The notes under the pieces are model-generated. The model had not been told where the DNA came from. It saw only the letters and a program-made list of their open reading frames with translations, and made no database searches. From assembly GCA_045576095.1 (NCBI GenBank), contig JAZNFP010000045.1:10391-74390 (forward strand): a stretch of 64,000 nt of DNA, read 5' to 3'. Both the position numbers and the translations under genes were made by a program. This DNA is from Eubacteriales bacterium. Its GTDB lineage: Bacteria; Bacillota; Clostridia; Oscillospirales; CAG-272. How positions within the stretch are numbered: position 1 is the first letter of the stretch; every line of letters begins with the position of its first letter. Shown in pieces: positions 1 through 64,000 of the stretch.

Positions 1-98
1 GGGTTGATCTTTCCTCTCCCGAGACGGTCAAGCGCGCCATTTCGGTATTCGGTCAAACGATCACCGAGCTGACCGAGCTGCTCGATTCCCTTGCCTGA
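1..98 (+). CDS. 3' end of an unidentified CDS entering from the left edge (frame 3, ends ...ITELTELLDSLA, TGA at 96-98)
   Basis: Open frame from the window edge to TGA 96-98, followed by a hairpin plus T-run. Too short to identify. Confidence 0.35.
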   Translation, partial: VDLSSPETVKRAISVFGQTITELTELLDSLA

Positions 99-147
99 CA
101 GAGGACTCCCGAGAAGCGCTCCGCACGCCGTTTACGGCAGGTAAAAA

Positions 148-198
148 ACAGCCGCCGAGGAATCTCAAGAAGCCTCAGCGGCGTTGTTTTACCCTTTT
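148..198 (+). terminator. Intrinsic terminator-like hairpin
   Basis: GCCGCCGAGG (151-160) pairs imperfectly with CCTCAGCGGCG (172-183), followed by a T-rich tract. Confidence 0.5.
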
Positions 199-394
199 TC
201 GGACGACGATTCAACCGTAACAATACCGACGGTTCGGTTTCCCTTTCGTAAAAGTGCGTTCAAGCGCATAACGGATGCTCTCTTGAAACCGCGCACAGGG
301 CGGTCGATCGGTCGCAGGCTCACGGAGCATCATAGGTAAAGGCCAAAGACACCGCGTTACGGAGCGCTTGACGTGATTTGACAAAGGATTGGGT

Positions 395-1000
395 ATGGAA
401 TTCAACAAAAAGCTTCAGGAATTAAGAAAACAAAAGGGACTGACGCAGCAGGAGCTTGCCGAAGCGCTTTACGTATCCCGAACCGCTATCTCAAAATGGG
501 AGTCGGGCAGAGGCTATCCGAGTATTGATTTGCTCAAGAAAATCGCGCGTTACTTTTCGGTGTCGCTTGATGCGCTCCTTTCCTCGGACGAGATATTAAC
601 GATAGCGGAAGAAGGCAAAAAGCAAACCGAAAAGCATTTTTGCGATCTCGCATTCGGGCTGCTCGATCTTTGCATGTCCTTGCTTCTTTTTCTGCCGCTG
701 TTTGCCACGAATGCCGACGGCGTGATTCACGAAGCGTCTCTGCTGTCCCTTGGCGGTATTTCACCGTATTTGAGAACGACGTATTCGATCGTTGTGACGG
801 GCGCCTGTACGGTCGGTGTTCTGACGCTCGCCCTGCAAAGCTTCTCCGTTGCCGTATGGGCGAAAGCAAAGGTCTCCCTCTCTTTGGTGCTTGGCGCAGC
901 TGCCGTGCTGCTGTTTATCGCAAGCAGTCAGCCCTATGCTGCCGCGCTTGCGTTTTCTCTGCTCGCAATCAAGGCAATTATCCTGATAAAGCGCGTGTGA
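395..1000 (+). CDS. XRE-family HTH transcriptional regulator fused to a C-terminal multi-pass membrane domain
   Basis: N-terminus LRKQKGLTQQELAEALYVSRTAISKWESGRGYPSIDLLKKIARYF is a classic HTH_3/XRE motif. The C-terminal ~120 aa form about four hydrophobic helices. ATG 395 follows AAGGA. The ORF-track start at 389 is TTG. Confidence 0.85.
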   Translation: MEFNKKLQELRKQKGLTQQELAEALYVSRTAISKWESGRGYPSIDLLKKIARYFSVSLDALLSSDEILTIAEEGKKQTEKHFCDLAFGLLDLCMSLLLFLPLFATNADGVIHEASLLSLGGISPYLRTTYSIVVTGACTVGVLTLALQSFSVAVWAKAKVSLSLVLGAAAVLLFIASSQPYAAALAFSLLAIKAIILIKRV

Positions 1001-1106
1001 CACGAATCGTACCGTCCCCGCGACTTCTCTTCTCTTGCCTTTCCTTGTGCCTTCGTGTAAACTGTATTGGGGCGTTGCCCGAATACGGATAAGGAAGGTA
1101 TGGAAA

Positions 1107-1757
1107 ATGGAAAAGAAAACGGGAGGTATTGCAATCGCTTTGCTTTTTGCGTTTGCGCTATGGACGGTACTGGTCCGTTTGGTGGACGTGCAAGCAATCG
1201 GTCCCGAAAGCTCGTCGGTTGGCTTTGCGACACTTAACCGATTCGTACACGAGCTTACGGGGGTCAATTGGTTCCTTTATACCGTAACCGATTGGTTGGG
1301 ACTCGTCCCGATTGCCTCGGCATTTGGATTTGCGATTCTCGGGCTCGTGCAGCTCATACGGCGAAAGGCTCTATGGAGGGTGGATCGCAATCTTCTTTTG
1401 CTCGGCATCTTTTATGCCGTTGTCATCGGGGTGTACCTATTGTTTGAGCGAATGGCCGTCAATTACCGACCGACGCTCATTGAGGGGTTGCTTGAGGCAT
1501 CGTATCCGTCGTCAACGACGATGCTCGTAACGTTCGTTATGCCAACGGCGGCAATCGAGCTGAACGTCCGTCTCGGGAATACCGTTCTCAGACGGGGCGC
1601 CATCGTCTCCATCACTGCCTTTACCGCGTTTATGGTGATTGGCAGAGTTCTTTCGGGAGTCCATTGGATCACCGATATAATCGGCGGTGCATTACTCGGC
1701 GCAGGGCTTGTGATGACGTACGTCGCTTTCGGAAACCGCCGTCCGAAAAGCCGTTGA
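1107..1757 (+). CDS. PAP2-superfamily membrane phosphatase
   Basis: Multi-pass membrane protein with the C-terminal motif SGVHWITDIIGG typical of the PAP2 acid phosphatase C3 motif. ATG 1107 is preceded by AAGGAAGG at 1091-1098. Confidence 0.8.
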   Translation: MEKKTGGIAIALLFAFALWTVLVRLVDVQAIGPESSSVGFATLNRFVHELTGVNWFLYTVTDWLGLVPIASAFGFAILGLVQLIRRKALWRVDRNLLLLGIFYAVVIGVYLLFERMAVNYRPTLIEGLLEASYPSSTTMLVTFVMPTAAIELNVRLGNTVLRRGAIVSITAFTAFMVIGRVLSGVHWITDIIGGALLGAGLVMTYVAFGNRRPKSR

Positions 1758-1801
1758 TGGGAAGCGCTGATCGGTCGGCGCGATTGACAGCTTTGATGGG
1801 G

Positions 1802-1852
1802 ACCCGTATCTGCTTTCACATACGGAAAGCAAGGATACGGGTCTTTTTCTTT
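1802..1852 (+). terminator. Intrinsic terminator after the PAP2 gene
   Basis: CCCGTATCTGCTTTC (1803-1817) pairs with GAAAGCAaGGATACGGG (1825-1841), followed by TCTTTTTCTTTT. Confidence 0.6.
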
Positions 1853-2087
1853 TCCGAATCTTCAAAGCCCCCTCCCAACGCAAGTCCTCGAGGGGCGGTC
1901 GCGCAAACGCCCGAAAGCAACCGTTTTACCGCTCGTTTCCATACTGCCCGAAGCTCTCGGTTAAGAACACCGAGGATTGCCGCGGGCTTTTTTTATTTTC
2001 CCTGCCACGCTTTGACAAACTTTACGCCCACGCTCTGCTATAATGCAACCGAATACCGATACATATAAAAGAAAGGAAGAAAAAGAA

Positions 2088-2444
2088 ATGCTGACACGCG
2101 ACTACGTTTCCTTTGGTCTTGCCGAGGAGGATGGGGTTCTGACCGCCCGTCTGCGCGGCGAGATCGATCACCACACGGCACGCGTTTTCAGAGAGGAAAT
2201 CGACCGAGCGCTTTTCCGCGAAACGCCCCGCTCTCTTACGCTCGACTTCTCGGAGATCACCTTTATGGACAGCTCGGGAATTGGGCTCATCGTTGGACGT
2301 CTTGAGAGAGCGAGGGAGATCGGCGCGACTCTGACGCTGTCGGGGCTCTCGCAACGGCTCTGCCGTCTGCTTGAGCTTTCGGGGGTGGACCGACTTTGCG
2401 GCATCGTCATTTCAAAATCGACAGAAAGAGAGGGCATCCAATGA
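2088..2444 (+). CDS. spoIIAA: Anti-sigma-F factor antagonist SpoIIAA (STAS domain)
   Basis: STAS-type sequence with the FMDSSGIGLIVGR phospho-serine motif. It heads the spoIIAA-AB-sigF triad. ATG 2088 follows AAGGAAGA. Confidence 0.9.
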   Translation: MLTRDYVSFGLAEEDGVLTARLRGEIDHHTARVFREEIDRALFRETPRSLTLDFSEITFMDSSGIGLIVGRLERAREIGATLTLSGLSQRLCRLLELSGVDRLCGIVISKSTEREGIQ

Positions 2445-2881
2445 GACGCAAATCAGAGCCGAAAAACCGTATGAGCTGTGAGCTGCTTGCCATCAGCGTT
2501 AACGAAAGCGTTTGCCGCGCAATCATCGGTGTGTTTCTTGCACCCGAGAATCCCACAGCAACCGAGCTTGCAGACGTCAAATGCGCCGTTTCGGAGGCGG
2601 TGACCAATGCCATCGTACACGGCTACGGCGGAAGCGGAGAGGGCACCGTTTACCTGTCCGCAGAGCTCTACCCCGACCGTACCCTTCGCATTACGGTGCG
2701 AGATAAGGGGAAGGGGATCGAGGACGTGGCACTCGCAAGACGGCCGCTTTATACGACCGATACCTCGGGCGAGAGAAGCGGTATGGGCTTTTCGGTTATG
2801 GAAAGCTTTACCGACCGTCTGCGCGTTCTTTCAAGACCGGGCGCAGGCACCCGCATCACCATGTACAAGCGGCTCTCCTGA
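2441..2881 (+). CDS. spoIIAB: Anti-sigma-F factor SpoIIAB (HATPase_c serine kinase)
   Basis: N-box EAVTNAIVHGY and G-boxes DKGKGI and GERSGMGF. Its ATG overlaps the spoIIAA stop (ATGA at 2441-2444). Confidence 0.9.
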   Translation: MRRKSEPKNRMSCELLAISVNESVCRAIIGVFLAPENPTATELADVKCAVSEAVTNAIVHGYGGSGEGTVYLSAELYPDRTLRITVRDKGKGIEDVALARRPLYTTDTSGERSGMGFSVMESFTDRLRVLSRPGAGTRITMYKRLS

Positions 2882-2882
2882 T

Positions 2883-3614
2883 ATGGCGGGAGCTGCACTC
2901 TATGCGGATAATCCCCGTTTGCTTGTCGAATCGCTTGCCGGAGACGAGTCGTCAACGGCAGAGCTCGTGCGGCGCAACACGGGGCTCGTGCGCTCGATCG
3001 CTCTGCGCTTCGTCTCTCGCGGATACGATGCCGACGATCTGATCCAGATCGGGCTTCTCGGACTGCTCAAGGCAATCCGCACCTTTGACGTGTCTCGCGG
3101 CTGTGCCTTTTCCACCTACGCGGTTCCCCTCGTGCTCGGGGAGATTCGCCGATTTCTGCGCGACGACGGAATGATCAAGGTCTCACGCGAGCAAAAGCGA
3201 CTATCCGCCGAGCTGTGCCGCATCCGAGACGAGGCGTTCGCCTCCGGCGAGGGAGAGCTTCGGCTCGAGGAGCTGGCACGCCGCGCCGGAATTTCCCGAG
3301 AGGACGCCGCGGCGGCGCTTGAGGCGTCCTCACCGATCCGCTCGCTCTCGGAGGCGGCGTACGGTGGCGACGAGGATGCGCCGCCCCTTGAGGCAACGCT
3401 CGCCGACGGCAACGAGAGCGAAAGAACCCTCGATCGGCTCGCGCTTTCGGTCGCCATCGACAAGCTGACGCCCATGAGAAAAAAGATCCTTTTGCTACGC
3501 TACTACCGCGACTACAGCCAGGCCGAAACCGCCAAGGCTCTTGGGCTCACACAGGTGAAAATTTCACGTGAGGAGAAGAAGATCATGGAATTTTTGAGGC
3601 AGGAGCTGAGCTAA
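2883..3614 (+). CDS. sigF: Sporulation sigma factor SigF
   Basis: Sigma-70 region 2 (DDLIQIGLLGLLKAIRTFD, FSTYAVPLVLGEIRRFLRDD) and region 4 (SQAETAKALGLTQVKISREEKK). ATG 2883 lies 1 nt after the spoIIAB stop. Confidence 0.9.
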   Translation: MAGAALYADNPRLLVESLAGDESSTAELVRRNTGLVRSIALRFVSRGYDADDLIQIGLLGLLKAIRTFDVSRGCAFSTYAVPLVLGEIRRFLRDDGMIKVSREQKRLSAELCRIRDEAFASGEGELRLEELARRAGISREDAAAALEASSPIRSLSEAAYGGDEDAPPLEATLADGNESERTLDRLALSVAIDKLTPMRKKILLLRYYRDYSQAETAKALGLTQVKISREEKKIMEFLRQELS

Positions 3615-3678
3615 ACAACGAGCTTTTACCGAGCTCCGCTTGGATTTGTGAATATACTGTGAATTATTGAAAAATCAC

Positions 3679-3707
3679 TTGATTTTTAGGGTACGTTGAT
3701 TTACAAT
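3679..3707 (+). promoter_or_regulatory. SigA-type promoter of groESL
   Basis: TTGATT (3679-3684), 17-bp spacer, TACAAT (3702-3707), immediately upstream of CIRCE. Confidence 0.6.
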
Positions 3708-3718
3708 ATAGTCAGCAG

Positions 3719-3745
3719 TTGGCACTCCGCTTGTTTGAGTGCTAA
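3719..3745 (+). promoter_or_regulatory. CIRCE operator (HrcA binding site)
   Basis: TTGGCACTC-N9-GAGTGCTAA, one mismatch from the consensus TTAGCACTC-N9-GAGTGCTAA, located between the promoter and groES. Confidence 0.85.
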
Positions 3746-3792
3746 AATTGATTCAAGCAGAACTGCTCACGTCAAATTAGGAGGAATCGAAC

Positions 3793-4077
3793 ATGAAGAT
3801 GGTACCTTTGGCAGATCGCGTCGTCGTGAAGGCGATCGAGGCAGAGGAAACGACCAAGTCGGGGCTTATTCTTCCCGGCTCGGCACAGGAGAAGCCCCAG
3901 GTCATGGAGGTCGTTGCAATCGGTCCCGGCGGCATTGTTGACGGCAAAGAGGTCAAGATGACCGTTTCTGTCGGACAGAGAGTCATTACGAGCAAGTATT
4001 CGGGCACCGAGGTCAAGTGCGACGGCGTCGAGTATACGATCGTTCGCATTGGTGACATTCTCGCAATCGTTGAATAA
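3793..4077 (+). CDS. groES: Co-chaperonin GroES
   Basis: 94 aa, MKMVPLADRVVVKAIEAEETTKSGLILPGSAQEKPQ. GGAGG RBS upstream. Confidence 0.97.
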   Translation: MKMVPLADRVVVKAIEAEETTKSGLILPGSAQEKPQVMEVVAIGPGGIVDGKEVKMTVSVGQRVITSKYSGTEVKCDGVEYTIVRIGDILAIVE

Positions 4078-4084
4078 TAAGTGA

Positions 4085-5737
<1,653 letters not shown>

Positions 5738-5751
5738 GTCTGAACCCAATC

Positions 5752-5794
5752 TCTGCCCCGAATGCGAAGCTTCGCATTCGGGGCAGAATTTTGA
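5752..5794 (+). terminator. Intrinsic terminator of groESL
   Basis: Perfect 17-bp stem: CTGCCCCGAATGCGAAG (5753-5769) with CTTCGCATTCGGGGCAG (5770-5786), followed by AATTTTGAT. Confidence 0.85.
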
Positions 5795-5891
5795 TCGGCA
5801 TTCTTCGGTTGGGAAAATCTCCTGACTTCCACTTGCTTTTTAGGATAAGTATGCTATGATAGACGGGACAAAAGCAAAGGAATGAAAAAAC

Positions 5892-6821
5892 ATGCAACAG
5901 TCAAAAGCATCTCTGCTCACTCGCGCGCCGATCGTTGCGGCGATTGCAATCTTCTGCTGTGCGCTTTGGGGAAGCGCCACGCCCTTCATCAAGATTGGCT
6001 ATGAGCTGATTCTTGAAACGAAGGATACGGCATCGACCGTTCTCTTTGCGGGCATCCGATTTACTCTGGCGGGACTTCTGACGGTTTTGATCTACAGCGT
6101 CGCCTACCGCCGTTTTCTTCTTCCAAAAGCGGAAAACCTCGGTCGCGTTGCCGCCGTCTCGGTATTTCAAACGGTTTTGCAGTACCTATTCTTCTACGTT
6201 GGTCTTGCCAATACGACCGGCGTCAAGGGAACGATCGGAAGCGGCTCCAGCGCTTTTTTTTCGCTTCTGATCGCCGGGCTGATCTTCCGCGCGGAAAAGC
6301 TGACGGCGAAAAAGCTCGTCGCCTGTGCCCTTGGGTTTGCGGGGATCGTTTGCGTGAACCTAAACGGCCTCACGCTGACGATGAATTTTCTCGGGGACGG
6401 ATTCATTCTCTTTTCGGCAATCGCATACGGATTCTCAACGGTGCTGATCAAGCGGTTCTCAAAATACGAGAGTCCGGTCGTTTTGAGCGGCTATCAGTTC
6501 ATTTTGGGCGGAGCCTTCATGATCGCCGTCGGATTTGCCTTTGGAGGGCGCGTTCAGGTCACAAGTCTTGCCGCCGTCGGCGTTCTCCTTTATTTGGCGC
6601 TTCTTTCTGCCGCCGCATACTCGCTGTGGGGGCTGCTTTTGCAGCACAATCCCGTCTCAAGAGTCACGATCTATCATTTCATGACGCCTGTTTTCGGCGT
6701 CATCCTATCAAGCCTGATGCTGAGCGAAAGTTCCCGTGTCTCACCCATCAGCCTCGCCGTCTCTCTCGTCCTTGTTTGTGCGGGAATCCTTTTGCTTAAC
6801 TATCGCAAAGAAATCAAATAA
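5892..6821 (+). CDS. DMT-superfamily (EamA-like) transporter
   Basis: About ten hydrophobic helices arranged as two EamA-like halves. Confidence 0.85.
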   Translation: MQQSKASLLTRAPIVAAIAIFCCALWGSATPFIKIGYELILETKDTASTVLFAGIRFTLAGLLTVLIYSVAYRRFLLPKAENLGRVAAVSVFQTVLQYLFFYVGLANTTGVKGTIGSGSSAFFSLLIAGLIFRAEKLTAKKLVACALGFAGIVCVNLNGLTLTMNFLGDGFILFSAIAYGFSTVLIKRFSKYESPVVLSGYQFILGGAFMIAVGFAFGGRVQVTSLAAVGVLLYLALLSAAAYSLWGLLLQHNPVSRVTIYHFMTPVFGVILSSLMLSESSRVSPISLAVSLVLVCAGILLLNYRKEIK

Positions 6822-6837
6822 ACGAAGGACAAAACAG

Positions 6838-6870
6838 AAAAAGAGCCGCCATTCGGCGGCTCTTTTTCTT
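6838..6870. terminator. Bidirectional terminator between convergent genes
   Basis: AAGAGCCGCC (6841-6850), loop ATTC, GGCGGCTCTT (6855-6864), flanked by an A-run and a T-run. Confidence 0.75.
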
Positions 6871-6872
6871 GC

Positions 6873-7124
6873 TCAGTCAGCAAGAACCGTGATGCGGTTC
6901 GAGGTGATCTCGGTAACCAGGTCAACGAGCCAAACGAGGAAGTTTCCAACGCCCGTAACAAGGCCGAGAATTCCGACGACGAGCGTTACGACGTTCTTGG
7001 TCTCAAAGTAACGCACGATCCGGTAGATGCCTCCGATGAATGATCCGAAGAAAATCTGGAGAATGATCTTCACGATCTGCGGAAGTGCCTCGTAGCTTGC
7101 GGTCAAGGCCTTTGATGATGCCAT
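6873..7124 (-). CDS. Small two-helix membrane protein, function unknown
   Basis: 83-aa ORF from MASSKALTASYE with two hydrophobic helices. Start chosen at the internal ATG. Confidence 0.55.
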   Translation of the reverse strand: MASSKALTASYEALPQIVKIILQIFFGSFIGGIYRIVRYFETKNVVTLVVGILGLVTGVGNFLVWLVDLVTEITSNRITVLAD

Positions 7125-7212
7125 TGTTGTTCTCCTTTCCAATATATATGTCATTATACGCAAACAGAAATGAGGATAGCACCGAAATCACGGTTCGGAG
7201 CGAGCGCTCCGA

Positions 7213-7770
7213 TCACGACTCTGCGTTCTCCTCGTCGGCAGGCGCCCGATCTCTCGGATTGCTGCGAAGATATGCAAGTGCCTCACGAAGGATCTCAAGG
7301 AAGTCGTCGTCACACTCAAGCTTCAGGGATACGCAGGAGCCATCCTTCAGGAGAAAATAAAGCGTTTGCCAGCGTTCGGGGCGAATCGAAACGAAGAAGG
7401 AATAGCGGCTCTCCACGCGCAGCTGACGGGGATTTTCTTCGCCGTTTTTTCCGTACTCGTAAAGCTCCTTAAGAGAGGAAAGCTCCCCATGATAGACCGT
7501 TGTCGTTCGACGCCCCTGGTTCTTAGTAACGATCAGGGAGGGGGTGTTCTGCATCAGAGTGACGGTATAGGTATACGAGGTCACAAAATACTTGATGATA
7601 ATCCAAACGATCACCGCCGAAAAGACGAGGAAGAGCGCTTGGTTCACAAGCAATATCCCGAGTCCGAGGATGAGCAGAAGCGAAACGACAAGCAAGCAGA
7701 AGGAAAGAATACAGAGGGCAATCAACGCGCGATGATTCTGTGCCTTGGGGGTACAAGAATAGGTTTGCAT
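7213..7770 (-). CDS. Hypothetical membrane protein (two N-terminal TM helices plus a soluble C-domain)
   Basis: ATG 7770 is preceded by GAGG. The ORF-track start at 7800 is TTG and overlaps the upstream gene. Confidence 0.6.
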   Translation of the reverse strand: MQTYSCTPKAQNHRALIALCILSFCLLVVSLLLILGLGILLVNQALFLVFSAVIVWIIIKYFVTSYTYTVTLMQNTPSLIVTKNQGRRTTTVYHGELSSLKELYEYGKNGEENPRQLRVESRYSFFVSIRPERWQTLYFLLKDGSCVSLKLECDDDFLEILREALAYLRSNPRDRAPADEENAES

Positions 7771-7792
7771 AAAAGCCTCACATATCGGTCGG

Positions 7793-8464
7793 TCAGGCAA
7801 GCTCGGACTTCAGCACGTAAACGGGAATCAAAGCATACGGCTCCGCACCCGAGGACGGCTCACCGTCACCGACGTAATAGACTTCAAGTCGAATCCACGC
7901 AAGATCAAGCTCGTCCGACAGATCGACTCCGTCAAAGCAAAGCTTGGTCGCATGATACCAGAGATACGAATCGTCATCGGTATAGCTTGGTGCATACCGA
8001 TTTCCGTAATTGTCCACAAGAGAAAATGCGAAAAGCGAGCTTGACACCCCGTTATAGGAGATCTTTTCAGATTTTCCGAGACGCTCTGCCAGAATTTCAA
8101 AGGTGCGCGAGGTCATGCGAACCGAAAGCTGCACCGCGCCCGCATTCTTTTCGATAAACAGGTTGGCAGCAACGAAGCTGGCATCCTTATTATCATCGTA
8201 CGGCACGCCGATCGAAACCTTCTCGGGATCAAGCGCGGCCGTCTCGGCATAGGCACGAAGCTCGTCGGTCAGATAAAAGCGCTTCATCTCCCGAGGATAA
8301 TAGCCCGAGAGCAGCATCCTCACGACGATGAGTCCGCAAATCGAGAACAAAAAGAGACAGACAAACAGCTTAATCAGTTTTCCGAGGATAAAATGACGCC
8401 TATCGCCGCCGTCTCGGTCCTCTTCGATATCGTTGTAGTCGCTGTACCGCTCGAGATCTGACAT
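7793..8464 (-). CDS. Hypothetical single-pass membrane-anchored protein
   Basis: Acidic N-terminus, one TM helix (LIKLFVCLFLFSICGLIVVRMLL), then a ~150-aa extracytoplasmic domain. RBS GGGGA and its own promoter upstream. Confidence 0.65.
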   Translation of the reverse strand: MSDLERYSDYNDIEEDRDGGDRRHFILGKLIKLFVCLFLFSICGLIVVRMLLSGYYPREMKRFYLTDELRAYAETAALDPEKVSIGVPYDDNKDASFVAANLFIEKNAGAVQLSVRMTSRTFEILAERLGKSEKISYNGVSSSLFAFSLVDNYGNRYAPSYTDDDSYLWYHATKLCFDGVDLSDELDLAWIRLEVYYVGDGEPSSGAEPYALIPVYVLKSELA

Positions 8465-8494
8465 CGTTTTCCCCTTTCAGGACAATTCGATAGT

Positions 8495-8523
8495 ATTATA
8501 CACGATCAGGCGCGATTTGTCAA
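8495..8523 (-). promoter_or_regulatory. SigA-type promoter for 7793-8464
   Basis: On the minus strand: TTGACA (8523-8518), 17-bp spacer, TATAAT (8500-8495). Confidence 0.6.
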
Positions 8524-8591
8524 GACTTGTTGAGAAGAAGTGATGTCATTGGCGGCAAGCTGTGCACCGCCCCCCCGCAAATTTCATTCGA

Positions 8592-11582
8592 TTAAACGGG
8601 AGTTTTTTCGGTCTCTCGCTCCGCAAGCGCACCGATCAGGCTGCGAAGGCGAATCTTAACGGCACCGAGATTCGTGATCTCGTCTATTTTGATTTGTGTA
8701 TAAAGCTTTCCGTGTCGCTCAAGGATGGAGGAAACCTCGTCGGTTGTGATCGCGTCGATACCGCAACCGAATGAAACGAGCTGCACGAGCTCAACGCCGT
8801 CGTTTTTGCCGACGAACTCTGCGGCGCGGTATAGCCTTGCATGATAGGTCCATTGATTGAGCACAGCAACACGCGGAACCTCGTATTCGGCTCCGATCGC
8901 ATCCTCCGAAAGTATCACGAAGCCAAGCGATGCGGCAAGTCGGTCGATCCCGTGCCCGATTTCGGGATCAATATGGTAGGGACGCCCCGCAAGAATCAAG
9001 GCTCTCCTGCCGCTTTCCCTTGCATAGCGAAGCGCCCTTTCACCGATCTCCCGCGTTTCCCGCATCCAACGCCCGTAGGCATCGACGCCGGTATCGACTG
9101 CTTGACGGATCATGCGATAGGAAAGATCTGGGAAATCGCTCTTCAGCGCACGCAACAGCCCCCGCGAGAGCTCCCCGGGGTCGTTGATGTTGAGATAGGG
9201 ATAGAGAAAGCGCACGTTCTCAATGCTATCCATATTGGAGTGCAGAAGCTCGGAATAATAGGCAACGACGGGGCAATTATAGTAGTTATCCGAGGCGTGT
9301 TCATTGATATTGTAGGAAAGCCCGGGATAGAAGATGCAGTCAACCTTTTTTTCAATCAGCTCCTCGATATGTCCGTGCATGAGCTTGGCGGGATAGCACG
9401 CTGTATCCGATGGGATGCTGTACTGCCCCTTCTGATACAGGCGCCTTGTCGAAAAGCCCGAGCAAACCACTTCAAATCCAAGGCTTCGAAAGATCGTCGA
9501 CCAAAGAGGAAGCAGCTCGTACATACCGAGTGCAAGCGGCAAACCGATTCGTCCCCGCGTGCCCTTTTCCTCGGCACAATTTTGCACCAGAGCCTCGATG
9601 CGATTCCGCTTCCATTCATGCAGATTGGTAATGACGTCGGTTTCTTCTCCCGTCTCCTTCCCCGCCCCCTTTTCGCAGCGGTTTCCCGAGATGAATCGCT
9701 CGCCGCCCGCAAAAATATTGACGGTCAGGTGGCAACGGTTTCCGCATCCCGCACAGACCGTCGCCTTCGACTCGTGGGAAAAGACGGCGAGCTCCTCGGG
9801 GGAGATCAACGTTGACGACTGATTTGCCGACACCTCGGCATAGATTGCCGCACCGTATGCCCCCATGAGTCCTGCGATAGAGGGGCGAACAACCTCCCGA
9901 CCAAGCTCAAGCTCAAAGCTTCTGAGCACGGCGTCGTTGTAGAAGGTTCCGCCCTGCACGACGATATGCCGTCCGAGCTCGTCTGCCGACGAGGCGCGTA
10001 TCACCTTATAGATTGCGTTTTTGACAACGCTCATCGAGAGCCCTGCCGAAATATCCGCAACGCTTGCGCCGTCCTTTTGTGCCTGCTTCACAGACGAATT
10101 CATAAAGACCGTGCATCGGCTTCCGAGGTTCACGGGAGCGGAGGCAAAAAGTCCGAGCCTTGAGAATTCGGCAATCTCATAGCCGAGCGCGCGGGCAAAG
10201 GTTTCGATAAAGGAGCCGCATCCCGAGGAGCAGGCCTCGTTGAGCATGATCGAATCAATCGAGCGATTCCGAATTTTAAAGCATTTGATGTCCTGACCGC
10301 CGATATCGAGAATGAAATCGACGTCCGGGCTAAAATGGCGCGCCGCGTGATAATGCGCAAGCGTTTCAACAAGCCCGAAATCCACCCTGAAGGCGTGCCG
10401 AATGAGATCCTCGCCGTAACCGGTTACAGCGCTTGCGCGAATCCGGATGCGATCGCCGCAGAGTCGGTAGATTTCCTTGAGCTGTTGCTTCACGATCTCG
10501 ACCGGTGTTCCGCGGTTGGAGTCGTAATACGTATAAAGAAGCTCGCGATTTTCGCTCATCAAAACGAGCTTGGTGGTCGTGCTTCCGCAGTCGATTCCAA
10601 GGTATGCATCTCCCGAGTAGCTTTCGGGATCAAGTGTCGGAACGCTCGCCTTGGCATGCCGACGAAGGAATCCCGCATACTCGTCCCGGTCCGAAAAGAG
10701 CGGCGGAAGTGCCGCAGTATTCGACACAGTGGTCTCTGCACCGCGAATGCGAGAAACAAGCTCCCGATAGGTAAAGGTGCTGTCCAGTGACATTGCATAG
10801 ATTGCCGCTCCGAGCGCAACCGAAACGCGACCGAACGAGGGGAACAAAGCGTTTTCCGGGGAGAGCTTTAAGGTTTTGATGAAGCGCTCGCGCAGTCCCA
10901 TGCAGAAGGATAGCGGTCCGCCGAGAAACATGACCTTCCCCCGAATACGACGGCCCTGGGCGAGTCCCGCAATCGTTTGATTCACCACCGCCTGATAAAT
11001 GCTGGCGGCGATGTCGGATTTCGCAGCCCCCTGATTGATCAGCGGCTGAATATCGGTCTTGGCAAATACGCCGCATCTTGAGGCGATCGGATAGATTCGC
11101 TCCGAAGAGAGACTCAGCTCGTCGAGCTCGTTGACCGTTACCCCGAGAAGCGTTGCCATCTGATCAATGAAGGCGCCGGTGCCGCCTGCACAGGAGCCGT
11201 TCATGCGCTCATCCATGCCGCCCTCAAAGAAAATGACCTTGGCATCCTCGCCGCCAAGCTCAATGACGGCAGAAGTATCGGGGGCAAGGCGCTTGACGGT
11301 CTCACCTGTTGCAAACACCTCCTGAACGAAGGGCAGCCCCGCTGCATTGGCAAGACCCAGACCGGCAGAACCGGAAACGGCAACACGAAGCGGTTTGCTC
11401 CCGACCACGTCCTCAAGGTCATCAAGCAGCTCAAGAGCCTTTTTCCGAACCATCGAAAGATGGCGCTCATAGCACTCAAAAAGAACCGTTCCGTTATCTA
11501 CGGCAACGATTTTAGCGGTCGTTGATCCAATGTCGATTCCGACCGAGATACAGTCGCCGGTATTTAGCTCGAACTTCTCCAT
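8592..11582 (-). CDS. Double BcrAD/BadFG-type ATPase (2-hydroxyacyl-CoA dehydratase activase-like) fused to a C-terminal DUF2229-like domain
   Basis: Two actin-fold ATPase modules (IGIDIGSTTAKIV and LGIDCGSTTTKLV). Each carries the cluster-bridging Cys motifs (SCAGGTGAF / SRCGVFA, and ACSSGCGSF / SRCTVFM). There is also a CAGCGNRC...GNRCEKG Cys cluster. ATG 11582 is preceded by GAAGGAG. Confidence 0.9.
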   Translation of the reverse strand: MEKFELNTGDCISVGIDIGSTTAKIVAVDNGTVLFECYERHLSMVRKKALELLDDLEDVVGSKPLRVAVSGSAGLGLANAAGLPFVQEVFATGETVKRLAPDTSAVIELGGEDAKVIFFEGGMDERMNGSCAGGTGAFIDQMATLLGVTVNELDELSLSSERIYPIASRCGVFAKTDIQPLINQGAAKSDIAASIYQAVVNQTIAGLAQGRRIRGKVMFLGGPLSFCMGLRERFIKTLKLSPENALFPSFGRVSVALGAAIYAMSLDSTFTYRELVSRIRGAETTVSNTAALPPLFSDRDEYAGFLRRHAKASVPTLDPESYSGDAYLGIDCGSTTTKLVLMSENRELLYTYYDSNRGTPVEIVKQQLKEIYRLCGDRIRIRASAVTGYGEDLIRHAFRVDFGLVETLAHYHAARHFSPDVDFILDIGGQDIKCFKIRNRSIDSIMLNEACSSGCGSFIETFARALGYEIAEFSRLGLFASAPVNLGSRCTVFMNSSVKQAQKDGASVADISAGLSMSVVKNAIYKVIRASSADELGRHIVVQGGTFYNDAVLRSFELELGREVVRPSIAGLMGAYGAAIYAEVSANQSSTLISPEELAVFSHESKATVCAGCGNRCHLTVNIFAGGERFISGNRCEKGAGKETGEETDVITNLHEWKRNRIEALVQNCAEEKGTRGRIGLPLALGMYELLPLWSTIFRSLGFEVVCSGFSTRRLYQKGQYSIPSDTACYPAKLMHGHIEELIEKKVDCIFYPGLSYNINEHASDNYYNCPVVAYYSELLHSNMDSIENVRFLYPYLNINDPGELSRGLLRALKSDFPDLSYRMIRQAVDTGVDAYGRWMRETREIGERALRYARESGRRALILAGRPYHIDPEIGHGIDRLAASLGFVILSEDAIGAEYEVPRVAVLNQWTYHARLYRAAEFVGKNDGVELVQLVSFGCGIDAITTDEVSSILERHGKLYTQIKIDEITNLGAVKIRLRSLIGALAERETEKTPV

Positions 11583-11657
11583 GCCATTGCTCCTTCTATG
11601 TGCAAAATACGTAGTCAAACCCTCAAAATGCCACAGCTTTTCATTTTATATCATATT

Positions 11658-11687
11658 ATTATAGCCTTTTTTGTCTGTACGTGTCAA
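11658..11687 (-). promoter_or_regulatory. SigA-type promoter for the activase-like gene
   Basis: On the minus strand: TTGACA (11687-11682), 18-bp spacer, TATAAT (11663-11658). Confidence 0.55.
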
Positions 11688-11895
11688 TACAAAAAATGAA
11701 AACTTTTGGATCCAAAAAATGCAAGAGGGCAATTTATACCTCTTAACGTTGAATTTACGGAGAACCGAATAGGATGAGAACAATCCATCATAAACCGAGA
11801 GACCGTGATGGTATTGAGCGGTATCGGTTTTTTGTAACAGAAGAAAATGGACACCCTCCAAGGAATCCTATGAAGCCTCAGCGGTGATTTTAGGT

Positions 11896-12549
11896 TTATC
11901 TTACGACCGAAGAATGACTGTAAATATAGAATTCCTCCTGGCTTGGCATCCACGCCTTTTCCTTGCTTGGAAAGGTCGCGTCGAATGCCTCGACAGCGGC
12001 GGCATCCTCACAGCAATCGGCGGCGGCAGAAGGAATATACCTCCACCCTTTGCCGTCAAGCACGCGCGGCACAAGCTCGCAAACGAGAAGTGCCGATGGG
12101 AAGTTGCCGTCCGCAACGAAGCTCACATTTTTCTTTTTGCAGCTTACAAAACCACAACTGACATAGTTGCCCGGATTGCCGAAATTGATATTCACGTCGT
12201 ATCCCATCTTACGTGCAACCTCAAAGGAATGGGCGATCAGCATTTTGCCAAGCTTCTTTCTCTGATGTTTGGGAGCAATGCAAAGCGGCCCAAAGGAGAG
12301 TATCTCCTTTCGTTTCCCATTCTCGTCCTCAAGCCAAGCCTTCGTGTACATAATATTGCCGATGATCTCGCTACCCATCTCAAGCACGAATGCAAGCTCG
12401 GGGATGAAATCGGGATGTGAGCGCATCATATGAACGAAATAATGCTCGTCCGCACCGGGCTTATAGACGTTCCAAAACGCCTCTCGAGTAAGCTCTTCTA
12501 CTGCTCTGTAGTCTTTTTCTGTTTCTAAGCGCACCGTCAAATCGTTCAT
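11896..12549 (-). CDS. GNAT-family N-acetyltransferase
   Basis: YhbS-like GNAT pattern with the acetyl-CoA loop APKHQRKKLGKMLIAHSFEVARKMG. RBS AAAGGA. Confidence 0.85.
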   Translation of the reverse strand: MNDLTVRLETEKDYRAVEELTREAFWNVYKPGADEHYFVHMMRSHPDFIPELAFVLEMGSEIIGNIMYTKAWLEDENGKRKEILSFGPLCIAPKHQRKKLGKMLIAHSFEVARKMGYDVNINFGNPGNYVSCGFVSCKKKNVSFVADGNFPSALLVCELVPRVLDGKGWRYIPSAAADCCEDAAAVEAFDATFPSKEKAWMPSQEEFYIYSHSSVVR

Positions 12550-12703
12550 TTTTCGTCCTTTCGTGATTGGTTGATGCTCCGGATACGAGAAAATTACTAG
12601 AATGCATTTGCAAGCCTCTCGTTTGCAATAGGATCTCCAAGGGCTTGATGCTTTTCAGGCGGCACACTCCGATAAAAATATTCAAGCCAAGGCTTGCAGA
12701 AAT

Positions 12704-12732
12704 ATTATACCACAGAAACGCAAATAACTCAA
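12704..12732 (-). promoter_or_regulatory. Candidate promoter of the GNAT gene (extended -10)
   Basis: On the minus strand: TTGAGT (12732-12727), 17-bp spacer, TGgTATAAT (-10 at 12709-12704). This implies a ~150-nt leader. Confidence 0.5.
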
Positions 12733-12821
12733 GCATATGATTGACCAAGCGTACAACAAGCTGTCATCGGAGAAACCAATGAAAGCCCTCTTTTTGGAGA
12801 AAAAAAGTCAGCATGAAACAG

Positions 12822-13103
12822 AAAGAGCAAACACGCAAGACGAAAATCTTGAATGTCTGCTCTTTTTCGGTTTGTGCTGTTTTTGCTAACGCAAAAGTGA
12901 TGTTATGCTGCGCATCATGACATTGCTCGCTAAAGCTCGCAGTGTTATGACGTTTGCCCACCGTGCCAAAGGCACAGCATCATTCACACAGTGAACATCA
13001 CTGCCGAAGGCAACATCACTTGCCCGTAAGGGCAAGCACCGTTTCGCGTGATGCTCCGCTTGGAGCATCACGCTATGTTGCCACCTTCTTTTTGGTGCAC
13101 CAA
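12822..13103. repeat. Array of at least eight short stem-loops carrying a recurring (A/G)CATCA(C/T) / GTGATG motif
   Basis: Hairpins verified by eye: 12822-12865 (8-bp outer stem plus inner 5-bp stem), 12881-12896 (TTTTGC/TAAC/GCAAAA), 12963-12975, 12983-12995, 13002-13012, 13019-13036 (CTTGCCC/GTAA/GGGCAAG), 13046-13073 (12-bp stem) and the 13092-13103 palindrome TTGGTGCACCAA. Direct repeat ACATCACT(T)GCC at 12995 and 13013. Confidence 0.6.
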
Positions 13104-13104
13104 A

Positions 13105-14160
13105 TCAACCCGTAATACCGGAACGCTCGATACCCTCAATCAGATATCTCTGGCCGAATAGGTAAACGATAACCAGAGGCGCGATGACCATCAGACCGCC
13201 GGCGTTTGCAATTGCTACGTTGTAGAAATGCGCATACGAGGAGGACTTCTGAAGTGCATCCGGAACACCCTCAATGAGGTCCATCATCAGCGGAACGCTC
13301 GTGGTGTTGTAGAAAAGATCGGTGTAGAAGCCGTCGGTCCACTGCCAGGAGAAGGCAAAGAGGAAAATGGTAACCATCATCGGGACCGAAAGCGGCAGAA
13401 TGATACGGAAGAAGGTACGGAAGGTGCCCGAGCCGTCTACGTACGCCGACTCCTCAAGCTCATCCGGAACGCCCTGGAAGAACTGACGCATCATGAAGAT
13501 GTAAAGTCCGTTCTTAAAGGCAAGACCGGTAAAGGAGAGGATGAAGAAGGGGGTAAACGTATTGAGAAGGCTGGGTGCCTTACCCGAAACAAGCTGGATG
13601 ATGCCCTTCCAGTTCAGAGACTGGAGCGTCAGAATGTCGAAGTTCTTGAAATGCTGGAACATCGACAGCTGCAGCGTGCTGTGCGGGATTGCCATCGTGA
13701 TGATCACGAAGATGAATACAAGCTTGTTGCCCTTGAAGCGGAACTTGGCAAGTCCGTATCCAACCATGCAGCAGATAAAGGTCTGAACCAGCGCCGTACC
13801 GACCGAAAGCAAAGTCGTATTGAGAAGAATCCTCAAATAATCGTCATCGATTGCAAGCTGCTTGTAAATCTCAAACGAAAAATGCTTCGGAATCAGGTTG
13901 ACGGTCGGGTCCGCAAAATCCTGATATGCCTTCACCGAGGTAAAAATCTTGGTGAAGAAGGGATACAGGATTACAAAGCAAAGACCAATCAGAAGAATCG
14001 CGCGAAAGACGTACCAAACACGGTCAATCCAGAAATTCGAGGAGGTGAGACGCATGAGGAGTCTTTCTTTAAAGGGAATCTTCCCCTCAAACTCCATCTT
14101 AACACCGCGACGCGTGATTTTCACGTTCGAGGAGGTAGATTTCATATTCGAAGTATTCAT
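13105..14160 (-). CDS. Carbohydrate ABC transporter permease (MalG/BPD_transp_1 type), second pair
   Basis: Six-TM binding-protein-dependent permease with an EAA-type loop (ESAYVDGSGTFRTFFRIILPLSVP). Confidence 0.9.
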   Translation of the reverse strand: MNTSNMKSTSSNVKITRRGVKMEFEGKIPFKERLLMRLTSSNFWIDRVWYVFRAILLIGLCFVILYPFFTKIFTSVKAYQDFADPTVNLIPKHFSFEIYKQLAIDDDYLRILLNTTLLSVGTALVQTFICCMVGYGLAKFRFKGNKLVFIFVIITMAIPHSTLQLSMFQHFKNFDILTLQSLNWKGIIQLVSGKAPSLLNTFTPFFILSFTGLAFKNGLYIFMMRQFFQGVPDELEESAYVDGSGTFRTFFRIILPLSVPMMVTIFLFAFSWQWTDGFYTDLFYNTTSVPLMMDLIEGVPDALQKSSSYAHFYNVAIANAGGLMVIAPLVIVYLFGQRYLIEGIERSGITG

Positions 14161-14175
14161 ACTGCATTCTCCTCC

Positions 14176-15144
14176 TTACGAATCGCGTTTCTGGTAGAAG
14201 ACGAAGGCTGATGCGAAGGCTGCGAAGACTCCGACGATCAGCATGACCACAACGAAGTAGGTCCAGGACTGTGCCGTTGCGATGTTCTGGTTGGTACCGC
14301 CGCCATCGTAGATCGACTGAATCGTTAACATGACGACGTTTGTCTGTCTCGTAAAGGAGTCGATAATCGTATAAATCGCATTCACGAAGATCATCGGGCT
14401 GACCATCGGGAAGGTCACCTTCCAGAAGGTCTCCCAGGCGGAAGCACCGTCGATGCGGCTTGCCTCGTAGATGGCAGGGCTGACCGACTGAAGTCCCGCA
14501 AGGAAGATCAACATCTGAACGCCGGAGTAGTTGACGATATCGTAAATGCTGTTTACAAGATCAATGACGTAGGTGACAAGGCCGGTTCCTACCTTCATGT
14601 TCGAAAACAGCATCTGCACATCCATCATCGAGATGAAGGCATCGGCGCCGCCGGCAGGGCCGGTACCGTTATCGGTTCCGGCGGTACCCGAGAGGGTATC
14701 TGCAGCGTTGACAGCCTCCATCAGACCGGTCGAAATAATAACCGGAACGAAGAAGATTGCACGGAACGCAGCGCGGCCAAACATCTTCTGATTCAAAATG
14801 ACGGCAACGAACAATGAGAAGATAACGATTGCGGGAACCTCCCAGATCAGGTTGAGAACCCCCTCTCCGAGCGAGGTCAAAAAGGACTGGTTAAGGGCTG
14901 ACTTGAAGTGCGTGAGTCCCACGAACTTGGTCCAGTCGTAATAGGTAATACCGTCGGTCGATGCCTTACCGATCGTCGAAAAGCTGAATGCAATCGAGTC
15001 AATGACGATCGGAAGATAAAGGAGCGCCAGTCCAAGAACGAACGGAAGCACGAAAAACCAGCCTCGACGAGCCTTTCTTTCCGAAAGCGTCAGCTTACGG
15101 TTGCCCGGGAGAAACGATTTCAATTTTGAAAATTTATTTGACAT
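14176..15144 (-). CDS. Carbohydrate ABC transporter permease (MalF type), second pair
   Basis: EAA-type loop EASRIDGASAWETFWKVTFPMVSP. Has a long periplasmic-side Gly/Thr/Ala-rich loop. Confidence 0.9.
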   Translation of the reverse strand: MSNKFSKLKSFLPGNRKLTLSERKARRGWFFVLPFVLGLALLYLPIVIDSIAFSFSTIGKASTDGITYYDWTKFVGLTHFKSALNQSFLTSLGEGVLNLIWEVPAIVIFSLFVAVILNQKMFGRAAFRAIFFVPVIISTGLMEAVNAADTLSGTAGTDNGTGPAGGADAFISMMDVQMLFSNMKVGTGLVTYVIDLVNSIYDIVNYSGVQMLIFLAGLQSVSPAIYEASRIDGASAWETFWKVTFPMVSPMIFVNAIYTIIDSFTRQTNVVMLTIQSIYDGGGTNQNIATAQSWTYFVVVMLIVGVFAAFASAFVFYQKRDS

Positions 15145-15164
15145 ATTTCATCACTCTCCTTGGC

Positions 15165-18100
15165 TCATCTCGGATCAAGACGTACGAACTCGTACTTATC
15201 AAGCGTAAGCGACCGACCCTCAAGCTCAACCTTGACCTCAAAGATGCTGAAGTTCAAAATCAAGCGAACCTCGTCGCTTCCCTTCTTGTAGGTTACCATA
15301 ACAACCGATCCGTCATCAAGCGAGAAGTCGGTGTGCTTGTAGCTTGCATCGGTCGAAAGCGAGGTGGTGAAGTAGCTGAGCTTGGTCTTGTTGAGGTAAT
15401 CCTCTACCCCCGCCGTTGCAACCTCAATGTTACCCGAGGCGGTTTCGTTTGCAGCAATGAAGTCATCCAATCTACGACAGATCCTGTCGTATGCATCGGA
15501 AAGCACGGAGTCTGCTGCAAGAATGTCAGCTGCAAAGCTTACCGAGAAGCCGTTTGCAATATCCTCAAGAATAGCGGCGCGGTCAAAGGTGAGATAGAGC
15601 GCCTGCCCCTCTGTGAGAAGAACGTCGCCGTCGTCTACCAGCTTCTTGAGCGCCGTTCCGTCGGTCAGATCGGCGTCCGCAGCGCGAAGATCTGCGATCA
15701 TGCCTGCAACGTCAGCGTCAAGACCCTCGACGTAAGCGCCGTCAGCATCGGGACCACCGATGATCAGCGCGGCAAGCTCATCATAAACGAGCTGCTTTGC
15801 ATCATCGTCAGCGGCTGCGGCAATTGCCTTTCCTGCCCGAATCAGCTCACGGACGAGTGCGCCCTTCCGAACGAGAACCGCATCGTGCTGAGCGAGAAGC
15901 AGAGAGAAATACTCGTCCTCAAGCTTCTTCAGAGCTTCCTCGCGTTCGGCATCGGTAACCACGCGCTCGGCGACCAGGAACTGATGATCGTACAGCTGGT
16001 GGGTTTGCAGATCTCCGATGGCATCATCCAGAATGCCGTAGTAGCGGATGACGTCCTCTTTCCAGATGGAGTAGTTTGCGGAATAATGCTTACTGAGAAG
16101 GAAATCCTCCTTCATCAGATCAGTGTTGCGGTAGCAGAGCACGTAGTACATTGCTGAGCCGCTCTCGATTGCGCGCAGAAGCTCGTAATCGGGGTTACCG
16201 GTTTCGTTGAACGGGGCACCGGCGTACTCAACCGTACCGTGCATCACCATGCCGTAGAACGGAACGGTGCGGCTCGCACAGAAGTAGCGGCTGCTGTCAA
16301 CGGGAGCGTTCAGAAGATAATCGACGTACTTGAGTGCGTAAACGTTTCCTCCGGTGCTCAGGAGCTTCGAATACTTCGAGGAGATCGACTCAAGCGTGGA
16401 AACGAGGTAGTCCTTTGCCGTCTCGCGGTCAAAGCTGTTGTTCTCACTGAAGTTCGAGGTCAGATCCTCTGCCATGTAATCGAGCGAAAGTGCCGTAACG
16501 TTAAACTTCGAGAGCTTCTTGTTGAACTTGTTGAAGAGTCCCGTCAGCTGATCTGCCGATACGCAAAGCGAGAAGTAGGAGAAGAAGCCCTGATAGACGG
16601 TATCGTACATCTGCTTGGAAGCGTAGCGATTATCCATCGAGCGGACGGTCGTCTTCTTCTTGGAGATTCCGCCAAGTCCGCGATTCTGGTAATTGTACAT
16701 CAAGTCGACGCCGAGGATGATCTCAATACCGCTTGCGGCATTTTCCTCCGCATAGGAAAGCAGACGGTTCAGACCCTTCTTGCCGCCAACCTCCTTCATC
16801 AGCTTCAGCTTCTTCGGGTATTTTCCCTCGACGCCTCCGTTGTAGAAGCCAAGCAGACGGAACTTCACGTTGCCGATTCCCTGCTCCGCAAGCTCGGTGT
16901 GCATCGTCTCGACGTCGTCAAAGGTCGTCAGAGCAACGTCCACCTTAACCGGGAAGGTCAGAATCTTCTCCGTGGTCTTCAGCGTTCCGTAAGACTCGAT
17001 GAAGAGCGGGATGCGCGACTTCACGTCGGTATCCGTAAGCTCACTGAGCGTCTCGGTCACGTTGATCAAATAGTTCCTGTAGTAACGTGCCATCTCAACG
17101 TAGGACGCCGTATAGGTTGCAGGCGCACCCGAGGGAACCAGCGTCTGCAGCGTGGGATCGAGAAGCATCACGATCTTCGTGGTATAGTTGCCTACGTACT
17201 TGGTATCCGAGAAGATCGGAATGTTCGCCGCACCGGAAATCGAATAGGAGTCGGTGGGACGGGGCGTATAGGACTGATAGATCGTCAGATGTCTCGAAGA
17301 CTTACGAACACCCGCGGAAAGCGTTACGAGAGAATCGCCCTCGGTGATGATCGCAAAAAATCCGGTGGTGATGCCGGTATCGGCATCGGTATTGACTGCG
17401 CCGTACACGGGGAGACGAACCGTCTGCGTTTTCTTGCCCTCAATGGTGCTGTACGCATAATCGTAGCCGTAAACAGGCTGCTTGATAACGGTCGTGGTAA
17501 CGTCCTCGTTGTTGATCAGAGCACCGCTTCCGTCGGGGAAGAACAGATAGCCCTCTTCGTTTTTGTCGTTTGCGGCAAAGTAGCGCAGGATCGAGAGCCC
17601 GTCAAGACGGTACTTCGACTCGTCAAAGGAAATGCTGCTTGCGGGAAGCGAGTAGGTCATTCCCTCATCGTCGAGCAGGTACTCAATCGCGCAACGGAAG
17701 ACGGGACGCGGCTTCTCGGCGTACTTAAAGCCAACTTTTGCCTCCTGCTTGAGCATATCATCGACGGTATAGCCGGTGTTGACCGAGGTCAGAATGTTCT
17801 GAAGCTCGATCTTCTTGTTGGTTGGGATTCCGGACTCCAGCGTCCAGATGACGGGCTTCAGTCCGGTTACGGGATCCACGTCGTCAAGAACGGGATAAAG
17901 CTTGAGAAGGTCCTCCGTCACCTCGGTCTTGTTCGGATCAAACTGCTTGTAACGTCCGGTCAGCGTCTCGTAATCGGTCAGAATCCCTACGATCCACTTA
18001 CGGAAAACGATATCCGACGGAAGCTCAAGCGCATGCTCGTCGATCACGCCGGCCTGCTTGAGGTCAAGCAGCATCTCATCATAAAGCTCCCGGTCGCCTG

Positions 18101-18914
18101 CGATTGCCTTTTTGTAGGCGTTTTTGTATGCAGTGGAGAAGGTACTCGACGCAATCGAGAACACCCCTGTCCAGTATTTTCCAAAGGCGGTTACATCACC
18201 GATCTCGCCATCGTACTGGCATTTTCTGTATGCGCCGGTGCTGCTTCCGATAATCGAGTCGAAATCGGTCGTCAGATTCTCGAACACGTCAAGGATCGAC
18301 TGCTGCATCGGGATGACGATGGTTTCAAGATAATCCTCATGCAGAATCGCCTCGGGAAGTGCGTAACGCGATACGGTATCACCGAGAACGTACTCAACGC
18401 GGATACCGGTTCTGCGGACACCGCTATCATCGAGCTTGGATATCTTGGAAATCAAGATCTGTCCCTTCTGTGCCGCCAGCTTAAAGCTGTTCTCATCAAC
18501 GTACGAGGTACCCGAGAGAATGTCGGTATAGCTGATCCAGACCTGCGAGAGCATATCGCTCATCCAATCTTCGGAGGGCTTGCCGTTGGCGCTCGGCTTT
18601 GCGACATCAACGGGATTGGTGGTCAGATACTGCCCTGTATAAAGGTTCTTAAGATAAACCTCGCCGGTATACTTGTTTGCGTACAGAGCGAACTGATCGT
18701 TCTGCGCGTAGAGGTAGGTATACCCGAGAGCAATCTCATCCTGCACCTTTTCCTCCGCGGTCAGGAAGGTTGCTTCAAAGGCGTGCTTGGTAGCCGCCTC
18801 GTAAATCAGCTGATCGCCGTCGCCTGAGGACGATGCACCCGCGGGGATCGCAACGATGCAGGAGGTCAGTACCGTCAGCACCGCAAGCATAAAAGCAATG
18901 ATTTTGTTTTTCAT
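15165..18914 (-). CDS. 1249-aa secreted or lipid-anchored protein of unknown function (possibly DUF5696-like; sandwich plus barrel-like pattern)
   Basis: N-terminal signal peptide with a possible lipobox LTSC. Segments such as YLFFPDGSGALI, KFRLLGFYNGGVEGKYP, IEIILGVDLMYNY, LSLDYMAEDL and VPFYGMVMHGTVEY suggest alternating beta/alpha units. Ala/Asp-rich helical C-terminal region. Confidence 0.85.
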   Translation of the reverse strand: MKNKIIAFMLAVLTVLTSCIVAIPAGASSSGDGDQLIYEAATKHAFEATFLTAEEKVQDEIALGYTYLYAQNDQFALYANKYTGEVYLKNLYTGQYLTTNPVDVAKPSANGKPSEDWMSDMLSQVWISYTDILSGTSYVDENSFKLAAQKGQILISKISKLDDSGVRRTGIRVEYVLGDTVSRYALPEAILHEDYLETIVIPMQQSILDVFENLTTDFDSIIGSSTGAYRKCQYDGEIGDVTAFGKYWTGVFSIASSTFSTAYKNAYKKAIAGDRELYDEMLLDLKQAGVIDEHALELPSDIVFRKWIVGILTDYETLTGRYKQFDPNKTEVTEDLLKLYPVLDDVDPVTGLKPVIWTLESGIPTNKKIELQNILTSVNTGYTVDDMLKQEAKVGFKYAEKPRPVFRCAIEYLLDDEGMTYSLPASSISFDESKYRLDGLSILRYFAANDKNEEGYLFFPDGSGALINNEDVTTTVIKQPVYGYDYAYSTIEGKKTQTVRLPVYGAVNTDADTGITTGFFAIITEGDSLVTLSAGVRKSSRHLTIYQSYTPRPTDSYSISGAANIPIFSDTKYVGNYTTKIVMLLDPTLQTLVPSGAPATYTASYVEMARYYRNYLINVTETLSELTDTDVKSRIPLFIESYGTLKTTEKILTFPVKVDVALTTFDDVETMHTELAEQGIGNVKFRLLGFYNGGVEGKYPKKLKLMKEVGGKKGLNRLLSYAEENAASGIEIILGVDLMYNYQNRGLGGISKKKTTVRSMDNRYASKQMYDTVYQGFFSYFSLCVSADQLTGLFNKFNKKLSKFNVTALSLDYMAEDLTSNFSENNSFDRETAKDYLVSTLESISSKYSKLLSTGGNVYALKYVDYLLNAPVDSSRYFCASRTVPFYGMVMHGTVEYAGAPFNETGNPDYELLRAIESGSAMYYVLCYRNTDLMKEDFLLSKHYSANYSIWKEDVIRYYGILDDAIGDLQTHQLYDHQFLVAERVVTDAEREEALKKLEDEYFSLLLAQHDAVLVRKGALVRELIRAGKAIAAAADDDAKQLVYDELAALIIGGPDADGAYVEGLDADVAGMIADLRAADADLTDGTALKKLVDDGDVLLTEGQALYLTFDRAAILEDIANGFSVSFAADILAADSVLSDAYDRICRRLDDFIAANETASGNIEVATAGVEDYLNKTKLSYFTTSLSTDASYKHTDFSLDDGSVVMVTYKKGSDEVRLILNFSIFEVKVELEGRSLTLDKYEFVRLDPR

Positions 18915-18930
18915 TTGTTCACCCCGTTCG

Positions 18931-21201
18931 TTATGTCCGATAACTGATTTCCGTCACAATCGACGAAATAAACTGTACCATCTTAGCAATCAGGCTGGAG
19001 AAGAGGATCGTCACGAACATGATTACGCAGATACAAATGATCGTTCCTAAGGTTGTGATGACGTTTTTGTTGAGCGAATAGTCGTGGGTAACGAGCATGC
19101 CGAAGAATACGAGGAATGCGACCCAGATCCATCCGAAAACGACGATCATCGTTGCGATCGAGCCCTCATCCTTGGTCATGAAGTTCTGCATGAGCGTCGA
19201 AACGACAAGCAGCGCCGGCATGGGAGCCAAGGAATAGCCAACGGCAATGAAGACATCCTTGAAGGAGCCCTCGCCGTCAAACAGCGTCGTCAAGCACCAG
19301 TTCGCGGTCGTCCAAAGAATGACGGGAACGAGAATCGAAACGATCTGAATCAGAATGCTCGAGCCGTCCTCATACGGATCGAAGATATATCCGCGACCGA
19401 CCGACTGGTAGTAGAAGGCCAGAATCGTAAGCGCAACGTAGGTCATCGCCGCACGAACCGATCCTCTGTGCTCATGCTTGATATCCCAGAAGCCGTCGAA
19501 GGGATGGAAGATCAGATGGAAGGCATATACGAGCTCCTCCCAATAGGTCTTTTTACCGACCTTGAGCGCCACGCGCGTGTTAAACTTCTTTGCCTTGCCC
19601 AAAATTTTAATGACCGCAACCAAAACGGCGATTACACCGAGGACAAGAAAAACAAAGTACTTCGAGATCCATTTGGTACGAAGCTGTGCGTAGGCATCCG
19701 AGTAGTAGGTCGTCTCGTGCGCTGCCTTGAAGTACTCCATCGCACGCTCGTAATCCTCTTCGGTCTTTGCGTTTCGATAAATCGCTTTACCGATACCGAT
19801 ATAAGCAGAGTCGAAGTTGTTATTGCGCTGCAGGATCTCGGTCCAGATGAGCTCTGCCTGATCGTAGAGGTTTCTGTTTTCCTGTGCAAGCGCCTCAATG
19901 AGAAGATCTCCGTAGCTCGTGCGCTCAAAGACCGTAAAGGAGTTGGCGTTGTAATCAAGGAGCAGAAGTCTGCTTCCCTGATAGGTAACGGCACGGACGG
20001 TCTTCAGGGTTCCGAGCGTGGTTCCTCCGTCGCCGAAGGCATGCAGCAGAACGCCGTCGGAGTTGTAGGTGTAAACGCGGCTTCTCTTCGAGTCGATGAT
20101 CGACCAAGAGCCCTCGGGACCGACGGCAATATCGGCAATCGAGGAAACTCCGCCGACCGTCGCTCCGGTCGTGGCGTCTACGGTCAAGCTGCCGAGCGTC
20201 ACCGCAACCTCGCCGCCGCAATCGAAGAAGCCGTTGCGGTTCATGATCTCCTTACCGCCGGAGTTGAGCTTCTTCACGGGAGAGTACGAGGAGCTCTTGG
20301 AGGTAATCGACTTTCTCTGGTTCTCAAGGTCGGCAGCATCGGTAAAGATGATCGTACCGTAAATGAAGCCTTTGTCGTCAACCGTAATGTTGTTGTAGGT
20401 CGTAGGGACGAACTGCTTGGAGCTGGCTCTGTCCTCTGCCGACTTAAAGCGACGCCAGAAAATCTCAAACACGCTTGCCGAAACCTTCTGAGCACCGATA
20501 AATCCGGTGAACTCACCGTTATCGCTTGCGAGAACGATAATACCCTCGTTACAGGTCGATGCAACGATATACACACGGCCGTACTTATCAACAGCGCAGG
20601 CCTTCGGGGTATACGCACCCTCGGCAAGAAGCGCCGTCTCGGGTCTCTCGATGATCTTGTGGAAGGAGCAATCGGAGCGGTTGAAGATCACGATACGGCT
20701 GTTTCCCGAGTCACATACGTAGATATAATCCTTGTAGATGAACAAGCCCTGGGGAGTCTTCAGTCTATCGTAATCGGCGGTCGTGCTCGGGAAGAAATCA
20801 ATTGCATTCTTGAACTTATACGCATAGTCAAGAACGATAACGCGGTTGTTGTCGGTATCGGAGATGTATACGTTGCCGTCCGAATCGGTGGCAATGTCAC
20901 CGGGATGCAGAAGCGTGGCGGAAAACGCCTTCTCCGCCTCTGCAGCCGGATTGGCAAAACCGGTTCCTTCAAAATAGCGGGTTGCACGCTCGATATACGC
21001 ATCCTTATACCGGTCAAGCTTCATGTAGCTTCCGTCAACGACGGGAGAAATCGGCGAATATGCCGCAGGGGAAAACAAGATGTCGCCCTGGCTCGAATAG
21101 ATGTAGGTGTCGTAGGATTCGCTTGCACTGACCGGAACCGTTCCGAAAAGGAGAATGGCAAGGCACGCGAATGCCAGAATACTGAGTAGCTTTTTATTCA
21201 T
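18931..21201 (-). CDS. NHL-repeat beta-propeller / TPR-like / Yip1-domain fusion membrane protein
   Basis: Signal peptide. About six NHL-like blades (GNVYISDTDNNRVIVLD, YIYVCDSGNSRIVIFN, GRVYIVAST, SRVYTYNSDG, ...). A helical TPR-like segment, one TM helix, then HPFDGFWDIKHEHRGS plus five TM helices typical of bacterial Yip1 family proteins. ATG 21201 has better RBS spacing than 21207. Confidence 0.85.
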   Translation of the reverse strand: MNKKLLSILAFACLAILLFGTVPVSASESYDTYIYSSQGDILFSPAAYSPISPVVDGSYMKLDRYKDAYIERATRYFEGTGFANPAAEAEKAFSATLLHPGDIATDSDGNVYISDTDNNRVIVLDYAYKFKNAIDFFPSTTADYDRLKTPQGLFIYKDYIYVCDSGNSRIVIFNRSDCSFHKIIERPETALLAEGAYTPKACAVDKYGRVYIVASTCNEGIIVLASDNGEFTGFIGAQKVSASVFEIFWRRFKSAEDRASSKQFVPTTYNNITVDDKGFIYGTIIFTDAADLENQRKSITSKSSSYSPVKKLNSGGKEIMNRNGFFDCGGEVAVTLGSLTVDATTGATVGGVSSIADIAVGPEGSWSIIDSKRSRVYTYNSDGVLLHAFGDGGTTLGTLKTVRAVTYQGSRLLLLDYNANSFTVFERTSYGDLLIEALAQENRNLYDQAELIWTEILQRNNNFDSAYIGIGKAIYRNAKTEEDYERAMEYFKAAHETTYYSDAYAQLRTKWISKYFVFLVLGVIAVLVAVIKILGKAKKFNTRVALKVGKKTYWEELVYAFHLIFHPFDGFWDIKHEHRGSVRAAMTYVALTILAFYYQSVGRGYIFDPYEDGSSILIQIVSILVPVILWTTANWCLTTLFDGEGSFKDVFIAVGYSLAPMPALLVVSTLMQNFMTKDEGSIATMIVVFGWIWVAFLVFFGMLVTHDYSLNKNVITTLGTIICICVIMFVTILFSSLIAKMVQFISSIVTEISYRT

Positions 21202-21219
21202 CTTCATTCTCTCCTTTCG

Positions 21220-22092
21220 TTAATCCTTCATTCCGCTTGCGCCCATCGTCTCAATAATCTTACTCTGGCTGATGACAAAGACGATGATCGGAACCGCCAT
21301 CATAACGACGACCGCTGCAGCACCTGCACCCGAACGGGCGATACCGCCGGCGACGATCTGCTGGATCGCGTAGTTAAATGTCTTGAGCTGCTCGGAATGA
21401 ATGTAAATTGAGGCACCCATGTTCCACAGGTTCTTAAAGCTCTCGATGATCAGCGTCAGCCACGCGGGCTTAACCATCGGCATGGCGATTACCCAGAAGG
21501 TTCGAAGCTCGCTGGCGCCGTCAAGACGCGCGCTCTCCAGAACCGTATCGGGAACCGAGGACTCCATAAACTGCTTCATCAGGTAAAGACCGAGAGTTGA
21601 CGCCATCGCGGGAACGATGACCGAAAGATAGGTATCAACCCAGTGGAAGGCACTGAGCAGGATGAAGTGCGTCACCTGGTTAACCGTCGAATGGAACATC
21701 AGGGACATGACGATGACCTGGAACATCCAGTTACGGCCCGGGAACTTCAGCTTGGCAAGCGCATAGGCTGCCATTGAGCCGAGGAACAGGTTTCCTGCGG
21801 TACCCGATGCGGTGATAAACACCGTATTGAAGATGTAACGCGAGAACGGAACCCAGGAGTCGGTCATCAGCGTAAAGAGATCGGAGTAGTTGGCAAGCGT
21901 GGGTCTGCGAGGAAGGAAGCGAGGCGGGAACATGAACAGCTCGTCAAGAGGCTTGAGCGACTGACCGATCGCATAAAGCATCGGCAGGAACATGAACGCA
22001 CCCATCAGCGTCAAAACGAGGGTAATACCGGCGTCTCCTCCGGCAGAACGGTTCAGGACAACTTTATGACCACGTGTTCTAAGTTTTTTCAT
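21220..22092 (-). CDS. Carbohydrate ABC transporter permease (MalG type), first pair
   Basis: EAA-type loop ESARLDGASELRTFWVIAMPMVKP. Six TM helices. Confidence 0.9.
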   Translation of the reverse strand: MKKLRTRGHKVVLNRSAGGDAGITLVLTLMGAFMFLPMLYAIGQSLKPLDELFMFPPRFLPRRPTLANYSDLFTLMTDSWVPFSRYIFNTVFITASGTAGNLFLGSMAAYALAKLKFPGRNWMFQVIVMSLMFHSTVNQVTHFILLSAFHWVDTYLSVIVPAMASTLGLYLMKQFMESSVPDTVLESARLDGASELRTFWVIAMPMVKPAWLTLIIESFKNLWNMGASIYIHSEQLKTFNYAIQQIVAGGIARSGAGAAAVVVMMAVPIIVFVISQSKIIETMGASGMKD

Positions 22093-22093
22093 A

Positions 22094-23176
22094 TCACTGT
22101 CCCACCTTCGAAAGAGCTTTCTTGATAACCATATTACAAGTAATCATGATAACGAAGAGAATGACGGCGATCGCCGAAGCGTAACCGACCTCATATCTCT
22201 GTCCGCCGTAGTCATCCAGGTGATGCATGATCGTATGTGCCGCGTAGTTGACCGAGGGCATTCCGCAAAGCGCGGTAACGATTGCACCGAAGCCGAAGGA
22301 CTGCGTGATCGAAAGAACGGCACCGAACATCAGCTGAGGACGCATGGTCGGGAGCGTGATGAACCACAGCTCCTGCCAACGGTTCTTGATTCCGTCAACG
22401 GCTGCTGCCTCGTAAAGGCTGCGGTCAACCGTCTGAAGTCCTGCGATAAAGGACAGGAACGCGGTACCGAGCGAGGTCCAAAGAGCGACGACGATACAAA
22501 GGGGCATAACCCAGTCGGCATCCTTGAAGAACAGAATCGGCTCGCTGATGAAATCAAATTCGATCAAAAATGCGTTTGCCCAGCCATAGTAGTCGGACGA
22601 GAAGAAGGTCTGCCATACCATGTAGACCGAGCCCGAAATCGAGGGGGCATAGAAGATCAGCGTTACGAGAGCACGAAGCTTCGGGGGCAGCTCATTGATG
22701 AACCATGCAATGAGCAACGCCATGATGTAGGAAACGGGGCCTGTGATCGAGGCAAAGATCAGGGTATTCTTCGCGGCGATCAGGAAAATCTCGTCGTTAA
22801 GCAGCAAACGAGAGAAGTTGTCAAATCCAACGAGGTGCGGGAACTGAAGCATGTTGAAGTCGGTCAAGCTCAGAACCATCGACAGGATAACGGGAAGCAC
22901 GGTGAAGATGAAGAACAGAATCATAAAGGGGGCGACCATGAAATACGCAACCTTATTCTTCTTCATCTCGTTCCAGATCCACTGCCGACGCGTCATTTCC
23001 GCGCGGGATACCGGACTCGATGCATTGTTTCCGTTTTGTGAACCGCTCGTCTTTTTCCGAGTCACGAGCGACTTGGTCTTCCCGGCCACGGAAAGGGCAC
23101 CGGATTTGCATTTGGTGCCGATTCCCTTAAGCCCGGACACAAGACGCGCGCCAAAGGATTCATTGCCTTGTGACAT
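22094..23176 (-). CDS. Carbohydrate ABC transporter permease (MalF type) with an N-terminal cytoplasmic extension, first pair
   Basis: EAA-type loop EAAAVDGIKNRWQELWFITLPTMRP. ATG 23176 lies 10 nt after GGAGA. The ORF-track start at 23200 is TTG. Confidence 0.9.
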   Translation of the reverse strand: MSQGNESFGARLVSGLKGIGTKCKSGALSVAGKTKSLVTRKKTSGSQNGNNASSPVSRAEMTRRQWIWNEMKKNKVAYFMVAPFMILFFIFTVLPVILSMVLSLTDFNMLQFPHLVGFDNFSRLLLNDEIFLIAAKNTLIFASITGPVSYIMALLIAWFINELPPKLRALVTLIFYAPSISGSVYMVWQTFFSSDYYGWANAFLIEFDFISEPILFFKDADWVMPLCIVVALWTSLGTAFLSFIAGLQTVDRSLYEAAAVDGIKNRWQELWFITLPTMRPQLMFGAVLSITQSFGFGAIVTALCGMPSVNYAAHTIMHHLDDYGGQRYEVGYASAIAVILFVIMITCNMVIKKALSKVGQ

Positions 23177-23218
23177 TGTGCATATTCTCCTTTTTCTCAA
23201 AATGTATTCCGGTATCTC

Positions 23219-26200
23219 TTAGTTGCTCGCTTCGGGAGAGGTCGTCGTCTCGGGGGCGCCGGTCGACATGCCGAACTCCTTACGCTTTCTCGTAATCTCA
23301 TCGTTGATTGCGTTGAGATAACCGGTCAAGGCGTCAACCGGATTCGCACCCTCGTTCTTCACGTCAAGGAATGCAAAGTCGGTGTAGCGGGCAATGATAT
23401 AGCTTCCGGGGTAGTTCACAATTGCGGAAAGGTGGTTGAGCTGATCCTGGATCGCAGCGTTCTCCTTGGTGGTCCAGGAAAGCTTCTCGATTGCACCGAG
23501 GTTTGCCGCCGCATACTTTGCGGAGGGACCGATCAGGGCAACCATGCGGTTACCGTACTCAGCCTCGACGTCTGCGCTCGTCTGCCACTTCATGAAGTTC
23601 CAGGCTGCGTCGGGATCCTTACAGCCGTGGAGCATAACGGTTGCGGTGATGGTTGCGATCGAGTTGTAATTCTTGACTCTGCCGTCGTCTCCCGCAACGC
23701 CGGGGATCGAGGAGAAGCTCCACAGACCCTTGATTTCGGTTGCAAAGACGGTCAGCGTATTATAAACGGTAATGTAATCGGAGATAACGAGAGGCATCTC
23801 ACCGGTACGGAAGCGGTTTGCGGGATCAAAGCTGACCGGGAAGCCGTAATCGGTGTAAAGGCTCGTGCAGAAGCGGAATGCCTCGAGAGCCTCGTTGGTT
23901 CCGAGACCGATCTGCGAGCCTGCGTACTCGGGATTATCCTCGTACAGCCACATGCTACCGCCATTTTGATAAAGGAAGAAATCGAGTGCGAGTGTGTAGT
24001 TAACACCGATCTCAAGGTAGTTGCTCTGGAAGATCGGGAGCAACGCAAGCACCTCGTCCCATGTGGTCGGGACGGCAACACCGAGCTCTGCGAGGACGTC
24101 GAGACGGTAGAACATCATCGGGAAGTTCATCGTCAGGGGAAGTCCGTAGGTCTTATTCTGAAGCGTCAGGGTGTTCATCGCGGCCTTGTGATAGATATCG
24201 TCCTCGGTTCCCGAGACGCCGTCGGCGCCGTATGCCGCTACGGCAAAGTCGTCAAAGTAGGAGATATCGTTGATTGCGCCGCGGATTGCATAGTTGATGA
24301 CCGAGGCACTGTCAAGTCCGAGATAAACGTCGGGGCCCTTCCCTGCCAGAACCGAAGGAAGCAAGGTCGATGCAACGACGAGCTTCAGCGAAACAGGTCC
24401 GGAGTTGTCGAGCTTGGAATAATCGCCGTCGATCAGCGAGCGCCAGATCTTCGACTGGTCACGGCCCAGAGCGAGCCAAACGTTCAGGGCAGAATCACCG
24501 AGCGACTCCTTGTCGGTCACGCCCATGTTGTCGTAATCGGTGACAAAGCTCATGAAGAACGCCTTGATCTGATAGCCGAGCGTCTGGAAGAAGTTTGCGT
24601 TTGCCTTCGGCGCCTTTGCCTCGGGAGACTGGATCGAGAGGAAGTCGATGGTCATGATCGAGGCCTTAGAGTTGTTGACCCAGGTACCGAGCGTACCGAG
24701 GTAGGACTTGAGGGTTGCGAGATTCTTTGCGATCTCGGATTCGCTGCCGCCCATCTTGGTCAGAAGATCGGAAACCGTCTTGAGCGTTGCGATATGCGAG
24801 CCGGTCGTTCCGCAGAGCTCCTCGAATCTTGCGGCAACCTCGGCAAGAGCAATCGCTTCATTATTAAAATGCCAGATTACGTTCGGCATATTGGTGGAGA
24901 AATGATAGTCGCGGTACTCGTCGGGATCTGCGCCCGTCAGCTTGATGATATCAAGATAGGCGTCGTTGATGGTCTTGAGCGAATCCTCCACGCGCTTGAT
25001 CAGATCGCCAAGCGAGCCGAGGCCAACCTCAATGTAAATGCGGTACTCAACGTCTTTATCAAAATAGAAGAGGAACTTGTCTTCGCCATCACCGAGGGGC
25101 TTGCTCTGCCAGTCCTTGTGATAATCGAAGCGAGCATTATAGGCAGCCTCGAAGGGAACGAGCGGCGTTCCGTCGTCAAGACCGTAAACGACACCGGCAT
25201 CCGCATCGCGGTTAGAGGACCACAGGCGAACGGTGCGACAGACATACATTCCCTGCAGCGAGGTCTGATGATACCGGAGATCAATATTGTAGAAGCCCGA
25301 CTTCTCAACCTTGAAGCTGTAAGCCGCCCACTGTCCGACCGTATCGAAGCTGGTTGCACCGATGACGTTGAAAAGCTGTGCAGCCGCCGACGTCGGAGAG
25401 GTGATTGCCGAGGTCGAATCGTTGCCCATGTAAACCGAGGTGTCGGAGACGAGAATCGGCTTCTCTGCCTGCACCTTGATTTTGGGTGTATCCTTCTTCG
25501 GAACCGCAGCAGCACCGTAATCTCTTACCATGTTAGCGATATACTCTGCGTAAGAAGGAGCGGTATAGGTGCCGTCGTTCGAGGGAAGAAGCGTAATCGA
25601 GCCGACAATGCAAGCCTCGCGGGATGCCTCGAGGGTAATCGTATGCTCACCCTCGGTCAGGAAGAATTTGAAATACCCCTCGGTATATCCGGTAGAATCG
25701 TTGCAAACGTAGGTTCTCCAATCCTGAACTGCTACGATCTCGGGCTGAAGGTCGTTGCCGTTGAGATCCTTTTCAAAGATGGGATTGCCCTCGTCGTCCA
25801 GCGGATAATCGTACTTCCACAGCTTCGAAAGACGGATATAGCTCGCCTCAGAGAAGGGAATGGCATCGTCAATGTAAAGCTTGCGCTCGATACCGTTAAC
25901 GGTTCCCTTAAGCGTGTAATACTCGATCGCGATGTAATAGAGGCCGTCGGACGGCGCCTCCACCTTAAAGGTTACCGATCCGGAGTTCGGAAGATATACC
26001 GAGCTTTCCGCACGGTCACCCATATTCGGCCAAGACCGGTAATCCTGGCAGAAGGCGCTGTTGATGACGAGCGCCGTATCCTCCGGATTGGTCGAGGTAA
26101 AATCGGTAAGATCAACCTCGAAAGAACCGGTGCCGTGAGGCTTGCTCTCCCAGCGCTTTTCATAAACCGAATACGAGGAGGCGTCCAAATAGGACTTCAT

Positions 26201-26365
26201 CTCATTCGGATCCTCAAAAAACTTGTTGTCAGCTACGGAATTGCCGCTTCCAGAGCTGCCGGCACCGGATGACGCGTCTGCCGACACGGTCATACCTCCG
26301 ACGCCAAAGCAGACAACGAGGGCAAGAATCAAAGCAACAAGCCGTGTGAATTTGCTCTTTTTCAT
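23219..26365 (-). CDS. Giant (~1048 aa) extracellular solute-binding protein: ~600-aa N-terminal extension plus a C-terminal family-1 SBP domain
   Basis: Signal/anchor peptide MKKSKFTRLVALILALVVCFGVGG followed by a Ser/Gly linker. The C-terminal half has SBP_bac_1-like landmarks (GKGPDVYLG, TYGLPLTMNFPMMFYR, VPTTWDEVLALL, RFRTGEMPL). The N-terminal half holds two similar beta-sandwich-like segments (FKVEAPSDGLYYIAIEYY and FKVEKSGFYNIDLRYH). Confidence 0.9.
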   Translation of the reverse strand: MKKSKFTRLVALILALVVCFGVGGMTVSADASSGAGSSGSGNSVADNKFFEDPNEMKSYLDASSYSVYEKRWESKPHGTGSFEVDLTDFTSTNPEDTALVINSAFCQDYRSWPNMGDRAESSVYLPNSGSVTFKVEAPSDGLYYIAIEYYTLKGTVNGIERKLYIDDAIPFSEASYIRLSKLWKYDYPLDDEGNPIFEKDLNGNDLQPEIVAVQDWRTYVCNDSTGYTEGYFKFFLTEGEHTITLEASREACIVGSITLLPSNDGTYTAPSYAEYIANMVRDYGAAAVPKKDTPKIKVQAEKPILVSDTSVYMGNDSTSAITSPTSAAAQLFNVIGATSFDTVGQWAAYSFKVEKSGFYNIDLRYHQTSLQGMYVCRTVRLWSSNRDADAGVVYGLDDGTPLVPFEAAYNARFDYHKDWQSKPLGDGEDKFLFYFDKDVEYRIYIEVGLGSLGDLIKRVEDSLKTINDAYLDIIKLTGADPDEYRDYHFSTNMPNVIWHFNNEAIALAEVAARFEELCGTTGSHIATLKTVSDLLTKMGGSESEIAKNLATLKSYLGTLGTWVNNSKASIMTIDFLSIQSPEAKAPKANANFFQTLGYQIKAFFMSFVTDYDNMGVTDKESLGDSALNVWLALGRDQSKIWRSLIDGDYSKLDNSGPVSLKLVVASTLLPSVLAGKGPDVYLGLDSASVINYAIRGAINDISYFDDFAVAAYGADGVSGTEDDIYHKAAMNTLTLQNKTYGLPLTMNFPMMFYRLDVLAELGVAVPTTWDEVLALLPIFQSNYLEIGVNYTLALDFFLYQNGGSMWLYEDNPEYAGSQIGLGTNEALEAFRFCTSLYTDYGFPVSFDPANRFRTGEMPLVISDYITVYNTLTVFATEIKGLWSFSSIPGVAGDDGRVKNYNSIATITATVMLHGCKDPDAAWNFMKWQTSADVEAEYGNRMVALIGPSAKYAAANLGAIEKLSWTTKENAAIQDQLNHLSAIVNYPGSYIIARYTDFAFLDVKNEGANPVDALTGYLNAINDEITRKRKEFGMSTGAPETTTSPEASN

Positions 26366-26434
26366 ACCTATACGTTCCTCCATTGGTATCTCAAAATCCA
26401 GAACAGGGCATCATGCACAGCTATGGATATTAAA

Positions 26435-26463
26435 ATCATACCACATTGCTCCCTGATTGTCAA
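26435..26463 (-). promoter_or_regulatory. Near-consensus SigA promoter of the seven-gene operon
   Basis: On the minus strand: TTGACA (26463-26458), 17-bp spacer, TGgTATGAT (-10 at 26440-26435). AT-rich A-tract region upstream (26470-26760). Confidence 0.6.
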
Positions 26464-26777
26464 GTCCTACACTATTATATATCGCGTGCCAAAACGGGAA
26501 AATCGGGTGATTTTTACCAATTATCTCCATGCCTCGCACCGACCGCTTTTTTCGGAAGATAAACGTAAATATTTGTTTACACAGCGGTATTCACAATATG
26601 TTACTACAAATTACTTTTATTTTTGGTAAAACGCCAAAATAAAAGTCTATTTTTTATCGTAAGTAATTTTATATTACCCACCGGAGGGAGGTGCGAGCCT
26701 GAAAATTCCTTGTTTTTCCAAAAAAAGAAGGCGAAAAATTACCAAAAAAATTTTTTATCGATTTTTTTCAGTCGTAG

Positions 26778-26814
26778 AAAAGGGAGCTGCCCGACCGTGC
26801 AAGCAGCTCCCTTT
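26778..26814 (-). terminator. Terminator downstream of mnmA
   Basis: GGGAGCTGC (26782-26790) pairs with GCAGCTCCC (26803-26811). On the minus strand it is followed by TTTTCT. Confidence 0.7.
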
Positions 26815-26830
26815 ATATAGATGAAACGTT

Positions 26831-27859
26831 TCAAGGATTTTCACAAATGACCCCCCCAAAAAGCAGGAGGTCCCCTCGGTAAAAGACCGCAGACTGCCCC
26901 GCCGTAACGTAATGGCGCGGCTCGGCAAGCGAGACACAGAGCCGATCGCCCGTGCAACGGACCTCGGCATCCACGGGTTTTGCCTGATAGCGAAGCACCG
27001 CCTCACAGCGAAGCGTCTCGCCGGGAAGGAGTGGAGCGATCCCCGAAAACACCGGGGATTGCAGATACAGCTCGGACACGCGTGCCTCCCCTGCGGGGGC
27101 AAGCACGATGCGCGCCGTACCGGGATCGATCGCCTTGACGTACATCCGCTCTCCGAGCGCGACACCCAGCCCTCGCCTCTGACCGACCGTATACCGATGA
27201 ATTCCTCGGTGTCTGCCAAGGACTCTCCCCGACTCATCGACGAACTCCCCCTCCGGGAAGGCACCGAACGACGATTCGAGAAATGCGGCGTAATTGCCGT
27301 CCGGGATAAAGCAAATATCTCGGCTCTCCGCCTTTTCTGCGGTGGAAAGCGATGCGCTGCGTGCGGAGCCGCGAACCTCCTCCTTCGTCATTCCACCGAG
27401 TGGAAGCAGAAGATGCGACAAAACCCCCTCGTCAAGGCGCCATAAAACGTAACTCTGGTCCTTCTTCGAATCAACACCGCGTAATATTGCGTGCCTGCCG
27501 CCGTTTTCCGTGATTCTCGCGTAGTGCCCCGTTGCAATCCGTTCAAAGCCGTTTTCCAGCGCATACTTCAGCAGCGCTCGGAACTTCACTCGCTCGTTGC
27601 AAAGGATGCAGGGGTTCGGAGTTCTGCCGCATCGGTATTCCTCGGCAAAATTTTTGATGACGGTATTCCTAAAGAGCTCGGTCACGTCAAGCTCGTGCAA
27701 AGCGATTCCGAGCTCTCTTGCCGAGGCACGTGCCGAGTCAAGCTCGGTATATTCATGCATCCGAAGAATCGCTCCCTCAACGCGATGCCCTGCGTCGAGC
27801 AAGCACCGCGCGCTGTAGGCACTGTCGAGCCCCCCGCTCATACCAAGCAAAACACGCAT
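26831..27859 (-). CDS. mnmA: tRNA 2-thiouridine(34) synthase MnmA
   Basis: PP-loop LGMSGGLDSAY, GRTPNPCILCNERVKF, ATGHYARI. Confidence 0.95.
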   Translation of the reverse strand: MRVLLGMSGGLDSAYSARCLLDAGHRVEGAILRMHEYTELDSARASARELGIALHELDVTELFRNTVIKNFAEEYRCGRTPNPCILCNERVKFRALLKYALENGFERIATGHYARITENGGRHAILRGVDSKKDQSYVLWRLDEGVLSHLLLPLGGMTKEEVRGSARSASLSTAEKAESRDICFIPDGNYAAFLESSFGAFPEGEFVDESGRVLGRHRGIHRYTVGQRRGLGVALGERMYVKAIDPGTARIVLAPAGEARVSELYLQSPVFSGIAPLLPGETLRCEAVLRYQAKPVDAEVRCTGDRLCVSLAEPRHYVTAGQSAVFYRGDLLLFGGVICENP

Positions 27860-27873
27860 AGACGCTCCTTTCT

Positions 27874-27908
27874 AAAAAGAGAACGGACGGGACACCCGTC
27901 CGTTCTTC
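27874..27908 (-). terminator. Hairpin plus T-run between nifU and mnmA (internal terminator or attenuator)
   Basis: On the minus strand: GAACGGACGGG, loop TGT, CCCGTCCGTTC, then TCTTTTT, directly before the mnmA RBS AAAGGAG. Confidence 0.6.
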
Positions 27909-27934
27909 CCTCTTTCGTTTTCCTGCCGAGGCGT

Positions 27935-28360
27935 TCAGTTGTGCGCCTCGCACTCCTTGCAATCGCTCTCAAGCTCAAAATCAATCGGTCTGCCGATCTT
28001 CGTGTAATAATCGGCAAGGGCGGCTTTGATTGCCTCCTCGGCGAGCACCGAGCAGTGAATCTTCACGGGAGGAAGCCCCTCAAGCGCCTCAACGACGGCG
28101 CTATTGGTCAGCTGAAGTGCCTCTGCGACGGTTTTTCCCTTGATCAGCTCGGTTGCCATCGACGAGGTTGCAATAGCGGCACCGCAGCCGAAGGTCTTGA
28201 ACTTCACGTCAACGATGACGTCGTCCTCAATCTTCAGATACATTTTCATAATATCTCCGCACTTGGCGTTTCCAACCTGACCGACGCCACTCGGAGCCTC
28301 GATCTCGCCAACGTTGCGCGGATGCGTGAAATGGTCCATTACCTTATCGCTGTACTGCAT
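27935..28360 (-). CDS. nifU: Fe-S cluster assembly scaffold NifU/IscU
   Basis: GNAKCGDIMKMYL, FKTFGCGAAIATSS, IHCSVLAEEA (the three conserved Cys). Confidence 0.93.
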   Translation of the reverse strand: MQYSDKVMDHFTHPRNVGEIEAPSGVGQVGNAKCGDIMKMYLKIEDDVIVDVKFKTFGCGAAIATSSMATELIKGKTVAEALQLTNSAVVEALEGLPPVKIHCSVLAEEAIKAALADYYTKIGRPIDFELESDCKECEAHN

Positions 28361-28384
28361 AGTGATTTCCTTTCCCTTCAGTCC

Positions 28385-29563
28385 TTATCCTTCGTTTCCG
28401 TGCATAACCGATTCATAAAGCGGACTCATCTCGCGGAGTCTCTCGATGATCGGCGGCAGGGTTTCAATAATGTAGTCGATATCCTCGTCGGTCGTCTCAT
28501 GCGAAATCGAAAGACGAAGCGAGCCGTGTGCCTTCTCGTGCGGAACGCCCGTCGCAAGCAAAACGTGCGAGGGATCGAGAGAATCGGAGGAGCATGCCGA
28601 GCCGGTCGAAGCACAGATCCCCGCCATATCGAGCCACAGGATCATGCTCTCCCCCTCGATGAACTCGAAGCCGATATTGAGCGTTCCCGCAAGGCGCTCG
28701 GTCGGGTGACCGTTCAGGCGCGAATACGGAATCCGAAGAAGAGCCCTCTGAAGGCGGTCGCGTCTCTGACGAACCGCATCCATCTCGGGGAGCCTCTCCA
28801 CCGCCAGCTCAAGTGCCTTTGCAAGCCCGACAATTGATGCAAGATTTTCGGTTCCGCCGCGGCGGCGACGCTCCTGCCCGCCTCCGTCAATGTAGCTTCC
28901 GATCTGCACGCCGCGACGGACGTAAAGCGCGCCCACACCCTTCGGTGCGTTGAATTTATGCCCGGAAAGCGCCAGCATATCCACTCCGAGCGTCGAAAGA
29001 TCAATCGCCACGTGCCCAACCGCCTGCACCGCATCGGTAAACATCAAGGCTCCGTTTGCATGTGCAATCTCGGCAATCTCGGCAATCGGCTGGATCGTTC
29101 CGATCTCGTTATTGGCATACATGACCGCAACGAGCGCCGTCGTTTCGTCGATGACCGAACGAAGCTGCTCCAGATCGACCACACCGTACTCGTCTACGTC
29201 AAGATAGATGACGCGATACCCCTCCTTCTCGAGAGCCTCACAGGTACGGAGCACCGCGTGATGCTCGATTTTTGAGGTAATCAGTGTATTTCTTCCTTTT
29301 TTTGCGCGATGCATCGCGCCCTTAATCGCCCAGTTGTCCGATTCGCTTCCGCACGAGGTGAAATAGATCTCCTCAGGCTTGCAGCCAAGAGATCCTGCAA
29401 CCGATGCGCGTGCATCCGAAAGAAGCGTCGCCGCCTCCCGCCCCTTTCCGTAGAGGCTTGATGGATTCCCCCAATGATCGGTCAGGCAGGGCAGCATTGC
29501 CTCGACGACCTCCTTGGCAACCGGGGTTGTTGCCGCGTTATCCGCATATACAAAACGTGCCAT
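28385..29563 (-). CDS. nifS: Cysteine desulfurase NifS/IscS
   Basis: YADNAATTP, PLP lysine motif LSGHKFNAPKGVGALY, active-site STGSACSS. ATG 29563 is preceded by GAGGAC. Confidence 0.93.
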   Translation of the reverse strand: MARFVYADNAATTPVAKEVVEAMLPCLTDHWGNPSSLYGKGREAATLLSDARASVAGSLGCKPEEIYFTSCGSESDNWAIKGAMHRAKKGRNTLITSKIEHHAVLRTCEALEKEGYRVIYLDVDEYGVVDLEQLRSVIDETTALVAVMYANNEIGTIQPIAEIAEIAHANGALMFTDAVQAVGHVAIDLSTLGVDMLALSGHKFNAPKGVGALYVRRGVQIGSYIDGGGQERRRRGGTENLASIVGLAKALELAVERLPEMDAVRQRRDRLQRALLRIPYSRLNGHPTERLAGTLNIGFEFIEGESMILWLDMAGICASTGSACSSDSLDPSHVLLATGVPHEKAHGSLRLSISHETTDEDIDYIIETLPPIIERLREMSPLYESVMHGNEG

Positions 29564-29704
29564 ATTTTTCGTCCTCACTGAATCCAAATACCGTTTCTCT
29601 GCATTTGGTCGATGCTATTGTATACCTTTTTCGTGTTATTTTCAATACGTTCCCGCAAATTCAAATTGTTAATTTTTTGTGACGCTCTTTTTTACCGACT
29701 CCTA

Positions 29705-29733
29705 TTGACTTTCGCGGTCGATTCTATTATAAT
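29705..29733 (+). promoter_or_regulatory. SigA-type promoter of the glucokinase gene
   Basis: TTGACT (29705-29710), 17-bp spacer, TATAAT (29728-29733). Confidence 0.55.
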
Positions 29734-29825
29734 AAAATTATAATAAACAGGGTATCATGAAAGCGTAAAAAGCCTTTCGGTGACAGAAAAAAGCAGAAAA
29801 CGTCCGACGGAAAAGGAGAAGATTT

Positions 29826-30791
29826 ATGTATTATATCGGTGTAGATCTCGGCGGTACCAATATCGCAATCGGTATCTGCGACAAATCTCTTAGGATTCTC
29901 GATAAAGGGAGCGTCCCTACCAATCCGAACCGCGCCCCCGAGCTCATCATCAAGGATATGACCGACCTCGCCAAGCGCCTTTTGGAGAGAAACGGAATTT
30001 CTCTTGACGAGGTTGCCTCGGTCGGCATCGCCTCTCCCGGAAGCTGTAATAGTGAGAGCGGCGTTGTCACCTATGCAAACAACCTTCCCTTTGAGAATTT
30101 CGAGATCGCAAGGATTTTCAAGGAGTATCTTCCCGTCAAGCGCGTTATCGTTGAAAACGATGCCAACGCAGCCGCCCTTGCGGAGGCATTGGTTGGCGCT
30201 GCTGCCGGCGTAAAGCACTCGGTCATGGTAACGCTCGGGACGGGTGTCGGCGGTGGCATTATCATCGACGGAAAGGTATATTCGGGCTTTAACCATTTCG
30301 GTGCCGAGCTCGGGCACATGGTCATTGAGAAGGGCGGACGCCCCTGCTCCTGCGGTCGCCGCGGATGCTGGGAGGCATACAGCTCCGCAACCGGTCTGAC
30401 CAACATGACGAAGGACAAAATCGAGGAATGCCGGAGACGGGGAATCCCGAGCCTGATGGTGAAGGAGCTTGAGGAGAACGGCAAGGTCTCGGCTCGCACG
30501 GCGTTCAACGCGATGAAGGCGGGCGATGCTGCCGGCAAGGAGGTCGTTGACGAATATATCTCCTACCTGACGACCGGTCTTGCGAATATCATTAACGTCT
30601 TCCAGCCTGAGGTTCTTTCGATCGGCGGCGGCGTTTGCAACGAGGGCGAGTATCTGACCAAGCCCATCGAGGCGCGTCTCAAGCACGAGAGATACGGCGG
30701 CGAGAATGCCCGCGGTCCTCAAACGAAGCTGAAAATTGCCAAGCTCGGAAACGATGCCGGTATCGTCGGTGCCGCAGGGCTCGGTTTCTGA
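29826..30791 (+). CDS. glcK: ROK-family glucokinase
   Basis: YIGVDLGGTNIAIG, ENDANAAALAE, and the ROK zinc motif GHMVIEKGGRPCSCGRRGCWEAY. Confidence 0.9.
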   Translation: MYYIGVDLGGTNIAIGICDKSLRILDKGSVPTNPNRAPELIIKDMTDLAKRLLERNGISLDEVASVGIASPGSCNSESGVVTYANNLPFENFEIARIFKEYLPVKRVIVENDANAAALAEALVGAAAGVKHSVMVTLGTGVGGGIIIDGKVYSGFNHFGAELGHMVIEKGGRPCSCGRRGCWEAYSSATGLTNMTKDKIEECRRRGIPSLMVKELEENGKVSARTAFNAMKAGDAAGKEVVDEYISYLTTGLANIINVFQPEVLSIGGGVCNEGEYLTKPIEARLKHERYGGENARGPQTKLKIAKLGNDAGIVGAAGLGF

Positions 30792-30866
30792 GGCAAATAA
30801 AAAAGCGGGGGGGCTTGGCGGCGCGTCGGAAAGCGCCCTCGCTTCCTTGACGGCATAATCTCCCAC

Positions 30867-30895
30867 TTGACATTCCGAATGGGGTATGCTATAAT
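30867..30895 (+). promoter_or_regulatory. Consensus SigA promoter of the small ORF 30940-31179
   Basis: TTGACA (30867-30872), 17-bp spacer, TATAAT (30890-30895). Confidence 0.65.
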
Positions 30896-30939
30896 CATTT
30901 TGCAAATGAAGAAAATACCAACCACAAGAAAGGATCCCC

Positions 30940-31179
30940 ATGAAAAAAATCATCTGCAAAAAAGAGTACGACACCGAGACCGCAACTCTGCTGTATAAGG
31001 CTACGGCAGGCTGTCTCGGCGATCCCGCCGGCTACGAGGAGTCGCTTTATGTAACCCCCGAGGGAAACGCCTTCCTTTACACGAACGGCGGTGCCGAGTC
31101 TCCGTATCCCGCGGAGAAGATCACGCGGCTTTCGAAAAAGAACGCCGATGCTTGGCTTGCCGAGCACGAGGGTAAATAA
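30940..31179 (+). CDS. 79-aa hypothetical soluble protein
   Basis: RBS AAAGGA. Bracketed by its own consensus promoter and a strong terminator. Confidence 0.6.
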   Translation: MKKIICKKEYDTETATLLYKATAGCLGDPAGYEESLYVTPEGNAFLYTNGGAESPYPAEKITRLSKKNADAWLAEHEGK

Positions 31180-31198
31180 AGATATTCCGCCGGAAACT

Positions 31199-31250
31199 CA
31201 AAAAGCTGTCCCGAGTGCAGATTATTGCACTCGGGACAGCTTTTTCGTTT
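31199..31250. terminator. Bidirectional intrinsic terminator
   Basis: AGCTGTCCCGAGTGCA (31204-31219) pairs with TGCACTCGGGACAGCT (31227-31242), flanked by an A-run and a T-run. Confidence 0.85.
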
Positions 31251-31261
31251 GGATGCTGCAG

Positions 31262-32386
31262 TCAGAGAGAGCTCTCAAAGCGCGCAACCACGCGCTTCAG
31301 ATCCTCTCGGATCGGAAGCTGCTGCGGACACTTTTCCTCGCAGGCACCGCAGGAAACGCACAGAGACGCGAGTGTCTCGGGGTTGGAGAGGTATCTTCGG
31401 CGTTGTTCTTCAAGCTGCTTTGGGAACATTCCCGATTGATTCAAAAGCCAAAAGGCGCGGGGGATATCGACACCGACAGGGCACGGCACGCAGTAGCGAC
31501 AGCCCGTGCAGTTGTTATAAACCGAGTCGCGGATCCGATCTGCGATCTCGGTCACTGCCAAAAGCTCGGCTTCGGACAGCGGACGGAAGTCACTGCCAAG
31601 CGTTTTGAGGTTTTCCTTGAGCTGCTCCATCGTTGACATGCCGCTGAGAACGACACACACGTTTTCCTGCGAGGCAACCCAGGAGAGGGCAAAATCGGCA
31701 AGTGAGCGAGAGGGATCGATCGCGGCAAAGCGTTCCTTGATCTCCTCGGAAAGATGCACGAGGCTTCCGCCGCGAATCGGCTCCATGATCACGAGCGGAA
31801 TACCGAGCCGAAGGGTAAGATCGTATCCTTTCTTGCCGGGACCGCCCTTGGTGTCAAAATAGTTATACTGAATCTGGCAGAAATCCCATTTCCGATAGGT
31901 GGCAATCTCCTCAAAGGCCTCGTACTTATCGTGGAAGGAGAATCCGAGACGGCGGATTTTCCCTTCCTTACACAGCCTTTCAAAGATCGGAATCAAGCCG
32001 TATCCGACCACCTTGTCCCGCCAGCTTGACGCATTCAGCGAGTGAAAAAGATAGTAATCGACATAATCAACCCCAAGACGCTCCAGCTGCTTTTCAAACA
32101 TGGAAACGGCAGCCTCGGCGGAATCGATCAGCCAAAGCGGAAGCTTGGTGGCAAGAGCGTAGCTTTCGCGCGGATATTTCGAGAGCACACGCCCGACGAA
32201 GGGCTCGGATTCTCCGTCGTGATAAGGATAAGCCGTATCAAAATAGTTCACTCCCGCGGCATACGCGGCGTCAAGCATGCGCTCCGCCTCTCGCTCGTCG
32301 ATTTTTCCATCCTCGGTCTTTGGGAAGCGCATCGTTCCGAAGCCGAGAAGCGAGCAGTCGCGTCCCGCAAAGCTTCGATAGATCAT
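31262..32386 (-). CDS. Aldo/keto reductase with a C-terminal 4Fe-4S ferredoxin-type domain
   Basis: AKR N-terminus (LGFGTMRFP, GVNYFDTAYPYHDGESE). C-terminal CTGCRYCVPCP and CVSCGACEEKCP motifs. Confidence 0.9.
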   Translation of the reverse strand: MIYRSFAGRDCSLLGFGTMRFPKTEDGKIDEREAERMLDAAYAAGVNYFDTAYPYHDGESEPFVGRVLSKYPRESYALATKLPLWLIDSAEAAVSMFEKQLERLGVDYVDYYLFHSLNASSWRDKVVGYGLIPIFERLCKEGKIRRLGFSFHDKYEAFEEIATYRKWDFCQIQYNYFDTKGGPGKKGYDLTLRLGIPLVIMEPIRGGSLVHLSEEIKERFAAIDPSRSLADFALSWVASQENVCVVLSGMSTMEQLKENLKTLGSDFRPLSEAELLAVTEIADRIRDSVYNNCTGCRYCVPCPVGVDIPRAFWLLNQSGMFPKQLEEQRRRYLSNPETLASLCVSCGACEEKCPQQLPIREDLKRVVARFESSL

Positions 32387-32418
32387 CGATTCATCCTCCT
32401 TGTGTCACTGATTTTATT

Positions 32419-33096
32419 TCATTGAGTGTCGTTCCATGAAAAATCCATTTCAAAGCCTCGGAAGTTCTCACAGTCTCCCGACGTTTGAGGCATCTCTCCC
32501 GACCATACGACGACGTCGGAGAGTTCCCGAATCATATAGGCTTGCATATAGGCATCCTCAAGCGGAAACCACTCGCGGCGAAACCGCTCGAGCACCGCTT
32601 CCCCATCTCGGGCGCGAATCCGACTCTCACAGAGAGAACGCTCTGCCGTCAAAACAATCCGCAAATCGTAAAAATCGGGGATCTCGGGATGCATGGCGTA
32701 GCACCCCTCGACGATCAGATAACGGGAATCGGGAAGCGTAACCGTCCTTTGAATACACTGCGAGGCACAGTCGAAAATCCCATAGGAGATCGGGCTCCCC
32801 TTCAGGGCATTGCCCGCAACCTCGCGGCGAAACCGCTCGTAATCCACGTTCCATCCCGGCTCTGCAATACGCGCTCCGCTTCTTTCGGAAAGCGGCAGAT
32901 AAAAGTCGTCCATATGAATCACGGGAGCGCCGAGCTTCTCTGCAAGGTGATCGGCAAGCATGCTTTTACCGCTTCCGCTCACACCGTCGATGGCAATATA
33001 GAAATGCCGCATCTCCTCGGATTCGTCGGCGATCAGATCGGGAAGCGCGGAAAGCGCCTCCTCAAAACGAAAGCTCTCCATCCTACCGATCCCCAT
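32419..33096 (-). CDS. P-loop nucleoside/nucleotide kinase-like protein (uridine kinase family-like)
   Basis: Walker A IAIDGVSGSGKSMLAD followed by VIHMDDFYLP. The start is ambiguous: ATG 33096 or ATG 33081. Confidence 0.7.
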   Translation of the reverse strand: MGIGRMESFRFEEALSALPDLIADESEEMRHFYIAIDGVSGSGKSMLADHLAEKLGAPVIHMDDFYLPLSERSGARIAEPGWNVDYERFRREVAGNALKGSPISYGIFDCASQCIQRTVTLPDSRYLIVEGCYAMHPEIPDFYDLRIVLTAERSLCESRIRARDGEAVLERFRREWFPLEDAYMQAYMIRELSDVVVWSGEMPQTSGDCENFRGFEMDFSWNDTQ

Positions 33097-33265
33097 TTTT
33101 CTCGGGAGCGACCGACTCGTCTTCCCCGCGGAGCGAGGAACGAAACCATACGAGATACGCCTCTCGCAGCCGCTTTTGCTCGGCAAGCTCAGGCTCGGTA
33201 AGCGGCCGCTCGCGCATCAAGCGCCCAAGCTCGTTAATTCTGTCAATTTCTTTTTTAGTCAGCAT
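33083..33265 (-). CDS. DUF896/UPF0291-family small protein
   Basis: MLTKKEIDRINELGRLMRERPLTEPELAEQKRLREAYL matches the YnzC/DUF896 pattern. Confidence 0.8.
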   Translation of the reverse strand: MLTKKEIDRINELGRLMRERPLTEPELAEQKRLREAYLVWFRSSLRGEDESVAPEKNGDR

Positions 33266-33322
33266 AGCTTTTTCTCCGTAAAAATGCGAGCGGCACCGAG
33301 GTGTCGCCCGCATACAAAGCTT

Positions 33323-34138
33323 TTACGCTCTTCTTCTGCGCGTATTTGCAAATTGGAACAGGATACCAAGCAAGCCGATCAGAAGACCGATCGCAACGCC
33401 AACGGTGAGCGAGGGGATACCAAGCGGCTCAAGATAGGAGAATACCGCCTCGTTCTCGTACAGAACGGTTTGAAGCGCAGATACGCCCGAGCCAAGCTGC
33501 GCCACGGCGATCACGCCGCCGCCGAGTGCCGTTGCGAACACGAATGCGACCTTGATCAAAAGTGCCGCAACGATTGCCACGACGATCGCAACGACGATCC
33601 GATACAGCAGCGCGTTCGACACGTCCGCAAAATAGGATGCGGAAAGCAGGAACACGCCATAGCCAACACCGGCAACGATCGCAACGCGGAACAGGAAATG
33701 AATCAGGATTGCGGCGGCGATGCCGAAGATGCCCGCAACGATCAGCTCCACGAACTCGGGAATGCCGGAAATCCAGGACACGACGTGCGGATAAAGGATA
33801 AATCCGCCGTAGCAGCCGCCGATAAATCCGATAATAAGCAAGAACAGGCGCAGGAGCCGATAACCGAAGAAGCAAAGAATCAAAGCAAGAACGCCGAGTG
33901 CGATGTAATGATAATCCCGATTGGTTTCCAGAAAATCAAAGAACTGCTGGCAGTAGGTGCCGATGACCGCCGCCTCGGCAAATTCCGCCTTGATATCCTC
34001 GGCAAGAGCGGGCACGGAGAATGCGGTGGAATCTCCCGAGCCGGACGGCTCCGCGGCTGAGGCACTGATACAAAAGATTGCGACCGCAAGCGTCAGAACA
34101 ACGAGGAACGCCGCCGCCTTTTTGACCGTGTGTTTCAT
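33323..34138 (-). CDS. Multi-pass membrane protein with signal peptide (DUF4203-like), function unknown
   Basis: Signal peptide, a short exposed segment, then about seven hydrophobic helices. Confidence 0.7.
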   Translation of the reverse strand: MKHTVKKAAAFLVVLTLAVAIFCISASAAEPSGSGDSTAFSVPALAEDIKAEFAEAAVIGTYCQQFFDFLETNRDYHYIALGVLALILCFFGYRLLRLFLLIIGFIGGCYGGFILYPHVVSWISGIPEFVELIVAGIFGIAAAILIHFLFRVAIVAGVGYGVFLLSASYFADVSNALLYRIVVAIVVAIVAALLIKVAFVFATALGGGVIAVAQLGSGVSALQTVLYENEAVFSYLEPLGIPSLTVGVAIGLLIGLLGILFQFANTRRRRA

Positions 34139-34450
34139 TGGTTGTACTCCTTTTTGAAATTGCGTATACGGAAACGGTTAGATGTATTTCCATTATATCA
34201 CTTATTGGCGCAAAATGCAAATGTTTTTTGTGTTTTTTTTCGGCGATTTTTGTTTTTTGATTACCGCACCGAAAAAAAGCTGGTATTTATGCGGATTTCT
34301 CAAGGTGCAGAGAATCCGCCGTCAAATATTTCAATTTTGTGAATTTGGAAAGGGTTTTCAAAATTCCTTGATTTTTGCGGTAGAATATGATAGAATGAAA
34401 GTAAGGGGCTGTAGTCCCCTTTGACAACCATAGAAATTACGGAGTTGAAA

Positions 34451-35998
34451 ATGAAAAATCGCCTGCGCCGCCCTGCAGCACTTTTGGCCGTCTGCTTTGC
34501 GATCGTTACCGCCTGCGTTCTGCTATCCTTTCTGATCGATCGGCTCGGCTTTGCGGGGAATCTCATCGACCGCATCCTCTCGGCCGTCGCCCCCTTCGTG
34601 GTCGGCGGTATTTTGGCATTCGTGCTGAAGCCGATCTGCAATCTCCTTGACGGTCCGATCGGGAATTTTTACGTGCAGCACGTATTCCGGCGCCGGCTGC
34701 AAACGGGAAGAACAACCGAAAAAAGAATCCGCCGCGGCGCCGAAATGACGAGCATTTTTGTGGCAATTCTCTGCTTCTTTTTAGCGATCTATGCCCTGCT
34801 CAATTCGGTTCTTCCGCAGCTGTTCGAAAGCATCTCGCTTCTGATCAACAACATTCCGAGCTACCTGCAGCGGCTTTCAAGCTGGGTCGTTGATCTGATC
34901 GGAGACAAGAACCCCGAGCTGACCGAGAAAATAACCGATTTTCTTTCGGATTTCAATACCGATCTTTCCTTCTGGCTTCAGAACTCCGTTCAGCCCTATC
35001 TCGAATCGCTTTTGTCGGGCGACTCCGACGCCATGGCACCGATTTTGAGCATTATCTCCGGTACGATCAACGTCGGTCGCGTTCTCATCAACCTGATTCT
35101 CGATACCGTCGTCAGCATCGTCGTCACGGCTTATGCCCTCGCCGGCAGAAAAAAATTCACCCAGCAGGGGAAGCTTCTGATCTACGGTGCGTTTCCCAAA
35201 AGATGGGCCGATATTATCGTCGAGGAAATCCGATATATCAACTTCGTTTTCAGCCACTACGTCAGCGGCCGTATTCTCGACTGCACGATCGTCGGAATTC
35301 TCATCTTTATTGCCTGCTCGATTGTACGAATCCCCCAGGCGGCGCTCGTTTCGATCATGGTAGGCGCCTCAAATATCATCCCCTTCTTCGGTCCTTATAT
35401 CGGAACGATCCCCTCCGCTTTGATCATTCTGATGATCGACCCGATCAAATTCATCTATTTCGTGGTTCTCGTCATCATCATCCAGCAAATTGACAGCAAC
35501 ATTCTCGATCCCTTCGTCGTCGGGAATTCTATCGATATGTCAAGCTTCTGGATTCTCTTCTCGGTGCTTCTTTTCGGTGGACTCTACGGCTTTGCGGGAC
35601 TCCTTCTCGGCGTTCCGACCTTTGCAATCCTTTACGACATCGTCCGTAAGCTGACGGCATTTGCGCTGAAAAAGCGAGGAGAGGACGAGATTCTGGACGA
35701 CTATCAAGCCGCCTTCCATGACCCGACCGAGGAGAGATCGTTCATTCGCCAGCGCGCCAAAAGCATCCGACTCGAGCGAAAGGCAGTCGAGCTGAGCAAA
35801 AAGGAGCAGGGCGTCCTCATCTCCTCGCTGGTTATGGAGGCCCAGGCATCCGGTACTACAGAGGCAGAGCCTGCCGCCGATACCGTAACGGCGGAAAACG
35901 GTGCGCCGAGCATCACCATTCCGATTCCGCTTCATCCGATCGAAAGCAAGGAGGACGGAGAAGGCTCGGAGCAGGGGGCGGAGGAAACGCAGCCTTGA
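34451..35998 (+). CDS. AI-2E family (PerM/UPF0118) transporter with a long hydrophilic C-terminal tail
   Basis: Family motif GASNIIPFFGPYIGTIPSALIIL. ATG 34451 lies 6 nt after GGAG. Confidence 0.88.
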   Translation: MKNRLRRPAALLAVCFAIVTACVLLSFLIDRLGFAGNLIDRILSAVAPFVVGGILAFVLKPICNLLDGPIGNFYVQHVFRRRLQTGRTTEKRIRRGAEMTSIFVAILCFFLAIYALLNSVLPQLFESISLLINNIPSYLQRLSSWVVDLIGDKNPELTEKITDFLSDFNTDLSFWLQNSVQPYLESLLSGDSDAMAPILSIISGTINVGRVLINLILDTVVSIVVTAYALAGRKKFTQQGKLLIYGAFPKRWADIIVEEIRYINFVFSHYVSGRILDCTIVGILIFIACSIVRIPQAALVSIMVGASNIIPFFGPYIGTIPSALIILMIDPIKFIYFVVLVIIIQQIDSNILDPFVVGNSIDMSSFWILFSVLLFGGLYGFAGLLLGVPTFAILYDIVRKLTAFALKKRGEDEILDDYQAAFHDPTEERSFIRQRAKSIRLERKAVELSKKEQGVLISSLVMEAQASGTTEAEPAADTVTAENGAPSITIPIPLHPIESKEDGEGSEQGAEETQP

Positions 35999-36651
35999 CC
36001 TACGACGAGCTGATAAAAGACGGTGATATCCGCACGTATATTACAGCTGCCGACAGATCCCTGGCGGAGCTCGGCTATACCGAGCACAGCTTCGCGCACG
36101 TGATGCGCGTGGCAAGCGAGGCCGCCAAGATTCTCTCGATGCTCGGCTACACGGAGCGCGAGGTGGAGCTTGCGAAGATCGCAGGGTATCTGCACGACAT
36201 CGGCAACCTCGTCAACCGCACCGATCATTCGCAAAGCGGCGCCGTGATGGTATTCCGCATTCTTGACCGTATGCAAATGCCCGCCGCGGATATTGCCGAG
36301 ATCGTAACCGCCATCGGCAACCACGACGAGGGCACCGGCATTCCCGTGAACCCCATCTCCGCCGCCCTGATTCTCGCCGACAAAACCGACGTCCGTCGCA
36401 GCCGCGTGCGAAACGCCGACGTCGCCTCCTTTGACATTCACGACCGCGTCAACTACTCGGTCGAGCGCTCCGAGCTTTCCCTTGATCTCCAAGAGAGAGA
36501 AATCCGACTGCATCTGACGATTGACAGGACGATCAGCTCGGTGATGGACTATTTTGAAATTTTTCTCGGTCGCATGATGATGTGCCGCAAGGCGGCCGAG
36601 CGTCTCGGTATGCGTTTCCGTCTGCAAATCAACGGACAAGCCCTGATATAA
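35995..36651 (+). CDS. HD-domain phosphohydrolase
   Basis: H...HD motif (FAHVMRV..., AGYLHDIGN, GNHDEGTG). The TTG start at 35995 overlaps the upstream stop (TTGA) and lies 8 nt after GGAGGA. Confidence 0.8.
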   Translation: MTYDELIKDGDIRTYITAADRSLAELGYTEHSFAHVMRVASEAAKILSMLGYTEREVELAKIAGYLHDIGNLVNRTDHSQSGAVMVFRILDRMQMPAADIAEIVTAIGNHDEGTGIPVNPISAALILADKTDVRRSRVRNADVASFDIHDRVNYSVERSELSLDLQEREIRLHLTIDRTISSVMDYFEIFLGRMMMCRKAAERLGMRFRLQINGQALI

Positions 36652-36690
36652 AAACAGTACACACCGTCAAAAACTCGAAAGGACGAATCT

Positions 36691-38457
36691 ATGGACATTT
36701 TTGATGCCCTTCAGCTGCTCTGCGGGCTATCACTCTTTCTGTTCGGCATGAACGGCATGGGGGATGCGCTCAAGCGTTGCGGCGGAAACCGCATGAAAAG
36801 CATTCTCTCAAGCCTGACCTCAAATCCCTTCAAGGGATTTCTTCTCGGACTCGGCGTAACCGCCATCATCCAATCCTCCTCTGCCACAACCGTCATGGTC
36901 GTTGGATTCGTCAACTCGGGACTGATGACACTGGCGCAAACGATCGGCATCATCATGGGTGCAAACGTCGGTACCGCCGTGACCTCCTGGCTGACGGGTC
37001 TGTCGGGCATCGAGGGGGGCGAATCGGTTACCAGTGTCATTGCCTGGCTCAAGCCATCGGCATGGATGCCGGTTCTTGCCGTCATCGGCATCTGCACCAC
37101 CATGCTTGCAAAGAGCGATCGAAAAAAGGACGTCGGACACGTGCTTCTCGGCTTTGCGGTCCTGATGACCGGAATGGATCTGATGAGCGAATCGGTCGCG
37201 GGACTGAAGGGGGATCCCGATTTTGCCGGGATTCTGACGATGTTTGAGAATCCCCTGCTCGGAATTCTGGCAGGTCTCGTTTTGACCGCGATCGTGCAGT
37301 CGTCCTCCGCCTCGGTCGGCATCCTGCAAACCCTGACGACCACCGGTGCGATCACCTACGGTGCCGCCTTCCCGATCGTCATGGGACAGAACATCGGCAC
37401 CTGCGTAACCGCCCTTCTTTCGTCAATCGGAGCCAATAAAAACGCACGTCGCGCCGCGCTGATCCATCTCTATTTCAATATCATTTCGGTATGCGTGGTA
37501 TACGGTGGCTTCTTCACCCTTGATCTGTTCCTGAATTTTGCCTTCGTCGGCAAAACGATTGATATGTGGGGCGTTGCCGCCGTTCATACGATCTTTAAGC
37601 TGATCGCCGTCGTTGTGTTTGCTCCCTTCTGCAAGCATCTCGAGACCCTTGCGCGACTGACCATCAAGGACGACCCCGAGGAAACCGAGAAGGTCAATAT
37701 GCTCGACGACCGCCTGCTTGCCACCCCCTCGGTTGCCGTTGAGCAGGCCGAGAAGATCACGGCAAGGATGGCGCACCTTGCCTGCACCGCCCTTGAAAAT
37801 TCGCTTTCACTGCTCGATGCCTATGACGAGAAAATCGCCGCACAGATCCGTGCCGATGAAAGCGAGGTTGATGAATACGAGGATATGCTCGGGGGCTATC
37901 TGATCAAGCTTTCCGCCCACGATCTTTCCGAATCGGACAGCCACAGCGTCACGAAGCTTCTGCACGTTATCGGCGATTTTGAGCGTATATCCGACCATGC
38001 CGTCAACATCGTGGAGTCGGCAGAGGAGCTTCGAGAGAAGAGGATTGCCTTCTCCGAGAGAGCGCAAAGCGAGCTTTCGGTCATGCGCGCTGCCGTCAGT
38101 GAAACCGTCTTGATGGCGTGCGATGCCTACGTGAAGCGCGACTTTGAAGCGGCTGCGCTCGTTGAGCCCCTTGAGCAGGTCGTCGATCATCTGCGCGATC
38201 AGATTAAGATGCAGCACATTCTTCGCCTACAAAAGAGCGAGTGCACCATTGAGCACGGATTCGTGCTCTCGGATATCCTCAACAATCTTGAGCGCGTTGC
38301 CGACCATTGCTCCAACATTGCCGCCTGCATGATCGAGCTCTCAAAGCACGACGTGCTCGGAATGCACCGCTACACCCGGGACATCCGTTCCGGCAGCGAA
38401 GATTTCAACCAGAGCTATCGCGCGTATCTCAACAAGTATTCTCTGACCCAGCATTAA
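36691..38457 (+). CDS. Na/Pi cotransporter family protein (NptA-like membrane domain plus C-terminal PhoU-like domain)
   Basis: Repeated QSSSATT / QSSSASV motifs. C-terminal helical repeats with the ERISDHAVNI and ERVADHCSNI PhoU-type signatures. Confidence 0.9.
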   Translation: MDIFDALQLLCGLSLFLFGMNGMGDALKRCGGNRMKSILSSLTSNPFKGFLLGLGVTAIIQSSSATTVMVVGFVNSGLMTLAQTIGIIMGANVGTAVTSWLTGLSGIEGGESVTSVIAWLKPSAWMPVLAVIGICTTMLAKSDRKKDVGHVLLGFAVLMTGMDLMSESVAGLKGDPDFAGILTMFENPLLGILAGLVLTAIVQSSSASVGILQTLTTTGAITYGAAFPIVMGQNIGTCVTALLSSIGANKNARRAALIHLYFNIISVCVVYGGFFTLDLFLNFAFVGKTIDMWGVAAVHTIFKLIAVVVFAPFCKHLETLARLTIKDDPEETEKVNMLDDRLLATPSVAVEQAEKITARMAHLACTALENSLSLLDAYDEKIAAQIRADESEVDEYEDMLGGYLIKLSAHDLSESDSHSVTKLLHVIGDFERISDHAVNIVESAEELREKRIAFSERAQSELSVMRAAVSETVLMACDAYVKRDFEAAALVEPLEQVVDHLRDQIKMQHILRLQKSECTIEHGFVLSDILNNLERVADHCSNIAACMIELSKHDVLGMHRYTRDIRSGSEDFNQSYRAYLNKYSLTQH

Positions 38458-38504
38458 AAGAAGCCGCCCCCGGCCGGAAGTGACAGGGGCGGCTTCTGTT
38501 TTTG
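38457..38504. terminator. Bidirectional terminator between convergent genes
   Basis: AAGAAGCCGCCCC (38458-38470) pairs with GGGGCGGCTTCT (38487-38498), then GTTTTT. Confidence 0.8.
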
Positions 38505-38507
38505 AAA

Positions 38508-39944
38508 TTAAAGCTCGAATCGAAAGGGCTGGAGCAGGATCCCGAACACGTAGTACCACACTCTCTTATAAAAAGGCATTTCCCGAACGAGCACGTCAAC
38601 CGTCGTTCCGGGCCCAACCTCGGTACAATCGGCATACAGATCCGTCAGACTCTCCTCGACGAGCGCACCGAGTGCCTCACTATCGACTACCACCATCAGC
38701 TCGGTATTCATATAGGTGCTTCGCAGATCGAGATTGAAGGAGCCGATCAGAACGAGCGAATCATCAATCAGAACCGTCTTCGCATGGGTGGATTTCTCGC
38801 CGTTATACTCAAGAATCTCGGCACCGCTCTTGAGAATCTCATCCTGATGGTACAGATAGTCGGCGGGGGTGAATTTGTTGTCGGTGTTGAGAATTGAGTT
38901 CGTGACGAGCGTCAGCGGCACCGACGAGTCGATCTCGGCAAGATCGCGGTACATCGCCTTGCTGCAAACGATATAGGGAGCCTGCACGACCACCCTCTCG
39001 GTAGCCGAAAGCATCAGCTGCTTCATCTCGCTCCAGACGTCGGGACTCTTTCCGTATATACCGATCTCGCCGGTAATGAGCGAGACGCGATCGGTCGCAA
39101 GCGTGTGCTCGGTCAGCCAATCCAGAAAGCTCCCCGCGATTTCAAACGAAAAATCGGTATACGCCGCCGCCTTGATCCTAAGCCTTTCCTTTTCCATTTT
39201 TGCATCGCCATAGTCCGCGCCGAGACTCCAAAGTCGGTCTACAACGTCCGAGTCCCAAAGCGTCTCAAAATAGGCCTTGAGCTCAATAATCGAGTTCTCG
39301 GGGTCGTTCGGATCGGTGGAAAGCACGAGAAGCTCACGGTCGGTGCTTTCATCCTTTGCACCGAAATCGCCAAGAAAGCGATCCCAAGTGTTTCTTCCGC
39401 CCACGATATAGGCGCACTCGTCCACGACGAACATTTTATCGTGCAGGCGCCCGCTCATCTTCCAGGGCAAAAGAGGATTGAGGCGGTTATAGAGTCGAAG
39501 CTCGATCCTCGGATGGGTCGAAAGCGCCTGAAAGAAGGCTCTCCCCTCCATATTGGTGATGCCGCAAAGTCCGTCAACGAGAATCCGCACGCGCACTCCG
39601 CGATCGGCAGCGCATAGGAGCTCGGCTGCGATGGCATCGGCGGCAGAGCCCTCCTTAAAATCGTACGTCGTGATGAGAATCTCCTGCCGTGCCTCGGAAA
39701 TCAAGCGCAATCGGTATTCAAGCGCCTCAACGTTTGATTCAATCAAGGTGACGCGCTCGCTGCCCTCTCCCTCGGCCGTATAGCGCGAGAGATCGCCGCT
39801 TCCCTGCCCCGTCGGGCGGAGATAAACGAAGGGAGCCGAAAGTCCGATCACGTAGTACAGGAGAAGAAGCAACACCACGAAAAGGATTCTCACGCGCCGC
39901 TTCCGTTTCCGGTATTTGGCGCGCAGAGCGATAGGATGTATCAT
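38508..39944 (-). CDS. Phospholipase D-family protein (cardiolipin synthase-like, two HKD motifs)
   Basis: N-terminal TM helix. HKD motifs HDKMFVVDECAYIVGGRN and HAKTVLIDDSLVLIGSFN. Confidence 0.88.
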   Translation of the reverse strand: MIHPIALRAKYRKRKRRVRILFVVLLLLLYYVIGLSAPFVYLRPTGQGSGDLSRYTAEGEGSERVTLIESNVEALEYRLRLISEARQEILITTYDFKEGSAADAIAAELLCAADRGVRVRILVDGLCGITNMEGRAFFQALSTHPRIELRLYNRLNPLLPWKMSGRLHDKMFVVDECAYIVGGRNTWDRFLGDFGAKDESTDRELLVLSTDPNDPENSIIELKAYFETLWDSDVVDRLWSLGADYGDAKMEKERLRIKAAAYTDFSFEIAGSFLDWLTEHTLATDRVSLITGEIGIYGKSPDVWSEMKQLMLSATERVVVQAPYIVCSKAMYRDLAEIDSSVPLTLVTNSILNTDNKFTPADYLYHQDEILKSGAEILEYNGEKSTHAKTVLIDDSLVLIGSFNLDLRSTYMNTELMVVVDSEALGALVEESLTDLYADCTEVGPGTTVDVLVREMPFYKRVWYYVFGILLQPFRFEL

Positions 39945-39969
39945 GTACCGGTTCTCCGTTTGCCTTCAA

Positions 39970-40010
39970 AGAATTCTCTGCGGGGAAACAACGCCGTTAC
40001 CCCGCAGAAC
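39970..40010 (-). terminator. Terminator-like hairpin downstream of glyQS
   Basis: CTGCGGGG (39978-39985) pairs with CCCCGCAG (40000-40007). The T-tract on the minus strand is weak. Confidence 0.5.
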
Positions 40011-40030
40011 AAAAGCATTTTGAATCAAAA

Positions 40031-41428
40031 TCAGAATACGAGCTTCGACTCGATATACCCGCGTACCGAGGTGATCGGCATTCTGATCTGCTCCATCGAA
40101 TCGCGGTCGCGCACCGTAACGCATCCGTCGACCTCGCTGTCAAAGTCATAAGTGATACAATAGGGCGTTCCGATTTCGTCCTGACGGCGGTAACGCTTAC
40201 CGATCGAGCCCGACTCGTCGAACTCAACGTTCATATGCTTCGAAAGCTCGGCGTAAAGCTCGCCTGCCTTGTCGGAGAGCTTCTTTGAGAGCGGCAGAAC
40301 GGCTGCCTTGATCGGTGCGAGCGCGGGATGCAGACGAAGCACCACGCGGACGTCGTTTTTCGCCTCGTCAACGATCTCCTCGTCATAAGCATCGCAAAGG
40401 AAGGCGAGGGCAACGCGGTCGGCACCGAGCGAGGGCTCAACGACGTACGGAATATACTTCTCGTTCGTCTCGGGATCGAAATACTCCATCGACTCGCCGC
40501 TGGTGTTCTGATGCTGGGTCAGGTCGTAATCGGTACGGTCGGCGATTCCCCAGAGCTCGCCCCAGCCGAACGGGAACAGGAACTCAATGTCGGTCGTCCC
40601 CTTCGAATAGAAGCAAAGCTCCTCGGGGGAATGATCGCGCAGACGAACGTTCTCGGCCTTCATGCCGAGCGAGTAAAGGAACTCGGCACAGTAGTTGCGC
40701 CAATAGGTGAACCACTCCATATCGGTGCCGGGCTTGCAGAAAAACTCAAGCTCCATCTGCTCAAACTCGCGGGTACGGAACACGAAGTTGCCGGGAGTGA
40801 TTTCGTTGCGGAAGGACTTTCCGATCTGACCGATGCCAAAGGGAACCTTCTTACGGGTGCTTCTGGCAACGTTCTTAAAGTTGACGAAGATGCCCTGCGC
40901 CGTCTCGGGGCGGAGATAAACCGTATTGGTCGAATCCTCGGTGACGCCGATAAAGGTCTTAAACATCAGATTGAACTTGCGGATCGGGGTAAAATCGTTG
41001 CTTCCGCAATCGGGGCAGGCGATGCGCTTTTCGGAAATGAACGAGCTCATCTCCTCGTCGCTCCAGGCAGCGGGGTTCAGGTCAAGCTTGTTCTCAAAGA
41101 CGTAATCCTCAATCAGCTTGTCGGCACGGTGACGGCTCTTGCAAACGCGGCAATCCATCAGGGGATCGGAAAAGCCGCCAAGATGTCCCGATGCCACCCA
41201 TGCCTTCGGATTCATGATAATTCCGCTGTCAAGACCGACGTTATGCGGATTCTCCTGCACAAACTTCTTCCACCAAGCGCGCTTGACGTTGTTCTTGAAC
41301 TCAACACCGAGAGGACCGTAATCCCAGGAGTTGGAGAGTCCTCCGTAAATCTCGGACCCCGCAAAGATGAAGCCGCGGTTCTTGCAAAGCGCGACGATTT
41401 TGTCCATGGTCTTCTTCTGATTATCCAT
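40031..41428 (-). CDS. glyQS: Glycine--tRNA ligase (homodimeric GlyQS type)
   Basis: [42 protein letters not shown] and the class II motifs [28 protein letters not shown] 41428 is preceded by AAAGGAAT. Confidence 0.96.
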
Positions 41429-41464
41429 TTCGTATTCCTTTCGTGACGGGATGTCCGTCAAATT

Positions 41465-42778
41465 TTAATCGTAAAAATCAAGGAGCTTTGCACGCAAGAG
41501 CCCGTTCGGGGCAGAAAGCGGAAGCACCGAGGCAAGACGTCCCGCAAGGGGCGCTTCGCTTTCCGTTACAACCTCGAAAAACTCGTTGGAATGTCCGCGC
41601 CAGACTCCCGGCTCACACGCGGTCTCAAAGAGCACCGTAAGAGGCTCCCCCGCCCGACAGATCGCGGAAAGAATCTCGCCGCGGATTTCGCGGTCGAGCG
41701 CAATCAAAGCGGCGGAGCGGCGGCGCTTGTCTCCCTCGTCAACCTGATCCGAAAGCTCGGCAGCCGGGGTCCCGGGACGCCTGGAATAGGCAAAAACGTG
41801 CATTTGCAGAAACCTTGCCTCGCGGCAAAACGCCTCGGTCTCCCGAAACAGCTCCTCGGTCTCTCCCGGGAAGCCGACCATCATATCGGTCGTGAACTGC
41901 ACGTGCGGCATTGCCTCGCGCAGCATCCGAAGCGCCGTCAGGGCTTGCCCCGACAGGTAGCGGCGGCGCATAGCGCGTAAAACGGCATCCGAGCCGCTTT
42001 GCATCGACAGATGAAAATGCGGCGCGAGCTTTGGAATTCTCGCAAGCCGCTCAACCGTTTCGGGAGTCATCATTTCGGGGGAAAGCGAGCCGAGGCGAAT
42101 TCTTTGCACGTCGGTCTCCCGTGACAGATCCAGCAGAAGATCGGGAAGGCGGTAGCCGTCAAGATCCAGCCCGTAAGCGGCAGTCTCGATTCCCGTCAGA
42201 ACGACCTCGCGGGTACCGCCTCCGACGAGCCCGCGAACCTCTTGGATGACGTCCTCTCTTGCCTTTGAACGGACGTAGCCGCGCGCGGCGGGAATGGTAC
42301 AGTAGCTGCAGCGGCAGGCACAGCCGTCCTCGATCTTGACGTAAGCTCGCGTTCGGGGCGCACGGGTGATACACATTCTCTCAAACGCAGCTCCCCGAAG
42401 ATCGCCGACCTCCAGCCTCGGGATGCTCTCACCCGACAGCAGCTGCTCCGCCCGATCGACAAGCCGAAGCTTTCGGTCGCTTCCGGAGACGTACGACACC
42501 CCACCAATCGCCGCAACCTCCTCGGGGCGAAGCTGGGAATAGCAGCCTGTTACGAGCACTGCCGCCGAAGGATTCCTTCGCAGGGCGCGGCGGATCATCT
42601 GCCGCGATTTACGGTCGCTCTCTGCCGTCACGGTGCAGGTATTGACAACGTATACGTCGCACGGACCGTCAAAATCCGAGATGAGAAAGCCTCGCGCGGA
42701 AAACGCCTCGGCGATCGCCTCGGTCTCGTACTGAGAAACCTTGCATCCAAGCGTGGCAAGTCCAACGCGATACGCCAA
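41465..42778 (-). CDS. mtaB: tRNA (t6A37) methylthiotransferase MtaB (radical SAM, MiaB-like)
   Basis: UPF0004 N-domain (LGCKVSQYETE, VVNTCTVT) and radical-SAM CACRCSYCTIP. The TTG start at 42778 lies 9 nt after GGAGGAGG. Confidence 0.88.
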   Translation of the reverse strand: MAYRVGLATLGCKVSQYETEAIAEAFSARGFLISDFDGPCDVYVVNTCTVTAESDRKSRQMIRRALRRNPSAAVLVTGCYSQLRPEEVAAIGGVSYVSGSDRKLRLVDRAEQLLSGESIPRLEVGDLRGAAFERMCITRAPRTRAYVKIEDGCACRCSYCTIPAARGYVRSKAREDVIQEVRGLVGGGTREVVLTGIETAAYGLDLDGYRLPDLLLDLSRETDVQRIRLGSLSPEMMTPETVERLARIPKLAPHFHLSMQSGSDAVLRAMRRRYLSGQALTALRMLREAMPHVQFTTDMMVGFPGETEELFRETEAFCREARFLQMHVFAYSRRPGTPAAELSDQVDEGDKRRRSAALIALDREIRGEILSAICRAGEPLTVLFETACEPGVWRGHSNEFFEVVTESEAPLAGRLASVLPLSAPNGLLRAKLLDFYD

Positions 42779-42819
42779 AGCAAAGCACCTCCTCCGAAGT
42801 CCTGTGTATTATCCGAATT

Positions 42820-42848
42820 ATTATAGCACTTTCCGTCGACTTTGTAAA
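42820..42848 (-). promoter_or_regulatory. SigA-type promoter of mtaB-glyQS
   Basis: On the minus strand: TTTACA (42848-42843), 17-bp spacer, TATAAT (42825-42820). Confidence 0.55.
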
Positions 42849-42865
42849 GCCCTCGTGGAAAAAAT

Positions 42866-42908
42866 GAGAAAAAAGAAGAAGCCGCCGCCAAAAAAGGACG
42901 GCGGCGAC
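42866..42908 (-). terminator. Terminator downstream of the Mrr-like gene
   Basis: GC-rich stem GCCGCCG (42881-42887) with CGGCGGC (42899-42905). On the minus strand it is followed by TTCTTCTTTTTTCTCATTTTTT. Confidence 0.65.
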
Positions 42909-42917
42909 TCGGTAAAA

Positions 42918-44081
42918 TCAATCCGCGAGAAGCTCGGGGGCGGCGTAGGGCTTTCCGTTTCGGTGACGGATGCCGATCTCATAGCGGCAGGCAAGCTCAA
43001 AGAGCTTCACCGCGTCAATTCCGACGAGATCCGTGCTTTTGGAGAGAAACTCGACCGCCTCGGTGGTAAAGGTTGCTGTGGTAATGAAAATCCCCTTCGT
43101 AACCCCCTCTGCGGCGTGCACGCAGCCGTAAAATTCGCGCAGCTCCTTCAAGGTGATTTGGCTTCTCGCGCGCGTCTTTGCCTGCACGGCAACCTTATCC
43201 GAAAAGCCAAGCTCATCGCGCGTATGGAAAACGACGTCAATCCCCTTATCCTCCGAGCCGTCGACCACGAATCTTCCCGAAACGCGGACGCCGACCGAGG
43301 CGTAATAGGACTCGAGAAGCTTGGCGACGAAAACGTTGAAAAATGCGCCGCCCTGCCCGTTGACAAGTATGGCAAAGCTCTTTTCATCAAGCACCGCATC
43401 CCCGGAAACCAAAGCCGCAACCGCGCGAGGCTTGACTCTGGTGGCGCGCTGCACCTTGACAGCAGTGGTTTTACGAGGCAATTCGCGCATTTTGTCCTTG
43501 GCGGATGCGAGCTCCCCCTTTTGCTCTGCCCTTCGGTATTCACCGTCCGTGCAGAGAAGCGTTCCCTCGCTCACCGAGGCCTTGAGCACCTGCAGGGCGA
43601 GCCCCCGTACGCCGTGGATTCGTTCCCCCCTCGCTTCGAATTTCCCGACGGCCGCCTTGACGATCTCCTCCTCGGCAAGAGCGCCCGACTCGAAAAGCTC
43701 GTCGAGAAAACGGCGCATATCCTTTTCTTTCGGCTTTTTCGATTCGGCTTCCTTGATGGGGGCAACCTTTATTTTTTCTTTTTCTATCAAAACCCTCGAG
43801 GGTTCGGAGCAGGACTCTGAGAATTGATTTGCAAGAGCAGCGAAGGAAGGTCCGACCGAAACGGTTTCATCCTTTCCCAAAACGAGCGCACCCGATTCGA
43901 GAAGCTGCGTAAGTGTACGGCGGATGCTGTTTCCGAGCCGCGCTCTCTCAATCGCATTTCCGCTTCCGATCGCGTCAAGACAGCTCTTGCGAAGACGCCT
44001 CGAATCCCACTCCGATTGCTTTTGCATAAGCTCGGTGATGGCTTCCTGAATCCTTTTCGTACGGTTGGTTCCTTTCGGCAT
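42918..44081 (-). CDS. Mrr-like restriction endonuclease domain protein with an uncharacterised ~230-aa N-terminal region
   Basis: The C-terminal ~130 aa match the Mrr_cat PD-(D/E)xK pattern (GSEDKGIDVVF...VAVQAKTRARSQITLKELREFYG...GIFITTATFT). The N-terminus holds two similar helix-rich segments ending ESGALVLGKDETVSV and SEGTLLCTDGEYRRA. Confidence 0.8.
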   Translation of the reverse strand: MPKGTNRTKRIQEAITELMQKQSEWDSRRLRKSCLDAIGSGNAIERARLGNSIRRTLTQLLESGALVLGKDETVSVGPSFAALANQFSESCSEPSRVLIEKEKIKVAPIKEAESKKPKEKDMRRFLDELFESGALAEEEIVKAAVGKFEARGERIHGVRGLALQVLKASVSEGTLLCTDGEYRRAEQKGELASAKDKMRELPRKTTAVKVQRATRVKPRAVAALVSGDAVLDEKSFAILVNGQGGAFFNVFVAKLLESYYASVGVRVSGRFVVDGSEDKGIDVVFHTRDELGFSDKVAVQAKTRARSQITLKELREFYGCVHAAEGVTKGIFITTATFTTEAVEFLSKSTDLVGIDAVKLFELACRYEIGIRHRNGKPYAAPELLAD

Positions 44082-44091
44082 AGAGATCTCC

Positions 44092-45018
44092 TTAAGATCG
44101 GTATTTGGTCTTTTCCTTCAGAATTCGGTAAAGAGCACGGTAGCTCTCGTGTCGGCTTTCGGGAATTCTCCCCTCGGAAACGGCACGCGCAATCGCACAT
44201 TCGCCCACGCCCTCCCCGGTATGCGTACAATCCGAATAGCGGCACGCGCCTCGATAGGGCGAAAACTCTCGGAAGGAGTCGAACAGATCGTCCAGCTCAA
44301 AAAAGTCGAAGTGTACGAAGTCGAGAAGGGAAAAACCGGGAGTATCCGCTAAAAACCCCCCGCCCCGAACGGGGAAAAGCTCGACGTGACGCGTGGTATG
44401 GCGTCCGCGCTCGATCTTTCGGCTGATCTCCCCCGTCGTGAGCGAAAGCTCGGGGAAAAGGCAGTTGAGCAGCGTTGATTTCCCGACACCCGACGCTCCC
44501 GTCAAAGCCGCGACGGCTCCGCCTCTCATTTGCTCTGCGACGTCCTTCCGAAGCGTCTCGAGCCCCTCCCCCGTTACCGAGCTGATCGCAAATACGGGGA
44601 TCCCGACGCGGCGATAGATCTCGGCGTAGCTCTCGGCGGCGGCAGGAGCGAAATCCTGCTTCGTAACGATCAGCGCAACGCGAATGCCGTTATGCTCGGC
44701 AATTGCAAGAAGCTTATCGACCGTTTCAAGAACCGGTGCCGGCTTGGCAGAGGCAATCACGGCGTAGAGCATGTCGAGATTTGCCATCGGTGGACGGATG
44801 AGCGCATTTCTTCTCGGCAAAATCTCCTCAACGACCGCCTCCGAGCCGCTCGGCTCCGAAATCAGCACGCGGTCACCGACGAGCAGTCTTGCATCGTTTT
44901 TGTGCAGGTTGCCTCTGGCACGGCAGGCAACGCATCGATCCTCGGAATCCGGTATGACCTGAAAGAGACCGCCGAGCCCCTTGACGACGGTTCCTTGAAG
45001 AAGCTTTTGTTCAGGCAT
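44092..45018 (-). CDS. rsgA: Ribosome small-subunit-dependent GTPase RsgA
   Basis: Circularly permuted GTPase motifs (IVTKQDF, LTGASGVGKSTLLN, DTPGF) and the C-terminal zinc motif CRYSDCTHTGEGVGCA. Confidence 0.92.
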   Translation of the reverse strand: MPEQKLLQGTVVKGLGGLFQVIPDSEDRCVACRARGNLHKNDARLLVGDRVLISEPSGSEAVVEEILPRRNALIRPPMANLDMLYAVIASAKPAPVLETVDKLLAIAEHNGIRVALIVTKQDFAPAAAESYAEIYRRVGIPVFAISSVTGEGLETLRKDVAEQMRGGAVAALTGASGVGKSTLLNCLFPELSLTTGEISRKIERGRHTTRHVELFPVRGGGFLADTPGFSLLDFVHFDFFELDDLFDSFREFSPYRGACRYSDCTHTGEGVGECAIARAVSEGRIPESRHESYRALYRILKEKTKYRS

Positions 45019-46078
45019 TCGGTACCTCCCCCCGTTCCTCTGCACGGCGGAGCTGTCCGCAGGCGGCGTTAACGTCGGCGCCAAGGCGGCGTCTGACGGT
45101 TGCCGTCACGCCAAGGCGGCAGAGGAGCTCGCAAAAGCGGCTTGCCGCCTCTCGGGAGGGACGGCGATAGCCCGTTTCGCTGACCTCGTTAACGCGGATG
45201 AGATTCACGTGAATCGGCTCGCCGTGGCAGAAATACCGCCGAAGAAGCTTTGCTAACGCTCTCGCTTCCTCCTCGCTGTCATTTTCTCCTGCAATCAGCG
45301 TGTACTCAAAGGAGATTCTGCGCCCCGTCTCGGCAAAATAATCGACGCAGGCGGAAAGCAGCGAGTCGATCGGGTAACGCCGATTGATCGGCATGATTGA
45401 CGAGCGGCGCTCGTCGCTTGACGCGTGCAGAGAAATCGAGAGGGTGATCGGGAGCTTTTCCTTGGCAAGCTCGTAGATTTTCGGAACGACTCCGCAGGTT
45501 GAAAGCGAGATGTGACGGTAACCGATGCAAAGTCCGTCCGGACGGTTGACGAGGCGCAGAAATTTCAGAACCTCTCGGTAATTATCAAGCGGCTCGCCGA
45601 TCCCCATCATCACGACACCGTCGATTCGCTCGCCGCTGTCGCGCGACACGGCGAGAATCTGTCCCAGAAGCTCCGAGGCATAAAGATTCCGCACGCGCCC
45701 ACCGATGGTAGAGGCACAGAAGCGACAGCCCATCGCACATCCCACCTGAGACGAGATGCAGAGCGTCGTTCCGTGCTCATAGCGCATGAGCACACACTCG
45801 ATGTGGTGTCCGTCCGAGAGACGAAGGAGATATTTTGCCGTTCCGTCGATCGCCGAGACGAGCTTCCTTGCAACGGTCGGCATTCGCTCCTCGACCGACT
45901 CCGAAAGTCTTTCACGAAGTGAACGCGGAAGCGTCGTCATTTCACCGAGGGTAAGTCCCTTTTGGTGGTATGCCGAAAAGACCTGCTTCGCGCGGAAGGC
46001 GGGCTCACCGATTGAGCGGAGGAACTCGCCAAGCTCCTCTGGCGTCATGGAAAGGAGATCAACTCTCGTCTCGGTCAT
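45011..46078 (-). CDS. rlmN: 23S rRNA/tRNA (adenine-C2)-methyltransferase RlmN
   Basis: Radical-SAM GCAMGCRFCAS, MGIGEPLDN, and the C-terminal GADVNAACGQL. Confidence 0.95.
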   Translation of the reverse strand: MTETRVDLLSMTPEELGEFLRSIGEPAFRAKQVFSAYHQKGLTLGEMTTLPRSLRERLSESVEERMPTVARKLVSAIDGTAKYLLRLSDGHHIECVLMRYEHGTTLCISSQVGCAMGCRFCASTIGGRVRNLYASELLGQILAVSRDSGERIDGVVMMGIGEPLDNYREVLKFLRLVNRPDGLCIGYRHISLSTCGVVPKIYELAKEKLPITLSISLHASSDERRSSIMPINRRYPIDSLLSACVDYFAETGRRISFEYTLIAGENDSEEEARALAKLLRRYFCHGEPIHVNLIRVNEVSETGYRRPSREAASRFCELLCRLGVTATVRRRLGADVNAACGQLRRAEERGEVPNA

Positions 46079-46108
46079 GGCTCGGATCCTTTCGTCTGAA
46101 TTTGCTCC

Positions 46109-47440
46109 TCACGGGCGCTTCCTTTTCCGTGCAAGAGCGTAAAAGAAGCCGTCACAGCCGTGTCTGTGGGGATAAAGCGTCAGGCATCCCGTCGGTGCTG
46201 AGAGATCGGCAATCTCGAAGGGACAAGCCTCAAAATCGGGGTTTTGAGAGAGAAACTGTGCAAAAACCCCCTCGTTTTCGGCAGGATTCAGGGTGCAGGT
46301 CGAATATAGAAGTCGGCCGTCCTCCTTGAGGTAGGCGGCGCTTGCCGTCAAAATTTCCAGCTGAAGCGAGGGAAGCTCCCCCCGTCCCTCAAAGCGATAA
46401 CGGAGATCGGGCTTCTTCGCAAGCACCCCGAGTCCCGAGCAAGGGACGTCGCAATGCACGGCATCAGCCCTTCCAAAAAGCAACGGATCGGGCTCGCGAG
46501 CGTCTCGTTCACCGATCGCAACAGAGGAAAGCCCCAATCGCTCGGCGCCGTCGGTAATGAGCGGAAGCTTACTCTCGTGCAGATCGAACGCATAGATCTT
46601 CCCCGCATCTCCCATACGGATGGCGGCGGAAAAGCTCTTTCCGCCGGGGCAGGCACAGGGATCGACGAGAAGCTCCCCCGGCTTGAGAGAGAGAATCGCT
46701 GAGCCAAGCTGTGACGCCTCGTCCTGCACGAAAAACAGTCCCTCGTCAAAGCCGGGCAAAAGCGTCACGGCAGCGGCGTCCAGCACGCGGATACCAAGCG
46801 ACGAGCGCAGCGTTTTCTCGGCGCGGACAAACTTTTCGCGAAAGAGGGCAAGAAGCTCGTCCCGAGAAATCCTTTGCGTATTGACGGCAAGCGTCAGAGG
46901 CGCCGTTTCGTTACAGACGGCAAGAAGTCGCTCGGTCTCGGCTTCGCCGAGCAGAGACAGGAAGTGCCGAACAAGCTCGGTCGGATAGGAATAGGCGATC
47001 GAAAGATAGCGGGCAAGATTCCTCTCGCGCGGTGGCAAGGGCAGTCGGCGCTCGCCTCGCTCGTCAACGAAAGCGCGAAGTGCACCGCGAAGAACACCGT
47101 TGATAAAGGCGCGCCTTCCCTTCCCCTCGGCAAGCGAAACGGTTTCGGAAACGGCGGCGAAGGGCGGAATTCTGTCCATAAAGAAAAGCTGATAAAATCC
47201 CAAGCGCAGGATATTGCGTGAGACTCCGTCAATCTGCGAGCGTCTTGCCGCAACCGAGATCAGATAGTCGAGCGTGATCTTCCGCTCGACGGTTCCGTAA
47301 AGCAAACCCGTCAGAAATCCGCGCTCCTCGCGCGAAAGTCCTCTCGTCATCGGGGAATTCATCGAAAGATTCAGATAGGTCTCGTCCCTTTCCCAGCTCT
47401 CAAGCAGACGAAGGGCAACGAGGCGCAGATTCACGCCCAT
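46109..47440 (-). CDS. rsmB: 16S rRNA (cytosine967-C5)-methyltransferase RsmB
   Basis: NusB-like N-domain plus a methyltransferase domain (DPCACPGGKS, DVPCSGLGV, YSTCTL). Its ATG overlaps the fmt stop (TGATG). Confidence 0.92.
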   Translation of the reverse strand: MGVNLRLVALRLLESWERDETYLNLSMNSPMTRGLSREERGFLTGLLYGTVERKITLDYLISVAARRSQIDGVSRNILRLGFYQLFFMDRIPPFAAVSETVSLAEGKGRRAFINGVLRGALRAFVDERGERRLPLPPRERNLARYLSIAYSYPTELVRHFLSLLGEAETERLLAVCNETAPLTLAVNTQRISRDELLALFREKFVRAEKTLRSSLGIRVLDAAAVTLLPGFDEGLFFVQDEASQLGSAILSLKPGELLVDPCACPGGKSFSAAIRMGDAGKIYAFDLHESKLPLITDGAERLGLSSVAIGERDAREPDPLLFGRADAVHCDVPCSGLGVLAKKPDLRYRFEGRGELPSLQLEILTASAAYLKEDGRLLYSTCTLNPAENEGVFAQFLSQNPDFEACPFEIADLSAPTGCLTLYPHRHGCDGFFYALARKRKRP

Positions 47441-48381
47441 CAGGACAGCACCTCGCCGACGGCAAGCCGTCTGCCCCGCAGATATGCGGCGGCATCCATC
47501 TTCCCCTTGCCCTCGGGCTGCAGCGACACAATCGAAAGCGCCCCCTCTCCGCAGGCGACGACGATCTCCCCGACCCCCTCGGTTGAGGTGCGAAGAACCG
47601 TTCCGGGAGCGCCCGAGCCGTCGGTGGGATGAGCGGAGACGATCTTCATGCTTTTTTCGTCGGGCGTGATGCAATAGGCGAGCGGAATCGGCGTCAAGGC
47701 GCGAATCTGTCGGTCAAGCGAGAGCATCGAGCGCGAAAAATCGAGCTTGCAGTCGGGGCGCCCGATCTTCTCGGCGTAGGTAGAGAGGGTCCCGTCCTGC
47801 GGAATACGGACGGCCTCGCCGTTCACGACGAGCCTCACCGCCTCGACGAGCAGGCTCGCGCCCATCTCGGCAAGACGGTCGTGCAGTGTTTCGAGCGTAT
47901 CGGTATCCGAGATCGGCGTCGTCTGCTTGAGAATCATATCGCCCGTATCGAGCCCCTCGTCCATATACATAATGGTGACTCCGGTTTCGCTTTCGCCATC
48001 CATGATCGCGCGCTGCATCGGCGCGGCTCCCCGATACTTCGGAAGAAGCGAGGCATGGACGTTCAGACATCCGTATTTCGGATAGGCAATCACGCTCGGC
48101 GGAAGGATCATCCCGAAGGCGACGACAAGAATCAAATCGGGGGCAAGCTCGCGCAGGTAGGCGTCGAACGCCTCGTCACGCAGGGTGCGCGGCTGAAAAA
48201 CCGCAACGCCGTGCCTCTCGGCGCAGAGCTTAACGGGGGGCGGAGTCAGAACGGCGCGTCTGCCCTTCGGCTTATCGGTTCGGGTAACGACCCCGACGAT
48301 ATTCTCCCCTGCCGCCAGCAGTGCCTCAAGACAGGTAACGGCAATATCGGGAGTTCCCATAAACAGGATTCTCGGCTTCAT
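47440..48381 (-). CDS. fmt: Methionyl-tRNA formyltransferase
   Basis: ILFMGTPD, NVHASLLPKYRGAAPMQRAI. Confidence 0.95.
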   Translation of the reverse strand: MKPRILFMGTPDIAVTCLEALLAAGENIVGVVTRTDKPKGRRAVLTPPPVKLCAERHGVAVFQPRTLRDEAFDAYLRELAPDLILVVAFGMILPPSVIAYPKYGCLNVHASLLPKYRGAAPMQRAIMDGESETGVTIMYMDEGLDTGDMILKQTTPISDTDTLETLHDRLAEMGASLLVEAVRLVVNGEAVRIPQDGTLSTYAEKIGRPDCKLDFSRSMLSLDRQIRALTPIPLAYCITPDEKSMKIVSAHPTDGSGAPGTVLRTSTEGVGEIVVACGEGALSIVSLQPEGKGKMDAAAYLRGRRLAVGEVLS

Positions 48382-48382
48382 A

Positions 48383-48838
48383 TCACCCCTGCACCTCTCC
48401 GATCACAGCGTCGGTAAAGAGCTTTCCGTCGAGGTGGTCAAGCTCGTGGCAAAAGGCGCGGGCGAGCAGATCCGAGCCACGGTATTCAACCTCCTCGCCG
48501 TGTCGGTTCAGCGCACGGACGGTCACGTGGCGAGGGCGACGCGTGATGCCCCACTTCCCGGGGATTGAAAGGCACCCCTCCTGCTCCTCCTGCTTTCCCG
48601 AGTAAGCAACGATACGGGGATTGATGAGCTCAATCAGCTCTCCCTCCTCCACCTCGATCACAACGATGCGGCGAAGCACCCCCACCTGCACGGCGGCAAG
48701 ACCGCAGCCGTTGGCACGGTGCATCGTATCCGCCATATCGTCGAGCAGGCGAAGGATACGGGGTGTAATCTCCTCAACGGGGCGACTGATCTTACGGAGA
48801 GTGGGATCCCCCTCCTTGACAATTTGCAAAATGGCCAT
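48383..48838 (-). CDS. def: Peptide deformylase
   Basis: GCGLAAVQVG, EGCLSIPG, HELDHLDG. ATG 48838 is preceded by AAAGGAG. Confidence 0.95.
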   Translation of the reverse strand: MAILQIVKEGDPTLRKISRPVEEITPRILRLLDDMADTMHRANGCGLAAVQVGVLRRIVVIEVEEGELIELINPRIVAYSGKQEEQEGCLSIPGKWGITRRPRHVTVRALNRHGEEVEYRGSDLLARAFCHELDHLDGKLFTDAVIGEVQG

Positions 48839-48869
48839 AAAATCTCCTTTCGAGGGTAGCGTTGTCATT

Positions 48870-51128
48870 TCAAACCGAAAGCGGTCCGATGTCAACCGAG
48901 AGCGTGACGGCACGCTCACCGCCGAACCGAAGCAAAAGGCGGCGCAGCAGCTCACGCAGTCGCGCGCTGTTTCGGCATTTGAGAACCATACGCAGACGGC
49001 ACTTTTCATTGATTTTATAGATCTGCGCCTCAAAGGGTCCGAATACCGTCAGGGGCAGATCCGAAAACTCGCCCGAGGCGAGCGAAAGAAGCAGCTCTCG
49101 AAGCGCCCCTGCAGATTCAAAGAGTCTTGCCTCGTCGGACGAGGTAAGGAGCAGCGTGACGATATCGCAAAAGGGCGGAAAGGTTGCCGATCGGCGCACG
49201 GCAAGCTCGGAACGGTAGAAGGCGGGATAATCCTGGGCGGCGCAAAGCCCGAGAATCTCATTTTCGGGAGAGTAGGTCTGCACGATGGCTCTCCCCCGAC
49301 GCGCGGCACGCCCCGCACGGCCAATCACCTGTGCGAGCAGAGAGAAGGTCCGCTCCGAGGCGCGGAAGTCGTTGACGTAGAGCGAGGAGTCGGCGAGCAG
49401 AACGCCAACCAGCGTCACGTTCGGAAAATCATGTCCCTTCGTGACCATCTGCGTTCCGAGCAGAACGTCCGCTCCGCCGCCTCGGAACTGCTCAAGCATT
49501 CGGTCGTACGACTGCTTTCCCGAGGTAGTATCGGCATCCATGCGCATCACGCGGCATCCGGAAAGCGCCGCCGTCAGCTCAGCCTCTGCCCTTTGGGTTC
49601 CAAATCCGAGGTAGGCGATCTGCCTTGCCCCGCAAGCTGGACAGACACTCGGCGGCTCGGCACGGTAACCGCATGAATGACAGAGGAGATATCCCCCCTC
49701 GCTGCGCGTATGATGGGTAAGCGACACCGAGCAATGCGGACAGCTGACAACCTCTCCGCAGCTCTTGCATTGCAGGGTACTGTGAAAGCCGCGGCGATTC
49801 AGAAACAGAATCGCCTGCTCCCCTCTCGCAACCGTCTCCGAGAGTGCCTCGGAGAGTGCATCGCTGATCGGCGAGGTGTTTCCGCGCCTGAGCTCGGCGC
49901 GCATATCGACAATTTCGACCGATGGCAAAACGGCGCCGCCATAGCGCTCGGTCAGCTCAACGAGAGTATAGGTTCCGTTTTTCGCCTTGGTATAGCTCTC
50001 CAACGACGGAGTCGCCGAGGCAAGCAAAAGCAAACCGTTGCTTTTTCCGACGCGATAGGCGGCAACGTCACGGGCATGATACTTCGGATCGCTCTCGGAC
50101 TTGTAGGTATGCTCATGCTCCTCGTCAATGACGATCAAACCGATATTGGAGAGCGGAGCAAAGACCGCCGAGCGCGTACCGATCACGAGCCTGACCCGTC
50201 CGTCCGCAATGCGGCGCCATGCGTCAAAGCGCTCTCCCGAGGAAAGCGACGAATGGACGACCGCAACCCCCTCGCCGTACCGCGAGCAAAAGAGTCCGAC
50301 GGTCTGGGGCGTCAGGGCAATCTCGGGAACCATCACGATCGCATTTTTGCCCGCGGCAAGCACGTCGTCAAGAATCCGCATCATGACCTTCGTCTTTCCG
50401 CTTCCCGTCACACCGTGCAAAAGCACCGCACGCGGCTTGCTCGCCTCAAGCGCCGTAATCCTCTCGTAGGCCGCATTCTGTGCGCGGCTGAGCGCGATCG
50501 GGGCATCGTCTCTTGAAAGTGCGAGATGCTCGTAGGGGTTTCTGATCTGCTCGCGCTCGTGCACGAGCAGGCACCCCTTTTCCACCAGTGCGCGGAGTGA
50601 TGCGGCGGATACCGACAGCCCCTTTGCGGCAAGCTCCGCCGATGAGAGCGGCGTGGGATCCCGCAGAAAATGCGAAAGAATTGCCCTTTGCTCGGCACTT
50701 CGGATGCGCCCCCGCCCCGTTTCCTCAAGGCGGAACGCAAGGGCCTCGGACGAAAGGGGGCGATAAATCCGCTCGGTGCGGATATTCGGGTGGGCGGACA
50801 GCAACGTCGGCGGAAAGAGGGCGCGCAGCGCCTCTCCAACCGAGGAAAGCGTGTGGTCCGCCAAAAACAGACATAGCCCGAGCATCTCCTCCGAAAGAGA
50901 GGAGCGTTCGGGCAAAAGCTCCGTTACGCTCTTAAGCCCCGGACTCTCCTCGCCCATCTCAAGCGAGACGATCAGACCAAGGACCGAACGATTGCCGCGG
51001 CCGAACGGAACTCTTGCAATTCTGCCGGGGCGCGCCGACTCGGCGAGCGTTTGGGGAAGAAGATAGGTGTAGGAACGGTCCACGTGGTACGGTGCGTCAA
51101 GCATTCTGATTCCGGCGAGCGTTACCAT
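48870..51128 (-). CDS. priA: Primosomal replication-restart helicase PriA
   Basis: LLHGVTGSGKT, DEEH, and the Cys-rich insert CKSCGEVVSCPHCSVSLTHH...CHSCGY...CPACG. ATG 51128 lies 9 nt after GGAGG. Confidence 0.93.
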   Translation of the reverse strand: MVTLAGIRMLDAPYHVDRSYTYLLPQTLAESARPGRIARVPFGRGNRSVLGLIVSLEMGEESPGLKSVTELLPERSSLSEEMLGLCLFLADHTLSSVGEALRALFPPTLLSAHPNIRTERIYRPLSSEALAFRLEETGRGRIRSAEQRAILSHFLRDPTPLSSAELAAKGLSVSAASLRALVEKGCLLVHEREQIRNPYEHLALSRDDAPIALSRAQNAAYERITALEASKPRAVLLHGVTGSGKTKVMMRILDDVLAAGKNAIVMVPEIALTPQTVGLFCSRYGEGVAVVHSSLSSGERFDAWRRIADGRVRLVIGTRSAVFAPLSNIGLIVIDEEHEHTYKSESDPKYHARDVAAYRVGKSNGLLLLASATPSLESYTKAKNGTYTLVELTERYGGAVLPSVEIVDMRAELRRGNTSPISDALSEALSETVARGEQAILFLNRRGFHSTLQCKSCGEVVSCPHCSVSLTHHTRSEGGYLLCHSCGYRAEPPSVCPACGARQIAYLGFGTQRAEAELTAALSGCRVMRMDADTTSGKQSYDRMLEQFRGGGADVLLGTQMVTKGHDFPNVTLVGVLLADSSLYVNDFRASERTFSLLAQVIGRAGRAARRGRAIVQTYSPENEILGLCAAQDYPAFYRSELAVRRSATFPPFCDIVTLLLTSSDEARLFESAGALRELLLSLASGEFSDLPLTVFGPFEAQIYKINEKCRLRMVLKCRNSARLRELLRRLLLRFGGERAVTLSVDIGPLSV

Positions 51129-51190
51129 CGGACCGTCCCTCCTATCCACGTCATTTCACTTCAGGATCACGAGCTCTCAGTTGTGCTCGG

Positions 51191-51496
51191 TTAATCGTCG
51201 TAGGACGCCTCGTCCCCGTATTCGTACGACTCCATCTCATCGGGCTTTTTCATCACGTAACGGCCGTCGTACAGGCGGCGGATTGCAATCTTAACCGCCT
51301 TCTGATCGCGGTACTCGCTGTCAATGAGCGAGGCGAGCGGACGGTCGGTTTCGCGGTTTGCAACCATGCGATCCGCATTCGTACGCTGCTTTACGTACTC
51401 ATCGGTCACAATGCGCGCGCTCTTGGCAACGCCGACGACGAGCTCGTAGCGATTGAATTTCTCCTTGGTAAGCTCTGCAATGGTAGGATAGATCAT
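51191..51496 (-). CDS. rpoZ: RNA polymerase omega subunit-like protein
   Basis: NRYELVVGVAKSARIV matches the omega core. Its position between remA and priA matches Firmicutes synteny. Confidence 0.75.
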   Translation of the reverse strand: MIYPTIAELTKEKFNRYELVVGVAKSARIVTDEYVKQRTNADRMVANRETDRPLASLIDSEYRDQKAVKIAIRRLYDGRYVMKKPDEMESYEYGDEASYDD

Positions 51497-51531
51497 GATA
51501 TTTTCTCCCTTTTTCGGTTTCGTTTCAACAA

Positions 51532-51801
51532 TCAGGCTTCTTCCTCTTCGTCAACCTCGTCGGATGCGTTCTCGCCAAGGCGGTTGGAGATCGTTTCGGA
51601 CTGGATGGCGGAAAGGATCACGTGCTCACTATCGGTTAAAAGCACGGCGCGGGTTCTTCTGCCGCAGGTGACGTCAATGACTCTGCCGCTGTCCTTTGCA
51701 TCCTGTACCAGACGCTTGATAGGGGCGGAATCGGGGCCGGCGATCACGACGATTCTGTCCGCCGCAACCATATTGCCGAAGCCTACGTTAATGAACTTCA
51801 T
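51532..51801 (-). CDS. remA: RemA/DUF370 family regulator
   Basis: [58 protein letters not shown]. Confidence 0.9.
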
Positions 51802-51827
51802 GTGGCCGCATGCTCCTTCTCTTTCAC

Positions 51828-52715
51828 TTACTCGATGTTCTGAACCTGCTCTCGAATCTTCTCGAGCTCGTTCTTCATTTCAACGACAATGTGTGCAATC
51901 TCGCTGTTGTTCGCCTTGCTGCCGATGGTGTTGGTCTCACGGTTAAGCTCCTGCATGAGGAAGTCCAGCTTCTTTCCGCTCGGGGCTCTCTCGTTTGAAA
52001 TATCGGAAAAGGCGCCGAAATGCGAGCGCAGCCGAACCAGCTCCTCGTCGATTGCGATCCGATCGGCATAAATGGCACACTCGGTCAGTATGCGGTTTTC
52101 ATCAACCGTCACACGGTTGTCGGCAAGCACCGCACGGAGTCGGCTCTCAAGCCTCTCTCGATATCCGCCCGAATCCTCTGCCGACAGCTTCTCAATGCGG
52201 TCGGCACACTCGGCAACGCGAAGGAGCTTTGCCTCAAGATCCGCACGGATGCGGTCGCCCTCGGCGCTTCGCATCGCAAGGTGGCTCTCACCCGCCGCCT
52301 TCAGTGCCGCGGAAAGCTGTTGCCATTCGGCGTCGGTATCCATGTCGGTACGGGCGGTGCGGAACACCGAGGAGTTGGCGGCCACGCGCATAACCGAAAT
52401 ATCGTCGGCAAGTCCGAACTCGTCCCGCAGTCGGTAAAGCGTTTCAAGGTACCCCTTCAGATACCCCTCGTCGAGCTGCGGCGCCGTGCTCTCGCTTGCG
52501 TGCAGATCAAGGCTGACCGAAACGTCGACCTTGCCGCGGGAGATGACCTCGGAGCGAATATAGCTCTTGATCCTCTCCTCGAGCGGCGCAAGAATATGCG
52601 GCATACGAACCGAGCAATCGAAATAGCGGCTGTTGACCGAGCGGATTTCGACGAGCAGGTCCTTATCCCGTCCCTCTGCAACCGCACGGCCGTACGCCGT
52701 CATGCTTTTAATCAT
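51828..52715 (-). CDS. yicC: YicC-family stress-induced protein
   Basis: MTAYGRA...[11 protein letters not shown]..., with the C-terminal [21 protein letters not shown] pattern. ATG 52715 lies just after the nrdR stop. Confidence 0.9.
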
Positions 52716-52716
52716 T

Positions 52717-53184
52717 TCAGCTCTCCTCGTTCTTTCTCTCGCGGGTTCCGCGCAGGCTGTAAAGCTCGGCAAGGAAGGTTTCGATATCACTGAACTCGCG
52801 GTACACCGAAACGAACCGAACGTACGCAACCTCGTCGATCTCGCGCAACTTCTTCATGGCAAGCTCGCCGATCTGGCGGCTCGGGATTTCGCCGAGCATG
52901 GTATTCACGATCTCCGCCTCAATCTCGGAAACGACCTGCTCAACGTCAACGGGACGCTTTTGACAGGCACGCAAAATACCCGTTGCCAGCTTATGTCGGT
53001 CAAACAGCTCCCGACTGCCGTCCTTCTTCACGACGGTGATCGGTGCGGTCTCAATCATCTCGTAGGTCGTAAAGCGCTTTCCGCAGCCCTCGCATTCACG
53101 GCGGCGGCGGATGCTGTTGCCTTCCTCAACGGGACGGCTGTCAAGCACGCGGCTGTTCAGAGCACCGCAACTCGGACACTTCAT
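52717..53184 (-). CDS. nrdR: Transcriptional repressor NrdR
   Basis: Zinc ribbon MKCPSCG...[17 protein letters not shown] plus an ATP-cone. Confidence 0.95.
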
Positions 53185-53227
53185 TCAAAAACTCCTTAAG
53201 GTCTGTAATTATAGATTAACACATTAT

Positions 53228-53256
53228 ATTATAACATAATCTTTCACATTTGTAAA
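53228..53256 (-). promoter_or_regulatory. Promoter of nrdR (extended -10)
   Basis: On the minus strand: TTTACA (53256-53251), 17-bp spacer, TGtTATAAT (-10 at 53233-53228). Confidence 0.55.
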
Positions 53257-53287
53257 GATTTTCGAGATTTTTTATTACATTTCGGGC

Positions 53288-53342
53288 GAAAAGCAGCGTG
53301 CACTCCGTCCTTTTCCCGCGGCGGAGTGCACGCTGCTTTTCT
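53288..53342. terminator. Strong hairpin terminator downstream of the exonuclease gene
   Basis: 18-bp stem: AAAGCAGCGTGCACTCCG (53290-53307) with CGGAGTGCACGCTGCTTT (53322-53339). Confidence 0.85.
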
Positions 53343-53345
53343 CCG

Positions 53346-54341
53346 TTATGAATCGACTCCGACCGTCGGAGTCTCCTTCTCTGCCGATGCGCTCCTCGTC
53401 TTTCCCGAGCGACGGCGGCGGCGACGGCCGCTTCCCTTGTTTTCAACAAGCTTCGTCTCGTGCCGCACGATCGCCTCATCGGTTGCATAATTCAGCGTTC
53501 GCCGTGCGCGCCAGCTTTCGTTGAAGTTCCTTGCAAGACGCAAATCGAGCAGCAGGGTGCCATGCTCGGAGCAGCGCAAGAGCGCGGTATATTTCTGCCC
53601 CTTATGATGTGCAAGGCGACCGTCTCCGCCGAGCGCCTTTCCGCAAAGTGGGCATGCGGGAGAAACGGCGGCGGGATCCGAAAGAAGAGCCGAGGGAGTT
53701 ACATAGCCCTTTTGTCCGACGTCCGCATTCCCGAGAACGTCGCTGAGGAGAGCATCCCCCGACGAAACGCGGTACTCGGCAATCCCTTTAGCAATATCGA
53801 GCTTCTGTGCGACCAGCGCGGTGAAATACGCGTCGTTGAGCGCATCGTGTGCAGGGAGATTCTGCGGAATGCCGAACTGCTCCATCACGAACTCAAGCGA
53901 GCGCTGCTTGGAAAGACCGTCGGTCTGACTGTTATAGATCGGCTGCAGATCGTATACACGGTGAAGCCACTCGCCGTCGATCTTATGCACGCGGAGGTTG
54001 TCCTCAAGCATCGGTACGTCATCCGGCCCCCAGGTCAGGAAGGCGAACTCGTCGCCGCACCATTTGCGAAAGCTCTCCGCCGCCTCGGGAAGCGGCATTC
54101 CGCGGTCAATCATATCCTGCGTAATCCCCGTCAGACGCATCACGTGGCGGTGAATCCGACGGAAAAAGCGCGGACGAACGATCACGCTGTAGCTGCCGCA
54201 GATATTCAATTGTTCATCCAGCTTCACGGCGCCGATCTGGATCACCTCGCCGCGCAGACGGCATTCGAGCCGCTTTTGCACGGCAAGCGCCTGCTCCGCA
54301 TACGCCTGATTCCATTCCAGATCCAAAGAGATATAGTACAT
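53346..54341 (-). CDS. DEDDh 3'-5' exonuclease (ERI-1/KapD-like) with a Cys-rich C-terminal domain and a basic tail
   Basis: Exo motifs YISLDLEWNQ, VIQIGAVKLD, WGPDDVPML, AHDALNDAYFTA. C-terminal CPLCG...RCSEHG and an RRRRRRSGK tail. Confidence 0.85.
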   Translation of the reverse strand: MYYISLDLEWNQAYAEQALAVQKRLECRLRGEVIQIGAVKLDEQLNICGSYSVIVRPRFFRRIHRHVMRLTGITQDMIDRGMPLPEAAESFRKWCGDEFAFLTWGPDDVPMLEDNLRVHKIDGEWLHRVYDLQPIYNSQTDGLSKQRSLEFVMEQFGIPQNLPAHDALNDAYFTALVAQKLDIAKGIAEYRVSSGDALLSDVLGNADVGQKGYVTPSALLSDPAAVSPACPLCGKALGGDGRLAHHKGQKYTALLRCSEHGTLLLDLRLARNFNESWRARRTLNYATDEAIVRHETKLVENKGSGRRRRRRSGKTRSASAEKETPTVGVDS

Positions 54342-54395
54342 ACGTCGATCCTTTTCAAGGTTTCGTCTTCATACGGTCAAAACACATACCTGAAT

Positions 54396-54424
54396 ATTTT
54401 ACCACAAACCAGAAGCGATTGCAA
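54396..54424 (-). promoter_or_regulatory. Candidate promoter of the exonuclease gene
   Basis: On the minus strand: TTGCAA (54424-54419), 17-bp spacer, TGgTAAAAT (-10 at 54401-54396). Confidence 0.5.
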
Positions 54425-54460
54425 TAGAGACGTCGAAAAATCAAAAAAAGAATCGTCAGC

Positions 54461-57400
54461 TCAGGAAAGACCTTCCCGATCTCTTTGTACGCGGCAGATC
54501 GGACGCATCTCGCAATAGGTGCAATTGCTTTCTCCATATGATGAGGGGTGGGCTGAAATATCACCGTTTCGCATTGATTTTGTGCAATCGTTCAAAAGCG
54601 ATCCGATCTCACCGAGAAGTTCTCCCATACGATCGAGCGAGGCAAGATTTTTCAGAGATTCCTTCGAGCAGGAGCCGTCACGGTTGAGCTTGATCGGAAT
54701 GAAACGGCCGCCGAGATCGTGCTCCATTGCGCGCAACACTTCCATATCGTCAAGCAAAAGCCCGTTCTGTCTCGCACCGTCCGAGGCGAGACGGAGCACC
54801 TCGTCCTCGGGAAGCGGCCGTTCGACTCTGACCTCTCCGGTAACCGCGCCCATATACAGCACGCCTGCCGGCAAAATCCGATCGCCCTCCTTGAGTCCCA
54901 GACGCTCGGCGAATGCCGGATTCCTGTTTTTCCAGAGTGCGAACAGGTAAAGCAGCATCTGCAGATTCAGACCGCGTCGCACGTCCCTCAGGCGGAAGGT
55001 CTTGCTTCCAGTCTTATAGTCAATCACGCGAAGATAGACCCTTCCGTCAACCGCGTAGCTGTCGACGCGGTCCACGCTTCCGTAGATGGAGAGCTCGCTC
55101 CCGTCCTCCGAACAAAAAACGAAGGGAGAAGGATCGTTTTCATCCTTACCCCCTATTTTTAACTCAAAAAATCGGGGGGTAAAGTCACTTTGAGAAAATT
55201 CTTCCGCAATATGCCGAATCAAAAGCTTTGAGGAGCGGCGGAGATTTTTCCACAAATTCCGCATTCTCGCGCTTACCTGCTGCCCCTGCCCGACCCTTTC
55301 AAGATAGCGGTCCGAGATCGTTTGGCACAGGGCGTCAAGCTCTGCGTCGCTCTTTGGAATGCGCCCCGCTTGGCTGCTCTGTCGGAAGAATTCCTCAAGC
55401 ATCGTATGCACGTAGCTTCCGATCTCGTTGTTATCAAACTCGGCAAGCTCCTGCGTATGGAGCCGAAGCACGTAGGTACAGAAATGAGAGAAGGGACAGC
55501 GCATGTACCTCTCGATGCGCGACTGCGTAGAGGAAATTTTTTGCGGATAGATCGAGCTCGCCGCGCTGCCCGAAAGGCGCAAACGGTCGTTGACAATCGG
55601 AACGTCAAGGGCATTCAGCCCGATGCACGCCGCACGGTCGTCGGCGAGCGCCGCGCGCAGGGATGGAAAAACCGAGGTGTCCGCAAGCTCGCCGAGACGG
55701 TCAACGGCTCCTCCCACCGTAAAGAGAAGATCGGACGTCGGAAGCTTCTCGACGTTGATGCTTTGGGCAGCATCTCCGAGCATTTCACGAATACGCGCAA
55801 CGGCGGACGACGGACGTCTCGGCGTCAGATCGGTCCCCAGCGATACACTCAGAACCGCCGCCGAGACCGAAGCCGAGGAAAGCGCGCGCAAAAAGAAGAA
55901 CAGCTCGCGCGAGGCTCGAAGATCGCCCCCCTGCCCAATGGAAAGCCCGAGGAAGCGCAGGAGCGTCTTCTCCTGCTCCGTAAAATAGCCGCTTTCCGAA
56001 ACCGATGCGGGGAATTCGCCCTCCACGGCGCCGAGCAGATAAACGAATCTCACACCGTCGGCTCGGAGCATCTCAGCCGAGCCGAAGAGCACCTCGTCCT
56101 CCGAGGCGGGAATCCGTCCGATATCGACCGCCTCGCCGAGCATATGAAACAGCGCGGAAAACTCCTCGGACGTTACCTCACTCTCCGATAGCAGCTCGCA
56201 AAGGGTGTCGAGCGTATCGCATATGATATCCCAAAGTCGATTGAAATGCTCGCTCCGCTCCGTATCTCCCGAGGCAAAAAGCGACTCCGCGCGCTCAAGG
56301 AGACGCTCGGGCAGAGAAAGCGCAAGCAGAAAATCGCACAGCGCCCGGCAGTGCGTCGGGATCGGCGCACGACCGATGCTCGCCCGAAGCGGCTCAAGAG
56401 AGGAGAGCAGCTTTTCCCTTGCCGAGGCGACGAGGGAAAGCATCCGCTCGCCGTGCTCGGTCAGACGCTCTGTATAGCCGTCGGGGTTCATCGTCCACGG
56501 CTTTCCGTCATAAATGCGTTTTCCCGAGAGCCGCCATTTTTCGGTATAAAGCTCAAAGGCGTCTGCCTCCTCTGGCGTCACGCCGCAAAAGCCGCATTTG
56601 ATGTAGGTCAAAACGTCGGAGCGGCGGAAGCCGCCGATACAAACGGCGTAGGCGCTCGAAATCAGCTTCATGGGCTCAAATGCCGAAATATCGATCCGAT
56701 TCGAGGAAAAGCAGGGGATTCCGCTTTTGGCAAGCGCGGTATCGAGAATGCCGCGGTACGCATCGGGGTTCGCCGTAACCACCGCAAAATCACGGTAAAG
56801 TGCCCCCTCACTCTGCACGCGGCGAGCGATATCCTCGGCAATAAAGCGTGCTGCGGAATAGGGGGTCGCGGCATTCACCAGCCGAACGGCTCCGTCGGTC
56901 TCCCCGTCGTAGGCAAGCTGTCCGTATTCCGTGCGCCAGAGGTTCCCTGTAAGAAAGGCAAGCGACGGCGACTCGGTCCGCCGGTTCCCGGAAAGGCGCG
57001 TTACGCGCACAGAAGCTCCGCGGCGCTTCGCCAGGTCCGTCAGACGCTCGCAGCACCCCTCGGGCTCCGCATAGCAGAGCTGTGCCTCTGCATCCTCGGG
57101 GAGCGGGAGCGTCACGGTCACGTCAGCCTGTGCGATCAGCAGATCCAGCACGGCATACTGTTGCTCGGTAAAGCCAGTAAAGCTGTCAAACGCAAGATAC
57201 GCCCCCTTGAAAAAGGGCGTTTCCTTCATCTTGGTACAAAGAACGTCGAGGGCGCTCTCTCCATCGGCAAAGTGCTCGCCGAGAAGCGAGCGGTAAACGC
57301 CGAGAATCAAAGCAAGATCGGCAAGCCGATCCGAAAGCCTGCCGCTTTCGAGCGCCTTCGATGCCGCGTCAAGGTCGGATGCGGAAAGGCAGGATGCCGA

Positions 57401-57775
57401 AAGCTCCTTTGAAGCTCCGAGAATTTTTTGAATCGCCCCCTCTGATCGGTCGCGCTCCGGAACGCGAAGCAGCGGAGCGACCTCGCCGAGCGTACGCCAC
57501 ATCGTTAAAAGCCGTGCGGCAGGCGTTGCATATCGCACGCCGATCCCGCCGAGAGCGCGAAGAACCGAGTCGGCAAGCCGGGTAAAGTTGCTCACCTCAA
57601 AGACGAGGGGGGCAGACGGGGGCAGGATCTGTGCCATACGCCGCTCGATCGAAACGGTTGCCTGCTCGGGTACGACGAGCCAGCTTTTCGATTCGCCTTT
57701 GAGCCGCCCCTGAATTTCACGCTCAAGCAGCGAGGTTTTTCCGCTCCCCGGACCGCCCAAAATCAAATGCAGCAT
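54461..57775 (-). CDS. addB: Helicase-nuclease complex subunit AddB/RexB
   Basis: N-terminal Walker A LILGGPGSGKT. C-terminal RecB-type nuclease (VDRVD, VIDYKTG) bracketed by Fe-S cysteines (CPFSHFC ... CTYCEMRPIC). Confidence 0.9.
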   Translation of the reverse strand: MLHLILGGPGSGKTSLLEREIQGRLKGESKSWLVVPEQATVSIERRMAQILPPSAPLVFEVSNFTRLADSVLRALGGIGVRYATPAARLLTMWRTLGEVAPLLRVPERDRSEGAIQKILGASKELSASCLSASDLDAASKALESGRLSDRLADLALILGVYRSLLGEHFADGESALDVLCTKMKETPFFKGAYLAFDSFTGFTEQQYAVLDLLIAQADVTVTLPLPEDAEAQLCYAEPEGCCERLTDLAKRRGASVRVTRLSGNRRTESPSLAFLTGNLWRTEYGQLAYDGETDGAVRLVNAATPYSAARFIAEDIARRVQSEGALYRDFAVVTANPDAYRGILDTALAKSGIPCFSSNRIDISAFEPMKLISSAYAVCIGGFRRSDVLTYIKCGFCGVTPEEADAFELYTEKWRLSGKRIYDGKPWTMNPDGYTERLTEHGERMLSLVASAREKLLSSLEPLRASIGRAPIPTHCRALCDFLLALSLPERLLERAESLFASGDTERSEHFNRLWDIICDTLDTLCELLSESEVTSEEFSALFHMLGEAVDIGRIPASEDEVLFGSAEMLRADGVRFVYLLGAVEGEFPASVSESGYFTEQEKTLLRFLGLSIGQGGDLRASRELFFFLRALSSASVSAAVLSVSLGTDLTPRRPSSAVARIREMLGDAAQSINVEKLPTSDLLFTVGGAVDRLGELADTSVFPSLRAALADDRAACIGLNALDVPIVNDRLRLSGSAASSIYPQKISSTQSRIERYMRCPFSHFCTYVLRLHTQELAEFDNNEIGSYVHTMLEEFFRQSSQAGRIPKSDAELDALCQTISDRYLERVGQGQQVSARMRNLWKNLRRSSKLLIRHIAEEFSQSDFTPRFFELKIGGKDENDPSPFVFCSEDGSELSIYGSVDRVDSYAVDGRVYLRVIDYKTGSKTFRLRDVRRGLNLQMLLYLFALWKNRNPAFAERLGLKEGDRILPAGVLYMGAVTGEVRVERPLPEDEVLRLASDGARQNGLLLDDMEVLRAMEHDLGGRFIPIKLNRDGSCSKESLKNLASLDRMGELLGEIGSLLNDCTKSMRNGDISAHPSSYGESNCTYCEMRPICRVQRDREGLS

Positions 57776-57835
57776 GGCCTTGGCACACTCCTTTCTTTTC
57801 CGTTTTTCAAATGCTTCCCGAGCTAAGGTCGGGGG

Positions 57836-58381
57836 TCAGAGCTCAAGGCGATAGCCGCCTCGGGTTGAGATGATCGAAAGCCCCGCGCTTTTCAGGCGCT
57901 GTCTCAAATGCGAGACCGTCACGCGGAGAAGATTGATATTCAGAGGCTTCCCCTCCCAGATGCGAAAAAAGAGGCTCGGACAGTCGATCTCGGCTCCATC
58001 CGCGAAAAACAGCTCGGACAAGAGTCGGTATTCGGTATCCGAAAGATGATACTCACCGCTCCCCGTCACAAGGCTGAGCTGCTCCGGAACAAGATGCGGC
58101 TCCACCGCGCATTCCTTCTCGGGAAGCAACCTCGCCATCAGCGAACGGTCGGTGAAAGGGCGCTTCAGGTCGGGGGTTCCGCTTCTTCCAATCGTCAAAC
58201 GCTGCATTGAGTCGGGAATTCTCACGTCTTCACCAAGACTGTCAAGATCAAGAACGACAAGATCGGTATCGGGAAGCCTTCGTGCGTTTTCCTGCACGAC
58301 GAGATTCGCTCTTTCAAAGAGCAGCGCTCGAAAATACTCAGCGGTAACCTCGTCGCGCGTCAAAAGACAAATCCGTCTCAT
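57836..58381 (-). CDS. Atypical response-regulator-like protein: short degenerate receiver plus OmpR/PhoB-type winged helix
   Basis: C-terminus LSDTEYRLLSELF...LRVTVSHLRQRLK...GGYRLEL is Trans_reg_C-like. The ~90-aa N-terminus keeps LVVLDLD and a K-P-F element but is shorter than a canonical REC domain. Its ATG overlaps the glf stop (ATGA). Confidence 0.75.
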   Translation of the reverse strand: MRRICLLTRDEVTAEYFRALLFERANLVVQENARRLPDTDLVVLDLDSLGEDVRIPDSMQRLTIGRSGTPDLKRPFTDRSLMARLLPEKECAVEPHLVPEQLSLVTGSGEYHLSDTEYRLLSELFFADGAEIDCPSLFFRIWEGKPLNINLLRVTVSHLRQRLKSAGLSIISTRGGYRLEL

Positions 58382-59493
58382 CGAACGTGCTCCCTCTTTG
58401 CACGATCGGCAGCCGCAAGGGCGGCTGACACGACCTTATGCATGTCGTAATAGCGATACTCTCCGAGCCGTCCGCCGAAGATGACGTTCTTCTCCCTTTT
58501 GGCAAGCGCCGCATATTTCTCGTATATCCTGCCGTTCTCCTCGTCATTGATCGGGTAATAGGGCTCGTCGCCCGGGCGCCACTCGGCGGGATACTCTCGG
58601 GTAATGACGGTTTTGTCTCCGCCGCCGAACACGAAATGCTTATGCTCAATGATACGGGTATAGGGAATCTCCCTCTCGGTATAGTTGACGACGGCGTTCC
58701 CCTGATAGTTGTCAATCGAAAGGACCTCGCTCTCAAACCGAAGACTGCGATAGCCGAGCGTTCCGAAGCGGTTTTCGTAAAAGGCGTCAATCATTCCGGT
58801 AAAGACCACCGTTTCGGCAAGAGAGGTCAGCGCACCGCGATCGGCAAAGAAGTCGGTATGGAGGCGCACCTCAATACCGCTGAGCATCCGACGGACCATC
58901 TCGGTATAGCCCTCCGTGGGGATGCCCTGCAGGAGGTCGGAGAAATAGTTATTGTCGTAGGTAAAGCGGAGCGGAATCCGTCGGATGATGAAGGCGGGAA
59001 GCTCCTTGGCGCTTCTTCCCCATTGCTTTTCGGTATAGCCTCGCACAAGCCTCTCGTAGATGTCGGGGCCGACGAGAGCAAGCGCCTGCTCCTCAAGATT
59101 GGCAGGGGAATCGGTCAGATAGGGCGCACGCTCACGCTCAATACGCGCCCTTGCCTCGCTCGGGGTTCGAACGCCCCAAAGCGCATAAAAGGTATTCATA
59201 TTGAAGGGGAGGTTGTAAAGCTCGTCCTTGTAAACGGCAACGGGCGAGTTGGTATAGCGGTTAAAGGTGGCAAAGCGACTGACGTACTCCCATACGCGGC
59301 GATCGTCGGTATGGAAGATATGCGCGCCGTATTTGTGAACCTCAATCCCCTCAACGGTTTCGGTATAAATATTGCCGGCAATATGATCTCGCCGATCAAT
59401 AACAAGGCATCTTTTCCCCGCGTCGGTCATCTCGCGCGCAAACACAGCGCCGAACAACCCTGCACCGACGATCAGATAATCGTACTGCTTCAT
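58378..59493 (-). CDS. glf: UDP-galactopyranose mutase
   Basis: YDYLIVGAGLFGAVFA, NIYTETVEGIEVHKYGAHIFHT, GRLGEYRYYDMH. The RBS AAGGAG overlaps the end of the WYL gene. Confidence 0.93.
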   Translation of the reverse strand: MKQYDYLIVGAGLFGAVFAREMTDAGKRCLVIDRRDHIAGNIYTETVEGIEVHKYGAHIFHTDDRRVWEYVSRFATFNRYTNSPVAVYKDELYNLPFNMNTFYALWGVRTPSEARARIERERAPYLTDSPANLEEQALALVGPDIYERLVRGYTEKQWGRSAKELPAFIIRRIPLRFTYDNNYFSDLLQGIPTEGYTEMVRRMLSGIEVRLHTDFFADRGALTSLAETVVFTGMIDAFYENRFGTLGYRSLRFESEVLSIDNYQGNAVVNYTEREIPYTRIIEHKHFVFGGGDKTVITREYPAEWRPGDEPYYPINDEENGRIYEKYAALAKREKNVIFGGRLGEYRYYDMHKVVSAALAAADRAKREHVR

Positions 59494-59503
59494 GACGTTC
59501 TCC

Positions 59504-60508
59504 TTACGACTCACCGTGTGAGTCGAGTATTTTTTGAGCAAGCTCGCGCAGCTCATCTCGCACCGAATCGGGCGCAAGAACCCTCACGCGCGAACCGAAC
59601 TGCATCACCCAGGACAAAAACACGGGGGAGACGCGAACCTTCACCGAAACGCGGAAGGTATCGGCGTCGTCACCGTCGGAAAGGAAGGGCAGCTCCTCAC
59701 CGAAGCGATCAACGATCACGCCGGCAAGAGAGCGGTCGACCGAGAGCAAAACCGCCGTTTCCTCTCCTCCGAATTTTCCGAACAGCTCGTTTTCGTAGGC
59801 TGCGGGGCTTTGACAGATGCGCTCCCAGAGCTCCCCGCCCTGCCGCTCGCTCTTCTCCCGTCGGATCTTTCGCATCTTATCGACACGGTAGTGCCGAAGC
59901 GAGGCGCTCTCGCCGTCGTAGGCAAGCAAATAGTAGAACTCGTTATCCCAGGAAAGTATACAGGGACTGACCTCATACCGCTTTCCGCCGTGACGCGCCT
60001 CGAGCCTGTGCTCGGGGGTCCAGTCGTAGTATAGGAAGGAAATCCGAGAGTCCCCAAGGATCGCCGCATGAATCACGTCCACCGTATAAAGCAGCTCGGC
60101 ATTCTCGCTTTTCACCCGTCCCGACACGTAGACCGAGCGCCCGAGATGCTTCTCCCCGTGGCGCGAGGTCTGAGCGAGGAGCTTTTGGATCAACGCACAG
60201 CTTCTTGACTCGGAAATGAATCGAGATGACTGCACGGCATCAATCAAAAGCTTCAGCTCGGCACTCTCAAACTCGCGGGCGCCGATGAAATATCCGCCGC
60301 CCTTCCCTCGGTTTGAGAGCAAATCAACCCCTGCATCGGCAAGCGCGTGCAGATCGTCCATCACGGTTTTTCGGTTGGCAGGCATTCCGATCGCCTCAAG
60401 GTGCCGCTCGATCTCGGCAACGGTTAAGGGATGCTCCTCATCGCTCTCTCGCATAAGATAGCGATAGAGGAAAAGGATCCGTGTCTTCTGGTTCGCGCTC
60501 TTCGGCAT
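59504..60508 (-). CDS. HTH plus WYL-domain transcriptional regulator
   Basis: N-terminal wHTH (RILFLYRYLMRESDEEHPLTVAEI...). Central WYL-type beta segment (ISFLYYDW...YEVSPCILSWDNEFYYLLAYD...RHYRVDKM). C-terminal WCX-like extension. Confidence 0.85.
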   Translation of the reverse strand: MPKSANQKTRILFLYRYLMRESDEEHPLTVAEIERHLEAIGMPANRKTVMDDLHALADAGVDLLSNRGKGGGYFIGAREFESAELKLLIDAVQSSRFISESRSCALIQKLLAQTSRHGEKHLGRSVYVSGRVKSENAELLYTVDVIHAAILGDSRISFLYYDWTPEHRLEARHGGKRYEVSPCILSWDNEFYYLLAYDGESASLRHYRVDKMRKIRREKSERQGGELWERICQSPAAYENELFGKFGGEETAVLLSVDRSLAGVIVDRFGEELPFLSDGDDADTFRVSVKVRVSPVFLSWVMQFGSRVRVLAPDSVRDELRELAQKILDSHGES

Positions 60509-60682
60509 AGCTCCCCTTCCTTTGTTCCGACTTTTTTCCAATTTCTATTATATCAAAACAAAAGAGAAAAGTAAAGGGCTGAGATTTTAGATTTCTCTTC
60601 CTTTTTTTAAAAAAGTATGCTATAATAACCGTGGTAATTTTGAAGATATGCCCGAAAAAGCGGTTCGGGCGAAAGGAAGCTT

Positions 60683-61372
60683 ATGTCGAGAACCAAACGA
60701 ATTTCGATTTTCCTTCTGTTTTTTTTCGCCGCCGAGGCGTTTCTCGGAGCATTCGGATATCTGACGGCGTATTTGCAGATGAACGATACGGTCGGTGTGC
60801 TTGCAACGGTCAGTTATATTCTTCAACAGTTTTTAGCGAGCTTCCCGATTTTTTTTGCGATCGGAGTCGCCTTTTCGCGCGCTCGTGAAAGGGGGGTTCC
60901 CTCGGCTCTCGCCGTGCTTGCCGTTCTGCTCCCCTTTGCACTTGTATATCAAACGGCGCTGACCTTCCTCGATTACTATTTTCTGCAAAACGATCTGTTC
61001 GGTACGAGCCTTCTGATTGGGCTTTTGAACGGACTGTTCGCGGGAATTTTAACGAACACCGTTCTGTTTGCGTTGCTTTTCCTCATCCCGTATTTTCTCT
61101 TCTTGCGAGAAAAGCAAATGGAGAATCCCGACGGAATCTACGCCCCCCTCTCGGCGATGCTCATTCTCGTCCTTTACGGTCTGCTTGAAGAAACCGCTGC
61201 CCTGCTCTCACATCTTTCGGAGAATTTCTGGATTGTGTACCCCTCCGAGATCCTCTCCTTCGTCCTCTTCTGCCTGCTTCGGGTCGGCATCGCCGCCTTT
61301 GGATTTTTCATCATTCGTCTGACCGAGAAACGACACCTTAGCAAAAAGAGCGCTGCCGAACGCCTGCCATAA
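60683..61372 (+). CDS. Hypothetical multi-pass membrane protein
   Basis: Six or seven hydrophobic helices. RBS AAAGGAAG. Confidence 0.6.
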   Translation: MSRTKRISIFLLFFFAAEAFLGAFGYLTAYLQMNDTVGVLATVSYILQQFLASFPIFFAIGVAFSRARERGVPSALAVLAVLLPFALVYQTALTFLDYYFLQNDLFGTSLLIGLLNGLFAGILTNTVLFALLFLIPYFLFLREKQMENPDGIYAPLSAMLILVLYGLLEETAALLSHLSENFWIVYPSEILSFVLFCLLRVGIAAFGFFIIRLTEKRHLSKKSAAERLP

Positions 61373-61588
61373 AGCACGCCAACGAAATAGGATAGGTTAT
61401 TCCAATAAAAAGTGGCTGCTTCCTTTCGGCATAACCAAACGAAAAACAAAGAAGACAGGTGCTGCGCGTGGAGTGAACCCAAGGTCAAGAAAAAAAGGAG
61501 CTTTTTAAAAGAGCAAACGGTATACAGCCTTTTCATGGGCATCCTTTTAGATATCGTTTTTTCCAAAGCGTTCGGTGGAATTTTAACA

Positions 61589-61768
61589 ATGGACGGAAAC
61601 AAGCCTATCCGAAAAATGACATACTTTTCGGGGATTTCCTTTTGGATTATTCCTGCCCTGATCCTTCTCGTTGCATATTTTGTGTTTGACGCTAAAAAAA
61701 AGAAGGAAGAAAAGGAAATGCTCTTAAGTATTACGCAAAAGGAATACGCCGAAGAAAGGCAAAAATAA
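61589..61768 (+). CDS. Possible small single-TM protein (start uncertain)
   Basis: One TM helix (ISFWIIPALILLVAYFVF) then a Lys/Glu-rich tail, followed by a terminator. No convincing RBS. Confidence 0.3.
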   Translation: MDGNKPIRKMTYFSGISFWIIPALILLVAYFVFDAKKKKEEKEMLLSITQKEYAEERQK

Positions 61769-61792
61769 TTTCGCCATTGACAAAGAAAATTA

Positions 61793-61837
61793 TAAAAAAA
61801 GGGACGAGGAATTTCGGCAATTCTTCGTCCTTTTCCT
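61793..61837. terminator. Bidirectional terminator
   Basis: GGACGAGGAATT (61802-61813) pairs with AATTCTTCGTCC (61819-61830), with one G-U wobble. A-run upstream and T-run downstream. Confidence 0.75.
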
Positions 61838-61917
61838 GTCGGTTGGAAAATTTCTATTCAATTTCAAGAATTGTCCTTAAAAGGACCTGCCTTTGCAGAA
61901 CATTTTTTGACGGGCCA

Positions 61918-62448
61918 TTATCGGTACGTCCTTGTATCCTTCTCGGGGAGCTGCTTGCAGCCGAGGTAGGAGGTAAAAAAGGAGACGATGCGGCGGCGCT
62001 TGGAAAGGGCGACGCGCAAAGCCGAAAGGCTCATCCAAAGGGCGATGGCAAGCGAGGGAACGAGCGGCAAAAGAAAGCTGTCGCCGCCGATAAGCAGGCT
62101 GATGCCGAGCACCGCACCGTACAGCAGAGCGAGAAGCGTCAGGCGAGCGGCACCTGCCAAAAGCAAGCCATAAAGAATGGAGAAAAGCCGTCTTTTTCCG
62201 ACTTCTGTTTTTTGAATCGATCCCGAAATTTGAGTTGTTCCGTTGGCTTGCTCGGATACCGTCGCGACAAAATCGGTTGCCGCCGCCTCGTCACGGGCGG
62301 CACCGACGCGGATGCGAAGCGTTCCATTGCCCGAGGGCAAGAGCGAAAGATGCTCGCGTACATCACGGTGCATCCGGTTATATTCCTCCATGCGCTCGGG
62401 CAACACTCCCTGCATCGTTTGAAGATCGGTCAATGCCTCGAATTTCAT
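61918..62448 (-). CDS. Hypothetical protein with a soluble N-domain and two C-terminal TM helices
   Basis: ORF with a terminator downstream. No recognisable family. Confidence 0.55.
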   Translation of the reverse strand: MKFEALTDLQTMQGVLPERMEEYNRMHRDVREHLSLLPSGNGTLRIRVGAARDEAAATDFVATVSEQANGTTQISGSIQKTEVGKRRLFSILYGLLLAGAARLTLLALLYGAVLGISLLIGGDSFLLPLVPSLAIALWMSLSALRVALSKRRRIVSFFTSYLGCKQLPEKDTRTYR

Positions 62449-62485
62449 AGTTTCATCCTTTATTTATTTATATATACGGTATATA

Positions 62486-63100
62486 TCAACGCAGAATCAT
62501 AAAGAGCAAAAGTGTCAGAAAGGAAAGCACGCCGCTGCCCGCGCCCGCCGCGGCAAGATAGGTCAGAAGCCGAATCTTCTCCTGCATTTTTTCAAAGCGG
62601 TCGGAGAGGATGCGCGTGTTTTCTCCCTGATGCTCGGCAATCTCTCGAACCTCGTTGCGGAGCAGATGATGGGATCGAACGACGACCTCGCGCAGCTCGC
62701 GCTCCTCCCTTTGCGTCAGCTTGGTCTCCTCGGCGTCCTTCTCTCCTCGGATCGTACGCCGAATGGCGTCCATAGGGGAAAGCGGCTCCTGCTTTTTCGG
62801 AGCATCCCCGACAAAAGGCTTCCCCTCAGACTTCTCCGTCGGCGTGGGAACGACCGTCAGCGTATCGAGATGACGGCAATACTCCTCAAGATGCGCATAC
62901 CCCTCGGCGGTAATTCCGCGAGCGATGAGAGGCGCCCGTCTGGCGCGCAGATGCTCGATATGCGAGCCAACGCTCTGCTCGTTCAGAAAGGGGGCGATCT
63001 TCTGCCGGCAGCTGTAGCAAAAGGCGCGCTCAGTACCGCCCCAAAGCTCATCGGTCTCATTAAAGAAGGTCAGACGGCATCCGCAATTGACGCAATTCAT
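62486..63100 (-). CDS. Zinc-ribbon / coiled-coil / tail-anchored membrane protein, function unknown
   Basis: N-terminal CVNCGC...CYSCRQK zinc-ribbon motif, a charged helical middle, and a C-terminal TM helix (AAAGAGSGVLSFLTLLLFMIL). Confidence 0.6.
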   Translation of the reverse strand: MNCVNCGCRLTFFNETDELWGGTERAFCYSCRQKIAPFLNEQSVGSHIEHLRARRAPLIARGITAEGYAHLEEYCRHLDTLTVVPTPTEKSEGKPFVGDAPKKQEPLSPMDAIRRTIRGEKDAEETKLTQREERELREVVVRSHHLLRNEVREIAEHQGENTRILSDRFEKMQEKIRLLTYLAAAGAGSGVLSFLTLLLFMILR

Positions 63101-63313
63101 ATTCCTCTTTACTCCTTTTCACGCTCGGTCCAAGCCGAAAATCGACGCCCGAAGGGACGCTCAAAAACGCTACAGGGCGTTTTTTCTGTCTTCTATTTTA
63201 CCACACTTGACGGCGCTTGTCAATCTATCCGACGCGAGTTTTCTTGCTGTCTCGGCGTTTCTCCGAGGGTCCCGAAGCAGCCGCCTCGACAAAAATGGAC
63301 ACAAATTACGATA

Positions 63314-63329
63314 ACACAATATATAGTGT
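63314..63329 (+). promoter_or_regulatory. NrdR box 1 upstream of nrdD
   Basis: ACACAATATATAGTGT, a near-perfect 16-bp palindrome matching the published NrdR-box consensus (acaCwAtATaTwGtgt). Confidence 0.75.
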
Positions 63330-63345
63330 TTCGCAAAATAAAAAA

Positions 63346-63361
63346 TAACGATATTTTGTGT
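63346..63361 (+). promoter_or_regulatory. NrdR box 2 (degenerate)
   Basis: TAACGATATTTTGTGT lies 32 bp downstream of box 1, about three helical turns, which is the usual tandem-box spacing. Confidence 0.5.
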
Positions 63362-63370
63362 TTTTTCCGC

Positions 63371-63399
63371 TTGACACGGCACAAGACTTATGATATAAT
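63371..63399 (+). promoter_or_regulatory. Consensus SigA promoter of nrdD with extended -10
   Basis: TTGACA (63371-63376), 17-bp spacer, TGaTATAAT (-10 at 63394-63399). Confidence 0.7.
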
Positions 63400-63429
63400 C
63401 AAGGCACTAAGCATTGAAGGAGACTACCC

Positions 63430-64000
63430 ATGTATCGCGTACAAAAGAGAGACGGAAGCATCGTTGATTTTGATCTCCGGAAGATCAGAGAGGCGATCGA
63501 GAAGGCGTTTATCGCCGAAAAAAAGAATTACGATCCGAGCGTGATCGACTTCATGGCTCTGAAGGTCACGGCAGACTTTGAGCCGAAGATCAAGGAAGGG
63601 CTGATCGCCGTTGAGGCGATCCAGGACAGCGCCGAGACGGTGCTCGTGCAGGCAGGCTATGCCGACGTTGCAAAGGCGTACATCCTGTACCGCCGCCAGC
63701 GCGAGAAGGTGCGTAACACCAAGAGCGCCGTTCTGAATTACAAGGACATCGTAGACAGCTATCTGAAGGTTGCCGACTGGCGCGTGAAGGAAAACTCGAC
63801 CGTTACCTATTCGGTCGGTGGTCTCATCCTCTCCAACTCGGGTGCGATCACGGCGAACTACTGGCTCTCCGAGGTCTACAGCGAGGAGATCGAGCGCGCA
63901 CACCGCGAGGCGGACATCCATATCCACGATCTTTCGATGCTCACCGGCTATTGCGCCGGCTGGTCGCTCAAGCAGCTGATCCGCGAGGGTCTCGGCGGCA
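63430..64000 (+). CDS. nrdD: Anaerobic ribonucleoside-triphosphate reductase NrdD, 5' part (runs off the window)
   Basis: ATP-cone MYRVQKRDGSIVDFDLRKIREAIEKAF followed by VKENSTVTYSVGGLILSNSG...IHIHDLSMLTGYCAGWSL. RBS GAAGGAGA. Missing from the ORF track because there is no stop in the window. Confidence 0.93.
   Translation, partial: MYRVQKRDGSIVDFDLRKIREAIEKAFIAEKKNYDPSVIDFMALKVTADFEPKIKEGLIAVEAIQDSAETVLVQAGYADVAKAYILYRRQREKVRNTKSAVLNYKDIVDSYLKVADWRVKENSTVTYSVGGLILSNSGAITANYWLSEVYSEEIERAHREADIHIHDLSMLTGYCAGWSLKQLIREGLGG

Follow-up and report, generated by a model that had tools for sequence, protein, structure and literature searches.

Among the major degraders of fibre in guts, rumens and digesters are the Oscillospirales, Lachnospiraceae and related Clostridia, whose glycan uptake is far less understood than that of the Bacteroidetes with their Sus systems. 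Sus utilisomes and the polysaccharide utilisation loci (PULs) of Gram-positive bacteria form one basis for comparison here, and the carbohydrate ABC importers of the CUT1 type, such as MalEFGK2 and MsmEFGK with its shared MsmX/MsmK ATPase, form another. At the level of single proteins, the closest described counterparts are the glycosidases of families GH129 (NagBb, ZgGH129) and GH101 (EngBF, SpGH101) and the Bacillus protein YknW, a Yip1-family accessory to the ABC transporter YknWXYZ (PMC4887032).

Here we describe an operon of seven tightly packed minus-strand genes (13105–26383) in a 64-kb stretch of DNA, the whole of which is referred to as the window. Similarly to CUT1 importers, the operon encodes a MalE-like solute-binding protein (SBP) domain and permeases of the MalF/UgpA and MalG/UgpE types with EAA loops, and, as in the shared-ATPase members, the ATPase is unlinked. 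Unlike CUT1 importers, it combines two divergent permease pairs in one fixed order, its SBP has 1054 aa with approximately 570 extra N-terminal residues and no lipid anchor, and an obligate set of an NHL/Yip1 membrane protein and a DUF5696 protein stands between the pairs. With PULs and Sus systems it shares the joint encoding of putative glycan-binding modules, a protein of predicted glycosidase fold and a transporter, and variants of it lie among glycoside hydrolase genes and regulators. However, there is no TonB-dependent transporter or SusD as in Sus-type systems, the NHL/Yip1 and DUF5696 set stays fixed while the surrounding CAZymes change, and the clade of the window carries neither a regulator nor another CAZyme. 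New in this work are the seven-gene synteny, the DUF5696 fold, the domain composition of the SBP, the division into core and module, and the clade-derived 1:2 ratio of SBP to translocons. The cassette had been predicted to be uncharacterised, and indeed no functional study of it, of DUF5696 (PF18952) or of Yip1 together with a sugar ABC importer was found in the literature.

Operon organization and transporter genes

The gene order is giant SBP, permeases P1F and P1G, NHL/Yip1, DUF5696, and permeases P2F and P2G. The intergenic gaps along the operon are 18, 1, 12, 16, 20 and 15 nt, the first of which becomes 42 nt when starts based on Shine-Dalgarno sequences are used (SBP 26365, P1F 23176). 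The original prediction of seven minus-strand ORFs with short gaps, arranged as binding protein, permease pair, NHL-Yip1 protein, 1249-aa protein and permease pair, agrees with the ORF coordinates and with the Pfam HMM searches that it had proposed, which matched SBP_bac_8, BPD_transp_1 in four proteins, NHL, Yip1 and DUF5696.

Upstream of the operon a promoter is predicted (26435–26463, minus strand), consisting of TTGACA, a 17-nt spacer and a TG-extended TATGAT. With 11 of 12 consensus positions matched in addition to the upstream TG, it was the top-scoring site in a pattern scan of positions 12000–28000 and the sole 11/12 match in these 16 kb, while promoter-like sites in total were at chance level (11 observed vs. 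10.1 expected). At the 3' end lies a hairpin array (12810–13104, minus strand; RNA fold -129 kcal/mol), the last stem-loop of which is terminator-like. The region 12810–13110 is unusually stable (z = -7.0), none of 100 shuffles being equally so, and no Rfam family was matched in 12000–28000, the array included. Both the single near-consensus promoter and the closing hairpin array had been foreseen. Judged by gene spacing and pattern scans, the seven genes probably form a single transcript. Chance ORFs are ruled out by the strong HMM matches and the conserved synteny, and a defence system or mobile element by housekeeping synteny and by the lack of any PADLOC match for the three large proteins.

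In the first pair, separated by 1 nt, P1F (22094–23200, likely start 23176, minus strand) is of the MalF/UgpA type (BPD_transp_1; UgpA 1e-15) and P1G (21220–22092, minus strand) of the MalG/UgpE type (BPD_transp_1; UgpE 4e-24). The second pair comprises P2F (14176–15144, minus strand; BPD_transp_1 1e-12) and P2G (13105–14160, minus strand), which has BPD_transp_1 and matches GlcU, UgpE and MalG at 1e-15 to 3e-19. All four permeases have EAA coupling loops (YEAAAVDG...LP in P1F, YEASRIDG...FP in P2F), and the pairs share approximately 25% identity (25% for P2G vs. P1G). The hallmarks of CUT1 importers are thus present once for the SBP and twice for the two permeases with EAA loops (P1F/P1G and P2F/P2G).

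The LSGGQ signature is absent from all frames of the 64-kb window, which therefore holds no ABC ATPase. The expected lack of an ATPase in the operon consequently extends to the whole window, where a cognate MalK/MsmX-type gene was not found, and an SBP of any other kind was not found there either. It had been suggested that an unlinked gene could account for the missing ATPase. In Paenibacillus cellulosilyticus the seven genes are immediately preceded by a UgpC/MsmX-type ATPase gene (ugpC), and an ATPase encoded elsewhere and working in trans is plausible.

Three large proteins with signal peptides

Signal peptides were found in the SBP, the NHL/Yip1 protein and the DUF5696 protein, as well as in approximately 97–99% of their homologues. 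The giant SBP (23219–26383, minus strand) was called as a 1054-aa ORF, in which the matches to SBP_bac_8/SBP_bac_1, above the Pfam cut-off, span residues 672–951 only. Its true start is likely M7 at 26365, since this residue is invariant among orthologues and follows the ribosome-binding site GGAGGA by 10 nt. The size is a family trait: all 120 homologues listed have 1004–1234 aa, 110 of them spanning at least 97% of the query, and none has a lipobox.

In a structure model (pLDDT 85) the SBP begins with two all-beta sandwich modules, residues ~95–267 (25583–26101, minus strand) and ~302–454 (25022–25480, minus strand), both of which appear to be CBM-like, with no detectable similarity to one another. 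Module 1 gave weak but recurring matches to CBM_35, Golvesin_C and GH115_C in orthologues, while module 2 matched CBM_35 at E = 0.016 in the window protein, below the cut-off, and at 1.4e-5 in one orthologue (locus L006). Altogether, CBM_35 or Golvesin_C matches occurred in six out of eight SBP orthologues, and GH115_C was above the cut-off in L006. The modules are followed by a bundle of four long helices (residues ~456–574; 24662–25018, minus strand), perhaps a spacer or docking element, and by the MalE-like oligosaccharide-binding domain (residues ~578–1040; 23264–24652, minus strand). Foldseek matched the latter to sophoro-oligosaccharide, cycloalternan, cycloisomalto-oligosaccharide and maltodextrin binding proteins (E down to 6e-17, target TM 0.73–0.81), and at the sequence level it is similar to Lin1841 (E = 5e-7). 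With its CBM-like modules predicted ahead of an oligosaccharide-binding domain, and with the three signal peptides, the locus lends support to the surface-capture side of the first reading.

The 758-aa membrane protein (18931–21207, minus strand) combines an NHL propeller, a TPR-like region and a Yip1 domain (Yip1 1e-16, NHL 5e-10). Of the proposed NHL/TPR/Yip1 composition, NHL (39.3 bits vs. cut-off 20) and Yip1 (PF04893, 61.7 bits vs. cut-off 28.6, residues 564–732) were recovered by Pfam in the window protein, whereas TPR was detected in orthologues only. The propeller region (residues ~35–440; 19888–21105, minus strand) matched the PknD-derived Pizza propellers at 3e-25 in up to five stretches, and it is probably extracytoplasmic because of the N-terminal signal peptide. 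According to hydropathy, 5–6 transmembrane segments lie at the C-terminus, in the Yip1 transmembrane domain (residues ~511–758; 18931–19677, minus strand). At least 2488 clusters of homologues exist. As in YknWXYZ, a bacterial Yip1-domain membrane protein is encoded, and presumably works, with an ABC transporter. The partners differ: YknYZ is an exporter of the MacB type, accompanied by a membrane-fusion protein, whereas the window operon, beside which neither an MFP nor a MacB gene was found, encodes the BPD_transp_1 permeases of a type I importer. Furthermore, the Yip1 domain is here fused to the NHL propeller or, in variants, adjacent to it.

The 1249-aa secreted protein (15165–18914, minus strand) was originally regarded as an orphan, which it is not: it matches PF18952 (DUF5696) over residues 387–982 with 424.5 bits vs. 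a cut-off of 25.6 (E = 9.5e-127), and the family comprises 6833 clusters at 50% identity. The AlphaFold model (pLDDT 93.1, pTM 0.82) shows a beta-sandwich and a (beta/alpha)8 barrel in this core (15969–17756, minus strand), flanked by an N-terminal region (30–380) and a C-terminal helical region (985–1249) that set it apart from GH129 and GH101. The best Foldseek match was GH129 NagBb (5wzp; E = 4e-19, target TM 0.63, 624 columns), followed by ZgGH129 of the same family, GH101, GH36 and GH31 (5opq, 2zxq and 5a55 after 5wzp). DUF5696 is therefore predicted to have a glycosidase fold of the GH129/GH101/GH36/GH31 kind, and the view that it falls outside any known kind of family does not hold. At the sequence level it remains remote: searches of the PDB with the single sequence (phmmer) and with a profile gave nothing significant (best E 0.25–0.6), no GH family emerged when 21 homologues were scanned with Pfam at E ≤ 1, NCBIfam had nothing for DUF5696, and a look-up for the identical sequence of the window protein returned no record. 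A faint GH129 match was the sole lead from the PDB sequence searches. The statement that the operon has no recognisable CAZyme is accordingly right for the sequences only.

The active-site register was derived from the secondary structure of the model, conservation and a weak HMM alignment (residues 661–724 vs. NagBb 295–358), not from superposition. Read in this register, 53 close homologues lack a conserved Asp nucleophile after strand beta4: position 812 is occupied by S (15), A (13), D (10) or G (10), and no other position of the loop 812–830 has an invariant carboxylate. As this loop carries the nucleophile in GH129, GH101, GH31 and GH36, canonical hydrolysis is unlikely, and the "processing" part of the original prediction is accordingly conjectural.

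Conservation and modularity of the cassette

All 70 related genome loci with enough flanking sequence have the same gene order, and one further locus has a split NHL/Yip1 gene. The order was also found in Butyrivibrio fibrisolvens and P. cellulosilyticus, and it is kept even at 22–29% DUF5696 identity. At least 577 cassette loci are present in species-representative genomes, the carriers including many gut and digester Firmicutes. The neighbourhood check thus upholds both the expected conservation beyond this genome and the statement that YIP1 and DUF5696 genes occur beside sugar ABC genes in Clostridia and Paenibacillus. Median identities to positional orthologues are 72% for P1F/G, 53% for P2F/G, 46% for the Yip1 protein, 41% for the SBP and 34% for DUF5696.

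Core-only and permuted architectures reveal that the invariant core consists of NHL/Yip1, DUF5696 and permease pair 2, in which P2F/P2G are without exception directly preceded by DUF5696. The giant SBP and pair 1 form a separable module, absent or downstream of the core in some loci, and the locus is consequently not the single indivisible machine that had been envisaged. An ordinary SBP of approximately 435 aa stands beside the core in 28 of the 31 evaluable sister-lineage loci vs. one of the 56 loci of the window's clade. The 1:2 ratio of SBP to translocons is therefore real in this clade, where it is a derived state, and does not extend to the cassette in general.

In the window and approximately 15 related loci the cassette directly follows mnmA of the housekeeping run iscS-nifU-mnmA. 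The rest of the 64-kb window also consists of housekeeping genes, and the flanks in the window's clade are likewise of this kind and contain no other CAZyme. The absence of a regulator from the operon was confirmed and extends to the adjoining genes. Variant loci lie among GH43, GH3, CBM96, GH16, GH144-like and GH94 genes, with LacI, AraC or two-component regulators beside them, and in 17 loci a divergent ROK gene (~320 aa in locus L002), probably encoding a kinase, is located upstream.

Models of function

We consider the operon to encode a CUT1-type carbohydrate ABC import system of two modules with the ATPase encoded elsewhere, a reading to which we assign a probability of roughly 0.55. Module A would be a complete binding-protein-dependent importer made of the secreted, non-lipidated giant SBP and P1F/P1G, and module B the evolutionarily invariant unit of the NHL-propeller/Yip1 protein, secreted DUF5696 and P2F/P2G. 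At the cell surface, a long or polymeric glycan would be caught by the CBM-like modules of the SBP. The Yip1 protein, proposed as the tether because no other component joins a large ectodomain to membrane helices, would keep DUF5696, which has no anchor of its own, and perhaps also the SBP beside the translocons. DUF5696 would bind the glycan and possibly cleave it, and the oligosaccharides would enter via both translocons with energy supplied by a shared ATPase of the MsmX/UgpC type. In the window's clade pair 2 may be fed by the giant SBP, then serving both translocons, or by an unlinked SBP. Support comes from the domain content, the EAA loops, the synteny, the signal peptides, the fold matches of DUF5696 and the SBP, the invariant barrel residues of DUF5696, the CAZyme and regulator neighbours of variant loci and the precedent of YknW. 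The housekeeping flanks of the window's clade, free of any other CAZyme, and the nucleophile loop lacking a conserved carboxylate weigh against it. Gene content, predicted folds, secretion signals, conservation and modularity are direct results, and the substrate class, the tethering, any catalysis and the sharing of the SBP are inferences.

A tentative alternative is that DUF5696 is a pseudo-glycosidase, its GH129-like fold acting as a glycan-binding receptor or gate which, with NHL/Yip1, delivers substrate to pair 2 and replaces the small SBP missing in the window's clade. The nucleophile loop without a conserved carboxylate and the fixed place of the gene before P2F/P2G are consistent with this, as is the retention of intact P2F/P2G in the clade, 55 of whose 56 loci lack the small SBP. 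In addition, the conserved residues of DUF5696 are identical beside very different CAZyme sets, which argues against one specific glycosidase activity. However, the ordinary SBP of the sister lineages indicates that pair 2 was ancestrally SBP-dependent, and type I importers are not known to us to use any receptor other than an SBP. Moreover, the barrel strands and the positions directly following them carry invariant polar residues (E640, N692, D737, N857, Y859, S875, H892 and N903), and these, the acids E640 and D737 among them, would also fit a non-canonical active site.

It is rather unlikely that two independent importers merely share an operon, pair 1 working with the giant SBP and pair 2 with an ordinary SBP encoded elsewhere, while Yip1/NHL and DUF5696 serve pair 2 only and no supercomplex forms. 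The separability of module A and the low identity between the pairs would agree with this, and orphan SBPs are common in Firmicutes, but no clade locus with enough flank departs from the order, 12 nt separate P1G from the Yip1 gene, the window has no second SBP, and the small SBP of the sister-lineage family is almost never beside the cassette in this clade. Least probable is a housekeeping role in recycling or sensing glycans of the cell's own envelope or exopolysaccharide, as opposed to dietary ones, for although the position after mnmA, the housekeeping surroundings and a strong promoter-like site with no regulator would suit it, variant loci lie inside typical polysaccharide-utilisation clusters with their regulators, and the divergent ROK gene also speaks against it.

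Returning to the two-module import system, the cassette is widespread (at least 577 loci and ~6,800 DUF5696 clusters) and constant in its architecture, and it raises the questions of whether one importer system can have two translocons and one binding protein serve both, whether DUF5696 constitutes a novel family of glycoside hydrolases or is a pseudo-enzyme, and what role a bacterial Yip1 domain has beside an ABC importer. Experiments are feasible, as two carriers, B. fibrisolvens D1 and P. cellulosilyticus KACC 14175, are in culture. More speculatively, and with odds clearly against it, NHL/Yip1 and DUF5696 could be the subunits that define a so far unrecognised class of Firmicutes ABC importers, a "monoderm utilisome" whose Yip1 scaffold would hold binding proteins without an anchor, together with a receptor or enzyme of glycosidase fold, directly over one or two translocons. 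If so, one complex would be responsible for the capture, handling and import of long glycans, and in the clade of the window two different translocons would both depend on one CBM-bearing SBP.

Gene order and distribution of the cassette

The seven minus-strand ORFs of the original prediction (13105-26383) are present exactly where it placed them, and the Pfam and NCBIfam matches bear out the proposed gene order: a giant solute-binding protein (SBP, 1054 aa), UgpA-like and UgpE-like permeases (pair 1, P1F and P1G), an NHL/Yip1 membrane protein (YIP, 758 aa), a secreted DUF5696 protein (DUF, 1249 aa, PF18952) and two more permeases (pair 2, P2F and P2G). All four permeases have retained their EAA loops. 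The ATPase is indeed missing, as the ABC signature motif is absent from all frames of the whole 64-kb window, and no SBP other than the giant one was found there.

The 1249-aa protein had been taken for an orphan. A word-indexed search returned 103 clusters of DUF5696 homologues, and a full HMM scan found 6,833 clusters at 50% identity (4,044 of them with E <= 1e-30), which refutes this view. Scanning one genome per species revealed at least 577 cassette-related loci (loci outside the window are designated L001-L172 here), and the best 80 of these all derive from gut or rumen Clostridia MAGs. The order SBP-P1F-P1G-YIP-DUF-P2F-P2G is conserved outside this genome in 70 out of 70 loci with sufficient flank, and one further locus displays the same order with NHL and Yip1 as separate genes. 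The best match of each permease is the permease in the same position of the cassette, and the two pairs share only about 25% identity with each other. Median identities to the window's proteins are 72% for pair 1, 53% for pair 2, 46% for YIP, 41% for SBP and 34% for DUF5696; the order is still kept where DUF5696 identity is 22-29%.

The co-occurrence of YIP1 and DUF5696 with sugar ABC genes named in the original prediction is matched by PGAP names in two cultured carriers. In Butyrivibrio fibrisolvens D1 (plasmid pNP243) the cassette lies between upstream histidine kinase, response regulator and GH43 genes and two downstream SBPs. In Paenibacillus cellulosilyticus KACC 14175, where the seven genes lie on a 508-kb plasmid, a ugpC ATPase gene immediately precedes them. 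Directly 3' of that cassette (L172, 15949-25172) come genes for four LLM-class flavin-dependent oxidoreductases, one for an NADPH-dependent oxidoreductase and two for lipoprotein SBPs, an unusual set beside a sugar importer. Searches of the full-text literature found nothing on DUF5696, PF18952 or any Yip1/NHL/SBP system, and the papers returned for YIP1 family proteins together with ABC transporter permeases appeared off-topic. The description 'conserved but uncharacterised' is supported. The components come from known superfamilies, and the system is therefore not a new category.

Transcription signals and genomic surroundings

The ORFs are as tightly spaced as predicted, with gaps of 18, 1, 12, 16, 20 and 15 nt, and each is preceded by a Shine-Dalgarno sequence. 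Because of the Shine-Dalgarno positions and the M7 invariant in orthologues, the starts of SBP and P1F are placed at 26365 and 23176, respectively. The putative near-consensus promoter, TTGACA-17-TATGAT with a TG extension, was found at 26463-26435. In pattern scans it is the sole 11/12 match within 16 kb, and inside the cassette promoter-like and terminator-like sites are no commoner than expected by chance. The 300 nt following the last gene fold far more stably than shuffled sequences (z = -7.0), in line with the hairpin array claimed there; its final stem is terminator-like, and no Rfam family matched the array. An imperfect palindrome, GTAAA-N6-TTTAC (26565-26580), which could be an operator, is located in A+T-rich sequence some 100 nt 5' of the -35 element. 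Very long antisense ORFs opposite the DUF5696 gene (16239-18827, +, 862 aa), Yip1 (19084-21189, +, 701 aa) and SBP (23432-26272, +, 946 aa) most likely do not code for protein but shadow the true genes.

Just past the hairpin array there is a second strong promoter-like site (12704-12732, -; TTGAGT-17-TATAAT with TG, 10/12). It precedes a GNAT acetyltransferase gene (11896-12549, -), and judging from the sequence the two mark the start of a separate unit. Further downstream a CoA-enzyme activase-like gene with BcrAD_BadFG and DUF2229 (8592-11618, -, 1008 aa) is encoded. The cassette is followed by a 996-aa gene with the same domains in L001, and in L007 by an unannotated ORF of approximately 997 aa belonging to the same ORF cluster, which argues for vertical inheritance of the entire region. 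The remainder of the window is housekeeping (GroEL, sigma factor, AddB, PriA, RsmB, class II aminoacyl-tRNA synthetase, IscS and MnmA), with ORFs of approximately 195-415 aa and no Pfam match dispersed among these genes (29727-30974, 33323-34138 and 7213-8464, all -).

Housekeeping genes flank the cassette throughout the window's clade. In approximately 15 loci it immediately follows mnmA in an iscS-nifU-mnmA run, and in 17 loci a divergent upstream ROK gene (319 aa as called in L002) probably encodes a sugar kinase. Distant variants of the cassette are located in typical polysaccharide loci, where the neighbours are (i) GH144-like, GH35/42, GH3 and GH94 (SOGP-type) genes with a LacI regulator, (ii) an AraC regulator, an FAD oxidoreductase with an F5/8-type C domain and a GH16-like protein, (iii) two GH16 genes, (iv) GH3, CBM96, GDSL esterase and GH43 genes, or (v) a two-component system and GH43. 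The accessory pair, NHL/Yip1 and DUF5696, is fixed while the CAZymes vary, which suggests a general function in handling or transporting glycans rather than one substrate-specific glycosidase.

Binding and accessory proteins

Signal peptides are found at the N-termini of all three large-protein families. The original prediction of no recognisable CAZyme stands for sequence methods, which detected no relationship between DUF5696 and glycosidases, but not at the level of the fold. The AlphaFold model of DUF5696 residues 30-1229 (pLDDT 93.1, pTM 0.82) matches GH129 NagBb over residues ~387-982 (Foldseek, E = 4e-19, target TM 0.63, 624 columns), followed in rank by GH129 ZgGH129, GH101 EngBF and SpGH101, GH36 and GH31. 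The loop after strand beta4, where the nucleophile of these families is located, has no conserved carboxylate in DUF5696; position 812 is S15, A13, D10 and G10 among 53 close homologues. In SpGH101 (5A55) D764 and E796 are the positions altered in the mutant entries 5A58/5A59, and for NagBb (5WZN) the reference residues are D435/E478. The conserved residues form a beta-sandwich group (D461 of the PDGSGA motif, D485 and D555) and a barrel-region group (E640, N692, D737, N857, Y859, S875, H892, N903 and E917). The modelled barrel therefore looks functional, yet not as a canonical GH129/GH101 enzyme.

In the model of the giant SBP (pLDDT 85) the signal peptide is followed by beta-sandwiches (95-267 and 302-454), a four-helix bundle (456-574) and a MalE-like domain (578-1040). 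The fold matches of the latter are binders of long or cyclic oligosaccharides, and the closest by sequence is the sophoro-oligosaccharide binder Lin1841 (E = 5e-7). The sandwiches gave sub-threshold but recurrent CBM_35 and Golvesin_C matches and a single GH115_C match above cut-off, in L006. None of the 120 giant SBPs listed has a lipobox, and an SBP without one is unusual in monoderms. In the permuted locus L092 (14581-19209) the giant-SBP ORF is 1543 aa by a crude call with unrefined start, ~500 aa beyond the usual length.

The NHL/Yip1 protein consists of a signal peptide, a PknD-like NHL propeller, a TPR-like segment (detected by Pfam in orthologues only) and a Yip1 membrane domain. Two neighbouring genes encode the propeller and the Yip1 domain separately in L005, L171 and many of L129-L170, suggesting that the parts work together, yet are separable. 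YknW of the YknWXYZ exporter is a published precedent for a Yip1 accessory of an ABC transporter (PMC4887032), whereas here the Yip1 domain accompanies an importer.

Modularity and proposed mechanism

Seeding a metagenome scan with a short, distant DUF5696 subfamily yielded 80 loci, which were classified by HMM. Three architectures occur: the full seven genes, YIP-DUF-P2F-P2G alone, and the permuted YIP-DUF-P2F-P2G-SBP-P1F-P1G. The invariant core is thus Yip1/NHL-DUF5696-pair 2. In this set an ordinary small SBP (~435 aa), related by profile search to the arabino-oligosaccharide-binding protein 6rjy (E = 1e-21), adjoins the cassette in 28 of the 31 evaluable loci, versus only 1 of 56 in the window's clade. 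Pair 2 is therefore ancestrally SBP-dependent and the one-SBP state of the window derived; the unexplained 1:2 ratio of SBP to translocators holds for the window's clade but not as a general rule. Directly after P2G there are four tandem small-SBP copies of 435 aa in L140 (14707-20510), and two members with an unclassified 432-aa ORF between them in L126 (12723-17006). Such arrays suggest that several binding proteins serve one core translocon.

We consider the cassette to be a two-module CUT1 glycan importer, with a probability of roughly 55%. Substrate would be captured by the CBM-bearing SBP, and the Yip1 scaffold, which alone among the components combines an ectodomain with membrane helices, would tether to the membrane those partners that have no anchor. 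DUF5696 may bind or process glycans, and the two translocons would pass oligosaccharides, powered by a shared MsmX/UgpC-type ATPase. It is conceivable, if rather doubtful, that DUF5696 is instead a non-catalytic receptor replacing the lost small SBP; the missing beta4 carboxylate is consistent with this, while in the sister loci DUF5696 and the small SBP occur side by side. Two independent importers, with pair 2 relying on an unlinked SBP, would agree with the low identity between the pairs, and are improbable given the order kept in 70 loci and the lack of any further SBP in the window. Recycling of envelope glycans, for which the housekeeping flanks leave room, is very improbable beside the polysaccharide loci of the distant variants.

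An architecture that is both fixed and widely distributed, together with the several questions raised, makes the cassette a good experimental target. These questions concern the use of two translocons, an SBP that has no anchor, a glycosidase fold that lacks the nucleophile expected of it and the association of a Yip1 domain with an importer.

Follow-up and report, generated by a model that had tools for sequence, protein, structure and literature searches.

The DUF5696 gene described here is an obligate component of a two-transporter cassette whose seven genes are strictly conserved. Sequence profiles and a predicted structure suggest that its product is a distant branch of the GH129/GH101 superfamily of sandwich-plus-barrel glycosidases, with GH31, GH36, GH97 and GH13 as remoter relatives. 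We give a probability of roughly 0.5 to the reading that the protein is an extracellular, probably alpha-retaining, glycan-processing subunit of an import machine and thereby a candidate for a new GH family. The gene lies in a stretch of DNA of 64,000 nucleotides, which we call the window; features of interest are listed in Table 1.

The gene, its family and the predicted fold

The first-pass annotation had claimed an open reading frame (ORF) at positions 15165-18914, and an ORF of 1249 aa is present there on the minus strand. All segments quoted from its translation were found: YLFFPDGSGALI (residues 456-467), KFRLLGFYNGGVEGKYP (684-700), IEIILGVDLMYNY (730-742), LSLDYMAEDL (809-818) and VPFYGMVMHGTVEY (884-897). 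The gene is real and is not a chance ORF, because its product matches the Pfam family PF18952 (DUF5696) with E=9.5e-127 (424.5 bits against a cut-off of 25.6) and has homologues with identity from 72-77% down to 22%. The match spans residues 387-982 of the target and positions 4-578 of the 612 in the family model. The annotation had named this family, and rightly. It had also called the protein an orphan; this label was wrong, because the family is very large (6,663 clusters at 50% identity in a profile search). Two long ORFs of the plus strand (15126-16157 and 16239-18827) overlap the gene, and we read them as antisense artefacts.

The signature residues of DUF5696 (the PDGSG loop, YGxD, PVxG, GGN, PFxGMVxHG and IExG) are all present in the target and are 94-100% conserved among 246 sequences. 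Both these residues and the genomic setting of the family were derived in this analysis; no mention of the family was found in the literature searched. No characterised GH, PL or CE family matched the target at the level of a sequence family.

The product begins with a signal sequence (MKNKIIAFMLAVLTVLTSCIVAIPAGA, followed by SSS), as had been noted earlier. The lipobox suggested along with it is doubtful. LTSC at residues 16-19 is a weak candidate that fits the pattern [LVI][ASTVI][GAS]C loosely, its Cys is kept only in the closest relatives (P0002-P0005), and the other homologues have Ala-X-Ala sites of signal peptidase I. Judging by these sites, the protein is probably not a lipoprotein.

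Table 1. Positions in the window of the cassette genes and of the parts of the DUF5696 protein
Feature	Position	Strand	Basis
Promoter-like site TTGACA-17-TATGAT with extended -10 TG	26435..26463	(-)	11/12 consensus matches
Gene 1, giant solute-binding protein, 1054 aa	23219..26383	(-)	SBP_bac_8 E=1.5e-14, residues 672-951
Gene 2, ABC importer permease A1, MalF/UgpA-like, 368 aa	22094..23200	(-)	BPD_transp_1, UgpA-like
Gene 3, ABC importer permease B1, MalG/UgpE-like, 290 aa	21220..22092	(-)
Gene 4, NHL-Yip1 membrane protein, 758 aa	18931..21207	(-)	Yip1 E=1e-16, NHL E=5e-10
Gene 5, DUF5696, 1249 aa	15165..18914	(-)	stop codon within coordinates
Gene 6, ABC importer permease A2, 322 aa	14176..15144	(-)	EAA-type coupling motif YEASRIDGASAWETFWKVTFP read from sequence
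Gene 7, ABC importer permease B2, 351 aa	13105..14160	(-)
Signal peptide of DUF5696, residues 1-27 (MKNK...PAGA, then SSS)	18834..18914	(-)	sequence; putative cleavage site
N-terminal beta-sandwich, first part, residues ~50-190	18345..18767	(-)	DSSP of model
Helical insertion in N-domain, residues ~191-400	17715..18344	(-)	model helices
N-terminal beta-sandwich, second part, residues ~401-590	17145..17714	(-)
(beta/alpha)8 barrel, residues ~591-978	15981..17144	(-)
C-terminal beta-sandwich, Ig-like as in GH129	15168..15980	(-)	model and alignment to ZgGH129 C-terminus
D817 codon, candidate nucleophile	16464..16466	(-)	hhalign to NagBb D435
N857 codon in near-invariant Gly-Gly-Asn	16344..16346	(-)	aligned at GH129 acid/base Glu (NagBb E478/E479)

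In the AlphaFold2 model of the protein (pLDDT 94.3, pTM 0.84), a beta-sandwich is followed by a (beta/alpha)8 barrel and then by a second, C-terminal beta-sandwich, and there are large helical inserts. The glycosidase-type layout of sandwich and barrel that had been proposed from sequence is thus seen both in the model and in Foldseek comparisons. The model also contains each of the blocks named earlier: the strand/helix alternation (residues ~637-975), the Ala/Asp-rich helices (~988-1156) and the terminal beta module (~1163-1245). The first part of the N-terminal sandwich aligns to the start of GH129 (residues 19-64 of ZgGH129 in a profile-to-PDB alignment). The helical insertion that follows it is variable or absent in short family members, with column occupancy of 0.39-0.56. 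The second part carries the invariant PDGSG loop (residues 460-464, positions 17523-17537 of the window) together with Y482, D485, P502, G505 and D555; here hhalign sets LPVYG of the target on MPWF of NagBb. The C-terminal sandwich is broken by long Ala/Asp-rich helical insertions (residues ~988-1052 and 1067-1156), and its end strands, which hold Y1209 and N1221, are conserved.

Foldseek placed GH129 first (5wzp, E=1.6e-19, TM normalised to the target 0.63), followed by GH101 (~1e-9) and then by GH31, GH36, GH97 and GH13. A profile search against PDB sequences found only GH129 (E~1e-3, in collinear pieces), and hhalign against GH129 gave 97% probability and E=1.2e-10 over 358 columns with 13-14% identity. 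The GH31-like placement of the first-pass annotation therefore has to be revised, since Foldseek puts GH129 and then GH101 nearer than GH31. The similarity to GH129 is of superfamily level only: phmmer against characterised GH129 gave E=0.62, and no GH129 family match was found in Pfam or NCBIfam, even at E<=5. Likewise, the target has no sequence match to Glyco_hydro_101 (PF12905) or to Glyco_hydro_31 (PF01055), and its likeness to these families is at the level of fold (E~1e-9 for GH101; E~4e-8 with TM normalised to the target of 0.36-0.44 for GH31). Fragments of GH129 genes have weak precomputed matches to both PF18952 and PF12905.

The seven-gene cassette

The same order and orientation of genes were found in 68 of the 68 related loci with enough flanking sequence: the giant CBM-like binding protein, two permeases, the NHL-Yip1 membrane protein, DUF5696 and two more permeases. 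The position of DUF5696 in the cassette is constant in every related genome examined, mostly of gut Clostridia. The cassette also surrounds homologues at 22-27% identity, and no family member was seen outside it among 90 loci. Thus DUF5696 should not be taken as a free-standing degradative enzyme. The first-pass annotation had held that it may define a new hydrolase or lyase family if it is the sole degradative enzyme of the locus; no other gene of the operon, and no other ORF of the window among those scanned against Pfam, is CAZyme-like.

The genes of the cassette are 1-20 nt apart. A promoter-like site lies ~50 nt upstream of gene 1; it is a consensus match alone, and the total of such sites in the region is not above that in shuffled sequences. 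The product of gene 1 includes a signal peptide, an N-terminal extension of ~650 aa and a C-terminal SBP_bac_8/SBP_bac_1 domain. Its residues 1-650 have weak CBM_35 (E=0.03) and PPC matches and signals of CBM-like beta-sandwiches. In the product of gene 4, a signal or transmembrane segment, an NHL beta-propeller of six blades and TPR-like helices are combined with a Yip1 membrane domain of several helices at the C-terminus. The AlphaFold2 model of this product has pLDDT 81.8 and matches NHL propellers in Foldseek with E~1e-13, and more than 2,488 homologues of it were found.

Median identity across the 68 loci is 69% for permease A1, 72% for B1, 54% for A2 and 52% for B2. The fastest-evolving parts are DUF5696 (36%) and the solute-binding protein (SBP, 40%), compared with 69-72% for A1 and B1; this is what substrate-facing parts would show.

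Distant copies of the cassette are found within glycan-utilisation loci, next to GH144-like/GH3/GH94, GH43/GH3/CBM96, GH16 or GH127/BNR genes. The gut-clade copies have housekeeping genes around them, which give no hint of the substrate.

Candidate catalytic residues and possible roles

Conserved residues of the barrel include E640 (beta-1), N692, D737 (beta-3), D817, S820 and N821 (beta-4 loop), R830, GGN857 (beta-5), D865, D873 and S875 (beta-6), H892 (beta-7), N903 and E917. The first-pass annotation had found no nucleophile or acid/base pair identifiable by eye. Homology offers a candidate for one of the two: D817 would be the nucleophile, whereas the acid/base Glu of GH129 is absent. Position 817 is an invariant D/E in the target clade of 32 sequences, where D865 and D873 are invariant as well. 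Across the family, Asp is present at 817 in 125 of 246 sequences, at 821 in 185 and at either in 236; ~4% of members have a carboxylate at neither position. The pattern of the two positions is complementary (D/N 34, D/D 18, x/D ~40), and the alignment of 817 with the GH129 nucleophile in the beta-4 loop may be offset by four residues. E478 of NagBb aligns to G856/N857, and residue 857 is Asn in 245 of 246 sequences. Each of D461, D485, D555, N857, N903 and E917 is unchanged in at least 96% of the 246 sequences, and the residue at 640 is Glu or Asp in 94%.

By analogy, an alpha-retaining chemistry is the most likely, because the structural relatives all act on alpha-glycosidic bonds, nearly all of them with retention. 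The acid/base may lie away from its GH129 position: one set of candidates is D865 and D873, on the beta-6 loop as in GH31, and another is D461 and D485 of the N-domain, which would resemble Asp202 in DagB. A movable acid/base and an essential Asp of the N-domain have a precedent in the superfamily, namely DagB (PMC5698469).

Under the glycan-processing reading, the giant binding protein would capture a glycan via its CBM-like modules. DUF5696 would be tethered at the membrane by its own helical inserts, by the NHL-TPR-Yip1 protein or by both, and would cleave or trim the glycan in a putative pocket to which both the barrel, with its C-terminal face, and the N-domain, with its invariant loop PDGSG/YGxD, would contribute. 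The products may then enter through the two CUT1-type permease pairs, powered by an ATPase that would be encoded elsewhere. Several findings count against this reading, namely the replacement of the acid/base Glu by Gly-Gly-Asn, the presence of Asp at 817 in only about half of the sequences, the ~4% of members with no carboxylate at 817 or 821, the loss of the assumed metal ligands H320/D322 and of the Trp398 platform of NagBb, and the surroundings of the cassette in the gut clade, which do not point to a substrate. Moreover, the pocket residues are constant while the neighbouring sets of CAZymes vary widely (beta-1,2-glucan, arabinoxylan-type and others). A glycosidase specific for one linkage would hardly be expected to behave in this way, and the pattern would agree better with a generic role, possibly one without catalysis.

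The main rival, to which we give appreciably less credence, is that the protein is a pseudo-glycosidase. It would have kept a GH129-like fold and a ligand pocket and would serve the transporter as a non-catalytic subunit (structural, receptor or gating) whose task would be to dock either glycans or the giant binding protein onto the permeases, or else to stabilise these. The GH13-like heavy chains rBAT and 4F2hc of heteromeric amino-acid transporters are an analogue. Besides the persistence of the pocket beside very different CAZymes, this rival would account for the invariant Asn at the acid/base position, the variable nucleophile position and the fact that the gene always occurs with membrane partners. 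Most of the strictly invariant residues are structural (P460, G462, G464, P502, G505), and the large helical inserts of the model look fit for protein-protein contacts. Against it stands that 96% of members have a carboxylate at one or the other of positions 817 and 821, in a D/N pattern that is complementary. H892, R830, N857 and N903, along with six more near-invariant carboxylates, also look like a working, not a decayed, sugar site, and relocation of the acid/base is documented in the nearest characterised relatives (PMC5698469).

Catalysis other than hydrolysis (of transglycosylase, phosphorylase-like or lyase type), which would need no Glu at the GH129 acid/base position, seems improbable. 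The loss of the canonical acid/base while a carboxylate is kept in the nucleophile region would suit it, and families with retaining folds do include lyases and transglycosylases, such as the GH31 alpha-glucan lyases and the GH13/GH70 transferases. However, it has no positive evidence, an extracellular site would make phosphorolysis of little use, and an importer-centred operon fits the release of importable products.

We consider it very unlikely that DUF5696 stands in for the solute-binding protein of A2/B2. The window and the gut clade have one SBP for two permease pairs, and DUF5696 is encoded immediately upstream of A2/B2, where an SBP gene would be expected, so that the order "binder-permease-permease" would occur twice. 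However, the fold of DUF5696 has nothing in common with SBPs. Furthermore, one locus (L090) has an A2/B2-type pair and DUF5696 with two ordinary-size SBP-like proteins and lacks both the giant SBP and A1/B1, while two others (L001 and L089) have an extra ordinary SBP adjoining the cassette. Finally, a free-standing secreted or lipoprotein glycosidase that lies in a transporter operon by chance, the implicit view of the first-pass annotation, would agree with the signal peptide, the lack of a membrane anchor after cleavage and the possible lipobox, but is hardly tenable given the invariant cassette position in all loci examined, down to 22-27% identity, and the non-conserved lipobox Cys.

We tentatively suggest, as a wider possibility that we hold to be well short of probable, that the seven genes encode a Gram-positive surface machine of an undescribed type that captures large glycans, processes them and imports them, with the GH129-like protein as an integral subunit of an ABC importer. 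This subunit would be either a new GH family with relocated catalysis or a non-catalytic co-opted fold. The former would mean a family that uses a carboxylate at 817/821 and an Asp of the N-domain, the original acid/base site being occupied by Asn; the latter would mean that a glycosidase fold has been co-opted as a non-catalytic transporter subunit.

Comparison with known systems

NagBb, the GH129 alpha-N-acetylgalactosaminidase of Bifidobacterium bifidum (PDB 5WZN/5WZP), resembles the target most closely in structure and has an identical domain order. Its D367, D435, R454/455 and H520 correspond to D737, D817, R830 and H892 of the target, while its acid/base E478 is replaced by GGN. The quadruple mutant 5wzq is altered at H320, D322, H366 and one more His, positions that we assume to be metal ligands. 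H320/D322 are not kept in the target, where R686/L688 are aligned to them, and F736/D737 correspond to the adjoining H366/D367; the Trp398 stacking platform is likewise not kept. Helical inserts account for ~600 residues that the target has in addition. The target is also exported and belongs to a transporter cassette, whereas NagBb is a stand-alone intracellular enzyme.

DagB (ZgGH129, 5opq) is the second-best structural match (E=8.3e-19), with 9-12% identity. It aligns collinearly with the target at the N-terminus, in the DYV(D/G)MAK(V/A)Y helix and in the C-terminal sandwich. The enzyme is a dimer that acts in exo mode; it belongs to a carrageenan PUL of Bacteroidetes and has neither helical inserts nor an ABC cassette. 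DagB and NagBb share only the nucleophile Asp (D486 in DagB), the N-domain Asp202 of DagB is essential, and DagB, like the target, lacks a Glu of the NagBb acid/base type (PMC5698469).

The GH101 endo-alpha-N-acetylgalactosaminidases (EngBF 2ZXQ, SpGH101 5A55) share the barrel and sandwich fold, but the match is far weaker than that of GH129 (TM 0.22-0.28). These enzymes are anchored to the cell wall, act on mucin O-glycans and have accessory domains unlike those of the target. GH31 (YicI, MYORG) has the same architecture with weaker Foldseek matches than GH129 and GH101 (E 4e-8 to 3e-7), and no GH31 signature motif was seen in the target. The logic of the GH31 pocket, with Asp on beta-3 and beta-4, an Arg, Asp on beta-6 and His on beta-7, is similar in the target.

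The closest functional analogy to the cassette as a whole is with the CUT1 ABC glycan loci of Gram-positive bacteria and the Sus-like "utilisomes" of Bacteroidetes, although no counterpart of the set was described in the literature searched. These systems, like the cassette, encode a glycan binder of the cell surface side by side with a transporter and a protein of glycosidase fold. The cassette differs from them in being a fixed set that is kept as a unit, often away from other CAZymes.

The seven-gene cassette

The DUF5696 gene is the fifth of seven genes that follow one another on the minus strand at intervals of 1-20 nt, with a TTGACA-17-TATGAT site upstream of the first one. The conservation of this cassette across genomes is the strongest new result of our analysis.

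Cassette genes and other features of the window; median identities are relative to the window protein over 68 loci
Feature	Position	Strand	Length	Description	Median identity
Gene 1, giant solute-binding protein (SBP)	23219-26383	-	1054 aa	SBP domain at residues 672-951	40%
Genes 2 and 3, permeases A1 and B1	21220-23200	-		MalF/MalG-type	A1 69%, B1 72%
Gene 4, NHL-TPR-Yip1 membrane protein	18931-21207	-	758 aa		NHL part 43%, Yip1 part 56%
Gene 5, DUF5696	15165-18914	-	1249 aa		36%
Genes 6 and 7, permeases A2 and B2	13105-15144	-		MalF/MalG-type	A2 54%, B2 52%
Antisense ORF	15126-16157	+	343 aa	overlaps DUF5696 gene	
Antisense ORF	16239-18827	+	862 aa	overlaps DUF5696 gene	
Fusion of CoA-enzyme activase type	8592-11618	-	1008 aa	two BcrAD/BadFG ATPase modules and DUF2229; downstream of the cassette after a GNAT gene	
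ORF without Pfam match	4013-5749	-	578 aa	overlaps the next ORF on the opposite strand	
ORF	4088-5737	+	549 aa		
Mrr-type restriction endonuclease gene	42918-44081	-		amid translation genes	
UDP-galactopyranose mutase (Glf) gene adjoining a WYL/WCX regulator gene	58378-59577 and 59504-60541	-		ORFs as listed overlap by about 70 nt	

The seven window proteins, taken as eight query parts, were compared by tblastn with 80 genome loci and three metagenome loci. Every locus with enough flank has an identical gene set, order and orientation, and all eight parts were found in 68 loci. The order is kept even around DUF5696 homologues that are just 22-27% identical to the window protein. Within the 68 loci the permease pair A1/B1 (about 70% identity) is far better conserved than the pair A2/B2 (about 53%), and the fastest-evolving proteins are the SBP and DUF5696, which are exposed and presumably substrate-facing. 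A two-transporter cassette with an NHL-Yip1 protein and an obligate DUF5696 protein is undescribed in the literature that we searched.

One related locus (L090) carries a variant in which two ordinary-size SBP-like genes (4879-7669 of that locus) replace the giant SBP gene and A1/B1. Their products (433-434 aa) have no Pfam match and show a weak likeness to the arabino-oligosaccharide binding protein 6rjy (E=0.0014 and 0.12). This suggests a minimal core of NHL/Yip1, DUF5696, one permease pair and binding protein(s).

In the window the operon holds two distinct permease pairs together with just one binding protein; an ATPase gene is absent from the cassette. Among the window ORFs scanned against Pfam there is neither an ABC-transporter ATPase nor a second CAZyme; the DUF5696 protein is the sole CAZyme-like product of this set. 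In the N-terminal 650 residues or so of the giant SBP, two beta-sandwich-like stretches give weak CBM_35 and PPC-like signals, and a normal SBP domain follows. The sequence thus suggests that the protein also grips polymers.

The model of the NHL-Yip1 protein (pLDDT 81.8) has a six-bladed NHL propeller, TPR-like helices, a long helix and a Yip1 membrane domain. A structure search with this model returned generic NHL propellers only and gave no catalytic hint. The protein has more than 2,488 homologues and is better conserved than DUF5696 in comparable relatives (48-55% vs 33-45% identity). In another related locus, L003, NHL and Yip1 are encoded by separate genes. Literature searches on Yip1, NHL repeats, ABC transporters and solute binding returned nothing relevant.

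The neighbours of the cassette in the window are housekeeping genes. In the gut clade iscS/nifU/mnmA lie upstream of it and rpoBC or S20 downstream, and in distant lineages it lies within varied glycan loci. Locus L001 (14193-22310; DUF5696 27% identical) has a LacI gene and, directly after the cassette, two GH144-like genes (PF10091), a GH35/42-like gene, a GH3 gene and a GH94 beta-1,2-oligoglucan phosphorylase gene of SOGP type, a set typical of beta-1,2-glucan use. The neighbours are BNR_2, DHDPS, PfkB, SIS, GH127 and GDSL in L088; AraC, an FAD oxidoreductase with an F5/8C domain, an extra SBP and GH16 in L089; and GH3, two CBM96, GDSL and two GH43 in L090.

Family, processing and fold of the DUF5696 protein

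The first-pass annotation had called the protein an orphan and had also suggested the family DUF5696 (PF18952). The suggestion was right: residues 387-982 match this Pfam family with E=9.5e-127 (424.5 bits against a cut-off of 25.6), and no NCBIfam model matches the protein. Homologue and profile searches exclude the orphan reading. We found 103 homologues at E<=1e-5, with alignment identities from 77% down to 19%; PF18952 is the sole annotation of all of them, and they are unnamed or "hypothetical". A profile search of 1.84 billion cluster representatives returned 6,663 proteins at E<=1e-3, each standing for a cluster at 50% identity, and 3,955 at E<=1e-30; the cluster names of distant members are uninformative. 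The shortest members have about 700 aa and the longest more than 2,500. According to a search with a 10-sequence family alignment, relatives are encoded in at least 577 stretches of species-representative genomes. The best 80 of these loci come nearly all from gut or rumen Clostridia MAGs (Oscillospiraceae, Eubacteriales, "Ruminococcus", Flemingibacterium), the top one with 72% identity to the window protein. Neither "DUF5696" nor "PF18952" was named in any paper found by the literature search.

The N-terminus is a Sec signal (MKNKIIAFMLAVLTVLTSCIVAIPAGA, then SSS), as had been noted, and all the motifs quoted for the protein were found, at residues 456-467, 684-700, 730-742, 809-818 and 884-897. 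The proposed lipobox LTSC is present as well; its Cys is retained in the four closest homologues only, and the remaining homologues have Ala-X-Ala sites instead (e.g., VPAAAA-EE and LPVSA-AE, hyphens marking the sites). The sites favour processing by signal peptidase I over lipidation, and we set the lipoprotein assignment aside as improbable because the Cys is not conserved. We also regard the two plus-strand ORFs over the gene as antisense artefacts rather than real genes; the composition of the window (GC 54.7%) and its codon usage probably gave rise to them. Neighbouring genes are likewise overlain by antisense ORFs.

An AlphaFold2 model of residues 50-1249, built from the 103-sequence alignment, has a mean pLDDT of 94.3 and a pTM of 0.84, with no residue below 50. 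In the predicted chain an N-terminal beta-sandwich (about 66-191 and 405-585) comes first, with a helical insert (about 192-394) between its two parts. A linker helix (605-619) leads to the (beta/alpha)8 barrel (about 637-975), after which comes a C-terminal beta-sandwich with its strands broken by long Ala/Asp-rich helices (about 988-1052 and 1067-1156). The helical inserts have the lowest column occupancy in the family alignment. The glycosidase-like sandwich-plus-barrel layout expected earlier is thus borne out by the model.

The best Foldseek matches of the model in the PDB are NagBb, the GH129 enzyme of Bifidobacterium bifidum (5wzp; E=1.6e-19, TM 0.63 on the target), and the GH129-like DagB (ZgGH129, 5opq; E=8.3e-19). 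They are followed by GH101 (E about 1e-9), GH31 (YicI and MYORG; E from 4e-8 to 3e-7) and, more weakly, GH36, GH97 and GH13. The GH31-like resemblance suggested at first sight is real at the level of fold, but GH129 and GH101 rank above it. A sequence search gave no direct match to the protein among PDB sequences, and Pfam at relaxed E-values matched none of GH129, GH101 and GH31 to 10 family members. With a DUF5696 profile, GH129 was the sole family matched among PDB sequences (E about 1e-3); the matches are collinear and cover the N-terminus, the DYVxMAKxY helix, beta1-alpha1-beta2 and the C-terminal sandwich.

The sequence of NagBb was recovered from the printed PDB alignment, and a 76-aa fragment of it used as a query recovered short fragments only. 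A GH129 gene 59% identical to NagBb lies on a metagenome contig (L084:2066-3962), where two frameshifts divide it into three called ORFs; we stitched it across the frameshifts. Weak precomputed matches to both PF18952 and PF12905 are recorded for GH129 gene fragments in the protein database, those of L084 included. Profile-profile comparison of DUF5696 with GH129 gave a probability of 97% (E=1.2e-10, 358 columns). Because of the Foldseek ranking, the GH129 profile match and this probability, sequence profiles and predicted fold together make DUF5696 a distant offshoot of the GH129/GH101 lineage. With an identity of 13-14% and no HMM match at family level, it is a member of neither family. A literature search on GH101 and GH129 added nothing informative.

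Candidate catalytic residues and the role of the protein

The numbering of the rebuilt NagBb sequence was checked against Trp398 (a review) and Asp435 (PMC5698469). Residue roles in NagBb were taken from secondary sources. In the alignment D737, R830 and H892 of the window protein correspond to NagBb D367, R454/455 and H520. R686 and L688 stand in place of H320 and D322, both of which are altered in the 5wzq quadruple mutant and are assumed to be metal ligands. The first-pass annotation could assign no catalytic motif. For the nucleophile there is now a candidate, D817, which aligns to the GH129 nucleophile D435; at the acid/base site G856/N857 occupy the place of E478/E479, of which Glu478 is the acid/base of NagBb.

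Conservation was counted in 246 family sequences aligned to the window protein. All but one (245) have Asn at position 857. At position 817, 125 have Asp and 8 have Glu, and position 821, Asn in the window protein, is Asp in 185; the pattern is complementary, with a carboxylate at one or the other in 236. Among the first 103 sequences the pair is D/N in 34, D/D in 18 and x/D in about 40. D817, D865 and D873 are invariant in the protein's own clade (n=32). The polar residues that the family conserves most strongly are D461 within the invariant PDGSG loop (244/246), D485 (237), D555 (238), E640 (224, plus 8 Asp), D737 (216, plus 17 Glu and 12 Asn), R830 (241), S875 (240), H892 (236), N903 (243) and E917 (242). 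Conserved residues sit at the C-terminal ends of the barrel strands in the model, so they would probably cluster.

Our main reading, with a probability of roughly 0.5, is that DUF5696 is an exported glycan-processing subunit of a conserved import machine. On all these data we favour a working sugar-processing pocket with its acid/base elsewhere than in GH129, short of proof of catalysis. Alpha-glycosidic bonds are the target of all the structural relatives, nearly all of which are retaining, so the chemistry would most likely be the same. D817 would then be the nucleophile, and the acid/base might come from the beta-6 loop (D873 or D865) or from the N-domain (D461 or D485).

The main rival, possible though clearly less probable, is a scaffold or receptor that keeps the glycosidase fold but is not catalytic; its support comes from the Asn fixed at the former acid/base site, from the variation of the nucleophile position across the family and from a constant pocket beside widely differing CAZyme sets. 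Transferase, lyase or phosphorylase chemistry in the same pocket seems unlikely. It is very improbable that DUF5696 serves as a surrogate SBP for A2/B2: L001 and L089 weaken this idea, and we rejected it on the L090 variant, which has SBP-like genes of its own. An unrelated free enzyme, the least credible of all, is contradicted by the invariant cassette context. As for the whole cassette, it may, though less likely than not, encode a Gram-positive glycan capture-and-import complex of a new kind in which the GH-fold protein is an integral subunit.

Comparison with known glycosidases

The family is already catalogued as a DUF and shares its fold class with known glycosidases, so it is not categorically new. 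It is an uncharacterised and very large family with a catalytic constellation unlike that of GH129 and GH101. If it is catalytic, DUF5696 is a candidate for a new family of glycoside hydrolases within the GH129/GH101 lineage, one whose active site has an unusual layout; otherwise it would be a bacterial example of a glycosidase fold put to use in a transporter as a subunit. Either way, the strict conservation of the cassette points to a means of acquiring carbohydrates that is unstudied and apparently important in the abundant, mostly uncultured Firmicutes of the gut, and offers clear targets for expression, mutagenesis and complex modelling.

Differing acid/bases are known among the relatives: the nucleophile Asp is the sole catalytic residue that DagB and NagBb have in common (PMC5698469). 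In DagB the N-terminal domain contributes residues to the lining of the active site, the essential Asp202 among them (PMC5698469). The PDGSG/YGxD segment of DUF5696 lies just upstream of the strand aligned to "MPWF" of NagBb and "MPWW" of DagB, and by its position it would match the part of the N-domain that lines the active site of DagB.

Follow-up and report, generated by a model that had tools for sequence, protein, structure and literature searches.

We infer that the gene at 18931-21207 (minus strand, as are all features given below) encodes a non-enzymatic subunit that acts as a scaffold or tether in an ABC importer for glycans with two translocators, a reading to which we assign a probability of about 0.5. 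Coordinates refer to the window, that is, the whole 64-kb stretch of DNA analysed. The encoded protein, referred to here as NHL-TPR-Yip1, comprises in order a signal peptide, a six-bladed NHL beta-propeller, two TPR-like hairpins, a transmembrane (TM) helix, the motif HPFDGFWDIKHEHRGS and a five-helix Yip1 domain. We favor a scaffold or accessory role because the gene order around it is conserved, its two halves are split into separate genes in some relatives, no conserved anchor is present on its partners SBP and DUF5696, and the Yip1-family protein YknW of Bacillus provides a precedent. The preliminary description of this DNA had proposed a receptor, scaffold or gate accessory rather than an enzyme, and our analysis supports that general assignment.

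NHL-TPR-Yip1 is confirmed as a real gene, with an ORF of 758 aa, Pfam matches to Yip1 and NHL, an appropriately spaced ribosome-binding site (RBS), and an AlphaFold2 model with a pLDDT of 86 and a pTM of 0.74. Its true start is probably the second ATG (M3) at 21201, which gives 756 aa, since the RBS AAAGGAGAG lies ~9 nt upstream of this codon, M3 is nearly invariant among homologues, and the exact 758-aa version is absent from the protein collection. The ORF is therefore present as first described (18931-21201), with 21201 corresponding to M3. The proposed fusion of a propeller to a Yip1 domain also holds, with both Pfam domains above their cut-offs and E-values far beyond chance. This fusion is not unique to the window; it is common to at least 2,505 protein clusters, for which NCBI gives solely the name "YIP1 family protein". 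Among the best 120 of these at least 2,505 homologues, on which our family statistics for length, coverage and domains are based, lengths range from 648 to 794 aa and query coverage from 84 to 100% (at least 96% in all except one); Yip1 is found in 120 of 120, and NHL as well in nearly all. The relatives of the Yip1 domain number 1,646. When the best 150 Yip1-domain representatives at 50% identity were examined, 100 were full-length fusions and 18 were standalone-sized. The closest species representative to the window is a Clostridia MAG from water-buffalo caecum (L005). These proteins constitute a large existing family of gut Clostridia with an obligate DUF5696 partner, two points that the preliminary description missed. 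No paper found in the literature searched describes this family or DUF5696, and searches of that literature for Yip1 combined with an NHL repeat, with a glycoside hydrolase, or with SBP, permease and polysaccharide returned nothing relevant.

The N-terminal part of the protein carries the features expected of an exported ectodomain. The signal peptide (aa 1-29, 21121-21207) shows a hydropathy peak at aa 3-31 and a cleavage-like site, VSA|SE, with A28 nearly invariant. It is followed by the propeller (aa 30-430, 19918-21120), which matches Pfam NHL (PF01436) at E 5e-10, scoring 39.3 bits where the cut-off is 20. AlphaFold2 resolves six four-stranded blades within this region, mostly at pLDDT >90, and several of its repeats match PDB sequences of Pizza, PknD and TRIM71 chains. 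Foldseek matches the closed fold to six-bladed NHL domains with target-normalised TM scores of 0.73-0.79 and E-values of ~1e-13 to 1e-11; the closest are TRIM71, Thin, Brat and the PknD-derived Pizza6, all of them non-catalytic NHL domains. Propellers of enzymes such as Vgb lyase rank 48 or lower, with a TM of 0.57. Across 79 homologues, no invariant His, Cys or Glu was found in aa 30-430, and the Asp, Asn and Arg residues that are conserved are the structural NHL signature. The "about six" NHL-like blades first read from the sequence are thus six, and the fold closest to them is a non-catalytic one. One segment of the propeller, aa 306-336 (VKKLNSGGKEIMNRNGFFDCGGEV), is highly conserved (0.81). 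Between propeller and membrane, AlphaFold2 places a stalk (aa 431-499, 19711-19917) whose four helices (aa 431-444, 448-461, 466-478 and 483-495) form two hairpins. This agrees with the TPR-like helical stretch described initially, and the Pfam models TPR_16, TPR_2 and TPR_1 match homologues of the protein; the target sequence itself has no TPR family match in Pfam at E <= 0.01.

The single TM helix claimed before the motif was also recovered. A long helix (aa 500-547, 19567-19710; AlphaFold2, hydropathy 3.09) contains TM1 at aa 511-542, with its core at ~aa 516-537. The loop after TM1 (aa 538-583) carries 9 Lys/Arg residues and is therefore predicted to be cytoplasmic. Together with the signal peptide, these residues support the topology proposed at the outset, in which the propeller lies outside the cell. 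Within the loop, an amphipathic segment (aa 548-583, 19459-19566) covers the N-terminal end of the Pfam Yip1 match and has a mean top-residue frequency of 0.82. It includes a near-invariant H564 and, at aa 568-583, the motif HPFDGFWDIKHEHRGS singled out in the preliminary description, nearly all residues of which are invariant among the 79 homologues.

The membrane bundle itself (aa 584-758, 18934-19458) is defined by Pfam, AlphaFold2 and conservation. Yip1 (PF04893) matches aa 564-732 with 61.7 bits against a gathering cut-off of 28.6 (E 1e-16), covering positions 2-171 of the 173 in the model, and relatives match likewise. This HMM result carries the Yip1 identity, as a comparison of the Yip1 half with PDB sequences gave nothing meaningful (best E 0.8). 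AlphaFold2 places the five helices at aa 584-604, 618-643, 649-674, 679-708 and 712-757, in line with the five TM helices first described; on the Kyte-Doolittle scale a threshold of 1.5 is exceeded by four of them, and TM2 is weaker. Two loops of the bundle, DGEGSFK (aa 644-650) and THDYS (aa 707-711), are conserved and cytoplasmic, and the most conserved residues of the bundle face the cytoplasm. The protein thereby presents two conserved faces, one outside (aa 306-336) and one inside (the motif region aa 548-583 and the loop aa 644-650). The distant members L015-L018 keep only P569, the TM3 Trp, G645-E646, Y658, P662 and Y710. We also considered whether the motif, which is rich in His and Asp (H564, H568, D571, D575, H578 and E579), might bind a metal or act catalytically; this idea is weakened by the loss of H578, E579 and most other residues in L015-L018.

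As the preliminary description noted, the gene is embedded among ABC permease genes, and permeases flank it on both sides. The order SBP-P1-P2-[NHL-TPR-Yip1]-DUF5696-P3-P4 is invariant in every complete locus fetched, even where the identity of DUF5696, which ranges from 24% to 100%, is 24-25%. Intergenic gaps are 1-20 nt across the operon and 12-20 nt around the target, between P2 and P3. The permeases P1 (22094-23200), P2 (21220-22092, 12-18 nt upstream of the target), P3 (14176-15144) and P4 (13105-14160) all match BPD_transp_1 in Pfam, and each of the four sequences shows EAA-type motifs; the position of P1 is conserved in all cassettes. P3 resembles P1 only near the EAA loop, and P4 shares 25% identity with P2. 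P1P2 and P3P4 form two pairs of type-I ABC importer permeases whose divergence is ancient. No ABC ATPase, sought as an ORF with Walker A plus LSGG, was found in the 64-kb window or in the related cassettes. A single sigma-70-like site, TTGACA-17-TATGAT with a TG (26435-26463, 11 of 12 consensus matches), stands upstream of the seven-gene operon as a candidate promoter. Apart from this one strong site, terminator and promoter scans gave no enrichment over shuffles, and a search against Rfam gave no regulatory RNA within the operon or upstream of it. One relative's locus also carries genes for a GH94 SOGP, a GH3 and a PF10091 protein. Pairwise identities across 13 cassettes co-vary in two blocks, SBP-P1-P2 and DUF5696-P3-P4. 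An assignment of the propeller to the block DUF5696-P3-P4 and of Yip1 to the other does not withstand jackknifing over the same 13 cassettes, and we do not count it as evidence.

In three relatives (L018, L021 and L022), NHL-TPR-TM and Yip1 are adjacent separate genes, so that standalone Yip1 genes, whose survey the preliminary description had suggested, do occur at the equivalent operon position. The standalone Yip1 gene of L018 has its own RBS, and the NHL-TPR-TM part of this split form carries a long low-complexity tail after TM1. Such split pairs count as Rosetta-stone evidence in favor of the scaffold reading.

The two putatively secreted partners encoded in the cassette are alike in having no conserved anchor. 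The SBP (23219-26383; 1054 aa, probable start at 26365) is a giant, with a C-terminal SBP_bac_8/1 domain at aa 672-951 preceded by an N-terminal extension of ~640 aa; its best PDB match is Lin1841 (5ysb, E 5e-7). This similarity, together with L017, makes beta-1,2-glucan or sopho-oligosaccharides candidate substrates. In 13 cassettes the N-terminus of the SBPs is a signal sequence with an AxA-like site behind it, and none of the 13 orthologues has a lipobox, a C-terminal TM helix or an LPXTG/C-terminal sortase motif. The DUF5696 protein (15165-18914; 1249 aa, Pfam E 1e-126), secreted or N-terminally anchored, lies directly downstream of the target in all loci and in the 13 cassettes likewise has no conserved lipobox, C-terminal TM helix or C-terminal sortase motif. 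An LTSC lipobox-like site is present in the window copy only and is not conserved, so a lipoprotein anchor was rejected as a family trait. Without conserved anchors, both proteins therefore appear to need a tether. Cleavage of their signal peptides is read from the AxA-like sites, and they might instead retain uncleaved signal anchors, in which case no tether would be required.

The modelled core of DUF5696 (aa 378-982, AlphaFold2 pLDDT 90) adopts a GH129/GH101-like glycosidase fold. Foldseek matched it to NagBb (5wzp, E 6e-20) and 8rzk (E 5e-18) and also to ZgGH129, GH101, GH36 and GH31, over a range of E 6e-20 to 1e-9. The likeness extends to an N-terminal beta-sandwich plus barrel, with a TM of ~0.6 to GH129, whereas sequence-level membership is lacking (PDB phmmer E 0.7; Pfam gives DUF5696 alone). 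The conserved acids are D461, D485, D555, D737 and E917, of which the candidate barrel residue Asp737 is just 81% conserved. DUF5696 is a probable new glycoside hydrolase family.

We propose the following working model. The Yip1 bundle would dock laterally onto the transmembrane domains of the permeases, as YknW associates with YknXYZ and modulates its assembly, while the propeller and TPR ectodomain would keep the giant SBP, which has no anchor, and/or the DUF5696 protein, and possibly the glycan itself, at the mouth of the translocators. Capture, trimming and import could thereby be coupled at the cell surface, with ATP hydrolysis assumed to come from a shared MsmK-type ATPase encoded elsewhere. 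That YknW serves a MacB-type exporter, with another ABC fold, counts against this model. Conservation peaks on the cytoplasmic side, which a purely extracellular scaffold role leaves unexplained. A more specific version, which we regard as rather unlikely, is that the cassette represents an as yet undescribed type of Gram-positive surface machine, with Yip1 as the hub joining the two ABC translocators, the anchorless SBP and the new glycoside hydrolase family DUF5696, and with the products of the enzyme handed directly to P3P4, a pair that comes without a dedicated binding protein.

An alternative to the scaffold is a sensor or regulatory gate, in which the propeller would sense an extracellular glycan, Yip1 would relay the signal to the cytoplasmic face, and the invariant motif would switch transport on or off through the permeases or the shared ATPase. 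The protein's most conserved parts, the motif region aa 548-583 and the loop aa 644-650, are indeed cytoplasmic; the propeller resembles the domain of PknD (1rwi, E 3e-12) for which sensing is proposed; and an output domain would be unnecessary where the target is the transporter itself. However, no known signalling domain is present, the split forms, with the low-complexity tail in L018, oppose tight coupling through the linker, and the anchorless SBP and DUF5696 are left unexplained, so that we consider this role unlikely too. The bundle could alternatively conduct or transport a small solute itself, with the propeller as its extracellular receptor, a possibility raised for prokaryotic Yip1 homologues in a YIPF review (PMC6682643) and compatible with the conserved polar residues N636, W637, C638 and T640 in TM3. 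We judge it to be quite improbable: the five helices contain no internal repeat, the cassette already holds four permeases, no sequence similarity to any solved transporter was detected, and standalone YknW is an accessory subunit rather than a transporter.

An enzymatic role, with a catalytic six-bladed propeller (lactonase/SGL-, lyase- or PAL-like) acting on the glycan before import and Yip1 as a mere anchor, is improbable, if slightly less so than a channel. Some homologues give weak SGL (PF08450) matches and one was named "sugar lactone lactonase YvrE" by JGI; a weak ScyF NCBIfam match covers the NHL repeats only, and Vgb lyase is among the Foldseek matches. Yet the target has no SGL match at E <= 0.01, the enzyme folds fall well behind the binding NHL domains in TM score, the propeller offers no invariant His, Cys or Glu, and a simple anchor would have no need of a five-helix domain that is conserved and bears invariant cytoplasmic motifs. 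Least credible of all is that the protein is a bystander of the cell envelope, co-transcribed by chance and functionally unconnected to the transporter. The identical position in all complete cassettes, over the full span of DUF5696 divergence and with such short gaps, makes chance a very poor explanation.

Fusion, gene order and occasional fission tie the Yip1 domain of this scaffold candidate to a defined bacterial machine that is genetically and biochemically tractable. Yip1 proteins are universal in eukaryotes, and their molecular activity is still debated. If the hub reading were true, it would assign the first import function to a prokaryotic Yip1 protein and would be a hint that the Yip1 fold originally served to assemble membrane complexes. 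Gut Clostridia of humans and animals carry the cassette in abundance, with thousands of protein clusters that all derive from uncultured genomes. Working it out would add a new type of glycan uptake to the repertoire of the gut microbiome, and could show how monoderm bacteria keep binding proteins without a lipid anchor.

Among known systems, the cassette as a whole is closest in composition to the CUT1 importers of Firmicutes and Gram-positive polysaccharide utilisation loci, with which it shares an SBP_bac_1/8 protein, MalF/MalG-like EAA permeases, a clustered glycosidase-like gene and the lack of an operon ATPase. A shared MsmK-type ATPase is usual for CUT1-type importers that lack an ATPase in the operon. 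The cassette differs in its four permeases in two ancient pairs, its single 1,000-aa SBP without a lipobox, and its obligate NHL-TPR-Yip1 subunit and DUF5696 protein, and no paper found in the literature searched describes this composition. For the ectodomain, PknD of Mycobacterium tuberculosis (1rwi) and Pizza are the best sequence-level PDB relatives; PknD likewise exposes a six-bladed NHL propeller on the outer side of a bacterial membrane, borne by one TM helix, but joins it to a cytoplasmic Ser/Thr kinase, whereas the target joins it to a Yip1 bundle without a known signalling domain. Eukaryotic Yip1/YIPF proteins share the five-helix membrane domain after a cytoplasmic segment, as PF04893 matches the target nearly end to end; unlike it, they function in traffic between ER and Golgi together with Yif1 and Rab/Ypt, partners that bacteria lack, and have no extracellular propeller. 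According to a 2019 review, prokaryotic Yip1 members had no reported function (PMC6682643). The statement in the preliminary description that bacterial members are essentially uncharacterised nevertheless overlooks YknW of Bacillus subtilis and B. amyloliquefaciens, the Yip1-family fourth component of YknWXYZ, which is reported to modulate how the transporter complex assembles (PMC4887032, PMC4338810). Compared by description, YknW and the target are both bacterial Yip1-family polytopic membrane proteins within ABC transporter operons, YknW being small, standalone and without an ectodomain, and the target having its Yip1 domain fused to NHL-TPR. The partners of YknW are a MacB-type exporter and a membrane fusion protein, whereas those of the target are BPD_transp_1 importer permeases, an SBP and a glycosidase-like protein.

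The NHL-TPR-Yip1 gene, a 758-aa open reading frame at window positions 18931-21207 on the minus strand, contains every element of the fusion noted in the preliminary description. Hydropathy revealed a signal peptide in the hydrophobic N-terminus (aa 3-31), which ends in VSA followed by SE. Pfam recognized the NHL propeller at 39.3 bits (cut-off 20), with weaker matches of the same region to SBBP and TEN_NHL. The C-terminal domain is indeed Yip1-like: PF04893 matched aa 564-732 with 61.7 bits against a cut-off of 28.6, spanning model positions 2-171 of 173. An AlphaFold2 model built on a 79-sequence alignment (pTM 0.74, mean pLDDT 86) displayed six propeller blades of four strands each (aa 30-430), four helices forming two TPR-like hairpins (aa 431-495), a single transmembrane helix (TM1) inside a 48-residue helix (aa 500-547), the HPFDGFWDIKHEHRGS motif borne by three short helices (aa 555-578), and the five long helices of the membrane domain (aa 584-757). 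TM1 and all but one of the five Yip1 helices exceeded the hydropathy threshold. Because the loop after TM1 bears nine K/R residues, it is predicted to be cytoplasmic and the propeller to face outside, in agreement with the earlier topology. In addition, some family members (814 aa; related loci L011/L012, 7525-9969, plus strand) carry an extra helical insertion of ~100 aa near the propeller N-terminus, and a shorter helical version occupies aa 59-94 here.

The real start of the gene is probably the second ATG (M3) at position 21201, the end assigned in the preliminary description, since the Shine-Dalgarno sequence AAAGGAGAG precedes it by ~9 nt and the first ATG by only ~3 nt, M3 is kept almost without exception among homologues, and an exact-sequence search of the protein collection did not return the 758-aa product.

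This protein belongs to a large, unnamed and unstudied family and is not a one-off fusion. At E <= 1e-3, the homologue search reached at least 2,505 clusters, and no NCBIfam model covers the family. The best 120 homologues are 48-87% identical and 648-794 aa long, with query coverage of at least 96% in all but one; Yip1 is present in all of them, NHL in nearly all, and TPR models match many. The few names in use are 'YIP1 family protein [Clostridia bacterium]' and, once in JGI, 'sugar lactone lactonase YvrE/TPR repeat protein'. An exhaustive phmmer search of 1.84 billion representatives with the Yip1 half yielded 1,646 matches with E <= 1e-3, of which 226 had E <= 1e-30. Among the best 150, 100 have the full-length fused architecture (660-1,000 aa, Yip1 C-terminal), 18 have the size of a standalone protein (199-232 aa) and align from their first residues, and the remainder look like fragments; by Pfam, long representatives are NHL(+TPR)+Yip1 and short ones Yip1 alone. 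The propeller segment aa 306-336 is among the most conserved stretches (mean top-residue frequency 0.81), and the cytoplasmic segments aa 548-583 (0.82) and aa 644-650 (DGEGSFK; 0.89) are likewise conserved, which implies one putative functional face outside the cell and one inside. A metal site in the His-rich motif was also considered and lost weight, as H578, E579 and most other residues are missing from distant members.

A survey for standalone Yip1 genes at the same operon position, as the preliminary description had proposed, found them in three related loci. In L018 (GCA_016288815.1), the first gene encodes a 507-aa NHL-TPR-TM protein ending in a low-complexity cytoplasmic tail, and the second, beginning 4 nt later with its own ribosome-binding site GGAGGAGGAG, encodes a 209-aa Yip1 protein that opens with the motif HPVEGFEDMRWKKSGS; L021 and L022 are split in the same way. 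These split genes indicate that the ectodomain and Yip1 modules are likely partners working together, whether fused or separate.

The fusion gene occupies fourth place in a run of seven genes that share one direction, with gaps of 1-20 nt, embedded, as described earlier, among ABC permease genes. By Pfam, the minus-strand order is a giant binding protein (SBP; 23219-26383, 1054 aa, with an SBP_bac_8/1 domain only at aa 672-951), permease P1 (22094-23200), permease P2 directly before the fusion gene, the fusion gene itself, a DUF5696 gene (15165-18914, 1249 aa, E 1e-126), and permeases P3 and P4. The SBP gene is preceded by a strong sigma-70-like site that agrees with the consensus at 11 of 12 positions and also has TG. 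M7 (nt 26365), with GGAGG in front of it, is probably the true start codon of the SBP gene. An imperfect palindrome, TGTAAAC-N5-TTTACG (26560-26600, minus strand), ~100 nt farther upstream than the promoter-like site, is a possible operator for some regulator. An Rfam search gave no match. Compared with its orthologues (309-331 aa), P1 (368 aa) has ~50 additional N-terminal residues and as listed starts with TTG; its true start may be an internal ATG.

All four permeases have EAA-type loops. Since the similarity of P1 to P3 is confined to the surroundings of this loop and P2 shares 25% identity with P4, the cassette appears to encode two anciently distinct translocators. The region 13105-26383 (minus strand) thus holds two ancient permease pairs and a single binding-protein gene, P3P4 having no SBP of its own, and the 64-kb window contains no ABC ATPase gene. 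We gathered related loci from both Yip1 homologues and DUF5696 and annotated them with HMMs made from the window proteins. The gene order was identical in every complete locus compared, even at a DUF5696 identity of only 24-25% to the window copy (L015, a Lachnospiraceae MAG, and L017). All compared loci come from uncultured Clostridia in human/animal gut or other metagenome assemblies. The flanks are mostly housekeeping genes (nifS/nifU/mnmA in the window, similar in L004 and L020), and the cassette therefore appears self-contained. Judged by gene order, a member of the NHL-TPR-Yip1 family is apparently obligatory in this conserved seven-gene cassette for glycan import in gut Clostridia. Pairwise identities co-vary in two blocks, SBP-P1-P2 and DUF5696-P3-P4 (rho 0.87-0.94 within, 0.71-0.80 between); an assignment of the propeller to the latter and Yip1 to the former failed jackknifing. 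Two cassettes are followed, a few kb downstream, by a very large gene for a BcrAD_BadFG + DUF2229 'CoA enzyme activase' (window 8592-11618, minus; L015 16324-20847, minus), which may be coincidence. Immediately upstream of the L015 giant SBP gene is a DUF624 (YesL-like) gene (1361-2083, plus), encoding another small accessory membrane protein linked with sugar ABC operons.

DUF5696 is a glycosidase-like partner. An AlphaFold2 model limited to its Pfam core (aa 378-982; pLDDT 90, pTM 0.89) best matched GH129 in Foldseek (NagBb 5wzp, E 6e-20; ZgGH129 8rzk/5opq, E ~1e-17; TM ~0.6), followed by GH101 endo-alpha-N-acetylgalactosaminidases and then GH36, GH31 and GH97; at the sequence level, no relationship to GH129/GH101-type glycosidases was found. 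Its conserved acids are D461 (98%), E917 (93%), D485 (92%), D737 (81%) and also D555. The searched literature held no mention of DUF5696, and on its modelled fold it is a plausible candidate for a new glycoside hydrolase family. In Pfam, the N-terminal ~640 aa of the giant SBP drew faint matches to CBM_35 and PPC but no confident one. Possible substrate leads come only from relatives. The C-terminal domain of the window SBP best matched, in the PDB, Lin1841 (5ysb; E 5e-7, only 31 bits), a Listeria innocua protein that binds beta-1,2-gluco-oligosaccharides. The distant cassette copy L017 (1-22310, JGI 3300002854) adjoins genes for LacI, a GH94 sopho-oligosaccharide phosphorylase, GH3, GH35/42, two PF10091 (Glycoamylase) proteins and an extra ordinary SBP, a neighbourhood that suggests beta-1,2-glucan as the substrate of that copy.

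The propeller is non-catalytic in character. By sequence, its PDB relatives are NHL propellers only: Pizza designs (derived from the PknD sensor domain), PknD, TRIM71, Thin and teneurin-like proteins; for the Yip1 half, the PDB search found no solved relative. The best Foldseek matches were TRIM71/Lin41, Pizza6, Thin, TRIM2/3 and Brat (E 4e-13 to 1e-9; target-normalised TM 0.71-0.79 for isolated NHL-domain chains), and catalytic propellers such as virginiamycin B lyase first appeared at rank 48 (TM 0.57). The 79-sequence alignment contains no invariant His, Cys or Glu in the propeller, and its conserved Asp, Asn and Arg are residues of the structural NHL signature. Weak SGL matches, in relatives only, speak for a catalytic propeller, which we regard as improbable. 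As far as computation reaches, the conserved operon position, the split forms and the non-catalytic propeller support the earlier reading of an accessory (scaffold, receptor or gate) rather than an enzyme.

In monoderm bacteria, the binding protein of an ABC importer normally carries a lipid anchor. Across 13 cassettes (the window and 12 orthologues), all that the giant SBP shows is a hydrophobic N-terminal segment with an AxA-like site after it: no lipobox, C-terminal TM segment or LPXTG was detected. The DUF5696 proteins share this anchorless pattern with two minor exceptions, a non-conserved LTSC in the window copy and an LPxTG-like string at residue 77 in L020, which is not a C-terminal sorting signal. 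If cleaved by signal peptidase I, both proteins would therefore need a protein tether, and, permeases aside, only the NHL-TPR-Yip1 protein among the cassette's membrane proteins has a large ectodomain. We thus propose, at a probability of roughly 0.5 for the whole mechanism, that the transmembrane domains of the permeases serve as docking sites for the Yip1 bundle, that the cytoplasmic motif of this bundle contacts the permeases or a shared ATPase, and that the ectodomain, propeller plus TPR, keeps the SBP and/or DUF5696 (or glycan) at the translocators. The conserved cytoplasmic elements favour a sensor or regulatory gate, an unlikely alternative that we nevertheless rate above catalysis. A channel formed by the Yip1 part seems slightly less credible than a catalytic propeller, and a bystander gene, given the invariant gene order, is the most far-fetched reading.

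The proposed scaffold or tether has a precedent in YknW of Bacillus, likewise a Yip1-family protein tied to an ABC transporter: it is the fourth component of YknWXYZ, where it modulates how the YknX/YknYZ complex is assembled (PMC4887032, PMC4338810). A YIPF review states that a prokaryotic function of the Yip1 family has not been reported (PMC6682643), which overlooks YknW. The fusion and its cassette combine known kinds: a Yip1-type ABC accessory subunit, an NHL ectodomain and a CUT1-type importer.
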